Origin: Rhodothermales bacterium
GTDB lineage: Bacteria > Bacteroidota > Rhodothermia > Rhodothermales > Bin80
Direction of reading: 5' to 3'
Assembly: GCA_965220365.1 (NCBI GenBank)
Contig: OZ244823.1
Coordinates: 7,125-71,124, forward strand
Length of the DNA: 64,000 nt
Shown: positions 1 through 64,000 of the stretch, in pieces
How the letters are laid out: each line of letters begins with the position of its first letter
How positions within the stretch are numbered: the stretch's first letter is position 1
The notes under the pieces: model-generated
The model's input: the letters and a program-made list of their open reading frames with translations, nothing else
The model's database searches: none
Told to the model about the DNA's origin: nothing
Translations under genes and position numbers: made by a program

Positions 1-405
1 GTCACCTCGGCATCGCTCCATGACAGTCAGGCCGCCCTTCCATTGGCAACCCTGACGGCCCAGCGGGTCGATCACTGTTATGATCTCATGGACAGCGCCT
101 ATGACGCGAAGGCGATTCATGCCCATAGTCGGGCCTCGGGGCAGGTGCCGATCATTGATTCGAATCCCCGGACGCGAACCGCGGCGCACCGTCGTGAGAA
201 AAAGGCACAGCGTACGGCCGGGTTTACCCCACCGGAGCGGGTACGTTACCGGGAACGTTCCACGGTCGAGCGGGCCTTTGGACGACTCAAAGATGAGTTT
301 GGCGCACGTCATGTCCGAGTGCGTGGCTATCAGAAGGTGATGTGCCATCTGATGTTTGCCATCGTGGTGCTCACCGTGGATCAATTACTGCGGCTGATCC
401 AATAA
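1..405 (+). CDS. DDE transposase (DDE_Tnp_1, IS4/IS5 type), last 134 codons; 5' end lies outside the window
   Basis: Frame 1 is open from base 1 (VTSASLHDSQAALPLATLTAQRVDHCYDLMDSAYDA...). It contains the second Asp block (LMDSAYD) and the YRERSTVERAFGRLK (Y-R-E-K) signature of IS4/IS5 transposases. Stop codon at 403-405. Confidence 0.85.
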   Translation, partial: VTSASLHDSQAALPLATLTAQRVDHCYDLMDSAYDAKAIHAHSRASGQVPIIDSNPRTRTAAHRREKKAQRTAGFTPPERVRYRERSTVERAFGRLKDEFGARHVRVRGYQKVMCHLMFAIVVLTVDQLLRLIQ

Positions 406-657
406 ACCAGACGAGTCGCGCCAGCCGATAGAATTTGGGGTGTTCGGAAATACGAACCGTAGGATCGGTACGTGAACTTCCAACGGATCAGAGGCGAAAT
501 TCACCCCATCGAGGCTTGCCTGGAAGCAAATCGCGCATAGATTTGAGGCAGAAACGAACCGATGTCCATCCTTCACGTAACTTCAGCAAATTGGATTGAC
601 TTATGCCTCAAAGTAGACGGGGAATCGGGGGCGAAAAAAGAGTTTTGCAAGAGGCTC
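1..657 (+). mobile_element. Right-hand 657 bp of an IS4/IS5-superfamily insertion sequence (copy A, truncated by the window edge)
   Basis: Bases 1-315 are base-for-base identical to 17486-17800, and 316-657 to 19964-20305 (copy B). It ends in the 18-bp terminal repeat gagttttgcaagaggctc (640-657), the reverse complement of gagcctcttgcaaaactc at 16554-16571. Identity with copy B stops exactly at 657/20305. Confidence 0.9.
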
Positions 658-662
658 TCAAA

Positions 663-1181
663 TCAGCGGATAATGGAACGAAATGACGACGAAATGGGAC
701 TTTCGGCGTAGCTGCCCACCGTGTCGGGGCTCTCAGGGCCGTCTTCTGCGGTCTCATCAGTCCCGCAGAACCGATCAAATGCCTGAGCTAAATCCATCGC
801 TATCGCCTCGGCACTGCGCCCCTCAATATGTCTGCGTTCAATAACATACACTACCTCCCCACCCTTAATTAGGGCCATAAACGGGGATGACGGAGGAATG
901 CCGATTAAGAAATCCCGTGCGGAAGCCGTCGCCTCAAGGTCCTGCCCTGCGAAAACCGTTACTGCCCGATCCGGCTGAGTTTTATTCTGCATGGCCAAAC
1001 CAACGGCAGGACGCGCCATGGCTGCAGCACACCCACACACGGAATTGATCATCAGCAGCATCGTCTGATCGGAAGTCATATCAAATGCACTCGCTACCTG
1101 CTCAGCCGTTCGCAATTCCTCAACACCCAATCGGGTGAGCTCCTGGCGCATTGGAGATACAAGATGTTCTGGATATGGCAT
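663..1181 (-). CDS. Bacilliredoxin (BrxA/BrxB, YphP/YqiW, DUF1094 family) with an extra acidic/Ser-rich C-terminal tail
   Basis: 172 aa. Family blocks present: PMRQELT..G.EEL.TAE, INSVCGCAA (CGC redox motif), PDRAVTVFAGQD and SSPFMALIKGGEVV. About 30 residues (GTDETAEDGPESPDTVGSYAESPISS...) extend past the usual family end. Confidence 0.8.
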   Translation of the reverse strand: MPYPEHLVSPMRQELTRLGVEELRTAEQVASAFDMTSDQTMLLMINSVCGCAAAMARPAVGLAMQNKTQPDRAVTVFAGQDLEATASARDFLIGIPPSSPFMALIKGGEVVYVIERRHIEGRSAEAIAMDLAQAFDRFCGTDETAEDGPESPDTVGSYAESPISSSFRSIIR

Positions 1182-1298
1182 AGTAAAAATAGATGATGAA
1201 CCGAACTCGCCCCCTGCGTGTACTATTGAGGGGTTAGGATTGATCCTCTGAAGCCAGATTCAAAAATCGCACCAGCCATTTACCAAATCACCCATCCC

Positions 1299-1868
1299 AT
1301 GCGTGCATATGTTCTTCTCTGCAGCATCTGCCTCGCAGGTTGCTCTCAAACCGGGCAACTACGTACGCAGGCCCCATCGCCACTGCAGGCAGTTTCTTCC
1401 GTGAATCCGGCCATACCTTCCGCAGCCATTGAGTCGGAGCTACGTGCCTTCGCAGCATCCTGGCAGGGAACCCCGCATTTAGAGGGTGGAGACTCTCAGT
1501 CAGGAATAGATGCCCCTGGACTTATCGTGGTGGTGGCTGACCAGATCCTTGGGCTGTCTTTCCCACATTCAACCGCACGGCAACTAGGATTCGGTCAAGA
1601 AGTTGAACGCAGTTCTCTCATGCCGGGTGATATTGTTTTCTTCCGACCAACCAGCATGCCGAGACATGTGGGGATCTATCTTGGCTCGCAGGAATTTCTG
1701 CATGCTTGGCCGGAAGACGGAGTGTCTATCGGACGTATGGATGAACCCTACTGGAGTGGGGCCTACTGGGTTGGACGACGTGTTCTGGTGGGCCAGGATT
1801 CAGTGCTCATCCCTATTACGTCAGAAGAGCCTCCCGACAGTCTTGGAAAACGGCGTGTAGGGTGGTAA
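1299..1868 (+). CDS. NlpC/P60-fold lipoprotein whose catalytic Cys position is Ala (probable pseudo-peptidase)
   Basis: Lipobox LAGC|S at the N-terminus. The C-terminal domain aligns with Spr/MepS-type NlpC/P60 (PGDIVFF, RHVGIYLG, FLHAW, EPYW), but the usual G-x-D-C-S-G-L block reads GIDAPGL. Confidence 0.75.
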   Translation: MRAYVLLCSICLAGCSQTGQLRTQAPSPLQAVSSVNPAIPSAAIESELRAFAASWQGTPHLEGGDSQSGIDAPGLIVVVADQILGLSFPHSTARQLGFGQEVERSSLMPGDIVFFRPTSMPRHVGIYLGSQEFLHAWPEDGVSIGRMDEPYWSGAYWVGRRVLVGQDSVLIPITSEEPPDSLGKRRVGW

Positions 1869-1889
1869 TGATAATGACCTGAGTATGTA

Positions 1890-2366
1890 ATGCCCGTTTA
1901 TCTCACTGAAAAAGCACTTAAGAAACTCAAAGCAGATATTCATCACGCGCGTACGGTGGAACGTAAGCGCATTTCGAATGAAATCGCGGAAGCCCGTTCA
2001 CATGGGGATCTTTCAGAAAATGCCGAATATGATGCGGCTAAGGAGGCCCAGGGAAAGCTTGAAGCACGTATCGCTCAAATGGAGAATACCCTGGCAGAAG
2101 CCCGGGTTCTCGACGAAGATGATGTGGATACCTCCAAGGCCCGGATCCTGTCTACCGTACGCTTCAGAAACTCACGTACCGGCAAGGAAAAAGTCGTAAC
2201 GCTGGTTTCTGCCCCCGAGGCAGATGTATCCAGTGGACGGATCCCGATTACCAGCCCCATCGGAAAGGGGCTCCTCGGGAAGGGAGTCGGTGAAGAAGCG
2301 ATTATCCATGTACCGGCAGGGGAGTTGCATGTGAAGATTCTGGAGATCACTCGGGATGGTCAATGA
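1890..2366 (+). CDS. greA: Transcription elongation factor GreA
   Basis: 158 aa. Classic GreA N-terminal coiled coil ([21 protein letters not shown]) and a C-terminal FKBP-like domain ([15 protein letters not shown]). Confidence 0.95.
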
Positions 2367-3388
2367 TTGACCTGCGTAGCGACACGGTGACGCGTCCATC
2401 TGCGGGGATGCGCCGTGCCATGGTACAAGCCGATGTGGGGGACGATGTCTTCGGAGAAGATCCGACCGTCAAAGTACTCCAAAATACCGTCGCGGACTTG
2501 CTCGGCAAAGAAGCCGCTCTCTTTGTCCCCTCGGGGATGATGGGCAACCAGTTGGGGATTCATGTACAGACCCAGCCCGGCGATGAGGTGATCGTTGAAC
2601 GAAAAAGCCACATATTCAACTATGAGTCTGGAGCCGCCAGCAGCTTAAGCGGAGTTACACTACATGTCATTAAGGGGAACGACGGCCGGTTCAGTAAGCA
2701 CCAACTTCTGGGGGCACTGCGGCACGGCTATTACTGGGAATCAAATTCCACCTTGCTCTGCCTGGAAAATACGCTCAATATTGCCGGAGGATTGCTGAAT
2801 CCGCTTGCAGAATTACAAGAGTTGACCGCATGTGCACATGAACATGGGCTGACATGCCACCTTGATGGTGCCAGATTGTGGAACGCTTCGGTTGCCACCC
2901 AAATCCCGATGAACGAGTATGCAGCCCCCTTCGATACGGTTACGGTATGCCTCTCCAAGGGATTAGGAGCTCCAGTGGGATCCGTGTTTGCAGGTACAGA
3001 AAAAATGGTCCGGCGCGCCCACCGGCGCCGAAAAGAGTTGGGGGCAGGAATGCGTCAGACAGGTATCCTGGCTGCCGCCGGGCTCTACGCAATCGAGCAT
3101 CATTTCCCCGACCTTGAGCAGGATCATATTCATGCTCGGCGACTGGCAGATGGTTTGGCCGCCTTCCCATCCATTCATGTTCGTGCCCCCCAGACCAATA
3201 TCGTCCTGATCTCCCTCGTAGATCCAGAACTCACAATCGATACCCTGCTGAAACGCCTTCGTAACCAAGCGATAGCGATGGTGGCAGTTGGACCCGATAC
3301 AATCAGAGCCACGGTCCACCGGGACCTCTCAACTCAGGAGATTGATACAACTATTCTGGCGGTTGAGCAGGTACTTAAACGACCGTAA
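2363..3388 (+). CDS. ltaE: Low-specificity L-threonine aldolase (PLP-dependent)
   Basis: 341 aa. N-terminal [30 protein letters not shown] block and the [15 protein letters not shown]-lysine region. ATGA start/stop overlap with greA. Confidence 0.85.
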
Positions 3389-4028
3389 TCCTGAGCGGGG
3401 GAAGCGGATCACAGGTCGCTTCCAGCCAATCCCCCTTCGCAACCGGACCAACTCCTTCAGGAGTACCGGTATACAATAAGTCCCCGTGCTCCAACGAGAA
3501 GATTTGAGAGCAGTACGAGATCAGGTGAGCAATCGAGAAAATCATATCCTGCGTATCTCCATGCTGTCTCGTGACACCATTGACATTCAACGTCAGCTTC
3601 AACTGTTGAGGGTCGCCGATTTCAGCTGCGGGAACCAGTTCTCCAAGGGGAGCAAATGTGTCGAACCCCTTCGCAACACTCCATGGCTTCCCCTTCCTCT
3701 TTGCTTCAGATTGCAGATCCCGCGCCGTCATATCCAATCCGATCGCATAGGCCGCTACGTGCTCAAGGCTGCGATTCAACGGAATGTCCCTGCCGCTGCG
3801 TCCAATCATGGCAACCAATTCCACTTCGTGGTGCACGTTCGAAGTCATTGAAGGAAGCCGAATTGAGTCTGGCATGCGCACAATCGCGGTAGATGGCTTC
3901 AGGAAAATGATCGGCTGCTTCGGAACTGCAGCGTTCATTTCTGCGGCATGCTGCGCGTAGTTGCGGCCGATGCAGAGCACCTTGCCAACAGGCACCTGTT
4001 CTGCGGTAGATGGATCAGTCAGTATCAT
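3375..4028 (-). CDS. Fumarylacetoacetate hydrolase (FAH) family protein
   Basis: 217 aa. FAH-family blocks [26 protein letters not shown] and [10 protein letters not shown]. Its 3' end overlaps the convergent ltaE by 14 nt. Confidence 0.85.
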
Positions 4029-4120
4029 CAGAATGAATTGGGGAACCTCTTAAATGTCATAGCATAACATTGGGCTACCGAAAATTTGCGCGTCAAGTTG
4101 ACGCTCTTATACCAGAACCA

Positions 4121-4441
4121 ATGTTTGCAGTTGTCAATATTAGCGGAAAGCAATATCGCGTTGCCGAGGAAGATACACTTTTCATTCCCTACGCGGCGGA
4201 GGCCAAGGAGGGGGATACGCTTCATTTTCCTGAAGTCCTCCTGGTGGCTGATCAGGATGACATAAAAGTTGGACGCCCTCACGTCGCCGGCGCACAGGTA
4301 GTCGGTGAGGTAATTCAGCATGTCCGAGGGGATAAAATTGTTGTTTTCAAGAAAAAACGCCGCAAGCGTTACAAGGTGAAACACGGCCACCGGCAACGGT
4401 ATACTCAGATCCAGATTTCATCGCTCTCCATCGGAGAATAG
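4121..4441 (+). CDS. rplU: 50S ribosomal protein L21
   Basis: MFAVVNISGKQYRV... is the canonical L21 start. The ORF track begins 17 codons upstream (4070), but ATG 4121 matches the family N-terminus. Confidence 0.9.
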   Translation: MFAVVNISGKQYRVAEEDTLFIPYAAEAKEGDTLHFPEVLLVADQDDIKVGRPHVAGAQVVGEVIQHVRGDKIVVFKKKRRKRYKVKHGHRQRYTQIQISSLSIGE

Positions 4442-4453
4442 ACAAGAGTTATT

Positions 4454-4717
4454 ATGGCACATAAGAAAGGACTAGGCTCCACTAAGAACGGTCGTGACTC
4501 CAAGCCCAAGATGCTTGGTGTCAAGGTATATGCCGGCCAGCACATTTCGGCTGGAGGTATTATCGTGCGTCAGCGAGGTACACGAATCCATCCAGGTATA
4601 AATGTAGGCAGGGGTGGAGACGACACACTCTTTGCTCGCGCAGAGGGAATTATCCGGTTCTCGAGTGGACGCAAAGACCGCAAGATGGTTCATGTTGACC
4701 CCGTCGCATCGGCCTGA
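4454..4717 (+). CDS. rpmA: 50S ribosomal protein L27
   Basis: [16 protein letters not shown]...[10 protein letters not shown]-type sequence. 87 aa, immediately downstream of rplU. Confidence 0.95.
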
Positions 4718-4726
4718 TTCTCTGGA

Positions 4727-4743
4727 AGTTCCGTCTCGGAACT
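4727..4743 (+). terminator. Hairpin after rpmA (possible intrinsic terminator without a U-tract)
   Basis: agttccg-tct-cggaact, a 7-bp perfect stem 10 nt after the rpmA stop. No T-run follows, so this is weak. Confidence 0.3.
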
Positions 4744-4784
4744 CAGCACCGACTATGGTATCGAACTAACGTGTAATCCGCCCA

Positions 4785-6881
4785 ATGGGTACAATGAATC
4801 GTATGCGGGAAAACACGGGAATTGTCCTGTGGATTCTCGTTATTTCTTTTGGTGGTCTTTGGGTACTTCAAGACTCCGGTGTTTTTGACACCATCGGCAC
4901 AGACCCTCTCGGCAAAGTGATTGTAGTTGATGGTGATCCCATCACCCGAGAGGTTTACAGCCTACAGCTGGAAGCACAGCTTGAGCAGGTAAGACGCACC
5001 AATAACGGAAACGTCTTACCACAGCAGTTAGAGGTTGAGCGTGAACGGACGTTTAATGCGCTGGTGGAAAACAAGCTGCGCGAACACATCATGGATGAGA
5101 TTGGTGTGACGGTCAGTGACACCGAGGTTCGGGAACTTATCCTTGGTGAGAACCCTCATTGGATTGTGCGGCAAAATTTTTCTGACGGCCAGGGAGGAAT
5201 CAATCGTGCAATCCTGCAAAACGTGATTGATGATCCGTCTCAGGCACAAGCGCTTATCCAATTAGAGCAATTCATCCGGCTTGAGCGCCGTGAACAGCGG
5301 TTGAATCTGCTTTTAGAAGGGTCTGTACGCGTATCCGAGGCCGATGCGAAAGCGACCTGGAAACTTGAACAAAAACGTGCAGATGCTGAATTTTTCTTCC
5401 TAAGGTATGCAGACGCACCAGACTCCCTCGTCACAGTTACCGACCGTGACGTATCCCGGTATTACTCAGATAACCGGGAAGATTATGCCAAAGAACGACT
5501 CTACTCCGTTCAGATTGCATCGCTCTCCAGATTCCCCTCACCGGAAGACACGCTTGCGATCATGCAAGAGATTGAGCGCCTGCGGCAAGGCTTTGAAGAA
5601 ACCGACAACGATTCACTGTTCCTTGCCCAGTCTGCCAGTGAGGTGAACTGGTCGGATAATTTTCTCGGTGCATCCACCTTGTCACCAGCGGAGTTGAGCG
5701 TGCTCTTTGAACAAGGCACAGTCCCTCAAGAGGGAGATATTGTCGGTCCAATTATCGTCAATGGTCAGGCACAATTGATCAAGGTTGCAGCCACGCGTCC
5801 CGCCGAGGAGAGCCATGTCCGTGCACGCCACATCCTGGTGAATGCCGATGATGACCCTACTGCCGCACGTGCCTCTATACAGGATATTCGACGCAGGCTC
5901 CAGTCAGGAGAAGACTTCGAAGCGGTAGCCATCGAGATGAGCGACGATCCGGGTAGCGGCTCGAATGGTGGAGATCTTGGATGGTTTGGGCCGGGCAGAA
6001 TGGTCGAAGCCTTTGAGGATGCCGCCTTTGGGGCAAACATCGGAACCTTGGTCGGTCCCATTGAAACAAGCTTTGGATTCCACCTGATTGAGGTTACGCA
6101 TCGGGCACCCGTGGATATCCAATTATCCCGGCTAGCCTACGCCATCAATGTGTCCGTTGCGACACTGAACAATATCCAGGAATCTCTGGAAGATTTGCGC
6201 TACTACGCTGAAGAGGAAGGTAATTTTACGAGTGAAGCCGAACGGCGTGGCACTGCGATTGAATCTCTGCAGATTCAGGATGGGCAGACAGCCATTCCAG
6301 GATTCGGTCAAAGTTTTTCGATTGAAGCATTTTTGCGTGACGCAGACGTTGGAGATATTAGCCCCGTCATTGAACTCAATGAGGTTGCGCTGGTCGTGCA
6401 TGTCGTTGACATTGAATCCGCAGGGTACGAACCGATGGAGATGGTCGAAGCACAGGTGAGACAGCTTGCAATTCTGGAGAAAAAGCGTGAGCATCAGGTA
6501 AATCGACTGCAATCCGCCTATGATTCTGGAGGATTCGACGGACTTGCCGATGCACTCGGACTGAGCCCACAGCTTGCTTCGAACATATCCTTTGACAATC
6601 CCGTTGTCAGTGGATTAGGGCGGGACTATCGATTTGTTGGCGCAGCCCTGGGACTGGATGCCGGGGAAGATTCCGGGGTACTGATCGGAGATAATGGAGC
6701 CTATGTCATCCGCACGAACGCAGTCAGCCAACCTCCTGAAATCTCTGACGACGAACTCGACAACCTGCTGGCTGATCTAACCAGAGATCAGCGGAGTCTT
6801 GTTCTCCAAGGCTGGATCACTACGCTTCGGGAATCTGCGGAAATTGAAGATCTAAGAACCGACTTATTGCCTCTGCAGTAA
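4785..6881 (+). CDS. PpiD/SurA-like periplasmic chaperone with a parvulin peptidyl-prolyl isomerase domain
   Basis: 698 aa. N-terminal membrane anchor (GIVLWILVISFGGLWVL), a SurA-N-like region, and a parvulin block (ARHILV...GGDLGWFGPGRMVEAFEDAAF...GFHLIEV). Confidence 0.8.
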   Translation: MGTMNRMRENTGIVLWILVISFGGLWVLQDSGVFDTIGTDPLGKVIVVDGDPITREVYSLQLEAQLEQVRRTNNGNVLPQQLEVERERTFNALVENKLREHIMDEIGVTVSDTEVRELILGENPHWIVRQNFSDGQGGINRAILQNVIDDPSQAQALIQLEQFIRLERREQRLNLLLEGSVRVSEADAKATWKLEQKRADAEFFFLRYADAPDSLVTVTDRDVSRYYSDNREDYAKERLYSVQIASLSRFPSPEDTLAIMQEIERLRQGFEETDNDSLFLAQSASEVNWSDNFLGASTLSPAELSVLFEQGTVPQEGDIVGPIIVNGQAQLIKVAATRPAEESHVRARHILVNADDDPTAARASIQDIRRRLQSGEDFEAVAIEMSDDPGSGSNGGDLGWFGPGRMVEAFEDAAFGANIGTLVGPIETSFGFHLIEVTHRAPVDIQLSRLAYAINVSVATLNNIQESLEDLRYYAEEEGNFTSEAERRGTAIESLQIQDGQTAIPGFGQSFSIEAFLRDADVGDISPVIELNEVALVVHVVDIESAGYEPMEMVEAQVRQLAILEKKREHQVNRLQSAYDSGGFDGLADALGLSPQLASNISFDNPVVSGLGRDYRFVGAALGLDAGEDSGVLIGDNGAYVIRTNAVSQPPEISDDELDNLLADLTRDQRSLVLQGWITTLRESAEIEDLRTDLLPLQ

Positions 6882-6984
6882 CGTTCACCCTTGCCATCCG
6901 GTGGTGGGAGGTTCTTTCCGTTTCCAAAAGCTTACTGCACTTCTCGGGGCATGAGAAACAAATCTCAGCCCGTGTAGGCAGGTG

Positions 6985-8130
6985 CTATAGCCTGCCAAGT
7001 GCCTGTTCCAGATCCTCAAGCAAGTCTTCGGAATCTTCAACCCCAATAGATAAGCGAACTAGATGGTCGCTTATTCCGAGGTTGGCACGTTCCTCCGGGG
7101 TCAATGCACCGTGCGACATGGTTGCAGGGTGCCCGATCAGGCTTTCTACTCCGCCAAGGCTCTCCGCAAACGTGAAGATTCGCATCGAATGCAAAACCTC
7201 TCTTGTCTGGTGCAATGAAGATGTCCTGAGTACGGCCGACAGCATTCCCCCGAAATCCATCATTTGCTTTTTTGCCAAGCCATATCCCGGATCTGACTTC
7301 AGTCCCGGATAATTGACTTGGACAACTTTCGGGTGGCCATCAAGGTACGCTGCAACCGCCCGTGCATTGGAGCAATGGCGTTCCATACGGACATGAAGAG
7401 TTTTTGCACCTCGGAGCACTAGAAAACAATCCATCGGACCAGGGATCGCACCGACGCACTTAACCTGAAAACGTAAATGATCTGCCCACTCTTCGTTGTT
7501 CGTACACACAAAACCACCGACAAGATCTGAATGGCCGCCAAGATACTTGGTCGTGGAATGAAGGACTAGGTCTGCACCCAACGAGAGCGGCTGTTGGAGG
7601 TATGGTGAGGCGAATGTATTATCCACCACGACCGCTGCATCTACTGAATGGGCACATGCGGCAATGGCTTGAATATCCATCACCTGGATTAAGGGATTTG
7701 TAGGGGATTCCATCCAGACCACCCTGGTTGCAGGCCTCAGTGATTGTGTCACTGCATCCATGCTGGTCAAATCCGTAAAGGTCACCTGTACCCCCATGGG
7801 AGCGAGTACAAGCTTCAGATAGCGATAATTTCCTCCGTACATATCTTCGGAGGCAACGATATGATCTCCAGGGCGCAGCGCCCGCAGGATTGCATCGGTT
7901 GCAGACATCCCTGAGGCAAAAGCAATCCCATGTGTTGCACCTTCAAGACTCGCGAGATTCTCCTCCAACATCGTCCGGGTGGGGTTTGCCGCCCGCCCAT
8001 ATTCATACGCAGTCGTACTGCCTTCGGGCGGCTGCCTGTAGGTGGCGGTTTGATAGATGGGTGGCATGATCGAACCGGTAGCCTCATCCGGTTTCTGACC
8101 GGCATGCACGGCCCGCGTTGCAAAACGCAT
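6985..8130 (-). CDS. Trans-sulfuration PLP enzyme (cystathionine gamma-synthase / gamma- or beta-lyase family)
   Basis: 381 aa. Cys/Met-metabolism PLP family with the HSTTKYLGGHSD lysine block and the N-terminal TRAVHAG motif. The exact reaction cannot be told from sequence alone. Confidence 0.85.
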   Translation of the reverse strand: MRFATRAVHAGQKPDEATGSIMPPIYQTATYRQPPEGSTTAYEYGRAANPTRTMLEENLASLEGATHGIAFASGMSATDAILRALRPGDHIVASEDMYGGNYRYLKLVLAPMGVQVTFTDLTSMDAVTQSLRPATRVVWMESPTNPLIQVMDIQAIAACAHSVDAAVVVDNTFASPYLQQPLSLGADLVLHSTTKYLGGHSDLVGGFVCTNNEEWADHLRFQVKCVGAIPGPMDCFLVLRGAKTLHVRMERHCSNARAVAAYLDGHPKVVQVNYPGLKSDPGYGLAKKQMMDFGGMLSAVLRTSSLHQTREVLHSMRIFTFAESLGGVESLIGHPATMSHGALTPEERANLGISDHLVRLSIGVEDSEDLLEDLEQALGRL

Positions 8131-8156
8131 AGGTTTGATTGAAATTTAGTGGGTAA

Positions 8157-9410
8157 TTAACGCCCCGACTGCTTGGCACAGATGCTAGCCTCTTCTGCAC
8201 GAGATCTTTGATTGGTCTGTGCATAGGCCAGATACAACGCATGACAAACACTGCCGAGGTCCGATAAATCATTCTCGAGCAGGCGTCTAGCAGACTCCAG
8301 GTGTGTGATCGCCTGGCTAAAGTGCTCTGATTTTGACTGTTCTATGGCTTCTTTTCGCGCTTCCAGTCGCTCAATCTCACTTGGAGCAATCCTTCTGCCA
8401 TTGCCTTGCAACGAATCTTCTACCGCCTGAAAACTCTTGTCAACCTGAACCCCGAGATTCACATGGGCTGCTCCGAGATTAAAAAGGGCATTCACATAGA
8501 ATGAGTCCAGTGCAACTGCACTTGAGAGCATCCTGATTGCACCCTCATAATCTTCCTGATGCAACAATAACGTGCCATAATTATAGAGATAGATGTGATT
8601 ATCCTGCTCCACAGGATAGATCTCCTCAAAAAAGGGTAACGCCTCCGCAGTCACCTCCGACATTGCATATGCATTCAGTAACAACTTTCGAATCTCTCCA
8701 TCGTCGGGGTAGTATTGCCGTGCTGTTTTTAGGGTCCTGACCATCTGACGGTAATACCCAGGCTGTGTGTCTGGATCGGCAAGCTCAACCGCCATCAATT
8801 CATATGTCCTCGCCAGATAGATAAATAGATCACGATCTGTATGCCCCAAGGCGATTGCCGATTCATAGGCGTCTGCAGCTTCTTGCGCCTGCCCAGCGTT
8901 GTAGTACGCATGGGCTTCATTAATGAGCGCACTCACAGAATCTGGAATGATCATTGAAGCATTCCGAAAATGGCGCGCCGCTGCCGTGAACTGGTTTGCA
9001 CGCTCGTGTCCCCCCAACTGATCTGCATCCCGATATACCTCCATTGCCAGAGCAAACTCGTTACTATACAAAATGAATCGCTGCCTTGTCACATGCACAT
9101 TATTTTCTGGGTCCAGTGTCACTGCCTGAGCGTAAGCCCCGATCAACTCTCCCACGTATCCAGTTCGCTCAGCACCGTCCGATACCTCAGGGAGCATTTC
9201 AGAAAGAATATCTCCCTTCAGGAGAAATGCTTCTGAGTTATTAGGCTCAATTTCCAAGGCTCTATTGATATTGGTGAGTGCACGCTGATAATCTTTATTG
9301 CGTAAATCAAGCCTAGCACCTTCAATATTCGGATTACTTCTACAGCCATTGGCTACTACAAGAATCAAAATCACAAGCAACCAGCTCATGATTGGCAGTG
9401 CACGTTTCAT
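8157..9410 (-). CDS. TPR-repeat lipoprotein
   Basis: Start chosen at MKRALPIMSWLLVILILVVANGC (lipobox), 16 codons inside the ORF-track start. Multiple 34-residue TPR-like repeats (A..Y..A......A...Y..A pattern). Confidence 0.7.
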   Translation of the reverse strand: MKRALPIMSWLLVILILVVANGCRSNPNIEGARLDLRNKDYQRALTNINRALEIEPNNSEAFLLKGDILSEMLPEVSDGAERTGYVGELIGAYAQAVTLDPENNVHVTRQRFILYSNEFALAMEVYRDADQLGGHERANQFTAAARHFRNASMIIPDSVSALINEAHAYYNAGQAQEAADAYESAIALGHTDRDLFIYLARTYELMAVELADPDTQPGYYRQMVRTLKTARQYYPDDGEIRKLLLNAYAMSEVTAEALPFFEEIYPVEQDNHIYLYNYGTLLLHQEDYEGAIRMLSSAVALDSFYVNALFNLGAAHVNLGVQVDKSFQAVEDSLQGNGRRIAPSEIERLEARKEAIEQSKSEHFSQAITHLESARRLLENDLSDLGSVCHALYLAYAQTNQRSRAEEASICAKQSGR

Positions 9411-9469
9411 ATTATGGAAATTTTTTTCTGAGTCACTGCCATTACGCAGGCAGACCAAATGTAGTTTCT

Positions 9470-10312
9470 TTAATCAGGGATGTTCAGTTCCACAGAACCA
9501 CGATAGACAAATTCGGCGGGGCCTTCCAGATATACACGATCCTCTTCTAAACCTACTGTCAACATTCCTCCTGGCATTTGCACATTGCAGACATCTGATG
9601 TAATGAGCCCGGATTTTCGTGCGGCGACCACACTTGCGATTGCACCGGTTCCACAGGCTAGTGTTTCTGCTTCGACCCCCTTTTCATAGGTCCGAACATG
9701 TATCCCTGTATCTGGTGAATCAGAATCCAACATAACAAAGTTGATATTCGCTCCTTCTGGATGAAGTGCTGGATCATGACGCAGTCGCTCTCCCCATCGC
9801 TCTACCGGGAGTTGACCGATACCGGAAGTAAAACATACGAGGTGCTCTGTTCCAGGCCACAGGTAATGTACCGAGGTGACTGCTTCCGGGATCTCCTTGT
9901 TCAATTCAATGGAACTATCGTAATCCCGGGGAGCCTCCAGGTATATGCGCACCGGCGCATCTCTGGAGACATGGACCTCGCAGATCCCTGAAGCTGTCTG
10001 CATGTGTACGATGGTGTTCTGAAACCCGCTCCCAAATGCAAACCTAGCCAGACAACGTGCTCCATTGCCGCACATGGTACCTTCACTGCCATCTGCATTG
10101 ACATAAATCATCCGATAATCTGCATCTGGATGCTCAGCAGTTGCCAGTGCCAGCACTCCATCTGCTCCTATCCCGATCCGCCTTGGGCATAACCGTTGGG
10201 CGATCCGTGAGAGTTCTGAAACCGAAAACTCATAAAACCGGTTATCCACCACGATAAAGTCGTTCCCGGCACCATTCATTTTCGTAAATTCAACTATCAA
10301 TGCGCGCTTCAT
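9470..10312 (-). CDS. dapF: Diaminopimelate epimerase
   Basis: MKRALIVEFTKMNGAGNDF start plus both catalytic Cys blocks (CGNGARC, ACGTGA). The ORF-track start at 10549 would add 79 non-family residues and overlap phoH. Confidence 0.9.
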   Translation of the reverse strand: MKRALIVEFTKMNGAGNDFIVVDNRFYEFSVSELSRIAQRLCPRRIGIGADGVLALATAEHPDADYRMIYVNADGSEGTMCGNGARCLARFAFGSGFQNTIVHMQTASGICEVHVSRDAPVRIYLEAPRDYDSSIELNKEIPEAVTSVHYLWPGTEHLVCFTSGIGQLPVERWGERLRHDPALHPEGANINFVMLDSDSPDTGIHVRTYEKGVEAETLACGTGAIASVVAARKSGLITSDVCNVQMPGGMLTVGLEEDRVYLEGPAEFVYRGSVELNIPD

Positions 10313-10378
10313 CAGACAACATTTATCACCCTGCTCAGTTGAACCCCCGAGTTTTGATTTGGAACCAAAAGCAAACCA

Positions 10379-11326
10379 TTGGCAGAAACTACTCTCACGC
10401 TTGATCAGGCCGATCCTCTTCTGCTGTTTGGCACGCATGACGTGCACTTGAAGCGAATTGAGTCTGCTTTCCCAAATATCCAGATCACCGCACGAGGAAA
10501 TCAGATCCATCTTCGTGGCCCGAGCGGTTCGCTCGATTCGATTGAGCATGCGTTTACCGAACTTGCATCCGTTGCTGGCCGGAACGGGTCTGTGACTTCA
10601 GGAGACCTTGACACCATCCTCGCAATGGCAACTGCCAATCCACGTCCATCCAATAAGGGGATCGGTGATGTGGTATTGTACACGTCTTCAGGTGGCATGA
10701 TCAGGACGAAAACCCCTGGTCAGGCCCGGCTACTGGAGGCCACCCGCAAGAACGATATTGTATTTGCCATCGGCCCGGCTGGTACCGGAAAGACATATCT
10801 GGCCGTGGCGCTGGCGGTTGCAGCACTAAAAGCACGACAGGTGAAGCGTATCATTCTATGTCGGCCTGCCGTGGAAGCAGGGGAGCGCCTTGGGTTTCTG
10901 CCGGGGGATTTTCGAGACAAAATTGACCCATACCTGCGCCCACTCTATGATGCTCTGGAGGAGTTTCTACCAGCTGAGAAGCTCTCTGCGCACATGGCCG
11001 ACCATGTCATAGAAATCGTGCCTCTGGCCTTTATGCGCGGACGCACTCTGAATTCCTCCTTCGTCATCCTGGACGAAGCACAAAATGCGACAGCCATCCA
11101 AATGAAGATGTTTCTGACACGTCTCGGAATCAATAGCCGCGCCATCGTGACGGGGGATCTCACACAGATAGATCTTCAAGATTCGCGGCAAAGTGGCCTC
11201 TTGGAGGCAGAATCCATCCTCCAGAAGATCAGTGGCATCAGCTTTGTGTACTTCAATAAAATTGATGTTGTACGCCACCGGCTCGTCAAGGAAATCATTA
11301 ACGCCTACGAGAGGAACGGGGATTGA
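10379..11326 (+). CDS. phoH: PhoH-like ATPase
   Basis: 315 aa, TTG start. Walker A GPAGTGKTYLAVA, the ILDEAQN block, and the C-terminal DVVRHRLV typical of PhoH. Confidence 0.9.
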   Translation: MAETTLTLDQADPLLLFGTHDVHLKRIESAFPNIQITARGNQIHLRGPSGSLDSIEHAFTELASVAGRNGSVTSGDLDTILAMATANPRPSNKGIGDVVLYTSSGGMIRTKTPGQARLLEATRKNDIVFAIGPAGTGKTYLAVALAVAALKARQVKRIILCRPAVEAGERLGFLPGDFRDKIDPYLRPLYDALEEFLPAEKLSAHMADHVIEIVPLAFMRGRTLNSSFVILDEAQNATAIQMKMFLTRLGINSRAIVTGDLTQIDLQDSRQSGLLEAESILQKISGISFVYFNKIDVVRHRLVKEIINAYERNGD

Positions 11327-11623
11327 CTACACCTCACTCGTAGTCACGGGAGGGATGATGCACGTTCGAATTGAAGGGTCCATTCCTGTTGAAGGCACTG
11401 GCTTTTCTTGAGATTTCCTGTACAGATCAACTGTACAAGGAGACCTGACAACGAGTTCTGCTCTGGATTCTGCAGACACTCTTAATCCTTGCCCTGAGCA
11501 CAGTCCCCACCACCTGCTGTACCCGTCAGACTTCTCCGCTACAACGGTATCCCAAAAGGGGTCTTCGAAACTCACCGGAACGCTTCCCAGAGGGTTTCCA
11601 ACCTACTGCAATCCAATCGCACC

Positions 11624-14600
11624 TCAACGCACAATGGTCATTGATTCCGATCGCTCGACAATTTTTCCTCCCGTGTCAACTCTCAGCGTGTAATAATATA
11701 CCCCCGAGGTTAAGTCGGCCGTATTCAACTCTATCGTGTGTGCTTGACCTACCCCCAACCGTCCATATGGTAGTATTTTAACGGTTCTTCCCAACATGTC
11801 CGTGACTATAACTGAAATTTGTGCTGGTTCTGGAAGGTCAAATTCTATGTTTGTTACATCTGATAGTGGGTTTGGATAGTTTCCCCAGAGCGTCACCTCC
11901 TGTGGTAGATTCGATTCGGAAATATCCAGCGTCATATTATCCGTGATTGTCACGATGACCTCGTGCGTTGCTTCGTACCCGTCTCCGCTTGCCGTAAGTG
12001 TTAGCGTCACCTCATCGTCAATGATGTCGTCGTCCTCTGCCGCATGCAGTGTCACCCACTGTGCGGTAGTGTAGTTCGTTGACGTGTATGTTAAACTCAG
12101 TGGACTCGGAGGCATATCTGCCAGATCCGTACCTTCATGACCGCTGATCTCCACCGTGACCTCACTGGAAGGCTTCGCTACCAGTGAAACATCAAATCTG
12201 CTTGAGCCGCCCTCCATGACCTTGACCACCGTTGGCGCCGTAATCAACGACGGAATTGGCCAGCTGTCTCTTAGCTGATGCATACGGCTGGCATTTTCCA
12301 CAAGATCGTCTAGATCCTGTCCGTATATCATCGCAAACTCTATCACGATCTCAGAGAGTGCTTCCAGTGTATGAGGACCGGATGCAAAGATCTGTCCATC
12401 TCCACCATTACTTTCCAGTCCTGGAACGATCCCCCCGCTTAGTCCAGGCCATGCTTCTCTTGGAAGACGTACTTCCTGCCATCCATCAGACCATCCATCG
12501 TCATAGGTTCTGTGATGTCTGGGGGCATGGTCTGATAGAACGACATACCCCAAATAGCCTCCTTCTGATATATTCATACTCATATACGGAAGCATCTCTT
12601 CAACACTCCCGTTCTGATACGTAGCCATACCAACTCCATTACTCACAGGTACAGAAAAGTATAAACCCACATGCAATCCCTCCCACGTCCAATCAATCTG
12701 ATTGCGCAACCTATATCGAAAAAGCACTATATCTTCAAAGTGGTCCTGCGAATTCACCATTGACTCCTGAATGATATCTATGCCCCTGTGAATGTTGCCC
12801 GACTTATCGTTTAGCGTTACACGACTTACTTGTTGTCCGTTTTGTGCTTCCTGAATCCTCAATTGGTTAGCCGGTACAAAATCCTGGTTTTGCCCCCATC
12901 CCCCCTCGCGTATGGGAGCACTAAATACCGAACCTGCAACCCTGGATCCTATTCCAACAAGTAGTCCAGCCTGATGGGCAAATTCTTCCCCCTTTACGGT
13001 CATTTCGCCACCGGTTGCAGGAGCGCTGTGGTACTTCGGATAACTGAAGTCTACATACCCAATATTCCCCTCTGAAGTCATCGTGTATCGAAACGTGTTC
13101 GTTTCATGGAGTACAAGCTGTGCGCCATTTACAAGTAATTCCATCGCATCTCCCCCGCTCACAAGCTCTCCTTCTGATGTTTTGATATGGGGCTCGATAA
13201 ATATAAAAGACCGATATGGTGCACTCACATCTGGAATCACCGAAAAATTGATAGAGCCTTTTTCTCCGCCTCGCAGAGCACCCAAGTTTAAGCGGTTACC
13301 ATTTGGAAAGGTCATATGCCCAGGTCTCGCAATCAGCTCAATCGTAAGATTTTCCGCATCTGATAAAAATGACTCAAACGTCGCCGTAAGGTTAATTTGC
13401 TCGGATATGTCCAGACGATCATCATCATTTTCATCCGCTGCCTCCCACTCTATCAGGCGAATGGAAACTTTATCCGTGTCGGTTACTGCCCGATAGGCAT
13501 TCACGTACCCTCGACCGAGAAGCCCAGCATATGACCGTGGATTTGCCTCGTAGATCTTATCGTCTGCGGTCGCCCGAATCTGCTCGCGGATCTGCTGCGG
13601 CGTAAACTCTGGAAACCGTGTCTTGACCAATGCAGCAATTCCGGCTACCAAAGGCGCGGCAAACGACGTGCCGCTATACTCGCCATACTCATTGCTAAAT
13701 GATGTCGTCAAGACTCTCGCACCAGCAGCACAGACATCGATGCTGTATCCGTAATTATATTCATTGCGATCCGAGTCAGCAAATGTGCCACAAATGCTGA
13801 GTGTTGATAGAAACGATGATGGATAATGCCCTATATATCCTCCAAGCCTGTACTCATCGTTCCCTGCAGAAGCTACAACGAGGCTCCCAAGATCTTGAGC
13901 CGTCTGATAAACCATCCCGGTCGTACGACTGTACCCTCCTGAGAACCCATAGCTGGCATTAATGATATGAGCACCGTTTGCCGCGGCATATAATACCCCA
14001 TCCTCAGGATGCAGAAACTCACTGCTCGGTCCATCTGTTACGTTGATCGGCATGAATGTCGCGTTCCAACTAGTCCCAGCCAGCCCCTCATTGTTGTTCG
14101 CAACGGCAACGGCTGCTCCTGCAACTCTGGTACCATGGGAATTAGGGTTCCCCACCAATGGCTTGGAATCATTTGAGTTGTTATAAAAATTCCAGCCATG
14201 CACATCGTCTACAAAACCGTTATTGTCGTCATCCACCCCATTGTCTGGAATTTCTCCCGGATTTACCCAAAGATTTGCCGCCAAGTCGGGATGTTCCCAT
14301 TCTACACCGTCGTCAACTATGGCGATCACCACCTCTCCTTCCTCTCCCTTTACGACATCCCAAGCCTTTGTTATTTCCATCCTCTGCATATATCCCGCAT
14401 CCGAAAACATTGGGTCATTTGGGATGAGTAAAGAGTCTCTTTCAGATGTACCCAGATCCCGGTTTATCCGTGCTGAAGCCGGATCAATAAAGCTGCGATA
14501 CTGAGGTTCAGCATAACTGACCCCTGAACTATTCTCAATCATTCTGGCAGCTTGATGCGGCGGGATGTCCGCATCATATCTCACGCGAAACACCTGCTTT

Positions 14601-15025
14601 AATGTCTGTACGCTCGCCAATTGTGCCCGTTTGCCTGTTAAGTTCTCTAGAAATGGAAATGCCGGCTCCATTGATTGAATTTCCAGCACGGATGGATATG
14701 CGGCCTTGCCCAGATACACACCGGGTTCATATTGAACCAGTATCACGCCAGGTTCAACCGTCTGATCTATTTCCAGTGGTTGAGAAAATCCTGGAGTCGC
14801 GAAAAATGTTGTGATCACAAAAAATGCAACCACCTTGCTCCAGATTGGAGAAAAAATGGATCTGCTCTTGTGTACGGTTTCCCCTAGTACAGAGGGATGT
14901 TTTTGAGGGACATACTCCTCCTTTATCAAACGCTTGATGGGTTGCATCATGTGAGGATTCATTGATCTATACTTTCTCCATTGCTTGAATGATAATAACT
15001 GCACAAAAGCCTTGATAACCTGCAT
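11624..15025 (-). CDS. Secreted subtilisin-like S8 serine peptidase with a T9SS (Por) C-terminal sorting domain
   Basis: Catalytic triad blocks AIVDDGV, HGTRVAGAA and GTSFAAPLVAG. The last ~90 residues (WGNYPNPLSDVTNIEF...SGVYYYTLRV) form a type-A T9SS CTD. The true start may be ATG 14962 (MNPHMM...), ahead of the signal anchor. Confidence 0.85.
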   Translation of the reverse strand: MQVIKAFVQLLSFKQWRKYRSMNPHMMQPIKRLIKEEYVPQKHPSVLGETVHKSRSIFSPIWSKVVAFFVITTFFATPGFSQPLEIDQTVEPGVILVQYEPGVYLGKAAYPSVLEIQSMEPAFPFLENLTGKRAQLASVQTLKQVFRVRYDADIPPHQAARMIENSSGVSYAEPQYRSFIDPASARINRDLGTSERDSLLIPNDPMFSDAGYMQRMEITKAWDVVKGEEGEVVIAIVDDGVEWEHPDLAANLWVNPGEIPDNGVDDDNNGFVDDVHGWNFYNNSNDSKPLVGNPNSHGTRVAGAAVAVANNNEGLAGTSWNATFMPINVTDGPSSEFLHPEDGVLYAAANGAHIINASYGFSGGYSRTTGMVYQTAQDLGSLVVASAGNDEYRLGGYIGHYPSSFLSTLSICGTFADSDRNEYNYGYSIDVCAAGARVLTTSFSNEYGEYSGTSFAAPLVAGIAALVKTRFPEFTPQQIREQIRATADDKIYEANPRSYAGLLGRGYVNAYRAVTDTDKVSIRLIEWEAADENDDDRLDISEQINLTATFESFLSDAENLTIELIARPGHMTFPNGNRLNLGALRGGEKGSINFSVIPDVSAPYRSFIFIEPHIKTSEGELVSGGDAMELLVNGAQLVLHETNTFRYTMTSEGNIGYVDFSYPKYHSAPATGGEMTVKGEEFAHQAGLLVGIGSRVAGSVFSAPIREGGWGQNQDFVPANQLRIQEAQNGQQVSRVTLNDKSGNIHRGIDIIQESMVNSQDHFEDIVLFRYRLRNQIDWTWEGLHVGLYFSVPVSNGVGMATYQNGSVEEMLPYMSMNISEGGYLGYVVLSDHAPRHHRTYDDGWSDGWQEVRLPREAWPGLSGGIVPGLESNGGDGQIFASGPHTLEALSEIVIEFAMIYGQDLDDLVENASRMHQLRDSWPIPSLITAPTVVKVMEGGSSRFDVSLVAKPSSEVTVEISGHEGTDLADMPPSPLSLTYTSTNYTTAQWVTLHAAEDDDIIDDEVTLTLTASGDGYEATHEVIVTITDNMTLDISESNLPQEVTLWGNYPNPLSDVTNIEFDLPEPAQISVIVTDMLGRTVKILPYGRLGVGQAHTIELNTADLTSGVYYYTLRVDTGGKIVERSESMTIVR

Positions 15026-15315
15026 CCGACCTACGAGTTGCAGCGATCATCAGTGCTTCATCTTCCAGATTCAGAATAACGAATCATCAGGAGGAACACT
15101 TCCTGAATGTGGAACATGATACTTCTTTCTGAATCAGTGAGCCATCATGGCCGGTGGATCTTAATTCCGTCGGCAGCAAGATGGTAGGCACTTAGACGTA
15201 TCCACTGAGACCCGGCGACAACCGATTCGACCCCAAGTTAAGCCTGGAGGTTCCACGGATTACATAATTTTACCCATGCCTGATCTGTCTATTAGCCTGC
15301 CAGACACGGACAATA

Positions 15316-15348
15316 AAGCCGTAACAGACGGACTGGGCGGGGCGGCTT
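15316..15348 (-). terminator. Hairpin downstream of the FkbM-family gene
   Basis: aagccg...cggctt outer stem enclosing a ccgt/acgg inner stem. On the minus strand it is followed by tattgt. It lies about 150 nt after the stop at 15501, so the assignment is weak. Confidence 0.25.
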
Positions 15349-15500
15349 GGTAACAAATTCGACACAAGATTCTTTTGGCAACATCTACCAACAACCGTCC
15401 AATTCCTAAAATAGCAGATACTGCACCACCAATTGTCATTTGTAAGATATCTCCATGCGATGGCTATAGCCCGGACTTTAGGTATCCAAACGCCAGTTCA

Positions 15501-16232
15501 TTATTGCAGGTCCTGACGGAAGAAGACAGCATCCACCTGGAGAGTTTGTTCAGTCTCTGGATCAACGAATACGGGCTCCAGCAACACAGGTTGGAATTTT
15601 CGGTGTTCCAACTCCTGTAGAAGTCTGGCATAGCTCTGGCCTCCATCAAAAAGTGGCACCAGTGACAATTCTATCTGCATTCCGACCATCTCATCTAGTA
15701 CATCCCCTGCCCCATCAATCACATGCCCCTCATAACCCTGAGTATCAATTTTCAAAAAGGGATTCGCACCAGGTTGAAACTGCACACCGTACAGGTCACT
15801 TAACCTCCGCACCTGAACCGTAGTCGATGATGACGTCTGCGCACCCGAATATACTCGAGTCTGTCGTTCCAGGGGGGCCAGGAATGAACTGCATTTATCG
15901 TCCTTAGCGATATTCATCTCAGCCTCCTCTGGAGCACTTCCCAGTGCGTATTGGAAAACCTCCCAATTATCGTCCTTTTTTGCCTTGCTTAGTAGGGACT
16001 GAAAAGGTTTTTCCAATGGCTCAAATGAAACGATCCGCCCCCGGTAGTCGGCATCTCTCAACTCAGATGCAAACCCACCGTCGCTTGCCCCGGCATCAAG
16101 GACGAGATCTACACCCACGCGTTCCAGCATCCGCTGTCTCCGTGCAGTAAATGAACCCGCCGCATTGAAGCGATTCACCTCTAAACCAACTCTACGAAAC
16201 TGCTGCTTCAAAAAAGTCCTGATTCTCATCAA
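15501..16232 (-). CDS. FkbM-family SAM-dependent methyltransferase
   Basis: 243 aa. VLDAGASDGGF SAM loop and the FLKIDTQGYEGHVIDG block characteristic of the FkbM family. Confidence 0.8.
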   Translation of the reverse strand: MMRIRTFLKQQFRRVGLEVNRFNAAGSFTARRQRMLERVGVDLVLDAGASDGGFASELRDADYRGRIVSFEPLEKPFQSLLSKAKKDDNWEVFQYALGSAPEEAEMNIAKDDKCSSFLAPLERQTRVYSGAQTSSSTTVQVRRLSDLYGVQFQPGANPFLKIDTQGYEGHVIDGAGDVLDEMVGMQIELSLVPLFDGGQSYARLLQELEHRKFQPVLLEPVFVDPETEQTLQVDAVFFRQDLQ

Positions 16233-16759
16233 ACGAAAATTTGGTGAGAAGTAGCTGGCTCCATTAGTCGGTTTCTCTGCATTCCTTCAGCAATCTGGTC
16301 CTTTGTGTCCAGACAACGGGTGTGGTGTTACAGGAAAGTTTGTTTATGTGCCTTTGAAGACGCTCTGGGCTGAGCTTGTGAAGGCACTCACATGTACCTT
16401 CTTCAGCACTACCCAAATAATTCAATTCCGCTGGTGTGTGCCCCGCCTTTAACATGCCACGAATATAGAATGTTTTGTGGACTCACGCTCTTCTGGCAAC
16501 CCACGATGTACTACAGAATTATCTGTATTGTTTGGAACAAAGATACCTTCATAGAGCCTCTTGCAAAACTCCCAAATCGGGTGATTTTTTGAGGATTTTG
16601 GTTTTTCGAGGATTCTGGTTCTATCTGGAGGGCCTTTGATCTGATTGGGGTCTGCGACTTGTTTTCCAAGACGTTTGTCGACTCAAAAACGAGGGACAGG
16701 AGCCTCCAAATTCGTATCTTTGGGAGGTACGAACTCATCAAAAAAACGCGGAGGCTCCG

Positions 16760-17803
16760 ATGTCCCTCAGAAAGAAATTACGCGGATTTTATATTTCCTG
16801 TCAGCAAGAGTTGTTCCCTCAGGTTGAGCAGCATTACGGTTTGCTTCCGAGGCGGTACAGGACGTTGTTGTACGTCTTCAAGATGGTGGAGGTGGAGAAC
16901 TTTTTGCCCCGTCCGGTGCTGCGTGCGCCGGGGCGTCCGCAGGCGCATCGCGCCTCGCTTGCCCGGTCGTTTTTGGCCAAGATGGTGTTGAATATTCCCA
17001 CGACGGCTGGCTTGCATGAGCGCTTGCTTTCCGAGAAGATGCTTCGGTCTCTGTGTGGTTGGTCCCGTTCGTGTGATGTCCCCAGTGCCTCCACGTTTTC
17101 GCGTGCATTCCAGGAATTTGCTGCGACCGCACTGCCCTCTCGGCTCCATGAGGCACGGATCCAAAAAAACTGTCAGGAGCGTCTGATTGGGCATATTTCC
17201 CGGGATTCAACGGCGATTGAAGCGCGTGAGAAGGCCGTGCCAAAGAAAAAGAAGCCCGCCCCGGTGGCCCACAAACGTGGGCGTCCAAAAAAGGGAGAAG
17301 AACGTCCAAAGGCGCCCAAACGTCTGGTACGCCAGCGTACGATGACGCTGGAGGAGATGTTGGACGATTTGCCAAAAGAATGTACGGTTTCGTGCAAACG
17401 CAATGCGAAAGGGGTTACGCAGTCCTGGACGGGATATAAACTGCATATGGATGTTGCAGACGGCGGGATTCCCATCAGTGGTCTGGTCACCTCGGCATCG
17501 CTCCATGACAGTCAGGCCGCCCTTCCATTGGCAACCCTGACGGCCCAGCGGGTCGATCACTGTTATGATCTCATGGACAGCGCCTATGACGCGAAGGCGA
17601 TTCATGCCCATAGTCGGGCCTCGGGGCAGGTGCCGATCATTGATTCGAATCCCCGGACGCGAACCGCGGCGCACCGTCGTGAGAAAAAGGCACAGCGTAC
17701 GGCCGGGTTTACCCCACCGGAGCGGGTACGTTACCGGGAACGTTCCACGGTCGAGCGGGCCTTTGGACGACTCAAAGATGAGTTTGGCGCACGTCATGTC
17801 TGA
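16760..17803 (+). pseudogene. Transposase of copy B, 5' part (347 codons), cut by the nested IS insertion
   Basis: Contains GRP..HRASLARSFLAKMVL (InsH/DUF772-like N-terminal region), D1 ISRDSTAIEA, D2 LMDSAYDA and E YRERSTVERAFGRLK. The frame runs into the inserted element and stops at 17801-17803 instead of continuing as RVRGYQKVM... as in copy A. Confidence 0.9.
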
Positions 17804-19955
17804 ACTTCCCCCCTAAATTCTCGTCTGTTCGGTTGTATTTGAGGATTCCCCCTCTTCATCAAGGTCTTCGTCCCGTTTATTCGCGGTGATTTTCTCTGGA
17901 TCGGGGTCAAAAGCGGGTTATTTTCATTGATTTCCGCCTGTTCGGTGGGATTTTCGGGTATTTTGTTGGGGGATATACCTGTCCATGTATGTTTTTGATT
18001 TAATGGGAAGTAAATGGCTCAGTATTTGCATTTATCCGAAATATTTCGTATTTTTATGGGAGTCACAACGCTTTTTATCTAATATAGTCTGTCCATGTTT
18101 GTCGACAAGATCCCCAACCGGAATTCCAATCCAACTTGGCTCATTCGTGAGTCCAATTGGATCAATGGCAAATCCGTCAAAACCACCCTCGCCAATATCT
18201 CCAAGCTCCCCATGGAGATCATTGAGGGACTTCGGATTCTCCTCGCGGGCGGCACCGCGGTCAAATCCGTTGAAGACGCCTTCACCATTCGCAGCAACAC
18301 CCCGCACGGTCATGTCGCCGCGGTCCTGGGGATCATGAAACAGCTCGGACTGCCTGAACTGATCGCGCCGAAGAATTCCCGCTTCCGTCGATTGGTGCTC
18401 GGCATGATCGCCGCACGTGTGATCAAGCCCGCCAGCAAGCTCGCCACCAGCGCCATGTTGGATGTGCGCACCGCTGCCTCCACCCTCAATGAAGAGCTTG
18501 GACTCAAATGTGTGGATGAGGAGGATCTGTATGATGCGATGGATCAACTGGTCAAACACAAGACAAGTATTGAGCAGCGTTTAGCCAAGCGCCATCTCAA
18601 GGAAGGCGGCCTGGTGCTCTATGATGTAACCAGCAGCTATGTGGAAGGTCGGAAGAATGAGTTTGCCGCCTATGGCTACAACCGGGACAAGAAGCGGGGC
18701 AAGCAGCAGATCGTCATCGGTCTGATGACCGATCCAGAAGGTTGTCCGGTGTCGGTGGACGTCTTCCGCGGCAATACCGCAGATGTCAGTACGCTCGGTG
18801 CACAGGTGGCCAAGCTTCAGCAGACCTTTGGTCTCAAGCAAGTGGTGTTGGTCGGCGATCGGGGGATCTTGCAGCAGAAGCAGATCCAGGAAGAATTGAT
18901 CCCCGTGGGACTCGACTGGATCACCGCCATGAAAAAGAATGAGATTCGTGCGGTGGTGGAGCAGGAATCGGTGCAGATGAGTCTGTTTGATGAGCAGGAT
19001 GTAATGGAAATTCACAGTGATCTGTATCCAGCGGATCGGTTGGTGCTGTGCAGAAACCCCTTGCAGGCCGAGAAGAGCAAGCGGCAGCGGGAAGAACTCC
19101 TGATCAAGACGGAGAAAGCCCTGGACAAAATTGTCGAAGCCACCCAGCGCGAGCAGTGCCGGTTAAAGTGCAAAGGCAAAATTGGCGTACGCGTCGGGCG
19201 GGTGATTGGGAAATACAAAGTGAGGAAGTTCTTTACGCTGGAGATCGAGGAGGAACACTTTGCCTATAAGCGCGATGAGGCGGCAATTGCGAAGGCAGAA
19301 AGGCTTGACGGCTTGTATGCGATCCGTTCAAGCTTGAAACAGAAGCCGGAGGCGACCGAGTTGGTGGCGAATTATAAGCGTCTGTCCACGGTTGAACAGG
19401 CCTTTCGCACGATGAAAACGATCTCGTTGCGCGTCCGCCCGATTCATCATCGCAAGAAAAACCGGGTGATCGCGCATGTGTTTTTATGCATGCTGGCCTA
19501 CTATGTGGAGTATCATCTGCGCCGGAAGCTGGCCCCGATACTGTTCGCAGAAGATGATCCAGCGGGGAAAGCTGCGCAGCGCAAGAATGCTGTGGAGCCG
19601 GCCAAACCCTCTCCCCAGGCGAAAAAGAAAGCCCGAACCAAACGGAATAATGAGGGAGAAAAAGTCATGAGCTTTGCCGAAGTAATGGACGAACTGTCCG
19701 CGCTTTGCCGTCTGGTTGTGGTACCGAAAATCAGTACAGACACCTCAGACGAAGTGGTCATGATGGAGGCCATCAGCCCTACGCAACAGCGGGTGTTCAA
19801 ACTTCTCGGCTTCAAGCCTTAGGAAGCACTCGGTTGACAGAACCGAACAAATACCCCCAAAGGCCCCCTGCCGGGGCTGTCAATCTATCCGCATAAAATC
19901 CCCCAAATTGTTAGGAATATCGTATATTAGAATCGGCAGAAAGGGGGGAAGTTCA
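17801..19955 (+). mobile_element. IS1634-like (IS4-superfamily) insertion sequence, 2155 bp, nested in copy B
   Basis: 14-bp terminal inverted repeats tgaacttcccccct (17801-17814) and aggggggaagttca (19942-19955). Flanked by the 8-bp duplication gtcatgtc (17793-17800 and 19956-19963), which occurs only once in copy A (308-315). Subterminal tgttcggt repeats at both ends. Confidence 0.9.
18095..19822 (+). CDS. IS1634-family-like DDE transposase
   Basis: 575 aa, apparently intact. MFVDKIPNRNSNPTWLIRES... N-terminus resembles IS1634-type transposases. D1 LVLYDVTSSY, D2 VLVGDRGI, E block YKRLSTVEQAFRTMK. Confidence 0.8.
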   Translation: MFVDKIPNRNSNPTWLIRESNWINGKSVKTTLANISKLPMEIIEGLRILLAGGTAVKSVEDAFTIRSNTPHGHVAAVLGIMKQLGLPELIAPKNSRFRRLVLGMIAARVIKPASKLATSAMLDVRTAASTLNEELGLKCVDEEDLYDAMDQLVKHKTSIEQRLAKRHLKEGGLVLYDVTSSYVEGRKNEFAAYGYNRDKKRGKQQIVIGLMTDPEGCPVSVDVFRGNTADVSTLGAQVAKLQQTFGLKQVVLVGDRGILQQKQIQEELIPVGLDWITAMKKNEIRAVVEQESVQMSLFDEQDVMEIHSDLYPADRLVLCRNPLQAEKSKRQREELLIKTEKALDKIVEATQREQCRLKCKGKIGVRVGRVIGKYKVRKFFTLEIEEEHFAYKRDEAAIAKAERLDGLYAIRSSLKQKPEATELVANYKRLSTVEQAFRTMKTISLRVRPIHHRKKNRVIAHVFLCMLAYYVEYHLRRKLAPILFAEDDPAGKAAQRKNAVEPAKPSPQAKKKARTKRNNEGEKVMSFAEVMDELSALCRLVVVPKISTDTSDEVVMMEAISPTQQRVFKLLGFKP

Positions 19956-19963
19956 GTCATGTC

Positions 19964-20053
19964 CGAGTGCGTGGCTATCAGAAGGTGATGTGCCATCTGA
20001 TGTTTGCCATCGTGGTGCTCACCGTGGATCAATTACTGCGGCTGATCCAATAA
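19964..20053 (+). pseudogene. Transposase of copy B, displaced last 29 codons plus stop
   Basis: Identical to 316-405 of copy A (RVRGYQKVMCHLMFAIVVLTVDQLLRLIQ*). Confidence 0.9.
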
Positions 20054-20349
20054 ACCAGACGAGTCGCGCCAGCCGATAGAATTTGGGGTGTTCGGAAATA
20101 CGAACCGTAGGATCGGTACGTGAACTTCCAACGGATCAGAGGCGAAATTCACCCCATCGAGGCTTGCCTGGAAGCAAATCGCGCATAGATTTGAGGCAGA
20201 AACGAACCGATGTCCATCCTTCACGTAACTTCAGCAAATTGGATTGACTTATGCCTCAAAGTAGACGGGGAATCGGGGGCGAAAAAAGAGTTTTGCAAGA
20301 GGCTCCATATATAAACAATCCCTAACCTTCCTCCGCGCATGCCGACGGT

Positions 20350-21090
20350 TCAGAATCCAAGATGCGAGGCATGAAGGGGATCGGTTGAGACGATTTCGGA
20401 GGCAATTGCTGCGCTGTACTGCTGGGTACTCAAATCCTGAAGCTGCCAGTGGGTAGCTGGGTCGTCGGGGAATTGAAAGATTCCTCTTGAAGCCCCGTGG
20501 CGAATATCCCGGGGGATCTCAATCTTGGTGAGATCGGTGGATAATCCGGTCCCGAAGCCTTTGAGCAGTGCCTCTTTCAGCGTCCAGTATCTAAAAAATA
20601 GCCTCGCTTTTTTTGCGCCCCTAGCCGACAAGATCTCTGCCCGCTCATTCGGGCCAAAAACCATCTCAGAAATCCCATCAAAATCTCTCTTTCGTAAACC
20701 TGCTTCCACATCTACCCCCACACGCACTCCCTCCGTAATCGTAATCAGTCCATGAGGATCACTGTGACTCACATTGAATCTGATGGAGACTGGCTTCCCA
20801 TGCAATAAGGCATACGGTTTGCCATGATCCGCGGCAGCAATCGAAAGTTCGGAGTTGTTACATCCGAGTTGCTGGCAAAGCAGGTAACGCAGCGCCGACC
20901 GGCAGAATGCAAACTCCCTTCGTGCACGGTCAACTTGATACCGCTGCCAACGCTGCCGCTCCTGCTCATGAAGCCAACTGACTGCGTGTCGCTCATGAGC
21001 CTCGTCAAGAGCTAAATCAATGTGGACCACACTCACCTTACCGATTCGGCAAACAGGGCGAATCCATGATTGAATCATATCAGCCTGCAT
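20350..21090 (-). CDS. Sfp-type 4'-phosphopantetheinyl transferase
   Basis: Start taken at ATG 21090 (MQADMIQSW) so that it does not overlap pyrD. PPTase blocks FNVSHS, GVDVE and WTLKEALLKGFGTG. Confidence 0.8.
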   Translation of the reverse strand: MQADMIQSWIRPVCRIGKVSVVHIDLALDEAHERHAVSWLHEQERQRWQRYQVDRARREFAFCRSALRYLLCQQLGCNNSELSIAAADHGKPYALLHGKPVSIRFNVSHSDPHGLITITEGVRVGVDVEAGLRKRDFDGISEMVFGPNERAEILSARGAKKARLFFRYWTLKEALLKGFGTGLSTDLTKIEIPRDIRHGASRGIFQFPDDPATHWQLQDLSTQQYSAAIASEIVSTDPLHASHLGF

Positions 21091-21163
21091 GGTAAAAGGA
21101 CGTGGAATTAAAAACTCTTTGCTCAGGAATCCCCGAATTGAACAACGAACGCATCTGTATGCC

Positions 21164-22291
21164 TCAAACACCGGGACTAAATGGCAACTCGGTAACACTT
21201 GCAGATTCTCCAATGCCCGGTGCGGTACCTACAACGGACGCAATAGATGTGTATCCACTGGATTTCAGCCGCTGAGCCAACCCTCGCTTTATAGTCTGGA
21301 CAAGCTTCGGCCCCTCATAGACGAGTGCAGTATAGATTTGCAGGAGACTGGCACCCGCACGGATCATCTGATAGGCATTTTCCGCTGAGGAAATCCCCCC
21401 GACTCCAATAATCGGATAATCGGGGCCAACACAGGAGCGAACATACCTGACCATTTGAACTGCCCTTGGATAGATCGGCGGGCCACTGAGTCCCCCATCA
21501 CCGATGGCATGCAGGGATTCTTTATCGGTCATGAGCCCGAGACGGTCCTTGGCTGTATTCGTTACGACAAACCCATTGACTCCATGGCGGACTGCCGTCT
21601 CCAGGAGTGCCTCCGTCTGACTGTCATAGATCACCTTTGGGGTATCTGGAGGGGAGAGCTTCACCAAGACTGGAACACGGTTACCCACCTGATCCATCAG
21701 AGCATTCAATAGTGAATCTAGGTGCTCCGGTACTTCGAAGCTCTTCCCATCTATGGTGTTGGGACACGAGATGTTGATGGTCAGGTAATCGGCATACGGC
21801 AAAAGCCGCAAAGCACACTGGCAGTAATCCTCAATGGCCGATGAGCTTCCATCTACTCTGGCAATGCTCACACCAATCGGCATTTTAACCGCAGAGTAGC
21901 AGGACAAACGCTGGACAACCCGACGTGAACCCTTGCTGGGGAGTCCCAACCGGTTGATGATCGCACGATCTTCCGGGAGGCGAAACAGCCGCGGCCGCGA
22001 ATTCCCGGATGAACGGTTCACCGTAACTGAACCCACTTCTGCATGGCCGAACCCCAGCCTGTCCCAAAATGAGACCAATAAGGCATTCTTGTCACACCCT
22101 GCAGCCAAGCCAATCGGATTCGGAAAATTCAATCCCCAAATCTTTTGATGAAGGATCGGATCATCAAAGCCAAATGTCTTCTCTAAATGTGCCGGTGCAA
22201 TCCGATCTGCAATCCATGCGGCACTAAAACCTAACCGGTGAGCTAATTCAGGATCCAGCCCGAAGAGCCGGCGTAGCAGAACGGAATCCAT
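21164..22291 (-). CDS. pyrD: Dihydroorotate dehydrogenase (quinone), class 2
   Basis: 375 aa. GLAAGCDKN, GF..VEVGSVT, NRLGLPSKG, NISCPNT and LSGPP blocks typical of PyrD. Confidence 0.9.
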   Translation of the reverse strand: MDSVLLRRLFGLDPELAHRLGFSAAWIADRIAPAHLEKTFGFDDPILHQKIWGLNFPNPIGLAAGCDKNALLVSFWDRLGFGHAEVGSVTVNRSSGNSRPRLFRLPEDRAIINRLGLPSKGSRRVVQRLSCYSAVKMPIGVSIARVDGSSSAIEDYCQCALRLLPYADYLTINISCPNTIDGKSFEVPEHLDSLLNALMDQVGNRVPVLVKLSPPDTPKVIYDSQTEALLETAVRHGVNGFVVTNTAKDRLGLMTDKESLHAIGDGGLSGPPIYPRAVQMVRYVRSCVGPDYPIIGVGGISSAENAYQMIRAGASLLQIYTALVYEGPKLVQTIKRGLAQRLKSSGYTSIASVVGTAPGIGESASVTELPFSPGV

Positions 22292-22302
22292 TTCACACTA
22301 CG

Positions 22303-25300
22303 TTACCAGCCAGGTAGTAACTGGAATCCAAAATGTGCCCCCTTATCCGGCCGCTGGAATGGGTAGGCATAGTAGATCTCAAAGATGATATAGCCCAGCA
22401 GATTGAATCGAGCCGATGGGCCTGCACTGATCACCGGCACGCGCTCCACTGTATCCCGCTCGAACTTGAGCATTTTGAGCGGATCATCTCCTTGATTCCA
22501 AGCCATTCCTGCATCAACAAAGCCGACCAACTCCAATGGTAAATAGGGGAAGTTGAACAGTCCCAGCGCCTCCGTTCCAAATAATGGTAGGCGGATCTCA
22601 GCACTCGCCATCGCAGCACGCGTCCCATAGAGGCGCGTATATACCGAACATGCAATATCCTGACACTCCTCCGCAAAATCAAAGGAACCATAATTGTATC
22701 CGCGAACGAAACCCCGATAATATGGATAATAAAGGCTCTCCCGTGAAAAAATCTGACCCTGATCGCCCCCAAAATTTCCCGCAAACATGCCTCGAATCGC
22801 GAACGTAACCGGCTCATAGAAGAAATAGCGTCGATAATCGCCTAATACACTGACGAAGTTGTCCGTCCCAAAACGAGGAACAACTTCAAGCCGGTAGCGC
22901 CCCCCCTGAGAAGGTGACGTAAAGCCGAAATTGCTGAAGTCCCCAACATAAGCCAGACCCGCGTCGAAGTAATAGAATCCATCCGGCTCGCACGCCCACA
23001 CGGTTTGTCGCTCCTCGGCCGTCAGATTACTGCACTTATCTGCATTCCTGCGCTCTCTCTGAATCCCAAAAGCTGTATAAGTGTACGTATAGGCCTGAAT
23101 ATCAAACCCGTAGCGGGTGAATCCCCAAAAAACCTCCAGACGACGGGTCGTCGAAAAAGGATACGAGCCAATGCCACGAACCTGATCCAGATAAAGCCGC
23201 TGCCGCAGGTCCTGGATAACATACTGTCCATGCTGATTAATGCCCTGTCGCGGGTAGCCATACAGATAAGGAATATGGGCAACCAGACCGCCATAATTGA
23301 ATCGTCGACCACGATTCATGTACTGAGCCATCCCCCCTATATCCCGGAAAGTCCCGTTCGCCTGCGCCACAACTGCCAAATTCCGATTCCCCAACATATC
23401 GCTGAAATAAAATCCAACCCCCCCGGAAGCACCACCTCCATAATATCCGCCTACAGATACGCCGATGGAAGGAGGCGCAACATAGTCCAGACGAAGGCGC
23501 GAATCATAGATCTTTTCAACCGTGGTACGAGGCTCTGGCAACCCGGTCAAAGGGTCATCTAGGTAGTTTTCAACCAACCCCTCATTCGCCGCACTTTGAG
23601 GTGGTAGAATACTGGCTTGGGACAGTGCACTACTCTCGACGAGATCTCCCATTGCTTCATCCTGCTCAAGTCCAAAGACCGAATATCCGCCGTCATAAAA
23701 GACAGAGTAAACAACCCGTCCATTCTGAGAGGCCACACTCATTGTGGGCGAGAGCGCTGTAATCCCGCTGACTCCCGTTTTTAAATTCGTCACACGGTAC
23801 GAAGCCTCTTCACGCAAATCGTACCGATAAATATCAGAAAATCCATCCTGATCACTCACAAAATACAGACTCTGTCCGTTCGGAGAGAATTGCGGACTGA
23901 TGTGTTTTCCCTTCATAAAAGGACGTAGGGTTCTGTGCGTACCACTTTCAAGATCGATCAATGAGAAACGGGTATCGGCATACTCCAGGGTTTCAAAATT
24001 TGACCCCTCCGGCCCTCGGTCTGTGACTACTACAATCGTCCGGCCATCCGGAGACCACGCTGGCTGCAGGTCAGCAAACCGGTCACTGGTAATCTGTCGA
24101 GCCTGCTGATTCTCTATGTCATAAATGTACAGGTCGCTGATTCCGCCATCAATCCCCGAGAATGCAATGGATCGACCATCTGGAGACCATGCAGGATTGC
24201 TGAGCGCACTTACACCACCTACACTAATCCGTCGTTCAATTGCACCACTATCCAGATCCCATATCGAAATTTCATTGTCTCCCTGAACGAAGGTCACAAA
24301 TGCAAATTGTTTCCCGTCAGGAGACCAAGAGCCTGCGGAACTGATAAAGCGGATATTATCAAAATGGGGATTGGTGTTGGTTGACTGAAGTTTGCGGATG
24401 GTTTCTCCTGTTACTGCATCTGCAATGAACAGGTTGATATTGAAGATATCCCTCTCGCTCAAGTATGCAATGTACTGTCCATCCGGGCTCACAGCAGGGG
24501 ACAGGTTCAAGGCACCTCCACTGAGCTCTTCCGAAAGGATGGCAGTCCCCGCACTGTCTGGATGCGTGCGTGACTCCATCAGGGGCAGGTATGCCTCCTG
24601 GATTGCCTGTGCCCATTCCACCGAAAGCGAATCAGCCGTAATCCCAATCGTATATACAAACGCGGAATCAACCCCTACGCGCCCGCCTAACTTGAAAAGA
24701 TTGGTTACCGCCGCATCACCATATTTACCACCGATGTAGGCTAGGTAGGCCTGTCCATATCGGTATGGAAAGTACTTATTGCTCCGGGTCATATCTTCGA
24801 TGGTCGGCAAATCATCCCGCAATGCAGCGTCACGCATCCACATGGCCGTATGTGCATCATCACGGCCCACCGACAGATACTCTGCCATTCCCTCTACAAG
24901 CCAAAGCGGAAGGAGCTGAAGAGCAAAGCGGGAGCTATCTCCGCGCGACAGTCCAATATCGTATTGAAAGCTGTGCACCAACTCGTGACCCAGTACATGA
25001 TCCGTCTCCTTATAAATTCCTGTGAGTGGCATGACCACCCTCTCTTTTAGGCTTTCGGTCACCCCTCCAGTGCCCTGACCTAAAAATCCTCCGATCACAT
25101 TGGTCTGCTGAAAGTCAGCATCGTTGGCGTAAAAAATGATCGGTTTGCGCTCATGGAAATCGCGCAGAAAGGTTCGGGAATGCCGACGATACCACCGTTC
25201 ACCCATACGGGACGCATCCTCAACCGCATCCTTTGCTTCCGGGTAATAGTAGAATTCAAAGTGGGGAGTCTGAAAACTTCTGAACTCAAATCGATCGTAT

Positions 25301-25398
25301 TGGACTTTATTGCGCCCGAACTGCTGTGCCAGTACAGGGGAGATCCCCACGAGAACCTGTAGAACGATGACCGCTGTGATCTTCAAGATATTTCTCAT
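22303..25398 (-). CDS. Outer-membrane multidomain protein: MA-clan metallopeptidase-like domain + TolB-like beta-propeller(s) + Omp85-type C-terminal barrel
   Basis: Start at MRNILKITAVIVLQVLVGISPVLAQQ (signal peptide). HELVH (HExxH) at about residue 140 of the mature protein. At least 5 PD40-type repeats (SPDG...). C-terminal ~400 aa with alternating beta pattern, a VRGY motif (YRGFVRGYNYG), FVDAGMAWN, and the terminal ...FGFQLLPGW. Confidence 0.7.
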   Translation of the reverse strand: MRNILKITAVIVLQVLVGISPVLAQQFGRNKVQYDRFEFRSFQTPHFEFYYYPEAKDAVEDASRMGERWYRRHSRTFLRDFHERKPIIFYANDADFQQTNVIGGFLGQGTGGVTESLKERVVMPLTGIYKETDHVLGHELVHSFQYDIGLSRGDSSRFALQLLPLWLVEGMAEYLSVGRDDAHTAMWMRDAALRDDLPTIEDMTRSNKYFPYRYGQAYLAYIGGKYGDAAVTNLFKLGGRVGVDSAFVYTIGITADSLSVEWAQAIQEAYLPLMESRTHPDSAGTAILSEELSGGALNLSPAVSPDGQYIAYLSERDIFNINLFIADAVTGETIRKLQSTNTNPHFDNIRFISSAGSWSPDGKQFAFVTFVQGDNEISIWDLDSGAIERRISVGGVSALSNPAWSPDGRSIAFSGIDGGISDLYIYDIENQQARQITSDRFADLQPAWSPDGRTIVVVTDRGPEGSNFETLEYADTRFSLIDLESGTHRTLRPFMKGKHISPQFSPNGQSLYFVSDQDGFSDIYRYDLREEASYRVTNLKTGVSGITALSPTMSVASQNGRVVYSVFYDGGYSVFGLEQDEAMGDLVESSALSQASILPPQSAANEGLVENYLDDPLTGLPEPRTTVEKIYDSRLRLDYVAPPSIGVSVGGYYGGGASGGVGFYFSDMLGNRNLAVVAQANGTFRDIGGMAQYMNRGRRFNYGGLVAHIPYLYGYPRQGINQHGQYVIQDLRQRLYLDQVRGIGSYPFSTTRRLEVFWGFTRYGFDIQAYTYTYTAFGIQRERRNADKCSNLTAEERQTVWACEPDGFYYFDAGLAYVGDFSNFGFTSPSQGGRYRLEVVPRFGTDNFVSVLGDYRRYFFYEPVTFAIRGMFAGNFGGDQGQIFSRESLYYPYYRGFVRGYNYGSFDFAEECQDIACSVYTRLYGTRAAMASAEIRLPLFGTEALGLFNFPYLPLELVGFVDAGMAWNQGDDPLKMLKFERDTVERVPVISAGPSARFNLLGYIIFEIYYAYPFQRPDKGAHFGFQLLPGW

Positions 25399-25541
25399 AG
25401 AGTTATTCCGCTGATCATTAATTTTATGTATCCGGGAACTGTCTGGCACCCTCGCCGAGTAGTATAATAGGCTTAGATTGGCAGGCGGTTCCCCAAAAAC
25501 CCTCCCGTACCCAAAATACTGACAATAATCATACCAAGGCA

Positions 25542-27386
25542 TTGACAAAAAACCGATTCACCCTCTTTTGCTGTGCTGTTGTTTTCGTGCTGTCGGTCCT
25601 GAGCCTCCAACTTTTTCGGCTACAGGTAACCGAACGTCAGGACCTCTCAGAAATCGCACGTGGTAACGCACTGCGTGACATACGTGTACTTCCCGCTCGC
25701 GGACTGGTCTATGACCGTGAGGGTACCCTCATGGTCCATAATACGCCGACCTACACAATCTCTCTTGCACCGAGATATTTCGACCGAACCCGCATACCAC
25801 TACTGGCAAAACATCTGGATGTCCCCGACTCTGTTGTAACGCTGCGCCTGCAGGAAGCACAGGACTATAATCCTTATCGGCTGTACCCTTCCTTTTCGAA
25901 TGTTTCATTTGAGCAATACAGCCGCATCCTTGAAGATGCATACCTGCTGCCTGGTGTCGGTTGGGAAATCAAACAACAAAGACGTTATCCTACAAACGCC
26001 CAGGCTTCGCATGCTCTGGGATATATCGGAGAAGTCAACCGCGAAGAACTGAATTCCATCGACCATGAATCTGACTCTTCGCTCTACCGTCAGGGAGATT
26101 TTCTGGGGCGAACCGGTATTGAGCGGGGATATGAGCCTTGGCTGCGAGGAATCCCCGGTGTTGCTCGCCGCTGGGTAAATGTATATGGTCTGGAGATCAT
26201 GTCCTACGCGCAAGGCCAAGGAGATCAGCCACCACGAGGGAATTATGATCTTTACCTCACCCTAGATCATCGTGTTCAGGAATTTGCTGAGTCTCTGTTT
26301 GTCAACAAACGCGGAGCAGTGGTCGCCCTGGATCCCAATGATGGTGGCATTATCGCACTGGTCAGCAAGCCGGATTACTCGCTTGAATCGCTCAATCAAG
26401 GCATTCAAAGCGAGGCCTGGCAAGCTCTGGTCAGCCATAATGAACAGCCTCTTTATAATCGAGCTACGATGAATTTGATGCCTCCAGGATCAACCTGGAA
26501 GCCGTTCATGGCACTTTTGGGGTTGTCGGAAGGGCTCCTCGGAGACGAGGGAGCCGATGCAACGATTTACTGTAACGGGTATCACCCATTCGGTCAGGGT
26601 CGTTTTTTTCGGTGTCTGGACGCACATGGCCACCAAAACGTTGTAGAGGCCATACAGAATTCATGTAATACATTCTTTTTCGAATTAGCTCGGAGGATGG
26701 ATCTTGGCGTCTTCAAAAAGTATGCGAACCACTTTGGCTTCGGAGTAGAATCTCCCACGGACCTGCGAGAACAGACGACTGGCTTCATTCCCGATTCCGC
26801 CTACTTCGAGCGAACCGGGAGAGACTGGGGTATCGGAGCAATCATGAATCTCGGTGTCGGGCAGGGAGATATGGGAGTTACTCCATTTCAATTGGCCCGG
26901 TATGCCGCTGCGCTGGCCAACGGGGGCACGCTGTACGCACCCCGTATGGTTTCTCACCTGATTGAGCCCGAAACAAATGAACGAGTAGAACTGCCCGACA
27001 TATCTGATCCCATTTACCTGGACATTGACACGGCCTACGTAAACCTGGTCCGTGAAGGAATGCGCCTAGTCATGGAGGCGGGCACCGCACGCGCTTCACA
27101 AATTCCCGGGATTCCGAGTGCGGGAAAGACGGGGACGGCGCAGGCCCCCGGCAATTTTACTGATCATTCAGTCTTCATCATGTTCGCACCATTTGATAAT
27201 CCCCAGATTGCCTTGGCCGTCCAATGTGAAAACACAGGAAACGGAAGCCAGTGTGCGGCTCCGATTGCCAGCCTGCTTGCAGAGATGTATCTCAAGGGAG
27301 AGATCACTCCCTCCTGGCAAACGGATATCCGAATGCAGCGTGCCTTATCAGCAACCAGCCAGTCACTGACACAAGCAGTCCAATAA
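25542..27386 (+). CDS. mrdA: Penicillin-binding protein 2 (elongasome transpeptidase)
   Basis: 614 aa, TTG start. SxxK (STWKPF), SxN (NSCNTF) and KTG (AGKTGTA) motifs. Immediately followed by rodA. Confidence 0.9.
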   Translation: MTKNRFTLFCCAVVFVLSVLSLQLFRLQVTERQDLSEIARGNALRDIRVLPARGLVYDREGTLMVHNTPTYTISLAPRYFDRTRIPLLAKHLDVPDSVVTLRLQEAQDYNPYRLYPSFSNVSFEQYSRILEDAYLLPGVGWEIKQQRRYPTNAQASHALGYIGEVNREELNSIDHESDSSLYRQGDFLGRTGIERGYEPWLRGIPGVARRWVNVYGLEIMSYAQGQGDQPPRGNYDLYLTLDHRVQEFAESLFVNKRGAVVALDPNDGGIIALVSKPDYSLESLNQGIQSEAWQALVSHNEQPLYNRATMNLMPPGSTWKPFMALLGLSEGLLGDEGADATIYCNGYHPFGQGRFFRCLDAHGHQNVVEAIQNSCNTFFFELARRMDLGVFKKYANHFGFGVESPTDLREQTTGFIPDSAYFERTGRDWGIGAIMNLGVGQGDMGVTPFQLARYAAALANGGTLYAPRMVSHLIEPETNERVELPDISDPIYLDIDTAYVNLVREGMRLVMEAGTARASQIPGIPSAGKTGTAQAPGNFTDHSVFIMFAPFDNPQIALAVQCENTGNGSQCAAPIASLLAEMYLKGEITPSWQTDIRMQRALSATSQSLTQAVQ

Positions 27387-27389
27387 TTC

Positions 27390-28646
27390 ATGCGACGGTG
27401 GTATCGAAACCTTGACATCTCAACTCTTTTGATCTGGATTGCCCTGTGTGCCTGTGGGCTGGTTGCGATTTATAGCTCTACCCACGGGGAAGCGCAGGAA
27501 TTTTTGCTGAACACAGTCCAGAACAGTTTCCCACGACAGCGTCTCTGGCTTATGATCTCCACCGTTGCGCTCGTGACTATTCTATTGGTACCAATGCGTC
27601 TGTTGATTCGAATGGTCCCGTGGATTTATCTGGCAACTATCGGATTTTTGATCCTAGCTCTGGTGATTGGCCGCGAAGTGGGTGGAGCACGTTCATGGGT
27701 CTACTTTGGACCGATCGGCTTCCAGTCCTCCGAGTTGGCAAAAATTGGAGGACTGCTCATGGCTGCTTTTGTGTTGGCATCCCGCAGGAAGGAGAAATCA
27801 ATTCTGCCTACGGCGATGATCACTGCTGGAGCCCTTGGTCTGCCGGCCCTACTGATCATTCTCCAGAATGACCTCGGAACCGCACTTGTATTTGTGGGCC
27901 TTATGCCCATCCTTGCGCTCTGTGGCGGAGTGCCCCTCAGGATTGTCGGACTCTTGATCCTCTTTCCCGTTGCGGGGTATCTGACAATCCTCAGCTGGCC
28001 GGTTGCCTTGGGGTTTACGGCCCTGGTTGGGATTATAGCGTGGTATGGAACACGCAGCCGCATCTGGGTCGCCGCCGGGGTGATCGCCAGCGCAATGACC
28101 ATCAGCATCGCCAACTTTGCGCTGCAGTATGTGCTGCAACCGCATCAGGTTGCCCGTATTGTCTCTTTTTCCAATCCCGAAGCGGATGAATACCGGGCCA
28201 ATGTTGGTTTCCATCTCGTGCAATCGAAAGCAGCAATCGGGTCAGGTGGATGGTTTGGGCTAGGATTTCGTCAGGGCACCCAAACACAAGGCCGCTATAT
28301 TCCCGAGCAATCTACAGATTTTGTATTCTCCGTCATTGGCGAGGAATGGGGGTTTGTTGGCGGGATCCTGGTCTTATTACTCTTTGCTGCACTGATGCTT
28401 CGTTTACTCTGGCTGGCAAGAACCACTGACCACCCCTTCGGAAACCTTGTTGTTGCTGGGGTTGCAGGAATATTTTTGATTCATGTATGCGTGAATATTG
28501 GCATGGTGCTAGGTCTGCTGCCTGTGATCGGCATTCCGTTGCCTTTCCTATCCTATGGTGGCTCGGCCCTCCTCACCAATACCACCCTCTTGGGCCTCGC
28601 TTTGGCGTGTTATATGAGACGGGCTGAATTTTCACTCTACGCGTAG
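27390..28646 (+). CDS. rodA: Rod-shape-determining SEDS protein RodA
   Basis: 418 aa polytopic membrane protein of the FtsW/RodA/SpoVE family (QSSELAKI, DFVFSVIGEEWGF, PLPFLSYGGS). Confidence 0.9.
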   Translation: MRRWYRNLDISTLLIWIALCACGLVAIYSSTHGEAQEFLLNTVQNSFPRQRLWLMISTVALVTILLVPMRLLIRMVPWIYLATIGFLILALVIGREVGGARSWVYFGPIGFQSSELAKIGGLLMAAFVLASRRKEKSILPTAMITAGALGLPALLIILQNDLGTALVFVGLMPILALCGGVPLRIVGLLILFPVAGYLTILSWPVALGFTALVGIIAWYGTRSRIWVAAGVIASAMTISIANFALQYVLQPHQVARIVSFSNPEADEYRANVGFHLVQSKAAIGSGGWFGLGFRQGTQTQGRYIPEQSTDFVFSVIGEEWGFVGGILVLLLFAALMLRLLWLARTTDHPFGNLVVAGVAGIFLIHVCVNIGMVLGLLPVIGIPLPFLSYGGSALLTNTTLLGLALACYMRRAEFSLYA

Positions 28647-28650
28647 ACCA

Positions 28651-29781
28651 TTGAGTTCACCTCATTTTGACATCATCGTGATTGGATTGGGAGCAGCTGG
28701 CAGTGCCGCATTGTTTCATGTCGCTCGAATGGGAGCTACCGTACTGGGAATCGATCGATTTGTCTGTCCGCATACGCATGGTTCAACGCACAGCGAGAGC
28801 CGAATTATACGAAAAAGCTATTCCGAAGGGCCACAATATCTGCCACTGCTCAACCGAGCCTATACGTTGTGGGCTGAATTGGAAAACGCATCTGCAACAA
28901 AACTCATGTACCTAGGGGGGTGTCTCAATATTGGTCAACCCGACAGTGAAATGGTTCGTGCTGCACAAAAAACCGCCATCGCCGGTAATACCCGGCATCT
29001 GCTGTTATCCTCCAACGAAGTGAACCAACGCTATCCCGGATATCGTCTCCAATCAGATCAGGTTGCACTGGTTGATCTGGAAGCGGGCTACATCCAGCCT
29101 GAACTCTGTGTGCGCACCCATTTACGAAGAGCTGCAATGCACGGCGCCCAATGTCAGTTTGGGACACCCGTCCTGTCCTGGCGGGTCCAACAAGGTCGCG
29201 TTGTCGTGAAAACGGATCTGGATACCTTTGAAGCGCCACGGGTAATTCTGACGGCTGGAGCCTGGATGCGTGACTTCGCGCCTATTCCCCTGACGGTTGA
29301 GCGCGTCACGAATTCCTGGTTTACACCGACCGGCTCACACTTCACGCCTGCGCAATGTCCACCATTTATTCTGGAGGATGTGACTGGGTTGAAGAGCTAT
29401 GGATGTCCCGACTTGGGCAGCGGGATCAAGGTAGGTCTACATTACTTAGGCCAAGTTGTCACACACCCAAAAGAGATCAACCGAAAGGTCGGACTGGAAG
29501 ATGAGGCCCATGCACGCGGAGTCCTAGAGAGGATCATGCCGGAGGCCGCAGGGAGGTGCCGTAAAACGACCGTCTGCATCTACTCAAATACGCCGGATAA
29601 ACACTATCTCATAGACCGGATGTATGGGGATGACGAGCACGTTATCATAGGAAGTGCCTGTTCTGGCCATGGGTTCAAAGCCAGTTCTGCAGTTGGTGAA
29701 TCATTGGCAGCTCTGGCTCTGGATAAACCTCCTCCCGTAGATCTCTCACCATTCAAATGGAGGTGGCCAATAAAGTCGTAA
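28651..29781 (+). CDS. Monomeric sarcosine oxidase / N-methyl-L-tryptophan oxidase family flavoenzyme
   Basis: 376 aa. N-terminal FAD fold DIIVIGLGAAGSA, and a C-terminal GSACSGHGFK block containing the covalent-FAD Cys region seen in SolA/MSOX. Confidence 0.75.
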   Translation: MSSPHFDIIVIGLGAAGSAALFHVARMGATVLGIDRFVCPHTHGSTHSESRIIRKSYSEGPQYLPLLNRAYTLWAELENASATKLMYLGGCLNIGQPDSEMVRAAQKTAIAGNTRHLLLSSNEVNQRYPGYRLQSDQVALVDLEAGYIQPELCVRTHLRRAAMHGAQCQFGTPVLSWRVQQGRVVVKTDLDTFEAPRVILTAGAWMRDFAPIPLTVERVTNSWFTPTGSHFTPAQCPPFILEDVTGLKSYGCPDLGSGIKVGLHYLGQVVTHPKEINRKVGLEDEAHARGVLERIMPEAAGRCRKTTVCIYSNTPDKHYLIDRMYGDDEHVIIGSACSGHGFKASSAVGESLAALALDKPPPVDLSPFKWRWPIKS

Positions 29782-29782
29782 T

Positions 29783-31528
29783 ATGGAAGATTATCTCAGG
29801 GCGGCGCTTCAGCGCATATTGACAACCATGCCGTCTGTGCCGGCAGATTTTGTGCCGGAGTTGTCGGTCCCCGCAAACCCGGATCACGGCGACCTTGCCA
29901 CAAACTGTGCAATGCAGCTTGCCCGCCACTTGCGTCGCCCGCCACGGATGATTGCGGAAGAGATCGTTACCGCATTCACGGCAGATGAACATGATCCCTT
30001 TTACGTAGACTCGATCTCGGTTGCAGGAGGAGGATTTATTAATTTCAAATGCTCCAACCGATACCTGTACCGTGAGCTTGGATCCTGCCTGCACCAAGGG
30101 GTTGATTTTGGACGTTCCGATACAGGCAAAGGCAAGCACGCACTGGTAGAATTTGTCAGTGCGAACCCTACAGGACCGTTGACGGTGGGACATGGCCGGA
30201 ATGCCGTTCTGGGAGACACCCTTGCAAGCCTGCTGGAATGGGTTGGTTATCGCGTCACGCGTGAATATTACTTCAATGACGCTGGACGCCAGATGCGTGT
30301 TCTGGGTGCTTCACTGCGAAGCCGATATGAGGAGGTGACCGCCGAGGAAAACCAGCCGTTTGCAGACCTGCCCCGTGCAATCAGGCATCGGCAGAGTTAT
30401 AAATCAAAACAACTGGAGGACACGGGCGACAAGCCGATCATCGTAGCAGATTCCTTCCCTGAAGACGGTTACCTCGGTGCCTACATCACGACGATTGCCC
30501 GCGAACTGGTACAGAAACACGGAATTGGGCTGTTGGACAGTAAGAACGACGACATTTTTGAACGCGCGGCCAAATCTGCCATCTTTTCCGAAATTCGTAC
30601 CACACTTGAGCACCTCGGAGTCTCAATGGACAACTATTTCAACGAAAAAAGTCTTTATGAGACGGGTGCAGTAACCAGTACCCTGGACGCACTGCGAGCA
30701 CGTGACATGGTTTATGAGCAGGATGGTGCAACATGGTTCAAGACTTCCAGTCTCGGGAAAGAATCGGATACGGTACTGGTGAAGCAGACCGGTGAGCCAA
30801 CGTATCGCCTACCCGACATTGCCTATCACGTTGACAAGATGGAACGGGGGTTTGATCTTCTGGTCAATGTATTTGGCGCTGATCATATTGGTACGTACCC
30901 TGATATTCTGCGCGGCCTGGATGTGCTGGGATTTGACTCACGCCGCATCAAGGTGATTATCTACCAGTTTGTGACCCTGATACGCGGCGGCGAGGAAGTA
31001 AAGATGAGTACCCGCAAGGCAAATTTTATTACGCTGGATGAACTCATGGACGAAGTATCGCCCGATGTGACACGGTATTTCTTTGTCATGCGATCCGCCC
31101 AGAAGCATCTGGAATTTGATATTGACTTGGCACGGGAAGCCAGTGATAAGAACCCTGTTTTCTATCTTCAGTATGCTCATGCACGTATTTGCTCCATCCT
31201 GAAGAAAGCAGCTGACCTCAACCTTGCGCCGGATCCTAGCCCGTCTAGCCTGGATCTGCTCGTTCATGAATCCGAAATCGCTTTAATCAAGGAAATTATT
31301 CATTTTCCGAGGGCGGTGTCCAATTGTGCCGAGACATGCGAACCACATCGGCTCGCAACTTATCTGCGTGGAGTTGCAGAGGCATTTACCCAGTTTTACC
31401 ATTCGTGCCGTATTCTTGGGGAGGAAGAAAAGATTGCAACGGCACGCATGACCCTGGCGCAGGCTACCAGTATTACACTCCGTAATGGGCTCTCAATTCT
31501 GGGGATCAGCGCCCCCGAACGCATGTAG
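29783..31528 (+). CDS. argS: Arginine--tRNA ligase
   Basis: 581 aa. SANPTGPLTVGHGRN (HIGH-type block), KMSTRK (KMSKS) and a DALR anticodon-binding C-terminus. Confidence 0.95.
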   Translation: MEDYLRAALQRILTTMPSVPADFVPELSVPANPDHGDLATNCAMQLARHLRRPPRMIAEEIVTAFTADEHDPFYVDSISVAGGGFINFKCSNRYLYRELGSCLHQGVDFGRSDTGKGKHALVEFVSANPTGPLTVGHGRNAVLGDTLASLLEWVGYRVTREYYFNDAGRQMRVLGASLRSRYEEVTAEENQPFADLPRAIRHRQSYKSKQLEDTGDKPIIVADSFPEDGYLGAYITTIARELVQKHGIGLLDSKNDDIFERAAKSAIFSEIRTTLEHLGVSMDNYFNEKSLYETGAVTSTLDALRARDMVYEQDGATWFKTSSLGKESDTVLVKQTGEPTYRLPDIAYHVDKMERGFDLLVNVFGADHIGTYPDILRGLDVLGFDSRRIKVIIYQFVTLIRGGEEVKMSTRKANFITLDELMDEVSPDVTRYFFVMRSAQKHLEFDIDLAREASDKNPVFYLQYAHARICSILKKAADLNLAPDPSPSSLDLLVHESEIALIKEIIHFPRAVSNCAETCEPHRLATYLRGVAEAFTQFYHSCRILGEEEKIATARMTLAQATSITLRNGLSILGISAPERM

Positions 31529-31530
31529 AC

Positions 31531-32388
31531 ATGAAGGTTGCTTTTCAGGGAGAAATTGGTGCATTCAGTGAGGAGGCGGCGGGCCGCCTGTATCCTGGTT
31601 GCCATGTGGTTCCATTACCTGCAATGGATGATGTATTTATGGCGGTTGAATCCCAGACCGTTTCGCGAGGGATTGTTCCGATTGAGAACTCCCTCTTTGG
31701 CAGTGTTCATATCAACTACGACCTTTTGCGTGCGCACCAAGTCAGGATTGCAGGAGAAGTAAAACTTCGCATCCGCCATTTCCTGATGGCCAAGCCCGGC
31801 GCCCGGCTAGAGAACATCCAACGCGTTCTTTCTCATCCCCAGGCCCTCGGACAGTGTCAGACATTTCTGAAGGAAAAGCTTGGTTGGAGTGAGGTTGTGC
31901 CTACCTACGATACCGCAGGTGCCGCAAAACTGATCGCGGCGGAAGACAGCCTTGCAAGTGCTGCGATCGGGCCTGCACGGGCTGCTCAGGAGTATGGCCT
32001 GGAGGTTCTGGCAACCGACCTGCAAAGTCATGCACTCAATTATACACGGTTTCTGGCTTTAGCACCAGAAAATGCCGAGAGGTGCGCCTCTACGGGAGCC
32101 TCACTCAAGACCTCAATCGTGTTTGCACTAAAACAAACCATACCCGGCGCTCTTTTTAAGAGCCTCAGCGTATTTTTTCTACGTGATCTGGACCTGTACA
32201 AGGTAGAAAGCCGCCCACTGATTGGCCATCCCGGTGATTACCTGTTTTATCTGGATGTTGAGGGAGACACCGCAGATCCTGTCCTTCAGCGGGCTCTTGA
32301 ACATCTTGGCGAAATCACCACAGATCTGCGTATCCTGGGATCCTATCCCCGCGGACAGACCTGGGACGGAGACCATGTAAGCCAGTAA
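31531..32388 (+). CDS. pheA: Prephenate dehydratase
   Basis: 285 aa. GEIGAFSEEA start, IENSLFGSV, TRFL, and an ACT-like C-terminus (ESRP...YLFYLD). Confidence 0.9.
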   Translation: MKVAFQGEIGAFSEEAAGRLYPGCHVVPLPAMDDVFMAVESQTVSRGIVPIENSLFGSVHINYDLLRAHQVRIAGEVKLRIRHFLMAKPGARLENIQRVLSHPQALGQCQTFLKEKLGWSEVVPTYDTAGAAKLIAAEDSLASAAIGPARAAQEYGLEVLATDLQSHALNYTRFLALAPENAERCASTGASLKTSIVFALKQTIPGALFKSLSVFFLRDLDLYKVESRPLIGHPGDYLFYLDVEGDTADPVLQRALEHLGEITTDLRILGSYPRGQTWDGDHVSQ

Positions 32389-32427
32389 ACTTGCACAAAT
32401 TTATACCAATCATCCCCCACGAATCAA

Positions 32428-35172
32428 ATGTACCGCATCTGTTTTTCTCTATTCATGCTTTCCATGCTCTGCGTGAGCGCCTATGCTCAGAAAAGAGCTC
32501 TCGACCACGATGTATACGAAATCTGGAATAGTATCTCTGACCGGGAAATTTCACATGATGGTCAGTGGAGCTTCTACGAATACGGCCCAGAAAAGGGAGA
32601 TGGAATGCTTGAGATCCGCAGTCTCACAGACGATGAACTGTACAAGATCCCGAGGGGGAACGCAGCCCAGTTTACGCATGATTCCCGGTATGTGGTGTAT
32701 CTGATTACCCCGCCTGATGATACACTGCGCGCTGCCCGTAAAGCAGATCTTGACGAGGATGAAATGCCAAAGGATACCCTTGGTGTTCTGGACCTTGAAA
32801 CCGGGGGATCCCATTACATACCCCATGTCCGCTCTTTCGAAGTCCCGGACGACTTCACCAATGTGGTGGCATATCTCTCGGAAAAAACAGAGGCAGATTC
32901 TACTGGCAAAGGCCGCATGCTCCATATACATGATCTTGGAACCGCAAGTGCGACCAGCTTTGCACATGTTCAGGAATACCTGCTCTCTGCGAACGGTGCA
33001 CATCTGGTATACACCTTTGAGGGAAATGACTCGCTGGATACCGGACTGGTCAGAGTGGATCTTTCCTCTGGTACAGTGGACACGCTTCTCTCTGGCGGAG
33101 GAGCATATGAGCGTTTGACGTTCGATGAAGCAGGAGACCAGCTGGCGTTTCTGTCCAGTCGTGAGGGACATGCGATGGATCCCGCAGAGTATGCACTCTA
33201 TTACTGGCGGGCAGGCACGGACAGTGTTCGCGCAGTTGCTACCGCAGCCAGTGACGCTCTTGCTGAAGGCTGGTGGATCAGTCCCAACAGAGATCCGTCC
33301 TTTTCAGAGAGTGGAGATCGACTCTACTTTGGCACTGCACCAAAACCGCCGGCTGAAAAGGAAGAGGTTGACGAAGAAGAAAGCCCGGTTCTGGACATCT
33401 GGAACTGGCGAGATCCGCTTCTGCAACCCATGCAGCTGGTGAACGCGGAGCGAGAAAAAGAGCGCTCTTACCTAGCAGTCCTGCATCTGGATACAGAGCA
33501 GATCATCCAACTGGCCCACAAAGCGATGCCGGATGTATCGGTAGGATCAGACGGAGATGCAGACATTGCGATCGGCTGGTCAGACCTGCCCTACCGACAG
33601 CAGATCAGCTGGGATTCCCCCAGAGCCTACGATACCTACGTGGTCAACGTACTTGATGGCACAAGCACATTGGTCCTTGAGGGAGTCCAATATCGCCCGT
33701 CCCTCTCCCCTGATGCACAATACATTACCTGGTGGGACCGTGATAAACTAAGCTGGATAGCCCTGGCGACTGACGATAAAGAGCCGATCAATCTGACTGT
33801 TTCACTGGAGCTACCGGTGCACAATGAAATCCACGACTGGCCTTATGGCCCCAACCCATACGGCAATGCAGGCTGGAGCGCAGATGATCATGAATTCCTG
33901 TTATATGACCGCTACGATATCTGGGCGGTCAATCCCAACGATGTCTCTTCGCTGCGTAATGTAACTGGCGGTTTGGGTCGCGAGCAAAATCTACAATTCC
34001 GTTATGTCGAACTGGACCCGGATGAAGAATCCATTCCCGACCAACTCATGCTCTCAGCCTTTGATCTGGACACAAAAGCTTCTGGATTCTACCAGATGGA
34101 AATTGATTCAGATGAAAACCCGGAGGAGCTGGTTATGATGGATAAGCGTTTTGGCTTTTTGCAAAAGGCTGAGAACGCAGATCAACTGCTCTTTACACGA
34201 GAGAGTTTCATCGAATCTAGGGATCTTTGGACGAGCAGTCTGGGTCTGTCTGACATGGAGCAGGTGAGCGATGTCAACCCCCAGCAATCGGACTACAGCT
34301 GGGGCACCGCCGAGCTTGTCTATTGGACCTCCTTGGACGGAATCCCACTCACGGGGATGTTATTCAAGCCGGATGGATTTGATGCATCACAAGAATACCC
34401 GATGATGGTGTATTTCTATGAAAAGATGTCCAACGGACTACACCAGCACCGGCCGCCCGTCACTGCACGTTCTTCGATCAGCTTTTCCTTCTATGTCAGC
34501 CGTGGATATGTGGTCTTCGTACCGGACATCCCCTACAAAGTTGGCTATCCAGGAGAGAGCGCACTGAACGCCGTCGTGCCGGGCGTTACCATGCTCATCA
34601 ACCAGGGCTTTGTGGACCCAGACCGTGTTGGAGTGCAGGGACACAGCTGGGGAGGATATCAGATTGCCTATATGATCACTGAATCGGATCTATTTGCTGC
34701 TGCGGAAGCAGGTGCCCCGGTTGTCAATATGACGAGTGCCTATGGCGGAATCCGTTGGGCCAGTGGAATGAGTCGAATGTTTCAATATGAGCGCACCCAA
34801 AGCCGGATCGGAGGATCCCTTTGGGAAACCCCACTCAGGTATCTTGATAACTCGCCATTATTCCAGGCGGACAAGATCAAAACCCCGGTTCTTATGCTCC
34901 ACAATGATGATGATGGTGCTGTGCCGTGGTACCAGGGCATTGAATTTTTTGTGGCTCTGCGACGCTTACAAAAACCGGTCTGGATGCTCAATTATAACGG
35001 GGAAGGCCATGGCCTCTCAAAGTACGCCAACAAGAGAGACTTCGCTATTCGCATGCAGCAATTCTTTGATCATTATCTCATGGATGCCCCTGCTCCCGTA
35101 TGGATGACCGAAGGAGTCCCTGCGATCATGAAAGGAGAAACACTGGGGCTTGAACCTGCCGATGGCCAATAA
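32428..35172 (+). CDS. S9-family serine peptidase (prolyl oligopeptidase/dipeptidyl peptidase type) with a long N-terminal propeller region
   Basis: 914 aa with a signal peptide. C-terminal alpha/beta hydrolase with nucleophile elbow GHSWGGY, acid HNDDDGAV, and His in GEGHGL. Confidence 0.85.
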   Translation: MYRICFSLFMLSMLCVSAYAQKRALDHDVYEIWNSISDREISHDGQWSFYEYGPEKGDGMLEIRSLTDDELYKIPRGNAAQFTHDSRYVVYLITPPDDTLRAARKADLDEDEMPKDTLGVLDLETGGSHYIPHVRSFEVPDDFTNVVAYLSEKTEADSTGKGRMLHIHDLGTASATSFAHVQEYLLSANGAHLVYTFEGNDSLDTGLVRVDLSSGTVDTLLSGGGAYERLTFDEAGDQLAFLSSREGHAMDPAEYALYYWRAGTDSVRAVATAASDALAEGWWISPNRDPSFSESGDRLYFGTAPKPPAEKEEVDEEESPVLDIWNWRDPLLQPMQLVNAEREKERSYLAVLHLDTEQIIQLAHKAMPDVSVGSDGDADIAIGWSDLPYRQQISWDSPRAYDTYVVNVLDGTSTLVLEGVQYRPSLSPDAQYITWWDRDKLSWIALATDDKEPINLTVSLELPVHNEIHDWPYGPNPYGNAGWSADDHEFLLYDRYDIWAVNPNDVSSLRNVTGGLGREQNLQFRYVELDPDEESIPDQLMLSAFDLDTKASGFYQMEIDSDENPEELVMMDKRFGFLQKAENADQLLFTRESFIESRDLWTSSLGLSDMEQVSDVNPQQSDYSWGTAELVYWTSLDGIPLTGMLFKPDGFDASQEYPMMVYFYEKMSNGLHQHRPPVTARSSISFSFYVSRGYVVFVPDIPYKVGYPGESALNAVVPGVTMLINQGFVDPDRVGVQGHSWGGYQIAYMITESDLFAAAEAGAPVVNMTSAYGGIRWASGMSRMFQYERTQSRIGGSLWETPLRYLDNSPLFQADKIKTPVLMLHNDDDGAVPWYQGIEFFVALRRLQKPVWMLNYNGEGHGLSKYANKRDFAIRMQQFFDHYLMDAPAPVWMTEGVPAIMKGETLGLEPADGQ

Positions 35173-35353
35173 TAGCGGAAGGACTTCTGGTCTCTTTCGC
35201 GGATTGGTAAAGCAGAGAAATTTTCTATAGACAAACTTCTACGGCTCATGATCACCATTAGCTTCTTACAAAATCATTTTAGATGAATTAGGTCAGAAAG
35301 TTGATAGGCGTTGTATACATGGCTATCTGGTATTTCTCATCGGACAAACGACA

Positions 35354-38154
35354 ATGCGGATAGCGTGGAATGAGATTAAACGCCGTGCGGGCGAGTTCGC
35401 ACAGCGGTGGGCAGATGAAACCTACGAGAAAGGAGCAACCCAAACTTTTTACAATGAGTTTTTTGGTGTATTCGGGGTTGACCGAAAGCGTGTAGCGCTC
35501 TATGAGCATCACGTAAATCTTCTGGGCGACCGATCTGGTTTTGTTGATTTATTGTGGAAAGGTGTCCTTCTGGTTGAGCAGAAAAGTAGAGGGCGTGATC
35601 TTGTGAAAGCTTGGGATCAAGCCGTTCGGTATGCCGAGGCGCTGGATGCCCCCGACATGCCTCGCTATATCCTCGTATCCGACTTCCAGACGTTCCACCT
35701 GACTGATCTTGACACACGGAAAGAATGGAAATTCTCGCTATCTGATTTTCCTAGGCATGTGTACGATTTCGGTTTTATTATTGGCTCACAGAAGCGGGTT
35801 TTTCGGGATCAAGACCCCGTAAATATCAAGGCTGCAGAACTGGTGGGGCGTTTGCATGATATGCTTCTTGAAGAAGCGGGATATACGGGACACGATCTCG
35901 AGCAGTTGCTCGTACGAATTGTATTCTGTCTGTTCGCTGATGATACGGGGATATTTGAGCCACGAGATATTTTTCTTGTCTATCTCGAAGAGCGTACGGC
36001 AAAGGATGGATCTGACCTCGGTGCAAGACTACTGCACTTATTCAGTATCCTGGATAAACCTGTATCGCAGCGGAGCAATACACTGGATGAAGACCTGAAG
36101 CAATTCCCGTACGTCAATGGGGCACTGTTTGAGGGGCGATTGGAATTTCCAAACTTCACGGCACCGATGCGGGATGCGCTCTTGGATGCCTGCAAGTTTG
36201 ACTGGTCGAATATATCCCCCGCGATTTTCGGATCGCTGTTCCAATCTGTTATGGACGCGGCCGAACGGCGCAAGCACGGTGCACACTACACAACCGAAAA
36301 GAATATCCTCAAGGTAATTGAACCTCTATTCATGGATGATCTTCGGGAGGAGTTTGACCACATAAAAATATTGAAGCGGGGGCGCCTCACACGTTTGCGG
36401 AAATTCCAACAGAAACTCGGGTCGCTGCGCTTTTTTGACCCCGCATGTGGGTGTGGGAACTTCCTTGTTATTGCCTACCGAGAATTGCGCTTGCTTGAAC
36501 TAGACGTGCTAAAAGCAATCCATGAATCTGATGATGTGCAAGCGGGGAGGCAGCAGGATCTGGCTGCGGAGATGCTATCGGTAGTGGACGTAGATCAGTT
36601 TTTTGGGGTTGAGATCAGTGAGTTTCCGGTTCGTATTGCAGAGACTGCATTGTGGATGATGGACCATATCATGAATAATCATCTCAGCCTTGAATTCGGT
36701 GAGACCTTCACACGGATTCCACTGGAGGCCTCGCCACATATTGTTCATGGGGATGCGCTGGAAATAGACTGGTCCACGTTGCTTTCACCAGAAGACTGTT
36801 CGTTTGTATTTGGGAATCCCCCATTTGGAGGTGCGAAGTTTCAAAGTAAGGATCAGCGTGCACAGGTGCATCGGATTGCGGCATTGGGCAAAGGTGGGGG
36901 TACACTAGATTATGTTACTGCGTGGTTTATTAAAGCGGGAAAATATATCAGTGCTGGAGGGGAGGGACGAATTGGATTTGTAGCAACGAATTCGATTACA
37001 CAGGGAGAGCAGGTAGGACAGTTGTGGCCGATTCTGTTTGAGCGCTTTAAGGTTGATATTTCGTTTGCCCATCGAACCTTCGCCTGGGGGTCGGATGCGC
37101 GGGGGAAGGCACATGTACATGTGGTCATCATTGGCCTTGATCTTCAGAAACAAGCACGGACGAAGAAGCGCCTGTTCAGCTACCCCAATATCCAGGGTGA
37201 GCCGCTCGAAAGTAATCATTCCATGCTCTCCCCCTACTTGTTTGATGCCAGTGGTTTGAGGAATCCGCATATTATCGTGCACGAAGAAAGCCGTCCGATC
37301 AATGGATGGGGGAAAATGATCATCGGATCCCAGCCTATAGATAAGGGCTACTATATTTTCAATGAAAAAGAGCGGAACGAATTTTTGGAGACTGAACCTG
37401 GGGCATTTCCGTTCATGCGACCTTTTGTGGGAGCGCGCGAGTTTTTACAAGGCAAGAAGCGTTGGATCTTGGCACTGCATGACGCGTCGCCGAATGTGTT
37501 GGTAAAGCTTCCAAATGTTCGGAAACGAATTGCGGCCGTTCGCGCCTACCGGGAATCAAGTAAGCGTGTCTCTACTAAGAAGCTCGCTAAAGTCCCCAGG
37601 ATTTGGCAGGTCAATGTCATTCCTGATGCTGCTTATTTAGTGATTCCCAGAGTTAGTTCTGAACGGAGGGAGTATATGCCCATCGGATGGGTTGAGCCAC
37701 CAGTGGTTCCCAGTGATGCAGTACTCGTAATAGAGAATGCAACGCTTAGTTATTTTGCCTTGCTAACTTCGGCCATGCATATGGCATGGATGCGGGCAGT
37801 CGCTGGACGGTTGAAGAGTGATTATCGCTATTCTGTCGGGGTCGTCTATAACACGTTTCCTGTGCCGCAGCAGATGCAAATTGGACTTCACTTGATCCCT
37901 TGGCACAAGCTATACTGGATATTCGTGCAGCTTATCCAGAGGCAACGTTGTCTGATTTGTATGATCCAGATCTTATGCCGCCTGATCTTCGCCGTGCACA
38001 CCAGAAGCTCGATCGTGCCGTAGACCGACTGTATGATCCGAAGGGGTTCAAGTCCGAGGCTGATAGAGTCCGCCTCTTGTTCATGCGCTATGAACAAATA
38101 ATCACCCCGCTATTGGCGGAGGGAGAAAAGAAAAAGCGGAGACGAAATTCGTGA
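35354..38154 (+). pseudogene. MmeI-family Type IIL restriction-modification enzyme (nuclease + gamma-class N6-adenine methyltransferase + TRD), frameshifted near the C-terminus
   Basis: N-terminal MRIAWNEIKRRAGEFAQRW... and GFVDLLWKGVLLVEQKSRG (D...E-x-K nuclease). FFDPACGCGNFLV (SAM motif I) and FGNPPFGG (motif IV). Colinear with MmeI as I recall it. The frame changes between about 37864 and 37880, and the tail ...LAQAILDIRAAYPEATLSDLYDPDLMPPDLRRAHQKLDRAV continues in the ORF listed at 37900-38154. Confidence 0.8.
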
Positions 38155-38259
38155 TTTGACGCAGACCAAAGGTCACTCGCTCTGAGGATATTGTGAATAG
38201 TATCTGCGCGAACAGAAGGGAATGTAGAAAAAGACTCGATTCAAGAACATTACTTTGTT

Positions 38260-38610
38260 GGTTCTACCGGCATTGTTGTGGATAGAGTTCTGATTCCCCA
38301 TGAAGGAAGAAGATCACAGATTCAAAGTTTTCGGATCTTCTGTCCCTTTGTTTGATGGCTTTTACCGCTTGAATCTTTCCGTTGAGTTACTCGGCTCTGG
38401 TATTGGATGATTCATGACAAATTGCATAGAACACTCTCTTGACACTGATTGTGCTAGTAAACCAACAGCTTGTCAATGCGCCCGTCATCCTTGAATCATA
38501 AACTGGTTCGGGGGCAAAGCATCAACAACCGTATCACGCTCCATGCAAACCCTCAGTCGGTTCAGTAAAAAACCGAAATTTAATCATTCCATACAAATGC
38601 CGGTAGAACC
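38260..38610 (-). mobile_element. Internally deleted, non-autonomous ISL3-family derivative (351 bp)
   Basis: 15-bp perfect terminal inverted repeats ggttctaccggcatt (38260-38274) and aatgccggtagaacc (38596-38610). Flanked by the 8-bp direct repeat actttgtt (38252-38259 and 38611-38618). The minus strand of about 38275-38410 translates to SNTRAE*LNGKIQAVKAIKQRDRRSENFESVIFFLHGESELYPQ, an ISL3 transposase C-terminal remnant with a stop. Confidence 0.65.
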
Positions 38611-38913
38611 ACTTTGTTAGGTTATGCTCTATAAAATCCCTTCTTGGTCAGTGTCCAGACGCTTTCTGTTCCGTTTGTTTATGCTATCTCGTTGACAAAC
38701 TCTTTTGCCGAGTGCTTTACAGTAAAACATATGTTTTATAAATATTTTCTAAACCGTCGATGTCAGGATTATTGTCCAGAGTTTTATCAACTTTTCTATG
38801 TAGTCTCCACTTTTGGACGTTAGCGTGAACGTTCCGCATTGCGGATCCGTACCGTTATGGCATGCTGCAAGGTGATGAATAATTTGCCCGCAGGGCAGCT
38901 ATCGTACCCATCA

Positions 38914-39432
38914 TCAGCTATTCTTATTGTAATAGCTTTCCGGTAATCGCCTGGGGAGTTGGTGCCAGATGAGCTTTCCCGTTCCAGGCGCAGAACGTTC
39001 CCAATTTTCAATTGAAAGATCTACCCTGGCCATGGATGCAGTTGGAAATTCTTTCAGTGCGCAGTTCGATAGGAGTGCTGCGGTCATAGACCATGTAGGC
39101 TGGTGCCCCACTAACATGACCGTTTGGATATGGTCGGGAACCTCCTGCAGATAATGGATCAGATCTTGCGGCGCAGCGTGGTAGAGTGCCCGCTCGTACC
39201 GGACATCCGCCTGCCACACACCTGCCTCACCGGCCATCATATAGGTTGACCGGGCACGGACAGCGGTAGAACAGAGGATGAGGTCCGGCAAAGGCCCCAT
39301 CTCTGTAAGCCAACGCCCCATAGCGCGGGATGTACGCCTGCCACGTGAATTCAACGGCCGATCATGATCCTGGCCATAGGTTGCGTTCCAGTCGGACTTG
39401 CCGTGACGAAGAAACAGAACGGTCTTGGGCAT
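38914..39432 (-). CDS. sixA: Histidine phosphatase family protein (SixA-like phosphohistidine phosphatase)
   Basis: 172 aa. LFLRHGKSDW (RHG motif), DRPLNSRGRR and VGHQP blocks. Confidence 0.75.
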   Translation of the reverse strand: MPKTVLFLRHGKSDWNATYGQDHDRPLNSRGRRTSRAMGRWLTEMGPLPDLILCSTAVRARSTYMMAGEAGVWQADVRYERALYHAAPQDLIHYLQEVPDHIQTVMLVGHQPTWSMTAALLSNCALKEFPTASMARVDLSIENWERSAPGTGKLIWHQLPRRLPESYYNKNS

Positions 39433-40016
39433 TACTTATCCAATGAGTACGGTGGATATTCATCGGTGGCAAACAGGAAAGCGTAGGCAGATACACGCAG
39501 CGACCATCGTAATACGCCGCTAGAAATATCAAATATCGATTGCGGATAACGCCCCGTGAACACCATGACCACCCAACATATGGGGGTGATCAAATAAAGC
39601 AGCACTGTAACAAATAAAGAGAGTATTATTGAATGAGGAAGGACGAGTAGCCACTTTACTAAAGGCAATAACCGGCTCAAGAAAATATCTTCATCGGGAT
39701 AATCGATCTCTATAAGAACCCCACCAGTCTCACCGAACGATGGATATTCGTCGGTCAGGAGCAGTAGATATGCATCTGATCTCAAAATAAACCGATAGCA
39801 ATTCAGATTGAATGTAAACAACTGTCGGGGATAATGATCAAAAAACAGGATCGAAAAAACTGTGGCAAGACGACTCACAACTGCAACGCACATAAGAATG
39901 CAGCAGATGACTATTACTGGCAATAACAGGAGCGGGCGAAATAAGATACTCAATCGGCTCTGGCTCTCCTGATAGGGGATTTCGAGGCGTGCCGGATATT
40001 CCATAAATTCAGCCAA
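39432..40016 (-). CDS. DUF4389-family membrane protein
   Basis: 194 aa. Two repeats of the YP..L.I.YP/...TDEYP pattern with interleaved TM helices. 1-nt stop/start overlap with the sixA-like gene. Confidence 0.65.
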   Translation of the reverse strand: MAEFMEYPARLEIPYQESQSRLSILFRPLLLLPVIVICCILMCVAVVSRLATVFSILFFDHYPRQLFTFNLNCYRFILRSDAYLLLLTDEYPSFGETGGVLIEIDYPDEDIFLSRLLPLVKWLLVLPHSIILSLFVTVLLYLITPICWVVMVFTGRYPQSIFDISSGVLRWSLRVSAYAFLFATDEYPPYSLDK

Positions 40017-40186
40017 AACAATTAAGACGCACTGCTAACTCGCAGTCATTTGGTTTTGTTTTAGGGAACCTTCATAATCCTGCAATCTTCCGTGATGCGG
40101 GGCATCAATCAAAATCGCGTAGATCCTGTTTGGCTGATACAGTGACACACATTCCAAGTTGCCCATACCTGTGCTGATCCTGACCC

Positions 40187-40894
40187 TCAGGCCGGCACCT
40201 TACCAAAACGACGCTGCCGCTTCTGGAATGCACAAAGGGCCGTATCGAGTTTCGTTCCGTCAAAATCCGGCCAGTAATCCGGCATAAAATAGAGTTCTGC
40301 ATAGGCGCATTCCCAAAGCAGAAAATCGCTCAGGCGTTGTTCCCCACCGGTTCGTATGAGAAGATCTACATCCGGTACAAGGCTGTCTGCATTGTAAGCC
40401 CGCATGAGTGCCTGCAGGAAATCACCATTCCCGTTATTCCCAACATGCTGTGCTGCCCGCGTGAGAGAATCCCGAGCAGAATAATCAATCGCCAAACGCA
40501 GGTGCAGAGCCGTACCATGCATGGTGCGGGCTTCGGCACGCAGGACGGCCTGCAAGACCGGGTCCGGCAAGCGGTCACGCCTGCCAATGATACTCAGTCG
40601 AATATTTCGCCGAACACAACGGGCCGCCTGACTGGGCAACTGTGCCGCCAGAATCCGCATCAGTGCTCTGACTTCACTCTGGGGACGCTGCCAGTTATCC
40701 GACGAAAATGCATACAGTGTCAGCGTATGGATCTGCCGCTCAACGGCGGCCTCAACCGTTTCTCTGAGCGATCGAACCCCGGCGTGATGTCCTGCTGTAC
40801 GCGGAAGGCCACGCTCAGTGGCCCAGCGGCCATTGCCATCCATGATGATCGCAACATGCAGTCGATCGGTCATCGTTTCTTGGTCTGTCGTCAT
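40187..40894 (-). CDS. uppS: Undecaprenyl diphosphate synthase (cis-prenyltransferase)
   Basis: Start at ATG 40894 (MTTDQETMTDRLHVAIIMDGNGRWA). SDNWQRP, RTGGEQRLSDFLLWE and ELYF blocks. Confidence 0.9.
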   Translation of the reverse strand: MTTDQETMTDRLHVAIIMDGNGRWATERGLPRTAGHHAGVRSLRETVEAAVERQIHTLTLYAFSSDNWQRPQSEVRALMRILAAQLPSQAARCVRRNIRLSIIGRRDRLPDPVLQAVLRAEARTMHGTALHLRLAIDYSARDSLTRAAQHVGNNGNGDFLQALMRAYNADSLVPDVDLLIRTGGEQRLSDFLLWECAYAELYFMPDYWPDFDGTKLDTALCAFQKRQRRFGKVPA

Positions 40895-40984
40895 GCGTGG
40901 TCTACCGAAATTGCAGTGCACTGCCTTGAATCGGGAGCGGTGGCGGAGCACATCCCCTCCGTGAGCGACAGTTGCACGTTCATG

Positions 40985-41317
40985 TCAATTTGAAAAATCA
41001 TCCTCATCAATAGTCACAGACCGAGCCACCTGGAGCATATGCTCCATTTGCTCTACATACGAAAGAAGAGCCTCGGTCCCCTTGGAGGTCAAACGATATT
41101 CTGTATGCGGCATTCGGCCCTGAAAAGATTTTATACATTCGATATAACCTGCCTTCTCTAATTTTTGAGCGTGGCGACTCAAATTGCCATCCGACGTGCT
41201 GAGAAGTACTTTCAGATCCCTGAAACTAAGGGTTTCGCCAGCTGCCAAAGCACTCACAATCCCGAGACGCACCCGCGCATGAATCAAGGGATCCAGGTTT
41301 TTTCGCAGCACTCTCAT
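40985..41317 (-). CDS. Small winged-helix (ArsR/MarR-like) transcriptional regulator
   Basis: Start at ATG 41317 (MRVLRKNLDPLIHARVRLGIVSAL...). wHTH core SFRDLKVLLSTSDGNLSRHAQKLEKAGYI. Lies 16 nt downstream of the membrane-protein gene. Confidence 0.7.
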   Translation of the reverse strand: MRVLRKNLDPLIHARVRLGIVSALAAGETLSFRDLKVLLSTSDGNLSRHAQKLEKAGYIECIKSFQGRMPHTEYRLTSKGTEALLSYVEQMEHMLQVARSVTIDEDDFSN

Positions 41318-41333
41318 CGAACTGAAAAAAAAT

Positions 41334-41942
41334 TTACCCTCCATATCTCCGCGCGATATACAGTCCAAACCCAATATGCAGCCCCCCAAAACTGAGTGCC
41401 AGCAACAGATGCATCCAGGCAGGTGGAAGAAAGAGGGAGATAATCCCCATCACCATAAAACAGATGCCCAAAATGGGGATGATTCGGACACTGCTTGTCC
41501 CCCCTGTAATCGTACCTGCACCATAGAACAGAAGCCACAGCGTAGCCAGAAGATCCTGACTGCCTGCCTGCCATAAGGCAACCGTGAACAGCAACCCCGC
41601 CACCATGGATGGGGCAAGCGTCAAAATGTACTTGCGGCCGGGACCACTGGTAAGGGATACACCACATTCTCGCGCCTTCCTGCGCAGTGTCCAGATGGCG
41701 ATAGTCGTCGCGACCACTGCTTCAATAAACCAGATCATCAAGATTCCATCCGATGTGGCCTGCATGGAAGCAATCCAGGATGCAAGTACCGCAGTAATCC
41801 CGACAGCTACCATGCCCCACCCAGGCACCGCCGTGAATGAAGCGGAACGTTCCATCACATCGCGAATAAATCGTAGATGCTCGCTTGCCTGATTCTGAGA
41901 GTTCTCTGTGCGACTCGGTATCGGTCCGTATTCTATGCGCAT
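41334..41942 (-). CDS. Hypothetical polytopic membrane protein (5-6 TM), likely co-transcribed with the wHTH regulator
   Basis: 202 aa. The hydrophobic helix pattern is clear, but I recognise no family motif. Confidence 0.55.
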   Translation of the reverse strand: MRIEYGPIPSRTENSQNQASEHLRFIRDVMERSASFTAVPGWGMVAVGITAVLASWIASMQATSDGILMIWFIEAVVATTIAIWTLRRKARECGVSLTSGPGRKYILTLAPSMVAGLLFTVALWQAGSQDLLATLWLLFYGAGTITGGTSSVRIIPILGICFMVMGIISLFLPPAWMHLLLALSFGGLHIGFGLYIARRYGG

Positions 41943-42039
41943 AGGTTATATACTTTGTAAAGTACTTTATGTTGCAAAGCAATCATTTTTTGCGAATCCA
42001 ACCCCGTCCCCTGTACGTTCAAGCCGTTTCAATTCCTTG

Positions 42040-43185
42040 ATGATGCACACCTTGGATGATTTAGCGACCCCATGTCTGCTCATTGATGAGCAGCGCATGG
42101 AAGCAAATCTTGCACAAATGGCTACAAGGGCCGCAACCGTCGAACTGCGACCGCATACGAAAACCCATAAATCCGTAGCACTTGCAAAGCGTCAACTCAA
42201 GCACGGTGCCAATGGGATCACCGTAGCGAAAGTCAGCGAAGCTGAGAAATTTGTTCAGCATGGCTTTCAGGATGTGCGGATTGCTTATACCGTGGTGGGA
42301 GAAAGGCAACTTGAGCACCTGATCAAACTCGCACACCAGGCTCGCATTTCTTTTTGCATCGACAGCGAAGAGGGAGCAAACCGGGCTTCCAGGGCATTCA
42401 CCGAAGCCGGCATTTCTGTTGATGTGCTCCTGGAAATTGACACGGGGCATGGCCGCTGTGGAGTCCCCTATGACCGTGAAGATGTCGTCGCGCTCGCCCT
42501 GAAAATCCAGAAACTGGATGGTTTACATCTGTGCGGGATTCTGACGCACGAAGGAAATGCCTATTCCCGGGATCATGCGGATATAACCGCGATCATGGCC
42601 CAGACACGTGACCGAATGCTTGAGGTTGCCGTCCGGCTGTCCGAAGCTCATTGCGCGGATCCATTCTCCTTCGAAATCAGTATGGGTTCCACGCCCTCCA
42701 TCCATGTTTTTGAAAATGCAGACCTCGGTGGCTTTCAGATTACAGAAGTGCGCCCCGGTAACTATATTTTCAACGACCTGACACAAGTCGAACTCGGGGT
42801 TTGTTCGCTGGATGCATGTGCGCTGACCGTCCTCTCCACGATCGTGAGTCGGCACCGCACTTCCCAGGGTACCGAGCGCTTTGTCTTGGATGCGGGCCGT
42901 AAAGTACTCACCAGCGATACGCTGCAGGGCAGGTCCGATTACGGCTGTATCCTGTATAATCCCCGTGTACGCGCGGCACACCCTCATGCAAAAATCACAG
43001 GGCTTTCAGAAGAACACGGCTGGGGCGAAGTGCAGGGGGGAAGTACCCTGCAAATTGGGGATCGTGTACAGATCGTGCCAAATCATGCATGCGTGGTCGT
43101 AAATATGGTAGATCAAATATTTCTTGTTGGGGAAGGTGCTGCAATTTCGGAAATCATCGTAGACGCACGAGGATGTGTGCTGTAA
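42040..43185 (+). CDS. D-threonine aldolase / D-serine dehydratase (DSD1)-like fold-type III PLP enzyme
   Basis: Start at ATG 42040 (MMHTLDDLATPCLLID). LRPHTKTHKS PLP-lysine block, alanine-racemase-like N-domain and a C-terminal beta domain. Confidence 0.7.
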   Translation: MMHTLDDLATPCLLIDEQRMEANLAQMATRAATVELRPHTKTHKSVALAKRQLKHGANGITVAKVSEAEKFVQHGFQDVRIAYTVVGERQLEHLIKLAHQARISFCIDSEEGANRASRAFTEAGISVDVLLEIDTGHGRCGVPYDREDVVALALKIQKLDGLHLCGILTHEGNAYSRDHADITAIMAQTRDRMLEVAVRLSEAHCADPFSFEISMGSTPSIHVFENADLGGFQITEVRPGNYIFNDLTQVELGVCSLDACALTVLSTIVSRHRTSQGTERFVLDAGRKVLTSDTLQGRSDYGCILYNPRVRAAHPHAKITGLSEEHGWGEVQGGSTLQIGDRVQIVPNHACVVVNMVDQIFLVGEGAAISEIIVDARGCVL

Positions 43186-43200
43186 ACAAAAAGTAGACTC

Positions 43201-44247
43201 ATGCAGGCAGTCATGAAGGTTGCCCCGGGGGTCGGGCATATCGCGGTATCTGAGATCCCGGAGCCTGACCCCGGCCCGAACCAGGTAAAACTCAAGGTAC
43301 ATGCCGCCGGTCTCTGTGGAACGGATTTGCATATCTACCATGACGAGTTTAAGTCCTGCCCACCGGTAGTCCTGGGACACGAAGTCGCTGGAGAAGTAGT
43401 GGCAATCGGTCAGGGAGTCCCCGATAAACTCCTGGGTTCACGGGTAACCTCTGAAACCTATTTTCGCACATGCAATTCCTGTCGCTACTGCCGAGATGGA
43501 CACGCCAATCTTTGCTTGGAAAGGCAATCCATTGGCTCTGCAGTCAATGGGGGATTTGCGGAATATCTTGTCGTTCCCGCCCAGAATGTGCACCGTTTAC
43601 CCGAACACATCTCCTACCGTGAAGGTGCCATCACCGAACCACTAGCCTGTGTTGTACACGGCGTGTTACTCGCCGCACCCACCGTACGAGCTGGCGATTT
43701 GGCTGTCGTAGCCGGTCCAGGGGCAATTGGCCTGCTAACCCTGCAGATCCTCAAGGCCAGCCGTGCAACTGTTGTCGTTTTAGGGACCAGCGCAGATTCG
43801 GACCGCCTGAGCCTAGCAGATGATCTTGGGGCAGATTATGTAGCCAATGTGGAAACAAGAGATATTCACGCACTCATCCAGGATGTATCCCTCCAGGGAC
43901 TGGGAGCAGATGTGGTCTACGAGTGCTCGGGGGCGGGAGCCGCTGCCCAGGAGCTGCTGCGCCTTGTGCGTCGTCGTGGACGGTATGTGCAAGTAGGCCT
44001 GTTCGGAAAATCTATCGCATGGGACCTGGATCAGGTATGCTACAAGGAACTCACGGTGACTGGCAGCAATGCCTCGACACCGGAGTCTTGGATCCGTGCC
44101 ATCCATCTTCTTCAGAACGGCACGGTCAAGACTGGCCCGCTCATTACACACGACTTCACCCTCTCGCAGTGGGAGAATGCATTTCAGGTCTTTACGCAAA
44201 AAAGTGGCGTGAAAGCACTATTTCGGCCTCATTTTGATAGAATTTGA
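43201..44247 (+). CDS. Zn-dependent medium-chain alcohol/polyol dehydrogenase
   Basis: 348 aa. [17 protein letters not shown], structural-Zn Cys cluster [15 protein letters not shown], and GPGAIGL Rossmann motif. Confidence 0.85.
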
Positions 44248-44316
44248 AGCCTTCCCCTGATTATCCTTAAATTACTGTTCTGTACGATCATTATTTAATC
44301 ATTTCAGTGCTGTTCT

Positions 44317-45570
44317 ATGGCTGATTCATCACTGGGACTTATTGGGCTTAGCTACAAAGCTACTCCGGTAGAAATCCGGGAGAGTTTGACTCTTCTTCCG
44401 CAGCAAAAACTTGATTTTTTTGATGCGGCACGTGCATCCTTTGACGGGTTGGCTGTATTGTCCACCTGTAATCGCGTAGAGTTTTACGGTCATGTGAATG
44501 GATCCGAACCGGCCACGGATGCACTGCAGTCCTTATTGCGTCGTTCCTTTGACTTTTCTACGGCTGAGTCCTATCTCTATTCTAAACAAACTACGGATGC
44601 GGTTCGCCACCTGATGCGTGTGGCCTGTGGCCTGGATTCTATGGTCTTGGGGGAGTCTCAGATTTTGGGTCAGGTACATGACTGCCTTCAGTCTTCGGAG
44701 ACCGCCTCGCTCGCGAGCCCAGAGTTGACCACGGTCTTCAAGGCTGCCATCAAGACCGGAAAGCGTGCTCGCAGCGAAACCGCACTGGGAAAATTCCCCA
44801 TCAGTGTTGCCTCGGTTGCAATTGACCGTATCCTTCTTGAAGCGGGCCCATTGGATGATCTGCATGTCGCGGTCATCGGCACCGGTGAGATGGGCAGCCT
44901 GGCAGGAAAAGTTCTCCGCAAAAAAACGATTGGACGGCTCACTTTTGTCAATCGTTGCCCTGATCGTACAAAAGAGTTAGCTGTGGATTCATGTGCGCAG
45001 GCAGTGCCAATTGAAGAATTGCGGGAAGCTGTTTCAGAAGCGGATGTCGTGATCAGTGCAACAGGTGCTCCGCATATCATCCTTGGACCCGAACATATTA
45101 GACCTCGAAAGAGTCGCCCACTTCTTTTGGTTGACTTGGCGGTTCCAAGAGATATTGACCCGTTCCTGAATGAGCTACCAGACGTAACCCTCCTGGATAT
45201 TGATCATCTTAAAAACGGGATCGCCAGATCAAAGGCTGCCAGGCAGGCAGAAGTGCCCCAGGTAGAAAAAATCATCGAAAAAGAATTAGGCGTTCTTGAT
45301 CAGCGCCTCCAAATGCTGAAGATTGAACCGGTCATTACTGCACTGCGAAAAAAAGCTGAAGCAATCCGGCAAACGGAATTTTCCCAGACCTTGGAGGAAC
45401 TTGGACCGCTGGATACGCAAGTGGTGGAAAAGCTTGAGTATTTTTCGAATGCTCTGGTGAAGAAGTTGCTGCATGATCCGACGCTCCAACTTAGGCATGG
45501 CAATCCTGAACTGGACCCACACACCATTCGTCAACTCTTTGGCTTGCAGGAGTCCCCGTCAGACCAATGA
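44317..45570 (+). CDS. hemA: Glutamyl-tRNA reductase
   Basis: 417 aa. LSTCNRVEFY active-site block, GESQILGQV and the NADPH fold VIGTGEMG. Confidence 0.9.
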   Translation: MADSSLGLIGLSYKATPVEIRESLTLLPQQKLDFFDAARASFDGLAVLSTCNRVEFYGHVNGSEPATDALQSLLRRSFDFSTAESYLYSKQTTDAVRHLMRVACGLDSMVLGESQILGQVHDCLQSSETASLASPELTTVFKAAIKTGKRARSETALGKFPISVASVAIDRILLEAGPLDDLHVAVIGTGEMGSLAGKVLRKKTIGRLTFVNRCPDRTKELAVDSCAQAVPIEELREAVSEADVVISATGAPHIILGPEHIRPRKSRPLLLVDLAVPRDIDPFLNELPDVTLLDIDHLKNGIARSKAARQAEVPQVEKIIEKELGVLDQRLQMLKIEPVITALRKKAEAIRQTEFSQTLEELGPLDTQVVEKLEYFSNALVKKLLHDPTLQLRHGNPELDPHTIRQLFGLQESPSDQ

Positions 45571-46472
45571 CGCGGCAATTAAGAGTAGGCACGCGCCGCT
45601 CTGTGTTGGCAAGAACTCAGACTCGCCATGTCCTCCAACTCCTGAAGGTGATCAGGCCACAACTGGATATCCAGATTCAGACGATCTCAACCATCGGAGA
45701 CCAAACCACAGGCCCACTTCCCACTTCAAACCCCGGTCTCTTTACCAGTACGCTGGAAACCGCACTCCTCAACCACGAGATTGACTTTGCTGTTCACTCT
45801 CTGAAAGATCTCCCGATTGAGCAACCAGAGGAATTGACGATTGCTGCCATCTGCAAGCGACATACAGCTTTTGATGTTTTGGTGACCGAATCCGGTCTGC
45901 CCCTTGATGACCTGCCCCCGGACACTACAGTCGGCACTTCAAGTCTGCGACGTACTGCTCAACTGCTCGCAGCCCGGCCAGACCTCTCAATTGCACCCCT
46001 GCGAGGCAATATTGATACCCGGGTTGAGAAAGTGTTGAGCGGACAACTGCAGGCCATTGTACTTGCAGAAGCTGGTTTATTGAGACTTGGCGTGTCCGAT
46101 AGATACATGTGGAAGATTCCCATGGATCTTATGCTTCCAGCCCCTGCACAAGGGGCCCTCGCTGTGGAGTGCCGGAAGGATGACCTGGAGATCATCCGTA
46201 TTTTAGAATCCATCAACTGTTCTGTAACCTGGACCGCCACCACCGCCGAACGCACGTTCCTTGAAGTCGCTGGAGGAGGCTGTTCGATCCCGGTTGCTGC
46301 CTATGCGGAGCAGATAGATGATGAAATCCATTTAAGTGGTGAAGTGCGGTCCCTGGATGGACACCACAAAATCGCTGTATCGGGAATCGGGACGGATGCG
46401 ATGATGCTAGGAAAACAACTGGCACAAAAAGCACATCAGATGGGTGCCAGGGAGGTGCTGCAACGTGAATAG
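45567..46472 (+). CDS. hemC: Hydroxymethylbilane synthase (porphobilinogen deaminase)
   Basis: 301 aa. LRVGTRRSVLARTQT, HSLKDLP, RGNIDTR and the GGCSIPVAA cofactor-Cys block. ATGA overlap with hemA. Confidence 0.9.
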   Translation: MTRQLRVGTRRSVLARTQTRHVLQLLKVIRPQLDIQIQTISTIGDQTTGPLPTSNPGLFTSTLETALLNHEIDFAVHSLKDLPIEQPEELTIAAICKRHTAFDVLVTESGLPLDDLPPDTTVGTSSLRRTAQLLAARPDLSIAPLRGNIDTRVEKVLSGQLQAIVLAEAGLLRLGVSDRYMWKIPMDLMLPAPAQGALAVECRKDDLEIIRILESINCSVTWTATTAERTFLEVAGGGCSIPVAAYAEQIDDEIHLSGEVRSLDGHHKIAVSGIGTDAMMLGKQLAQKAHQMGAREVLQRE

Positions 46473-47199
46473 CTCTCTTGTCGGGAAACGGATTGCGGTT
46501 ACACGCCCGGCACATCAGTCTGGCACGATGCGCCGGATGCTTGAGGTACGGGGAGCCACGATCGTGGAATTCCCAACCATTCGCATTGAGCCCGCGTCAA
46601 ATCCTAAGCCTTTACTGCAGGCGCTCAGCAAGTTAGCCACATTTGACCGCGTCCTCTTCACCAGCGTGAATGGGGTTACGCATACGTGGCAGCACCTGCA
46701 GCACCCCTGGCCCGACTCGGTAAGCGTCGCAGCAATTGGGCCCGCCACTGCCGCAGCACTCAATTCCCGCGGTGTCACGCCGGATTTTGTCCCATCTGAG
46801 TACGTCGCGGAAGCTCTTGCATCTGGCCTGGGATCTGTCCAAGGCCAATCAATCCTACTGCCACGCGCTTCCAAAGCCCGCCCCGCCCTGGTAGAACTGC
46901 TGCATGCAGGTGGAGCAAAGGTTACCCTCGTGACTGCATACGAAACCCATGTGAACCACCCATCGGATACTGCGTACGCTGCACTTGCAGACGGCGCAGA
47001 TGCCGTTACCTTTACTAGTGGCTCAACCGTTGAGGGCTTCGTCGCTGTTTCTCCAGATCCCAAAATCCCTGTAACTGCAGCCTGTATCGGCCCGATTACG
47101 GCCCAAGTGGCCGCGGATGCCGGATTCAAGGTTGCCGTCGTAGCAAAAACATATACCACTGAAGGTCTCGTAACCGCACTGGAAGAATACTTTGAATAA
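46465..47199 (+). CDS. hemD: Uroporphyrinogen-III synthase
   Basis: GKRIAVTRP start region and FTS.NGV / FTSGSTV repeats of the HemD fold. GTG 46465 overlaps the hemC stop (GTGAATAG). The ORF track starts at GTG 46444. Confidence 0.8.
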   Translation: MNSSLVGKRIAVTRPAHQSGTMRRMLEVRGATIVEFPTIRIEPASNPKPLLQALSKLATFDRVLFTSVNGVTHTWQHLQHPWPDSVSVAAIGPATAAALNSRGVTPDFVPSEYVAEALASGLGSVQGQSILLPRASKARPALVELLHAGGAKVTLVTAYETHVNHPSDTAYAALADGADAVTFTSGSTVEGFVAVSPDPKIPVTAACIGPITAQVAADAGFKVAVVAKTYTTEGLVTALEEYFE

Positions 47200-48178
47200 C
47201 TTGAACAAACATAGACGTCCAAGACGCCTGCGCGTCACCGGTGCTATACGACGAATGGTTCGGGAAACCCGATTGTTTCCGGCAGATTTTATCTATCCCA
47301 TTTTTGTGACACGTGCGCAGGCCGGCCCGATCAAGGGGATGCCGAATCAATTCCGGTATACCATAGATGGTGCTCTGCAAGCAGCGCAAGAGGCGGAAGA
47401 GGCAGGAGCGAGCGGCATTCTTCTTTTTGGAATCCCTGAGTCCAAGGATGCCACCGGGACCCACGCCCTGTCTCCCTCGGGAGTCATACCGGATACCCTT
47501 CAAGCTATCAAGAACGCTGGCATGAACCTGGTACTCATTACCGATGTATGCCTGTGCTCCTATACCTCACACGGACACTGTGGGGTGATCCACGATGGCA
47601 AGTTGTCCAACGACACCACCATTCCCCTGCTGGCCGAGATGGCCCGTATTCATGCAGATAGCGGAGCAGACATTGTTGCACCAAGTGGAATGATGGACCA
47701 CCAAGTAAGTGCAATCCGGGAAATGCTGGACTCAGCGGGCCATCAAGATGTATCCATTCTTTCCTACAGTGCAAAGTATGCATCTGCATTCTATGGTCCC
47801 TTCCGTGATGCAGCGGGTGGAGCCCCCCAATTTGGAGATCGAAAAACCCATCAGATGGACCCCTGTAACGCACAGGAAGCCCTGCGCGAAGTTGCTCTGG
47901 ATATAGAGGAGGGAGCCGACATGATTATGATCAAACCCGCACTAGCCTATCTTGATGTAATTCGTCAAGTTCGAGACCGGTGGCCCGAAGTGCCACTGGT
48001 GGCTTATAATGTAAGCGGGGAGTACTCCATGCTGAAAGCCGCTGCCATGCAAGACTATGTTGATGAATCTGCTGCAATTCTCGAAATCCTCACCAGCATC
48101 CGCCGGGCCGGTGCCCAAAGTATCATTACCTATCATGCACTGGAGGCGGCACGCTTGCTAAATCAACCCTCTCAGTAG
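47192..48178 (+). CDS. hemB: Porphobilinogen synthase (delta-aminolevulinate dehydratase)
   Basis: 328 aa. RPRRLR...RMVRET..., Zn-type Cys cluster DVCLCSYTSHGHCG, Schiff-base Lys regions (MIKPA, YNVSGEYSM). Confidence 0.9.
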   Translation: MNNLNKHRRPRRLRVTGAIRRMVRETRLFPADFIYPIFVTRAQAGPIKGMPNQFRYTIDGALQAAQEAEEAGASGILLFGIPESKDATGTHALSPSGVIPDTLQAIKNAGMNLVLITDVCLCSYTSHGHCGVIHDGKLSNDTTIPLLAEMARIHADSGADIVAPSGMMDHQVSAIREMLDSAGHQDVSILSYSAKYASAFYGPFRDAAGGAPQFGDRKTHQMDPCNAQEALREVALDIEEGADMIMIKPALAYLDVIRQVRDRWPEVPLVAYNVSGEYSMLKAAAMQDYVDESAAILEILTSIRRAGAQSIITYHALEAARLLNQPSQ

Positions 48179-48916
48179 ATGGCTATCGATATACAGGAGA
48201 ATCGGACCGCTGGAGTTGACCTTCGAGAAAAGGGAAAGGATGAGCATTCTGATCATCCCATTTACCATGATGGCCGATTGTATATGCAACTGTTAGTCTT
48301 CACTGGACTGAATGCAAAACCCCAAACCCTGGTTAGATTGATGGAAAAATCCGGGTTCTGTGGTGCATTGTATTCCAGTCTCCATGATCCTAAAGGGATT
48401 GGCTTGCTGACCGTCTCTGAGGATCCTCGGTTTTTTTTGACCGAGCTCCAATCCTTCCTGCACGATAGCGATTTTTCTCGTCTGCAGTGCCGTACCGACT
48501 GGACGATGATCGGTCGCACCTACGCGATTGGATACGAAAACGACCTGGTTGAAACCCTCTTTGAACGCCCAAAGAGATATGTGTGTAATCCCTCCTGGCC
48601 ATGGGCAATCTGGTATCCGCTTCGTCGTTCGGGTGATTTTGAACACTTGAGCACTGACGAGCGTCGGAAAATCCTCATGGAGCATGGTGGAATTGGTCGC
48701 GCATACGGACGAAGCGATCATGCCCATGATATCCGCCTCGCCTGTCACGGACTTGATCAAAACGACAATGATTTTGTGGTGGGGCTTCTGAGCAAGGATT
48801 TACATCCACTGTCTGCAATTATTGAACGGATGCGCAAGACGCAGCAGACTTCACGGTACTTGAGCAGCTTGGGGCCCTTCTTTGTCGGATATACACTCTG
48901 GCAATCTCCCCCCTGA
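48179..48916 (+). CDS. chdC: Chlorite-dismutase-family protein, probable coproheme decarboxylase (ChdC/HemQ)
   Basis: 245 aa. Cld/HemQ-fold blocks WAIWYPLRRS, ERRKILMEHGGIGRAY (proximal His region) and ACHGLDQNDNDFVVGLL. ATG directly abuts the hemB stop, and the gene sits between hemB and hemE. Confidence 0.6.
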   Translation: MAIDIQENRTAGVDLREKGKDEHSDHPIYHDGRLYMQLLVFTGLNAKPQTLVRLMEKSGFCGALYSSLHDPKGIGLLTVSEDPRFFLTELQSFLHDSDFSRLQCRTDWTMIGRTYAIGYENDLVETLFERPKRYVCNPSWPWAIWYPLRRSGDFEHLSTDERRKILMEHGGIGRAYGRSDHAHDIRLACHGLDQNDNDFVVGLLSKDLHPLSAIIERMRKTQQTSRYLSSLGPFFVGYTLWQSPP

Positions 48917-48946
48917 CCGTTATAGATCTCCCAATACTTTTGTCCC

Positions 48947-49975
48947 ATGACCGGACATGAGCGATTTCTGGCTGCATGCCATGGGAAGGCGGTTGACTGC
49001 ACCCCCATCTGGATCATGCGACAGGCTGGCCGTTACCTGCCTGACTATCGTGCACTGCGTCGTCAGTATTCGATGGAATCCGCCCTGAGCACGCCTGCAA
49101 TTGCCGCCGAAATCACCCTCCTCCCCTTGAAGCATTTTGAGCTGGATGCAGCAATCATTTTTTCAGATATCCTGCCACCCCTGGCGGGTATGGGGCTTGA
49201 CCTTTCGTTTGTACCAGATCATGGCCCCTCCATTCAGAACCCACTTCGAACGCCCAAAGCCATCGACATGCTGGGGGTTCCTCCTGCCCAGGAAGCCATG
49301 GCCCCGACGCTGGATGCGATCAAAATTGTCCGTCCTGAACTGGACACATGTAACCTGGCCCTGATTGGATTCGCAGGTGCCCCTTTCACCATGGCCAGCT
49401 ATGCGATCGAAGGAGGGGGCACACGCACCTTCGCACACACGAAAGCATTCATGTATAGCGAGCCCGCGGCCTGGGACCGCCTCATGGTCAAACTCTCTGG
49501 CTTGACCATTGACTACCTCAACGCACAAATCCGTGCCGGGGTGGACTGTGTACAGCTCTTTGACTCATGGGTCGGAGCGCTCAGCCGGTATGATTATGAG
49601 CGCTACGTTAAACCCCACAGCCATCATGTGCTTTCAACCATTGGAAAGAAGGCTCCCGTGATCCATTTCAGCACCAATACGGGCAGCTATCTGGACTTGG
49701 TTGCAGCCGCGGGTGGTCATGTGATCGGGGTTGACTGGCGTATCCCCATTGATGAAGCACAACGACTGGTAAAAAAACCCGTCATGGGAAATTTAGACCC
49801 CTGCACCTTACTCGGGCCGTGGCGTGAGCTGATCCCCCATGCCCAAGATGTGATGCAACGCATTGCAAGGCAGCCAGGCCATATCTTTAACCTCGGGCAT
49901 GGAATCCTGCCAGAAACGCCGGTAGAAAATGTGGCGCGACTGGTGGACTACGTACACAGCTATGACCATGATTAA
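48947..49975 (+). CDS. hemE: Uroporphyrinogen decarboxylase
   Basis: 342 aa. PIWIMRQAGRYLPDYR signature and FSDIL, FDSW blocks. Confidence 0.9.
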   Translation: MTGHERFLAACHGKAVDCTPIWIMRQAGRYLPDYRALRRQYSMESALSTPAIAAEITLLPLKHFELDAAIIFSDILPPLAGMGLDLSFVPDHGPSIQNPLRTPKAIDMLGVPPAQEAMAPTLDAIKIVRPELDTCNLALIGFAGAPFTMASYAIEGGGTRTFAHTKAFMYSEPAAWDRLMVKLSGLTIDYLNAQIRAGVDCVQLFDSWVGALSRYDYERYVKPHSHHVLSTIGKKAPVIHFSTNTGSYLDLVAAAGGHVIGVDWRIPIDEAQRLVKKPVMGNLDPCTLLGPWRELIPHAQDVMQRIARQPGHIFNLGHGILPETPVENVARLVDYVHSYDHD

Positions 49976-50930
49976 TCCTGAAAACCCGATTGGCATTTTA
50001 TTTATGGCCTATGGGGGGCCGGATCGCCTCAAAGATATACCGGGCTACCTAGCTGATATTCGTGCCGGTCGGACGACATCAAAAGCACTGATTGAGGAGA
50101 TTACACGTAATTACCGGTTGATTGGTGGATCTTCTCCACTTTTGGACTTGACCATCGAAACGACCCGCGCTGTAACGGATCTTCTGAATCCACCCAATGG
50201 GCCCACTTGCTTCGAACCCTATTTGGGGATGCGTCACTGGACTCCATGGATTGAAGAAACGGTCGGTCAAATGATTGAGGACGGAATTACCCGGTCCGTC
50301 AGTGTGGTCCTTGCGCCCCAGTACAGTCGGATGAGCATTGCGAAGTATCAGAAAAAAATAGATGCCGGTCTCAACTTCTATCGCGGCCAGATTGATTTTT
50401 CCCATATCCAGAGCTATCACGATGACCCTGGACTGATTGACGCATTTGCCAAACGTGTCCACATTGGCCTGGAGCGATTTCCTGAAGAGGATCGAGCCAG
50501 TGTGCATGTGATCTTCAGTGCCCACAGCCTACCTACACGAATTTTAAAGGAAAACGATCCCTACCCTACTCAATGCTACGAAACTGCCGCGCTGGTTGCA
50601 AAAGCAGCCGGACTGACTCCAGATCAGTGGTCTGGATGTTACCAGTCTGAAGGACGGAGCCCCGAACCATGGCTCGGTCCGCAATTAGAAGATTATCTGG
50701 TTGAGTTAGCTGGCAAGGGGATCCGAAATGTGGTCAGCATTCCTGTGGGTTTTGTGTCTGATCACGTAGAGGTGCTCTACGATATTGATATTGAAGCGCA
50801 GGCCGTTGCGAAAGAACACCATATGCGCCTGGAGCGCCCTCCCTCGCTCAATAGTGATCCCCTTTTTGTTGAGACCCTGGCAAGGTTGATCCGCAAACAG
50901 TCTGTGGATGCTGGCTGGCTGGCCGCATGA
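49968..50930 (+). CDS. hemH: Ferrochelatase family (coproporphyrin ferrochelatase if the pathway is coproporphyrin-dependent)
   Basis: MINPENPIGILFMAYGGP start (ATG 49968 or 49962, overlapping the hemE stop), SAHSLP and FVSDHVEVLYD blocks. Confidence 0.85.
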   Translation: MINPENPIGILFMAYGGPDRLKDIPGYLADIRAGRTTSKALIEEITRNYRLIGGSSPLLDLTIETTRAVTDLLNPPNGPTCFEPYLGMRHWTPWIEETVGQMIEDGITRSVSVVLAPQYSRMSIAKYQKKIDAGLNFYRGQIDFSHIQSYHDDPGLIDAFAKRVHIGLERFPEEDRASVHVIFSAHSLPTRILKENDPYPTQCYETAALVAKAAGLTPDQWSGCYQSEGRSPEPWLGPQLEDYLVELAGKGIRNVVSIPVGFVSDHVEVLYDIDIEAQAVAKEHHMRLERPPSLNSDPLFVETLARLIRKQSVDAGWLAA

Positions 50931-52279
50931 CCCGGGTCGTCATCATCGGGGGTGGAATTACTGGGTTGAGTGCTGCCTGGGCACTACGTCAATCTCCCAA
51001 TCCTCCAGAAATCATGCTCCTGGAGCAGAGTGAACGGTTGGGAGGATGCATCCATACCGAACAATTTAACGGCTTCCTGATGGAGCACGGGCCGGATGTA
51101 TTTCTGGCTCGCAAGCCTGAAGCGATACAACTCTGCGGCGCTCTGGGACTCTCTCTTCAAAAGACAAACAAGGATCAGCGGGGCACATACCTGCGACGAG
51201 GACACAGATTGTATCCGGTGCCGGAGGGGATGAGTGGGCTGGTGCCGGGACGGATTTGGCCACTGCTCAGCTCTCCACTGATCAGCCTTCGGGGAAAACT
51301 GCGCGTACTTGCAGAATTTTTGGTCCCATCTCGAACGGATGGGACAGATGAATCGATTCAAGACTTCTTCATCAGGCGGTTTGGCCGGGAAGCTTTCTCT
51401 GGCCTGATTGAGCCTCTCCTAGGAGGGCTTGCCGGAGGACGTGCCGACGAGCTCAGTATGAAGGCACTCCTGCCACATATGATGAACCTTGAATCAAAGT
51501 ATGGCAGTGTCCTCCTTGGAGTTGGCCAAATGCCCGTTCAGGAGCCTACTTCTCCACTCCTAAGTCTTCCAGATGGACTATCCTCTTTGATCACCGCCCT
51601 GACCATGGTCAACAAAAACAGTATCCGCTCTGGTCATAAGGCTACGGCCATCACAAAAATAGGTACGCACTGGAAGGTCAGCATCACCGGGCGTGCTCCC
51701 CTGTCGGCTACCGACATCGTTCTAGCCGTACCTGCCTGGAGTGCAGCGAAAATCACTCATTTAACGATTCCAGAACTAGCCAGACTCCTTCATCAAATCT
51801 CATATCGTGCAGGTACGATGGTTCATCTGGCTTACAACCAGACAGATGCCCCCGGGCCGCTCAACGGACATGGTCATCTGGTCGCCTCCGATCAAGTCAC
51901 TTCCGTGGCCGCGTGCACCTGGAGCGCTATCAAGCTCTCAGGACGTGCCCCCGCTGATCATTTGCTGTTCAGACTCTATTTACGTGGCACAAAGATGACC
52001 GACAAAATTATACTTACACAGGCACGCACAGAGATGGAACAGGCACTGGGAATTACAGCAGATCCCCTATTCACCAGTATTCACCGCTTCCCTGCTGCGT
52101 TACCTCAATATACACTTGGGCATGTCGGGCGAATCGCGAAAATCCGTGAGATTACGAACTCTCATTCAGGCCTCTATCTCGCGGGAAATTACCTGGACGG
52201 GGTGGGCATCCCTGATTGTATTCGCAACGGAATCCGCGCGGCAAATCAGATTCTCAGCCGGCATGAGGCGGCGATCTGA
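50927..52279 (+). CDS. hemY: HemY-type FAD oxidase (protoporphyrinogen/coproporphyrinogen III oxidase)
   Basis: 450 aa. VVIIGGGITGLSAAW FAD fold and a C-terminal GLYLAGNYLDGVGIPDCI block. ATGA overlap with hemH. Confidence 0.85.
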   Translation: MTRVVIIGGGITGLSAAWALRQSPNPPEIMLLEQSERLGGCIHTEQFNGFLMEHGPDVFLARKPEAIQLCGALGLSLQKTNKDQRGTYLRRGHRLYPVPEGMSGLVPGRIWPLLSSPLISLRGKLRVLAEFLVPSRTDGTDESIQDFFIRRFGREAFSGLIEPLLGGLAGGRADELSMKALLPHMMNLESKYGSVLLGVGQMPVQEPTSPLLSLPDGLSSLITALTMVNKNSIRSGHKATAITKIGTHWKVSITGRAPLSATDIVLAVPAWSAAKITHLTIPELARLLHQISYRAGTMVHLAYNQTDAPGPLNGHGHLVASDQVTSVAACTWSAIKLSGRAPADHLLFRLYLRGTKMTDKIILTQARTEMEQALGITADPLFTSIHRFPAALPQYTLGHVGRIAKIREITNSHSGLYLAGNYLDGVGIPDCIRNGIRAANQILSRHEAAI

Positions 52280-52972
52280 ACAAAATCATCCTGCAACGAG
52301 TCTCTCTCCCTAAATCCTGCGCCGCACAAAACGCCTCACTTGGACCCACACCATATCGTAGTGCTCTCACACCCAACACTACCGCACGGCAATAACCAAA
52401 AATATTCTGTCCTGCCCCTGAATGAAAATGGACGGTATTTCAAGAAAAATCATCCACAGGATGGAACCCGAGTCTCAGGACGCTGTTCATGCCCGCCAAA
52501 CACGTGTGCTATTCCGAATTGCGAGGCGGTATCCCAATCTGAACCAAAAACAAATGAGTGAGACTAAGAATACTGACCAATCAAACAAGATCTTTTGGTT
52601 ACTTGTGAGTGCAAATGTGTGGCTTGTCGTGCTCGTTGCGCTAATGTGCTATTTGTTATGGGGATGGTAACCGCCATCTTGCCTTGACCCATAACATTAC
52701 AGTTGCTTGTGTTCGTACAGGCACTAAATTTGGTCCAGATCTTTTACATCGGTGCTACATCACAAGATATCCCTGCCATGCCGTTGCAGGGGAGCAGCTT
52801 AAACTGAATAACCCGCATTGACCCAAGGTGATATTCAGTGATACCTAAGAACTCCAAAGAAGAGTTCCCGGCACTTCACTGCGCTTGCAGAGCCAACACT
52901 TCCCTCGCATGTACAAACACTTGGTTGCATGAATCGCTGCCGGGTCATAATAGCCGCCAGATATACTCTTTG

Positions 52973-54232
52973 CTACCAGTCCTGCGATAAAGCGTCCTTG
53001 ACATGTGTCGGCAACTTGTAACTGATCCCTATGATGTCATCATAGGAGGAAATTCCCAACAATTCCGTGAAATTCTTTCTCTTGATAAATTGCGCATCCT
53101 TGAGCATGCTCTCAAGCACTATTTGGGCCCGAAACAGAAGGAGGGCGAGGAAGCCGTTATATTTGGGAAACTGTAAATCCTTTGCCGTCTTTCGTCCGAG
53201 AAGAACTCGTGAAAGTGCATATCCTAATTTCATCTGGTCTTGTGCTTCTTCTGCGGTCTGAACATCGGTTACCCGTGGTACGGCACGGACCAGTTCATTG
53301 GCTACAAGCACTGAATCTCGGTCTGTAGGTGGCTCACATAGCACGCCAATCTTAAAGATCCGATTGGCATCCTTTCGATTCTCGTACAGCATATCATCGG
53401 GGATACCGAATAAGTATCCCACGTAACGAAAGACATCCATGACGCTTTCTCTCTCTTCCCTGTTGAACCTCACACCAAGCAGTTTGCAAAAATGCAGCAG
53501 GCGGTCTGAAAAGACCGAAATGGCGAAACCTAGATGGGCTGCACTCAAGGGGATGCCCCAAGCTTGTTTATCCCATTCATCGGAGTGATTGAGCAGGTAG
53601 CGGACCTTGGCATGGACGAAGCGGATGCGCATGGTCATTTTCCATCCGTCATTTGGCCGCAACATGCCACCAGGATAAAAAATCTCAAGTATGTGCCGGG
53701 CATTATAACCTAGGCGACGCTTGGTATTCTTTGACCCAACTCTCCCCGTGATCCGAAAAGACTTGGCTATCATGGTTGTAAATCCTTCTACAAGGGCGCC
53801 TGCAACAAAAGCAGCAAGTACCAGACTGGCATTTTTGTAGACTGCGCGACCTGCGGGCCGAAAAGATTCGCAATCCAGCCAGGGCGGATTGGTGTTGTCC
53901 AGCTTGTGAAAGAATTCTCGTAAACAGTCTGGGGCTCCTGTCAGGAAATCTTCTTTTTGCTCAATACCAGCTCGCATGAACCGGCTGAAAACATCAGGGG
54001 GCAGAAGTGATGAGCACTCTTCAACTACCGGATCCAATTCGGGATCGCCAATAGTTGTATGACGAACATAAAGGTCTGCCAGAACCCGGTCCTTCCGTCG
54101 TGCCCTTTCATAGCCCAATTGATAACTGGTCGGAACGATAATGGAAGATGGCTCTCTTATTTGTACCTGTGCATCACTAGAAGTCCGTGGATAAAGTCTC
54201 TCAATAGATTGAGCAACGCTTTTCTGGTTCAT
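52973..54232 (-). CDS. MpaB/Lcp-type (DUF2236) oxygenase family protein
   Basis: 419 aa. Pattern R..Y.G......R.RFVHA.VR....... plus the AHLGFA region, as I remember for DUF2236 (ER-bound oxygenase MpaB / rubber oxygenase catalytic domain). Moderate certainty without an HMM. Confidence 0.6.
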   Translation of the reverse strand: MNQKSVAQSIERLYPRTSSDAQVQIREPSSIIVPTSYQLGYERARRKDRVLADLYVRHTTIGDPELDPVVEECSSLLPPDVFSRFMRAGIEQKEDFLTGAPDCLREFFHKLDNTNPPWLDCESFRPAGRAVYKNASLVLAAFVAGALVEGFTTMIAKSFRITGRVGSKNTKRRLGYNARHILEIFYPGGMLRPNDGWKMTMRIRFVHAKVRYLLNHSDEWDKQAWGIPLSAAHLGFAISVFSDRLLHFCKLLGVRFNREERESVMDVFRYVGYLFGIPDDMLYENRKDANRIFKIGVLCEPPTDRDSVLVANELVRAVPRVTDVQTAEEAQDQMKLGYALSRVLLGRKTAKDLQFPKYNGFLALLLFRAQIVLESMLKDAQFIKRKNFTELLGISSYDDIIGISYKLPTHVKDALSQDW

Positions 54233-54618
54233 TTTTGACTATTCAGAGGGTGAATCAGGATGAAAAATCCAAGAATTAGCCATTCATAATAGTTGTTTTG
54301 CATATCTCCAATCAACTACAGGCCCCTGTTTCTCTGGACATACTTTATCCGCGGACTGCTAGGTCGCGAGCTAACAAAAACCAGCAGCCACCCAATCTAA
54401 CCCCTGACTGTCTGGATCGCAAGATCTTCAATAACACGCCCCTTACTGAAAATTATTATTTTTGTTCTATAGCTTGAATATAACACCTACAAGACGTATA
54501 TCCTTGTTTGGACAGCCTTGAGTAGTCGCAATGCGCACTGATTCATGCCAACCCCAAACAGTTTGTCTCTTTCAAATTCTCGTAATAGCCAAGTTTTGCA
54601 CAGGGGGATGTCCCAAAG

Positions 54619-55876
54619 TTAGTTGGGTTTGGGGGGCGAACGTAAGCTTCTACTGATCGTCTGTTTTTTAGTTTTCTGGTGTCGTTTCAGTGCTCGGATC
54701 AAGATTTCCCATTGCCAGTCTTTCGGGATTGGGTTCAGGGATCGTTGTTCGATTTCCAGACATGCGGCAGCAATCCATCGTTGGCGTTGATCCGAGTTCG
54801 TCCATCGTGTGACTCGCCGTGTGGTGTGCGCCAATCTGCTGTTGATGCTCTCAATGATATTGGTGGTCTGGAGTCGATCCCGCAGTTGCCTGGGGATGCA
54901 CAGCTTGTGGAGGGTCAGCGTTTCTTCCATGCCCTCGTTTCAGCTGGTGGCGGCGGCCGGACATGAGTCCTGCAGATCGGTCTCGAGTTTTGTCAAACGC
55001 TCTTTTGCTTCGGCATACGTGGATGTGGCCTACGCAGCTTCCATTTGATGTTTGACCTTCTCAGCATGGTCTCGATCGGTGATCTTGGAGACGACATTTT
55101 CCCGCTTGTGCCACTGGCACCGTTGGATCAGTGCCTGATCTCCAAACACCTCACGAACGCCTTTGTGCAAGCCCTTGGCACCATCAAGCAGCACCAACAA
55201 GGAGGCCGCCGACTGAAAGTTCCAGCAGATCCTGCAGTAACGCCATCACACAGGCATGGGATTCGGTTTTGGCTTCCGTGAACCCGAGAATCACTTTCCT
55301 TCCCTCTACGGTCAATCCCACGGCCAACAGGATCTGGTCCTCTTGTAAGGTTTTGCCGTCAAGCAGCAGGGTCGCAAACGCCATCTCATCAAAGCGCCGG
55401 TTCAGGAAGGTCTCCAGTGCCTGGGTCGTTTCCCGGATCAACACGCGCCCGGTGCTTGAGCCGCTGAGTCCAAAACTCTCCGCCAAGATGCGCGGCCACC
55501 TGACCATACTTGCGCTGAGACAGACCCAACAGCACACTGCGTGTCAATTGCTGTGCATGACCGGATTCGGCCTGATGCAGACATTGGTAGGTCTTCAGCG
55601 GGACTTCCTGCTGGTGTTGCGGACCCGGGGAACCTGAATCGGCACCTTCGCCCCGTTCCAGCGAATGGAGCCCGGGTTCGTCCCCCAACGCTGACACTTC
55701 GTCTGAGTATGGGTCCAGCGAACCCCGCAATGTTCGGAAACTTTGGCCTCAAACAAGTGCGGAACCAGCTCCAAAAACCAGTCCGGATGGCGAAGCAGCC
55801 GGGCAACGTCCACAGCATTCCGGGGTAGAGTCGTGTCAAGATCGGTGGAAACCGTCGTCCGAAGTTGGGTTGACAT
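54619..55876 (-). pseudogene. IS256-family (Transposase_mut) transposase, decayed: at least 3 frameshifts and 2 in-frame stops
   Basis: Pieces in four frames. MSTQL...GVRWTHTQTKCQRWGTNPGSIRWNGAKVPIQVPRVRN; QEVPLKTYQ...LLGLSQRKYGQV; AESFGLSGSST...ATLLLDGKTL (D1) ...EGRKVILGF; LLVLLDGAKGL (D2) ...IQRCQWHKRENV...AA*ATSTYAEAKERL...S*NEGMEETLTLHKL...QTTNIIESIN (E). Confidence 0.8.
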
Positions 55877-56802
55877 AAGATTACGCGTCTGGGGAAGGTT
55901 GTGTAAGGGTACGGTGCAATTGTGGAAGATACGAGGCGTGTCGCACACAGGTGCATTCGGCTCTGGTGCACCGGGCCCTGCGGCAGACTCCGGCCTGCAC
56001 GCACGAAGACGGCCTTCAAAGAATTCAACACGCGCAGGCCCCGATCACTGCGCAACAGCAGGCCGCTGTGCTGGAGCGTGAGCGTGGACGAAAGCGCACG
56101 CCCAAGCACGCGCCCCGAAGAACGGTTCACCTGCGTCAATTCCTCGGTGATCTGCTGCAAACTTGTATGGGCTTCAACGACATCGCAGCATTGCCATGCC
56201 TGTTGGAGGCGGTGACGAAATTGAAGGGCCTGATCGGGATCCAATCCGCTCAGTGCTTCGGCCATGACCGTATTCAGACAACGCTGCACCCACACCCGGG
56301 GACCCCACACCTGCGAGACCGCAGACCGCAGCGCCACGTTCCCTGGAAGCGTGAACAGAAGGCCTGGCCCCAGTCCACGGGTACGCAGATCATCCAGCAC
56401 CGCTTCCATGCAGGATTGATCTTCAGGACCGCATTCGGTCACCGTCACGATCCGCCGATGTCCCTGCAGGTTCACGCCCATCCCAATCAGGACCTGAAGA
56501 CCCAGGACATACGAGGGCGCAAGCCACAAATGCACCAGCGACTCGGTATGCCAATCTCGGCGCTCCAGCATCGAAACCGCCGCTTCCCAGCAGGAAGAAG
56601 GATCCGGCGGAGGCTCAGAAAGCTCCGGGGCCGGATCCGGTGCGACAGCAGCCGAGACAGCAGGCGGAGACACTGCCGAGGGAATCCGTTCCGTTAACAT
56701 GCGCAGAACATCTGCATAATGCCGAACCAGTTCCAGATGTACCTCCTGGGCAGACTCTGAAAAAGGCGGCGAAAAAGAATGTGGAGGTTGTATGTTGCTC
56801 AT
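55438..56802 (-). CDS. Transposase_mut-related ORF apparently lacking all three DDE residues and the N-terminal DNA-binding region. Homology ends near 55890, but the GC-rich frame stays open to 55438.
   Basis: ATG 56802 (MSNIQ...) lies 64 bp inside the right IR. It aligns by eye to IS256 transposases: LWLAPSY in place of the D1 block, GVNLQGHRRIVTV, LRTRGL, LFTLPGNVAL in place of the DG..GL block, VQRC, and VLNSLKAVF in place of the NxIExxN block. No frameshift over about 305 codons. Confidence 0.5.
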   Translation of the reverse strand: MSNIQPPHSFSPPFSESAQEVHLELVRHYADVLRMLTERIPSAVSPPAVSAAVAPDPAPELSEPPPDPSSCWEAAVSMLERRDWHTESLVHLWLAPSYVLGLQVLIGMGVNLQGHRRIVTVTECGPEDQSCMEAVLDDLRTRGLGPGLLFTLPGNVALRSAVSQVWGPRVWVQRCLNTVMAEALSGLDPDQALQFRHRLQQAWQCCDVVEAHTSLQQITEELTQVNRSSGRVLGRALSSTLTLQHSGLLLRSDRGLRVLNSLKAVFVRAGRSLPQGPVHQSRMHLCATRLVSSTIAPYPYTTFPRRVILCQPNFGRRFPPILTRLYPGMLWTLPGCFAIRTGFWSWFRTCLRPKFPNIAGFAGPILRRSVSVGGRTRAPFAGTGRRCRFRFPGSATPAGSPAEDLPMSASGRIRSCTAIDTQCAVGSVSAQVWSGGRASWRRVLDSAAQAPGAC

Positions 56803-57055
56803 TAAGTAGGTCCGTTTGAGGGGGATAGGATGTACCCCCAACCCCAACTAACTTTGACACATCCCCTTGCACAGATACATGTACCACTGAAACATAGAAC
56901 AAGGGCACAGTAGCGGGGGCGCACACTCAATCTGGTTGCCGCCCCCTTTCAGCTGCCAGTCTTCGGCCTGTGACAGAGTCCGTATCCAGGAATTTTACTA
57001 TCTTCGAAGTGCGGGCGACGATCTAGGTTTTCTGGATGCCCAGCACATTTTGTCA

Positions 57056-57069
57056 TGTCATAAATGACA
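57056..57069. promoter_or_regulatory. Palindrome TGTCA-TAAA-TGACA upstream of the RND operon (candidate operator)
   Basis: Perfect 5-4-5 inverted repeat preceded by a third tgtca copy (57051-57055), about 150 bp upstream of the adaptor gene start. No regulator gene is present next to it. Confidence 0.2.
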
Positions 57070-57216
57070 CCAACGGAATCTCTTCTTGGTTTGGCCGATG
57101 CTCGCCTGGTGATGCATAGGTCCCCTGGCGGGACTTGGGTTCGTGCAGTATCGGAATTTGATCCAGGAGCACCGTAGGTTTTCGCCGATGCCACCGTCCG
57201 AGCCTATACAGCAGTC

Positions 57217-58389
57217 ATGAAACGGGGAAAGCTCGTATTTATTGTGGGTGCTATCGTTATTACAGGCACCGTATTCTTAGCCATTGCATTATCGCAACTG
57301 CGCTCCGGTACCTCAGAACCAATGTCGGAGCGTATCCTTCCTTTTGTCACGACCGTCGCACCTACCGTACATGAAGGGCGTGTCACAATACGCGGCAATG
57401 GAACGGTTCGACCACTGCGGGAAGTCACACTTATCGCTGAGGTTGCGGGGAAGATCACCTGGGTAGCGGACGAATTTGTCACTGGTGGTGCCTTCCGTCA
57501 GGGTCAGGAGATTCTCAGGATAGATTCCACCGATTATGCCAACGCGGTCACCGTCGCGCAGGCCGAGGTAACACAGCGGCAATTCGATTTGCTGAGAGCC
57601 GAAGAGGAGATGGAGATTTCAAAGGAGGAATGGGAACTTCTGAAAAGTCGAACGGGTATACAGAGACAGGTCGACAGCACTGAACTTGGCAGTCTTGTCT
57701 TCAAAGAACCGCATTGGAAGGCTGCAGTCGCGCAACTTCAAGGGGCTCAGGCACGGTTGCAGGATGCTGAGACGCGTCTGAAGCGGACACGTATTACCGC
57801 CCCGTATAATGGTCGTCTGCGGACCAAGGGAGCAGATTTGGGGCAATTTGTTGGAGCGGGGCATGTGATCGCCCTCTTCTATGAGACGGATGTCGTTGAG
57901 ATCAGCATCCCGATCGCGGGCCGCGATATAACGCTTCTTGGTGACCTGCTGGCTGGTAGAACCGGGGCTACTCAGGCCAAACTTGTTGCCCGTAATGCCG
58001 ACGGGGAGCATGAATGGATTGGGAGCATTCACCGCACGGAAGGGACCCTGGATGAGTCTACACGCACGCTCAATGTGATCGTCCGAGTACAGAAACCCTA
58101 TGAAAGTAGTGATGTGCGCCCGCCCCTTCTAGTGGGAACATTCGTTACTGCATACTTGGAAGGCCGGTACTTTAATCAATACTACACGCTGCCACGCGAA
58201 ACCCTTAGAGGAGGTGATGATGTCTGGATTGTCCGTGAGAACCGCCTGTATGTGCAACCCATAGAGATCATTCAGGAAGTGGAGGATACCCTCTATGTTC
58301 TAAACGGAATCACAGACGAGGACCAGGTAGTCACCAATATGCTGAATGCCATAACCGATGGCATGCGTGTACGGACCGAAATGGATTAG
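57217..58389 (+). CDS. RND efflux periplasmic adaptor (membrane fusion protein)
   Basis: 390 aa. N-terminal anchor, coiled-coil hairpin (AEVTQRQFDL...AQARLQDAETRLKRT), and the lipoyl-like motif ITAPYNGRL. Confidence 0.85.
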   Translation: MKRGKLVFIVGAIVITGTVFLAIALSQLRSGTSEPMSERILPFVTTVAPTVHEGRVTIRGNGTVRPLREVTLIAEVAGKITWVADEFVTGGAFRQGQEILRIDSTDYANAVTVAQAEVTQRQFDLLRAEEEMEISKEEWELLKSRTGIQRQVDSTELGSLVFKEPHWKAAVAQLQGAQARLQDAETRLKRTRITAPYNGRLRTKGADLGQFVGAGHVIALFYETDVVEISIPIAGRDITLLGDLLAGRTGATQAKLVARNADGEHEWIGSIHRTEGTLDESTRTLNVIVRVQKPYESSDVRPPLLVGTFVTAYLEGRYFNQYYTLPRETLRGGDDVWIVRENRLYVQPIEIIQEVEDTLYVLNGITDEDQVVTNMLNAITDGMRVRTEMD

Positions 58390-58415
58390 TCAGAAGCAGC
58401 AAGTAGCTTGCCGAC

Positions 58416-61400
58416 ATGAAGAAAGCTATTGCCTATATGGCACGCAACAGCGTCGCAGCGAATCTGCTGATGTTGCTGATTCTTTTCCTCGGACTCCTCA
58501 ATGTGTCAAGAATTCCGCAGGAGGTCTTTCAGGAAGCCAGCCTTGACGCTGTCGAAATCCGCGCAGACTACCGTGGAGCCTCCCCCGAAGAGGTAGAAGA
58601 TGGAGTCGTCCGACGCATTGAAGAGGCGATTGATGGCATAGATGACATTGATCGAATCTCATCTGTTGCTTCAGAAAATGTGGGCGTCGTGACGGTAAAC
58701 CTGGAACTGGGCGCTGATGTTGATAAGGCTCTCAACGACATCAAGAGTAATGTGGATCGCATCAATACATTTCCCGCTGAAGCGGAGCGGCCAATAGTGC
58801 GAGAGCTGACCAACCGTAGGAATGTTCTGCAGATTGCCATTTACGGGGATGCTGACGAGCATACACTCAAGGCCTTGGCAGAGCAGGTCAAGGATGAACT
58901 GACGGCACTTGACGAAATTTCCTTCGTGCGTTTGATAGGCGTGCGGGACTATGAAATATCAATTGAAGTCTCGAAAGATGCATTGGCCGCCTATGGGCTG
59001 CGTCTTTCTGATGTAGCAACTGCCGTGCGCCGCGGAAGCCTGGAACTGCCTGGTGGCAGCCTGGAGACGCGCAGTGAAGAAATCCTGGTTCGTTCCAAGG
59101 GCCAGAATTATACGGCCAGAGATTTTGAGGAAATTATCGTTCTGGCAACTCCAGCAGGTGCCACTGTCCGTCTCGCAGATCTCGCCACCGTTACGGATGG
59201 ATTTCAAGACGACGACATTATTGCACGATTTGGGGGGCAACCAGCGGTTCTCGTGGCGATTTCCCGCACGGGTGATGAGCGTGTCCTTGATATTGCTGAA
59301 GCCACCGAAGAGTACCTAGCGGGCTTCCGTACGAGTGTGCCGGAAGGGATTTCAGTGGATACATGGCGCAATGAGCACGCCTACCTCAAAAGCCGCCTCA
59401 ACCTTCTGATTAAAAATGGAATCGTTGGGTTCATACTTGTCATGCTGGCTCTGGTCTTGTCTATGAACCTTCACTTGGCATTATGGACATCCCTAGGGCT
59501 CCTGGTGTCTTTTATCGGCTCGTTTACGGTAATGGCATTACTGGGAGTTTCCATAGACATGACCTCTTTGTTTGCTTTTATTGTTGCCATTGGAATTGTG
59601 GTTGATGATGCCATCGTAATCGGGGAAAACATTTTCAGGGAGCAAGAGCGCGGCGTACCGCCCTTGCGCGCCGCAGTTGAAGGGGCCACGCGGCTCTGTG
59701 CACCTGTGACCTTTGCGGTGTTTACGACAATCGCAGCGTTTTCGCCAATGCTGTTTGTGCCGGGTTCAATGGGCAAGTTAATGCAATCTATCCCGACGGT
59801 TGCTATTACCGTTCTGGTGTTTTCCCTGATTGAATCGCTCTTTATCCTGCCTGCACATCTCTCGCACATGAAGAAGAATGCAGACCCTGGCAGGATCATG
59901 CAGCGCCTAGAACAGATACAGTCTGCTACAACGCAAGCCTTGGAACGCTTCATTCATGGTCCGCTAGATCGAATACTGCGGCTCACCACACAGCGTTATG
60001 CCCTTGTGCTGATCGGTTCGGTGGCTCTGATCTGTCTGTCACTCGCATTCGTGCGTGGTGGACTGATTCAATTCATTTTTATCCCCGAAATCGAAGGCGA
60101 AGTCGTAACAGCACGCATTGAGATGCCGTTGGGTACTCCGGCTCAACGAACGCAACAGGTTGCCGAATTACTGGAAGCGAAGGGGCATGAAACTGCCGCC
60201 GAATTACAAGCCAGCCTTCCAGAAGACCACCCGCCTCTGGTGACGAATACGATGACTTTAGTCGGTGACCAACCCTCCCTCGGGTTGAATCCGATGGCGG
60301 CTGATCAACACACGATTATCCAATCCCATCTGGGTGAGGTCAGCTTTGAATTGGTCAATGCCGAAATACGAAAGCTCCCTGCACTTGAATTTGAAGAGGC
60401 CTGGCGTGAAAAGGTTGGCGAAGTTCCCGGTGTAAACTCTCTCGTTTTCCAGGCTGCACTACTCTCCCTTGGAAGCAGCATTCGGGCAGAACTGAGTGCA
60501 CCCACCGTACAGGAACTGGAACAAGCAACAACGCGCTTTCGGGATGAGCTGACAAATATTGTAGGGACCTCCAATATCGATGATGATCAAGACAGGGGGA
60601 AACGCGAAGTTCAGTTGGAATTGCTTCCAGAATCACGCCCCCTCGGACTGACTTTTGAAGACATGGCCCTGCAGGTACGCAATGCCTTCTTTGGTGCCGA
60701 AGCCCTACGTATTCAGAGAGGCCGGGACGATGTCAGGGTGATGGTTCGCCTGCCGGAGGATGAACGCAATACCCCGGCCGACCTGCAGCGGCTCCGTATT
60801 CGAACACCTGCCGGAGCCGAGATCCCCCTCAGCGAAGTCGCTGAAGCACGCTTTGATACCGGCCCATCCACCATTCATCGACGTGACCGACGCCGTGTTG
60901 TGACCGTTACCGCAGATGTGAATGAAGAGCAAAATACACTGGATGCGGTCGTTGATCGTCTGGAATCAGAAATCGTGCCGGCTATTCAGACGGATATTCC
61001 AGGTTTCCGCGTAAGCTTCGAAGGAGAGCAGAGGCAACAAGCCGATGCTGTGAACTCGCTGACAAGAGGTTTCGTCATCGCATTGTTTGTGATGTACGCA
61101 CTTTTGGCCATTCCTTTTCGTTCATATGTCCAGCCGTTCATCATTCTCGCTGTGATTCCGTTTGGATTTATTGGTGCTCTGATTGGGCATATCGTCATGG
61201 GACTGAACCTAAGCATGCTCAGCCTGTTCGGGATCGTGGCACTAAGTGGAATTGTAATTAATGACTCGTTGGTACTGATTCATTTCACCAATGAAAGGAG
61301 GCGGGAGGGGGTACCTATGGAAGAAGCCATCTGGGAAGGTGGAAAGGCACGCTTTCGCCCAATCCTGCTCACATCTGTTACCACATTCCTCGGCGTTCTC

Positions 61401-61577
61401 CCCCTTATACTTGAACGGAGCACGCAGGCACAGTTTCTTATTCCGATGGCGGTAAGCCTTGGTGTTGGTGTGCTATTTGCCACGATCATCTTGATGATAC
61501 TGGTACCAGCACTCATGATGTTGCATCATCGCCTGAACAGCTTGCTTCGCCGCGGACATGCGGACCAATCCGCTTAG
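58416..61577 (+). CDS. RND efflux permease (AcrB/CzcA-like, 12 TM)
   Basis: 1053 aa. Typical N-terminus (RNSVAANLLMLLILFLGL...), duplicated 6-TM plus large periplasmic loop architecture, and the VVDDAIVIGENI block in TM4. No outer-membrane factor gene follows. Confidence 0.9.
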   Translation: MKKAIAYMARNSVAANLLMLLILFLGLLNVSRIPQEVFQEASLDAVEIRADYRGASPEEVEDGVVRRIEEAIDGIDDIDRISSVASENVGVVTVNLELGADVDKALNDIKSNVDRINTFPAEAERPIVRELTNRRNVLQIAIYGDADEHTLKALAEQVKDELTALDEISFVRLIGVRDYEISIEVSKDALAAYGLRLSDVATAVRRGSLELPGGSLETRSEEILVRSKGQNYTARDFEEIIVLATPAGATVRLADLATVTDGFQDDDIIARFGGQPAVLVAISRTGDERVLDIAEATEEYLAGFRTSVPEGISVDTWRNEHAYLKSRLNLLIKNGIVGFILVMLALVLSMNLHLALWTSLGLLVSFIGSFTVMALLGVSIDMTSLFAFIVAIGIVVDDAIVIGENIFREQERGVPPLRAAVEGATRLCAPVTFAVFTTIAAFSPMLFVPGSMGKLMQSIPTVAITVLVFSLIESLFILPAHLSHMKKNADPGRIMQRLEQIQSATTQALERFIHGPLDRILRLTTQRYALVLIGSVALICLSLAFVRGGLIQFIFIPEIEGEVVTARIEMPLGTPAQRTQQVAELLEAKGHETAAELQASLPEDHPPLVTNTMTLVGDQPSLGLNPMAADQHTIIQSHLGEVSFELVNAEIRKLPALEFEEAWREKVGEVPGVNSLVFQAALLSLGSSIRAELSAPTVQELEQATTRFRDELTNIVGTSNIDDDQDRGKREVQLELLPESRPLGLTFEDMALQVRNAFFGAEALRIQRGRDDVRVMVRLPEDERNTPADLQRLRIRTPAGAEIPLSEVAEARFDTGPSTIHRRDRRRVVTVTADVNEEQNTLDAVVDRLESEIVPAIQTDIPGFRVSFEGEQRQQADAVNSLTRGFVIALFVMYALLAIPFRSYVQPFIILAVIPFGFIGALIGHIVMGLNLSMLSLFGIVALSGIVINDSLVLIHFTNERRREGVPMEEAIWEGGKARFRPILLTSVTTFLGVLPLILERSTQAQFLIPMAVSLGVGVLFATIILMILVPALMMLHHRLNSLLRRGHADQSA

Positions 61578-62612
61578 CGGCCCGTGGATGAAGTCTATGT
61601 GTCCCAGGAATTACAGCGTTGGTGGGATTGCGGTTATGGGCTATCTCCAACTTCAACGACACCAATTTATGGCTTTGGCAGCCCGTTGATAATTCCCATC
61701 CGTATTACCTATTCACGATGGATTCCACCGCGACCGTACCCACTGATCGTGTTCAAAAGGACACCTTGTTTGAGAAGAAACGTTTCTACGCCCATCGTGG
61801 TCAGAACCCGTGACTGGACATCCATATTCAGGAGCCCCCTACCAACCCATGAATAAAATCTGGATTCTGGCAATTCTAGAATTGGTTTTGAAAGGCGAGG
61901 TTTGCCCACACGACTCTCCCAGAGACCTCGGTTGTCACGTTTGCTTCGGCATATGGATACGCGGTGTCTCCTCCATGTAATTGGAATTAATTCCTGACCA
62001 CTCATCACGGAGGTAGTCGTCATAAATGGTGCACGCGGCGGAACAGCTTGGCATGTAGTTTCGGGTCTCCAAACAAGAAGAATGGCAGCCACGGTCACGT
62101 ATACGATTAGAATGACGACAACGACCATGAAACTAAAATTTCTATCCATTGGATCACGTAAACATTTGAGGTATCAGATTCTGCCTCTGAATTTTCAAGC
62201 CGGTCTCATGAATAGATTCATTCTGCTTATGCAAGAGAAGGATGTGATAGATGATGTCTATATCTGACGAGATAAGCGATCTATTCCGCAACCACGGCTG
62301 TGCAAGTCGGACGGTGAAATTGGGAAGTACAGACACTACTGCAAGCAAGTTTGTTCATAGTTTCAAGCTGTCTTTAGTTGGCGAGGATTCCTTCTTAGGT
62401 ATGTATCGCACACGAGTACATATGCTAAGCGTACACAGGTATTTTACGTATTACCATGCTATACCAGGGGAACCTTTGGGGTTTCCCTAAATTCATGGCT
62501 TGTCTCACAATTTAGGCGGAAGCCCCAAGTTTAAAGCTTTTCCTCCAGGGACGGATGAGAACCGGAGAGGTTAATCGTAGGGGGAATCTTGGTGAAGCAG
62601 GATTCTCTATTT

Positions 62613-62638
62613 TTCCCTCCAAAAACTGAGGGAGGGGG
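62613..62638 (+). promoter_or_regulatory. Hairpin pairing an anti-SD (ttccctcc) with the GGAGGG Shine-Dalgarno of the methyltransferase gene
   Basis: 62613-62620 ttccctcc can pair with 62631-62638 ggaggggg (6 Watson-Crick plus 2 G-U pairs, 10-nt loop). GGAGGG sits 8 nt before ATG 62645. Confidence 0.3.
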
Positions 62639-62644
62639 CAAACC

Positions 62645-63676
62645 ATGCCATGGAAGCTATCGAAAAAACTCAAGGATGCGTACCGGGAGGGCAATGTCTC
62701 CAGTCGTGTGCAAGACCTCGAGAGTTGGATGGAGCGAGCGACGCCCGAAGCCGTTGATTCGGGCGATTACGACCACACCCAGCTGGTCAGGGACTACTAC
62801 GATCTTTACAATGAACTAATGGCATGGAGTTGGGGTGAATCCCTGCACTTCGCGCCCCTCGCGCCGCATGAGACCTTGGAGGATTCCAAAATCCGCCATC
62901 AGCGGTTGATGATCGACAAGCTGGACCTGAAGCAGGGTATGACGGTGGTTGATATTGGTTGTGGAATCGGTGGCCCGATGCGTCGTGTCGTTCGTGAGGC
63001 TGATGTTCGAGTTGTCGGGGTTAACATCAACAAAATCCAGCTGGAAAAGGCGAAAAGATTGAATGCCGAGGCTGGGCTCGATCACATGGTTGATTACTTG
63101 GCATGCAGCTTCATGGATATGAACGTTATCGAAGACAACACCTTTGACCGGGGCTACGCCATCGAGTCAACGTGCCATGCCCCGGATAAGCAAAGTGCAT
63201 TTGAAGAGATATTCCGTGTGCTAAAACCTGGCGCTCTTTTCTGGGGGCAAGAAATGTGTCTGACAGACAAGTTTGATCCGAATAACAGACGGCACCGGGA
63301 CCTTAAGCGTGACCTCCAGCGCAGCATTGCACTAAAGGGTATCGCCACGTTCGGGGAAGTAACTCAAGCGCTTGAAGCGGCGGGGTTCCACATCATCGAG
63401 GGGATGGACCGGGGCATCTCAGGGGAAGGAACCACACCATGGTATCAACCCGTGGAGGGTCGACATGGGAGGTTGGGTAAAGCCTCGCTCAGGCTTCCAT
63501 GGGCCCGCAGGGCGGTGGTCACAGGATCAAAGCTGGCCGAGATGGTTGGGTTGTTCCCAAAGGGCTCCGCAGAAGTCTTCCGATCCTTGGACCGGACCGC
63601 TGATGCCTATGTCGGGGGTGGTAAAACTGGTATCTTCACGCCGTTGTACTGTTTTTTGGCGCGCAAACCCTATTAG
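62645..63676 (+). CDS. Sterol 24-C-methyltransferase-like SAM-dependent methyltransferase (ERG6/SMT1 family)
   Basis: 343 aa. Region I WSWGESLHFAP, SAM loop VVDIGCGIGGP, region II YAIESTCHAP, region III LKPGALFWGQEMCLTDKFD and the C-terminal GGKTGIFTPLYCFLARKP (Sterol_MT_C-like), in the same order and spacing as yeast Erg6 as I recall it. Confidence 0.8.
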   Translation: MPWKLSKKLKDAYREGNVSSRVQDLESWMERATPEAVDSGDYDHTQLVRDYYDLYNELMAWSWGESLHFAPLAPHETLEDSKIRHQRLMIDKLDLKQGMTVVDIGCGIGGPMRRVVREADVRVVGVNINKIQLEKAKRLNAEAGLDHMVDYLACSFMDMNVIEDNTFDRGYAIESTCHAPDKQSAFEEIFRVLKPGALFWGQEMCLTDKFDPNNRRHRDLKRDLQRSIALKGIATFGEVTQALEAAGFHIIEGMDRGISGEGTTPWYQPVEGRHGRLGKASLRLPWARRAVVTGSKLAEMVGLFPKGSAEVFRSLDRTADAYVGGGKTGIFTPLYCFLARKPY

Positions 63677-64000
63677 ACCGATTGGCACTGTGTTTGCCGA
63701 GCACGTACCATTACGACCGAAGGTCAAGCTTGAAATGAAGGCAGAGGTAAAAACTGGGATTAGGACGACGTCCGATTTATCACCAGAAGAAAAATCGGAT
63801 TGACCCAAGCTCACAATTTTCGTCGCCAGACTAGCACTTTTTTCGGAACGTTTGGGGAAACGATGGAAGCAATCAAACATGGTCGTGTGTGTTGTTTTAC
63901 GCAAAGCTGTTTTGTATCTTCTCGTGGTGGCAGTGGCAAGTTCTGAGTTATAAACAAGAATCGTGATCTCAGGCTAATCTTTGATATACAGTGCATGGAC

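Follow-up and report, generated by a model that had tools for sequence, protein, structure and literature searches.

What does a gene resembling the sterol C-24 methyltransferase gene ERG6 do in a Rhodothermales bacterium? The gene lies at the end of the stretch of DNA analysed here (64,000 nucleotides, hereafter the window), and an earlier note, made from the sequence alone, had read it as a eukaryote-type enzyme, encoded by a gene standing alone in gene-poor DNA and acquired horizontally. The question reaches well beyond this host, for side-chain-methylated steranes such as 24-isopropylcholestane and 26-methylstigmastane are evidence used for early animals. Bacterial symbionts encode working C-24 sterol methyltransferases (SMTs), and the authors who showed this state that enzymes for other side-chain methylations, e.g. 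at C-26, are undiscovered (Brown et al., 2023).

The open reading frame and its family

The open reading frame is real and intact, exactly where the earlier note had placed it (Table 1). It begins with ATG and encodes a methyltransferase core at about residues 95-200, followed by a Sterol_MT_C domain at residues 286-342. All five motif blocks by which the gene had been recognised are present in the translation: YYDLYNELMAWSWGESLHFAP (residues 51-71), VVDIGCGIGGP (101-111), YAIESTCHAP (171-180), LKPGALFWGQEMCLTDKFDPNN (193-214) and GGKTGIFTPLYCFLARKP (325-342). The Erg6 strings quoted alongside them agree with the reference protein (NP_013706.1, its identity confirmed by exact look-up) except at one residue (YYNVV, not YYNLV).

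Table 1. Features of the window around the SMT gene and the DNA that leads out of it.
Feature	Position	Strand	Evidence or remark
RND membrane-fusion protein, distant paralogue of the module adaptor	57217..58389	+	Pfam HlyD_3
RND (AcrB-type) inner-membrane pump, distant paralogue of the module pump	58416..61577	+	Pfam ACR_tran, 550 bits
RND membrane-fusion (adaptor) pseudogene fragment, first ~100 codons, inverted	61885..62167	-	blastx
Rieske oxygenase (KshA-type) pseudogene fragment, last 61 codons	62175..62357	+	blastx
Conserved 5' leader, common to Rhodothermales orthologues	62526..62644	+	
Shine-Dalgarno-like GGGAGGGGG	62630..62638	+	ends 6 nt before ATG
SMT-superfamily methyltransferase CDS, "SMT2-type" clade, intact, 343 aa	62645..63676	+	ORF, Pfam, alignment, tree
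Intergenic DNA toward the module's own adaptor and pump (beyond the window)	63677..64000	+	match to L001-L003

Membership of the ERG6/SMT superfamily, as the earlier note had proposed, is borne out by Pfam, where Sterol_MT_C (PF08498) scores 59.5 bits against a gathering cutoff of 21.7 and Methyltransf_11/25 and CMAS match over the methyltransferase core. The 150 best library representatives are all SMT-like, with full-length matches that take in the C-terminal domain. Library, PDB and NCBIfam matches alike keep the protein apart from the tocopherol, PEAMT and CFA/mycolate methyltransferases; the PDB and NCBIfam matches to CFAS, PEAMT and SDMT cover the methyltransferase core only and lie far below cut-offs. 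NCBIfam, which has no SMT model, is uninformative here because even Erg6 and a functional SMT1 copy obtain no family match. PDB searches by sequence and by fold returned no solved SMT, all matches being confined to the methyltransferase core. An AlphaFold2 model of the window SMT, built on an alignment of 97 diverse sequences, reached a pLDDT of 93.9 (a shallow alignment of 39 sequences, all at least 69% identical, gave 55, and that model was discarded), and its nearest solved folds include the olefin/isoprenoid C-methyltransferases TleD and the GPP and FPP methyltransferases.

The gene is under purifying selection, with dN/dS of 0.12-0.29 against Rhodothermales orthologues. Its ribosome-binding site, described in the earlier note as the only strong GGAGGG in the window, is indeed strong (GGAGG core at 62631-62635, 9 nt before the ATG) and nearly unique, GGAGG standing upstream of 3 of the 42 ORFs scored; orthologues in other phyla keep purine-rich versions of it. 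Further upstream, the leader contains a hairpin of 11 bp at 62581-62608 and a CCCTCC at 62615-62620 that is complementary to the Shine-Dalgarno sequence. A riboswitch or structured leader was considered and rejected: the leader has no Rfam match at E<=1, a covariation term of about 0 and a folding z-score of -1.9. A regulatory role for this leader would be only a possibility, because both the Rfam match and the covariation are absent.

Clade membership and the sterol pocket

In NJ trees the window SMT falls in a clade that we call SMT2-type, corresponding to the "2 of 2" SMTs of Brown et al. (2023). This clade is monophyletic in 200 of 200 bootstraps, outliers included, and stands apart from Erg6, rice SMT1 and functional co-located SMT1 copies. 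Within it the window SMT nests with copies from Rhodothermales and from Thermodesulfobacteriota/Spirochaetia, and its identity to clade members is at least 67%. Tree and alignment thereby place the gene product among the SMT superfamily in a distinct bacterial clade, and the description "eukaryote-type" does not hold, the clade being exclusively bacterial and set off by a long branch from Erg6, from plant SMT1 and from the functional SMTs of bacteria. The literature that we searched treats the clade only as extra or non-functional SMT copies.

With Erg6 and plant SMT1/SMT2 the protein shares a class-I methyltransferase core and the Sterol_MT_C architecture, and its AlphaFold2 fold is confident with an alignment that includes eukaryotic SMTs. 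It retains the SAM motif DxGxGxxGP (125-133 in the yeast numbering used hereafter, VVDIGCGIGGP in the window protein), H90, E195 and G217, the block YAIExTCHAP and the C-terminal tail GGKxxxFTP...ARKP. Across the clade alignment (n = 83, of which 82 are alignable at the motif, one ORF being N-terminally cut) the D, G, G and P of the SAM motif are invariant in 82/82, with G or A at position 132, and SAM-binding residues are invariant in 82-83 of the 83 members. In contrast to Erg6, to which its identity is about 33%, and to the plant SMTs, the window protein belongs to a separate clade, has no N-terminal extension and departs from them at the positions that follow.

According to Brown and Welander (2025), 25 residues, T78, G84 and F89 among them, are conserved in every functional C-24 SMT. 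The window SMT keeps 22 of these; T78 is replaced by N, G84 by S and F89 by L, and throughout the SMT2-type clade position 78 is never T and position 89 is L (82/82). The substitutions fixed in the clade are Y81M, F89L, Y223Q, W225M, A112I, D177S, L348Y and I/L/V at 249, so that its signature reads M81, L89, I112, S177, Q223, M225, I/L/V249 and Y348; every one is present in the window protein, as M59, L67, I90, S155, Q202, M204, I228 and Y322. M59, which aligns with Y81, is Met in 82 of 82 clade members, whereas among 109 other SMTs position 81 is Tyr in 87% and Met in under 1%. The YEW of Region IV (Y223, W225) has become QEM, with Q202 and M204 fixed, against Y at 223 in 73% and W at 225 in 83% of other SMTs, and D/G249 has become Ile (I228). 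In published SMT models, positions 81 and 249 come within 5 A of the docked sterol. The alignments point to a sterol pocket that has been altered, and systematically remodelled, across the clade, and with such a pocket the SMT probably methylates a lipid of sterol type that is not among the classical C-24 substrates. The further label "C-24 methyltransferase" must hence be given up as it stood: T78, G84 and F89 are missing, Y81 is Met, and a tested orthologue appears to have been inactive on the two standard C-24 substrates.

That orthologue, at 9989-11023 of contig L038, corresponds to IMG gene 2682229270, "Nitrospira sp., coral reef 2 of 2" (Brown et al., 2023), since BLASTP identities to Erg6 of 35.632% and 38.810% match the 35.63 and 38.81 of the paper and the gene order matches as well. 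We infer its inactivity on desmosterol and 24-methylenecholesterol from the conserved-residue statement, with which the count of inactive enzymes agrees. Such inactivity could be due to poor expression of the enzyme in E. coli lysate; the SMT preprint also holds that inactive SMTs may need other sterol substrates. The window protein is 70% identical to "Nitrospira 2 of 2" and shares its M81/L89/I249 signature, and the two genes have KshA-like and GPP34-P450 neighbours in common. It differs in its host phylum, in carrying N78 and additionally G84S, and in that its module is rearranged and the KshA-like gene decayed. Two more published sequences, "A. aerophoba ...10000835 2 of 2" and "T. swinhoei Chromatiales 2 of 2", are probably of the same type, judging by their low ERG6 identity.

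The functional bacterial SMTs (the "1 of 2" type, e.g. "Nitrospira sp. coral reef 1 of 2" and the A. aerophoba symbiont SMT) share the superfamily and an origin in sponge- or coral-associated MAGs, and in Nitrospirales no more than about 5 kb separates the two types. The window SMT is, however, only 36-43% identical to the "1 of 2" enzymes, which retain the canonical T-Y/F-G-F signature and belong to an sdmAB-ERG24-CYP51-OSC cluster, whereas SMT2-type genes travel with an efflux system, a GPP34-P450 and a KshA-like oxygenase. (Epi)codisterol is the product of "Nitrospira 1 of 2".

The gene module, its host and its spread

Far from standing alone, the SMT gene lies at the edge of a conserved module of several genes, which runs past the end of the window. 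Besides the SMT, this module comprises an outer-membrane factor, an adaptor with an RND pump (or MMPL), a fusion of GPP34 and P450, a Rieske oxygenase of the KshA type and a flavoprotein resembling amine oxidases; over 81 loci we counted the GPP34-P450 in 67, the KshA-like gene in 51, an RND pump in 39 or MMPL in 15, and the flavoprotein in 26. The KshA-like protein, the most conserved partner besides the P450, belongs to a steroid-specific family of Rieske oxygenases, and named PDB matches of the P450 domain include CYP51. One recurrent cluster, "unk425", was treated as spurious antisense ORFs and set aside, because it had no Pfam match and often lay opposite a known gene.

Within the window we find an RND pair, whose adaptor and pump are 31-39% and 42-46% identical to their module counterparts, and the remnants of a KshA-like gene and of an adaptor. 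The Rieske fragment has 77% amino acid identity to residues 270-330 of a 330-aa KshA-like protein (L008; blastx). The adaptor fragment, with a frameshift near 61980 and two HSPs in different frames, is 54-62% identical to the N-termini of the module adaptors of L001, L004 and L005. The earlier note was correct about the lengths of the gaps (1067 bp upstream, 324 bp from the gene to the window end), and the upstream DNA is decayed as it had suggested; that DNA nevertheless holds these two pseudogene fragments, and is made up of remnants of the SMT's own module instead of gene-poor DNA. This flank is the scar of a module rearrangement. On the other side, the length of the gap is set by the window edge, the SMT being the last gene before it.

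The contig index has no protein identical to the window SMT, and context beyond that edge was read from a 99% relative (P0001) and its 99%-identical contig L001. The terminal DNA of the window is 98.7% identical to L001-L003, in which it is followed by adaptor, pump, GPP34-P450, KshA-like pseudogene and OEP, so that in L001 the GPP34-P450 and a second RND pair lie 3' of the SMT; positions 63851-63999 also match the DNA that precedes the adaptor gene in L004 and L005, and blastx of the terminal segment gave no protein match. The KshA-like copies are pseudogenes in this Rhodothermales lineage and the GPP34-P450 is intact in the 99% relative. The decay of the KshA-like gene could mean that the module is being lost here.

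The host is a member of the Rhodothermales, in keeping with the Bacteroidota-like features noticed earlier: its HemB shares 83% identity with that of Rhodothermales MAGs but less than 58% with any other, and the T9SS sorting domain is present, in an S8 peptidase at 11624-15025. We recovered relatives of the SMT at 519 loci in species-representative MAGs assigned to at least 12 phyla, with identities of 67-90%; copies in MAGs of Thermodesulfobacteriota and Spirochaetia reach 83-85%, those in ten further phyla about 70%. Set against a HemB below 58%, the 83-85% identity in other phyla upholds the proposal of horizontal acquisition, and the clade has moved horizontally between MAGs from many phyla. 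Base composition adds weakly to this (GC z = 0.7, GC3 z = 2.0); the case is one of phylogenetic incongruence, not of composition. Many carrier MAGs come from sponges and corals, judging by isolate names, and the Rhodothermales host is probably a sponge symbiont.

No cyclase or other sterol-synthesis gene is found in the 64-kb window or within 10 kb of the SMT in seven Rhodothermales relatives. A genome-wide OSC scan lists no Rhodothermales among 80 of 520 loci (a cluster-bearing Nitrospirales genome is equally absent there), and a protein search lists none among the best 120 of 1476 matches. Sponge-associated Rhodothermia are reported to carry ERG24-CYP51-OSC clusters. In Nitrospirales about 4 kb separates an SMT2-type gene from a core cluster that is complete, with sdmAB, ERG24, a CYP51-like P450 and SMO-OSC; most SMT2-type loci have no core sterol genes nearby.

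Candidate substrates and their implications

We put at roughly 55% the probability that the gene product is an active class-I SAM-dependent C-methyltransferase whose sterol-type substrate or regiochemistry differs from the classical C-24 reaction. Such an enzyme would methylate an olefin in a sterol-type lipid presumably unlike the delta-24 substrates desmosterol and 24-methylenecholesterol, the difference lying in another side-chain position or in prior modification of the sterol by the partner P450 or Rieske oxygenase. Transport of the methylated lipid to or across the outer membrane might then fall to the RND/MMPL system, and in the Rhodothermales lineage the module would have been rearranged and partly eroded while the SMT stayed intact. 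C-24 methylation of other sterols (lanosterol, cycloartenol, zymosterol, 4-methyl sterols) is possible, because most catalytic residues of C-24 SMTs are kept, and a canonical sterol 24-C-methyltransferase acting on a delta-24 sterol with any such nucleus, or a 3-keto one, is a tentative and somewhat unlikely alternative. It would account for Sterol_MT_C, Regions II and III, H90, E195 and the 22 of 25 conserved residues, and it draws on the nearby core cluster in Nitrospirales, on the clusters reported in Rhodothermia and on the preprint's suggestion of other sterols. However, core clusters already include a functional SMT1-type copy of their own, most loci have no core sterol genes nearby, and the fixed changes fall at side-chain contacts (81, 249) and aromatics (89, 223, 225), not at the positions expected to read the nucleus.

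The substrate might not be a sterol at all. Botryococcus SMT-like triterpene methyltransferases act on non-sterol triterpenes, and an isoprenoid olefin methyltransferase of this kind, using squalene, a hopanoid or other triterpenoid, a carotenoid or a polyprenyl lipid, would fit the prenyl, GPP and FPP C-methyltransferases among the nearest solved folds, the many carriers with no cyclase near the gene, the absence of Rhodothermales from the OSC matches listed and the loss of the aromatics typical of sterol pockets. We nonetheless consider it distinctly unlikely: the top partner besides the P450 comes from a steroid-specific oxygenase family, the module adjoins a sterol core cluster in Nitrospirales, and the P450 domain has CYP51 among its named PDB matches. 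An inactive or decaying paralogue with no methyltransferase function is very improbable. The apparent inactivity of the orthologue and the pseudogenised flanking genes speak for it, but the ORF is intact and of family-typical length, the SAM-binding residues are invariant, identity holds across at least 12 phyla, dN/dS is low, and a strong Shine-Dalgarno sequence and conserved leader are retained. As to mis-binned eukaryotic DNA from a sponge or alga, or a very recent eukaryotic transfer, we give it next to no credence: beyond a general ERG6 resemblance nothing speaks for it, and against it stand the distance from Erg6, the lack of introns, the Shine-Dalgarno sequence, nearest relatives that are all bacterial MAGs, complete chromosomes included, and contiguity in the window with Rhodothermales housekeeping genes (heme operon, ArgRS, PBP2/RodA).

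That the SMT scaffold can be retargeted has precedent in the nematode STRM-1, reported as a sterol C-4 methyltransferase (PMC6997595, PMC9136925). STRM-1 and the Botryococcus enzymes show the scaffold at work on another carbon or on a non-sterol triterpene; they differ in being eukaryotic and in having no comparable module. The most interesting version of a non-C-24 reaction would make the clade the missing sterol side-chain methyltransferase, a 26-SMT on delta-25 sterols like (epi)codisterol, the product of the co-located Nitrospirales SMT1 copy; it would supply the methyl group that aplysterol-type and 26-methylstigmastane-type sterols bear at C-26. We regard this specific version as a long shot. 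If it were true, symbionts, instead of or alongside the sponge, would be a source of a biomarker now taken as evidence of Neoproterozoic animals.

The window SMT belongs to a second bacterial SMT clade, one that is very widespread and accompanied by oxygenases and an exporter of its own. If the substrate or regiochemistry of this clade is distinct, metagenomic tallies of "SMT genes" lump two activities together, and the assignment of sources to unusual sponge sterols would need revisiting. If it merely prefers another sterol, the clade would still mark a mobile module for sterol tailoring and export, apparently shared across the sponge microbiome. Bacterial RND and MMPL transporters of cyclic triterpenoids include HpnN (hopanoids) and BstA (sterols), and the present module resembles these systems in having an RND or MMPL transporter gene next to lipid-tailoring genes, a likeness of gene context.

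Family membership and the remodelled pocket

The gene opens with ATG and its translation contains all five sequence blocks that an earlier note had ascribed to a eukaryote-type sterol methyltransferase (SMT, the ERG6 family). The Erg6 strings quoted in that note agree at all but one residue with Erg6, confirmed by exact look-up as NP_013706.1. In Pfam, the core matches generic class-I methyltransferase models and CMAS, and residues 286-342 match Sterol_MT_C at 59.5 bits against a cutoff of 21.7; this is the match whose absence the note had named as speaking against its assignment. NCBIfam holds no SMT model and gives Erg6 itself no specific match, and the PDB holds no solved SMT, matches of the window protein being limited to the methyltransferase core.

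According to a preprint, 25 residues are conserved in every SMT functional in the authors' assays, T78 and F89 (yeast Erg6 numbering) being among those that all functional SMTs share, and docked sterol comes within 5 A of positions 81 and 249 (Brown and Welander, 2025). We aligned 83 members of the bacterial clade that includes the window protein (SMT2-type), nine co-located copies of the canonical functional kind (SMT1-type) and Erg6. The nine SMT1-type copies keep the canonical residues. In the SMT2-type clade T78 is never present (S, N, G or H instead), position 81 is M and position 89 is L in 82/82 members, and position 249 is I, L or V in 83/83; the window protein additionally carries G84S. 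Of 104 full-length proteins representing the wider family, taken from a library of 1.84 billion proteins and including a rice cycloartenol C-24 methyltransferase, the large majority show the signature T-Y-G-F-(D/N/G), and M81 combined with L89 occurs only in the SMT2-type clade and four outliers. Scanned systematically, seven positions proved clade-fixed and family-discordant (Y81M, F89L, A112I, D177S, Y223Q, W225M, L348Y), and four of these changes replace conserved aromatics. The clade and outliers were recovered in 200/200 bootstraps of a distance-based neighbour-joining tree without outgroup, where the clade sits on a long branch apart from Erg6, plant SMTs and bacterial SMT1-type copies. 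The AlphaFold2 model of the full-length window protein, built from a diverse 97-sequence alignment, is confident (pLDDT 93.9, pTM 0.92); judged by homology to published docked models, the signature residues would cluster about the pocket.

The Nitrospirales contig Plut_88904 (70,077 bp; locus L038) is the source of the copies named 'Nitrospira sp., coral reef 1 of 2' (2682229274) and '2 of 2' (2682229270) by Brown et al. (2023). Its two SMTs gave 38.810% and 35.632% BLASTP identity to Erg6, and the published figures for the same copies are 38.81% and 35.63%. One is adjacent to ERG24, sdmA and sdmB; the second lies four genes further on, with a KshA-like gene and a GPP34-P450 fusion as its neighbours. 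The window protein shares 70% identity with this second copy and 41% with the first, and is therefore an orthologue of '2 of 2'. Both SMT types occur less than 10 kb apart in eight loci (L016, L033, L037, L038, L042, L043, L056, L066), L016 having two SMT1-type copies beside its SMT2-type one; such co-retention argues that the types are non-redundant.

The module around the gene and its decay

The gene had been described as standing alone, which does not hold, since it belongs to a conserved module that extends past the window edge. In three relatives' loci (L001-L003), which encode a 99%-identical protein and whose DNA matches the window at 98.7% identity beyond about 62.4 kb, the SMT is followed by an RND adaptor (397 aa), an RND pump (1065 aa), a GPP34-P450 fusion of 679 aa encoded on the opposite strand, a KshA_C/Rieske gene and an outer-membrane efflux protein (OEP). 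We clustered all ORFs of 81 loci, naming the clusters via Pfam: GPP34-P450 occurs in 67, a Rieske/KshA_C oxygenase in 51, an RND pump in 39 (with an adaptor in 28 and an OEP in 14), an amine-oxidase-like flavoprotein in 26 and MMPL in 15. The commonest order is OEP-adaptor-pump-GPP34-P450-SMT, with oxygenase and flavoprotein alongside. Core sterol-synthesis genes (sdmA, sdmB, ERG24, a second P450, a fusion of squalene monooxygenase (SMO) with oxidosqualene cyclase (OSC), a second SMT) occur no more than 10 kb from the SMT in only a minority of the 81 loci, chiefly Nitrospirales.

The most constant neighbour, of about 680 aa, consists of a lipid-binding domain resembling GPP34/GOLPH3 (PF05719) fused with a cytochrome P450. 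PDB matches of the P450 domain are weak (best E 2e-19), CYP51 being among them (5e-17), and the fusion might be the second 'CYP51' clade of sponge symbionts of Kelly et al. (2022).

Upstream, the 1067 bp called decayed or non-coding are indeed decayed, but two module remnants fill them, so the decay is one of module rearrangement and not the setting of an orphan gene. The relatives' loci L004 and L005 run adaptor-pump-SMT, including a spacer of 250 bp, whereas in the window lineage the SMT is placed upstream of the module's adaptor-pump pair. A second, distantly paralogous RND pair precedes the window SMT, 31%/42% identical to the L001 adaptor/pump and up to 39%/46% to other module copies. In L001 the full-length KshA-like gene is broken up and reads as a pseudogene, unlike the SMT and GPP34-P450, which are intact there.

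Coordinates of features in the window and, where an L number precedes them, in relatives' loci
Feature	Position	Strand	Remarks
SMT	62645-63676	+	343 aa
SMT 5' leader	62526-62644
ORF antisense to SMT	63527-63904	-	125 aa
KshA-like oxygenase remnant	62175-62357	+	last 61 residues; 77% aa identity
RND adaptor remnant	62167-61885	-	first ~100 residues; frameshifted
Paralogous RND pair	57217-61577
Mutator-type transposase-like ORF	55438-56847	-	469 aa; partial Mutator-family match
MpaB/Lcp (rubber-oxygenase-like) catalytic-domain protein	52973-54232	-	419 aa; between heme operon and transposase-like ORF
Coproporphyrin-dependent heme-biosynthesis operon	44317-52279	+	complete: GluTR, HemC, HemD, HemB, chlorite-dismutase-like HemQ, HemE, ferrochelatase, HemY-type oxidase
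MmeI-family type IIL restriction-modification enzyme	35354-38023	+	889 aa; all four MmeI domains
Two adjacent DDE_Tnp_1 transposase genes	16760-17803, 18095-19822	+	first is one of three GGAGG-preceded ORFs
GPP34-P450 fusion	L001 6618-8657; L004 1633-3663; L038 11145-13214	-
KshA-like Rieske oxygenase gene	L001 8884-9862	-	four blocks, three reading frames, residues 62-101 gone
Symbiont SMO-OSC fusion	L037 2961-6566	+	1201 aa

Probable substrate and rival readings

We put at somewhat better than even odds (about 0.55) that the window SMT is catalytically active and uses SAM to C-methylate an olefin in a sterol-type lipid other than the two classical delta-24 substrates. This lipid could differ in the side-chain position attacked, or could be a sterol that the module's P450 or Rieske oxygenase has tailored beforehand, and the product would then be trafficked by the RND or MMPL system. 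Family, clade, module, horizontal transfer, selection and pocket remodelling are seen in the data, whereas substrate class, sequence of steps and transport are deduced. In Brown et al. (2023), four of 24 metagenomic SMTs were inactive, two symbiont-derived and two environmental; the preprint describes a Beatty hot-spring enzyme as an inactive SMT without deviations (Brown and Welander, 2025). Three inactive enzymes with deviations are left, which matches the three '2 of 2' copies of lowest ERG6 identity (34.5-35.6%, values from Brown et al., 2023); 'Nitrospira 2 of 2' has S78 and L89 where functional SMTs share T78 and F89. We infer that the '2 of 2' enzymes are probably the inactive ones.

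The authors' remark that inactive enzymes 'may require different sterol substrates' also suits a C-24 SMT acting on a sterol nucleus other than those assayed, a possible but unlikely reading. The closest solved folds include olefin/isoprenoid C-methyltransferases (TleD, GPP and FPP C-methyltransferases, CFA synthase) and RebM/MitM-type enzymes, with TM-scores of 0.50-0.67 when normalised to the query; a non-sterol isoprenoid methyltransferase strikes us as distinctly unlikely. The co-located SMT1 of Nitrospirales makes (epi)codisterol, according to Brown et al. (2023), a sterol on which a 26-SMT has been proposed to act; that the SMT2-type clade supplies non-C-24 side-chain methylation, for instance at C-26, is decidedly doubtful. 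A dead paralogue, in a module that has lost parts, is very improbable: dN/dS against Rhodothermales orthologues is 0.12-0.29, indicating purifying selection. Eukaryotic contamination we regard as negligible for a window that also holds ordinary chromosomal genes such as ArgRS, PBP2/RodA, SurA, DapF and a T9SS-tailed S8 peptidase.

As to sterol supply, cyclase, epoxidase, ERG24, sdmAB and GPP34-P450 are not encoded in the 64-kb window, nor are the first four found within 10 kb of the SMT in seven Rhodothermales relatives. ERG24-CYP51-OSC clusters are reported in sponge-associated Rhodothermia (Kelly et al., 2022). The OSC clade of sponge symbionts is large (520 loci); the best 80 of these, and the best 120 of 1476 proteins, include no Rhodothermales OSC, and miss a cluster-bearing Nitrospirales genome too. 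Like the SMT, SMO-fused OSCs span many phyla, at 75-100% identity among the matches listed (L164-L243 of the 520 loci), so that mobility in these communities appears to extend to the complete sterol toolkit.

Host, horizontal transfer and neighbouring genes

Window HemB is 83% identical to that of two Rhodothermales MAGs, and 72% to that of a Rhodothermaceae MAG, and no other match among 185,579 species genomes reaches 58%, which places the host in the Rhodothermales and agrees with its earlier description as Bacteroidota-like. The window protein has 2642 database relatives (E<=1e-10), and 519 loci in species-representative genomes encode one. The best 80 of these are 66-90% identical to it, all in MAGs, whose record titles name Rhodothermales/Bacteroidota, Thermodesulfobacteriota, Dadabacteria, Spirochaetia, Nitrospinota, Nitrospirota, Latescibacterota, Dehalococcoidia/Chloroflexi, Gemmatimonadota, Actinomycetota, Alpha- and Gammaproteobacteria and Binatia. 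Many isolate names presumably denote sponge and coral projects: SB06xx/APA/bin80 (Aplysina), Plut (Porites) and RHO, IRC, COS and jk18x/p16x (Ircinia).

SMT identity between this genome and Thermodesulfobacteriota or Spirochaetia MAGs is 83-85%, whereas housekeeping HemB stays below 58% outside the order; this incongruence is strong evidence for horizontal transfer and bears out the acquisition proposed in the earlier note. It is far stronger support than composition, which is mildly unusual (GC z=0.7, GC3 z=2.0). The note's remark that the SMT alone in the window has a strong GGAGGG ribosome-binding site was nearly right, GGAGG preceding 3/42 scored ORFs (SMT, a DDE transposase, uppS). Horizontal transfer and purifying selection of sterol gene clusters have been described in Ircinia symbionts, Rhodothermia included (Kelly et al., 2022), and bacterial SMTs of sponge symbionts are already known, members of the SMT2-type clade having been cloned and assayed (Brown et al., 2023). 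In the literature searched we found no prior account that treats the clade as a lineage apart, with a remodelled pocket and a conserved oxygenase and exporter module of its own, present in at least 12 phyla.

The SMT leader is conserved among Rhodothermales orthologues, with invariant blocks GGATGAGA, GGAATC and TCCAA. It could fold an 11-bp hairpin followed by CCCTCC pairing with the GGGAGG Shine-Dalgarno, a putative structure that shows no Rfam match and no covariation. The antisense ORF overlapping the SMT 3' end, a 97-aa gene call in L001-L003, has no Pfam match on record and is probably spurious. The Mutator-type ORF, just upstream of the paralogous RND pair, exceeds all other ORFs of the window in GC (0.594); its DNA is 72-77% identical to L005 1993-3799, which adjoins the module in another Rhodothermales genome, and it may have been the agent of module rearrangement.
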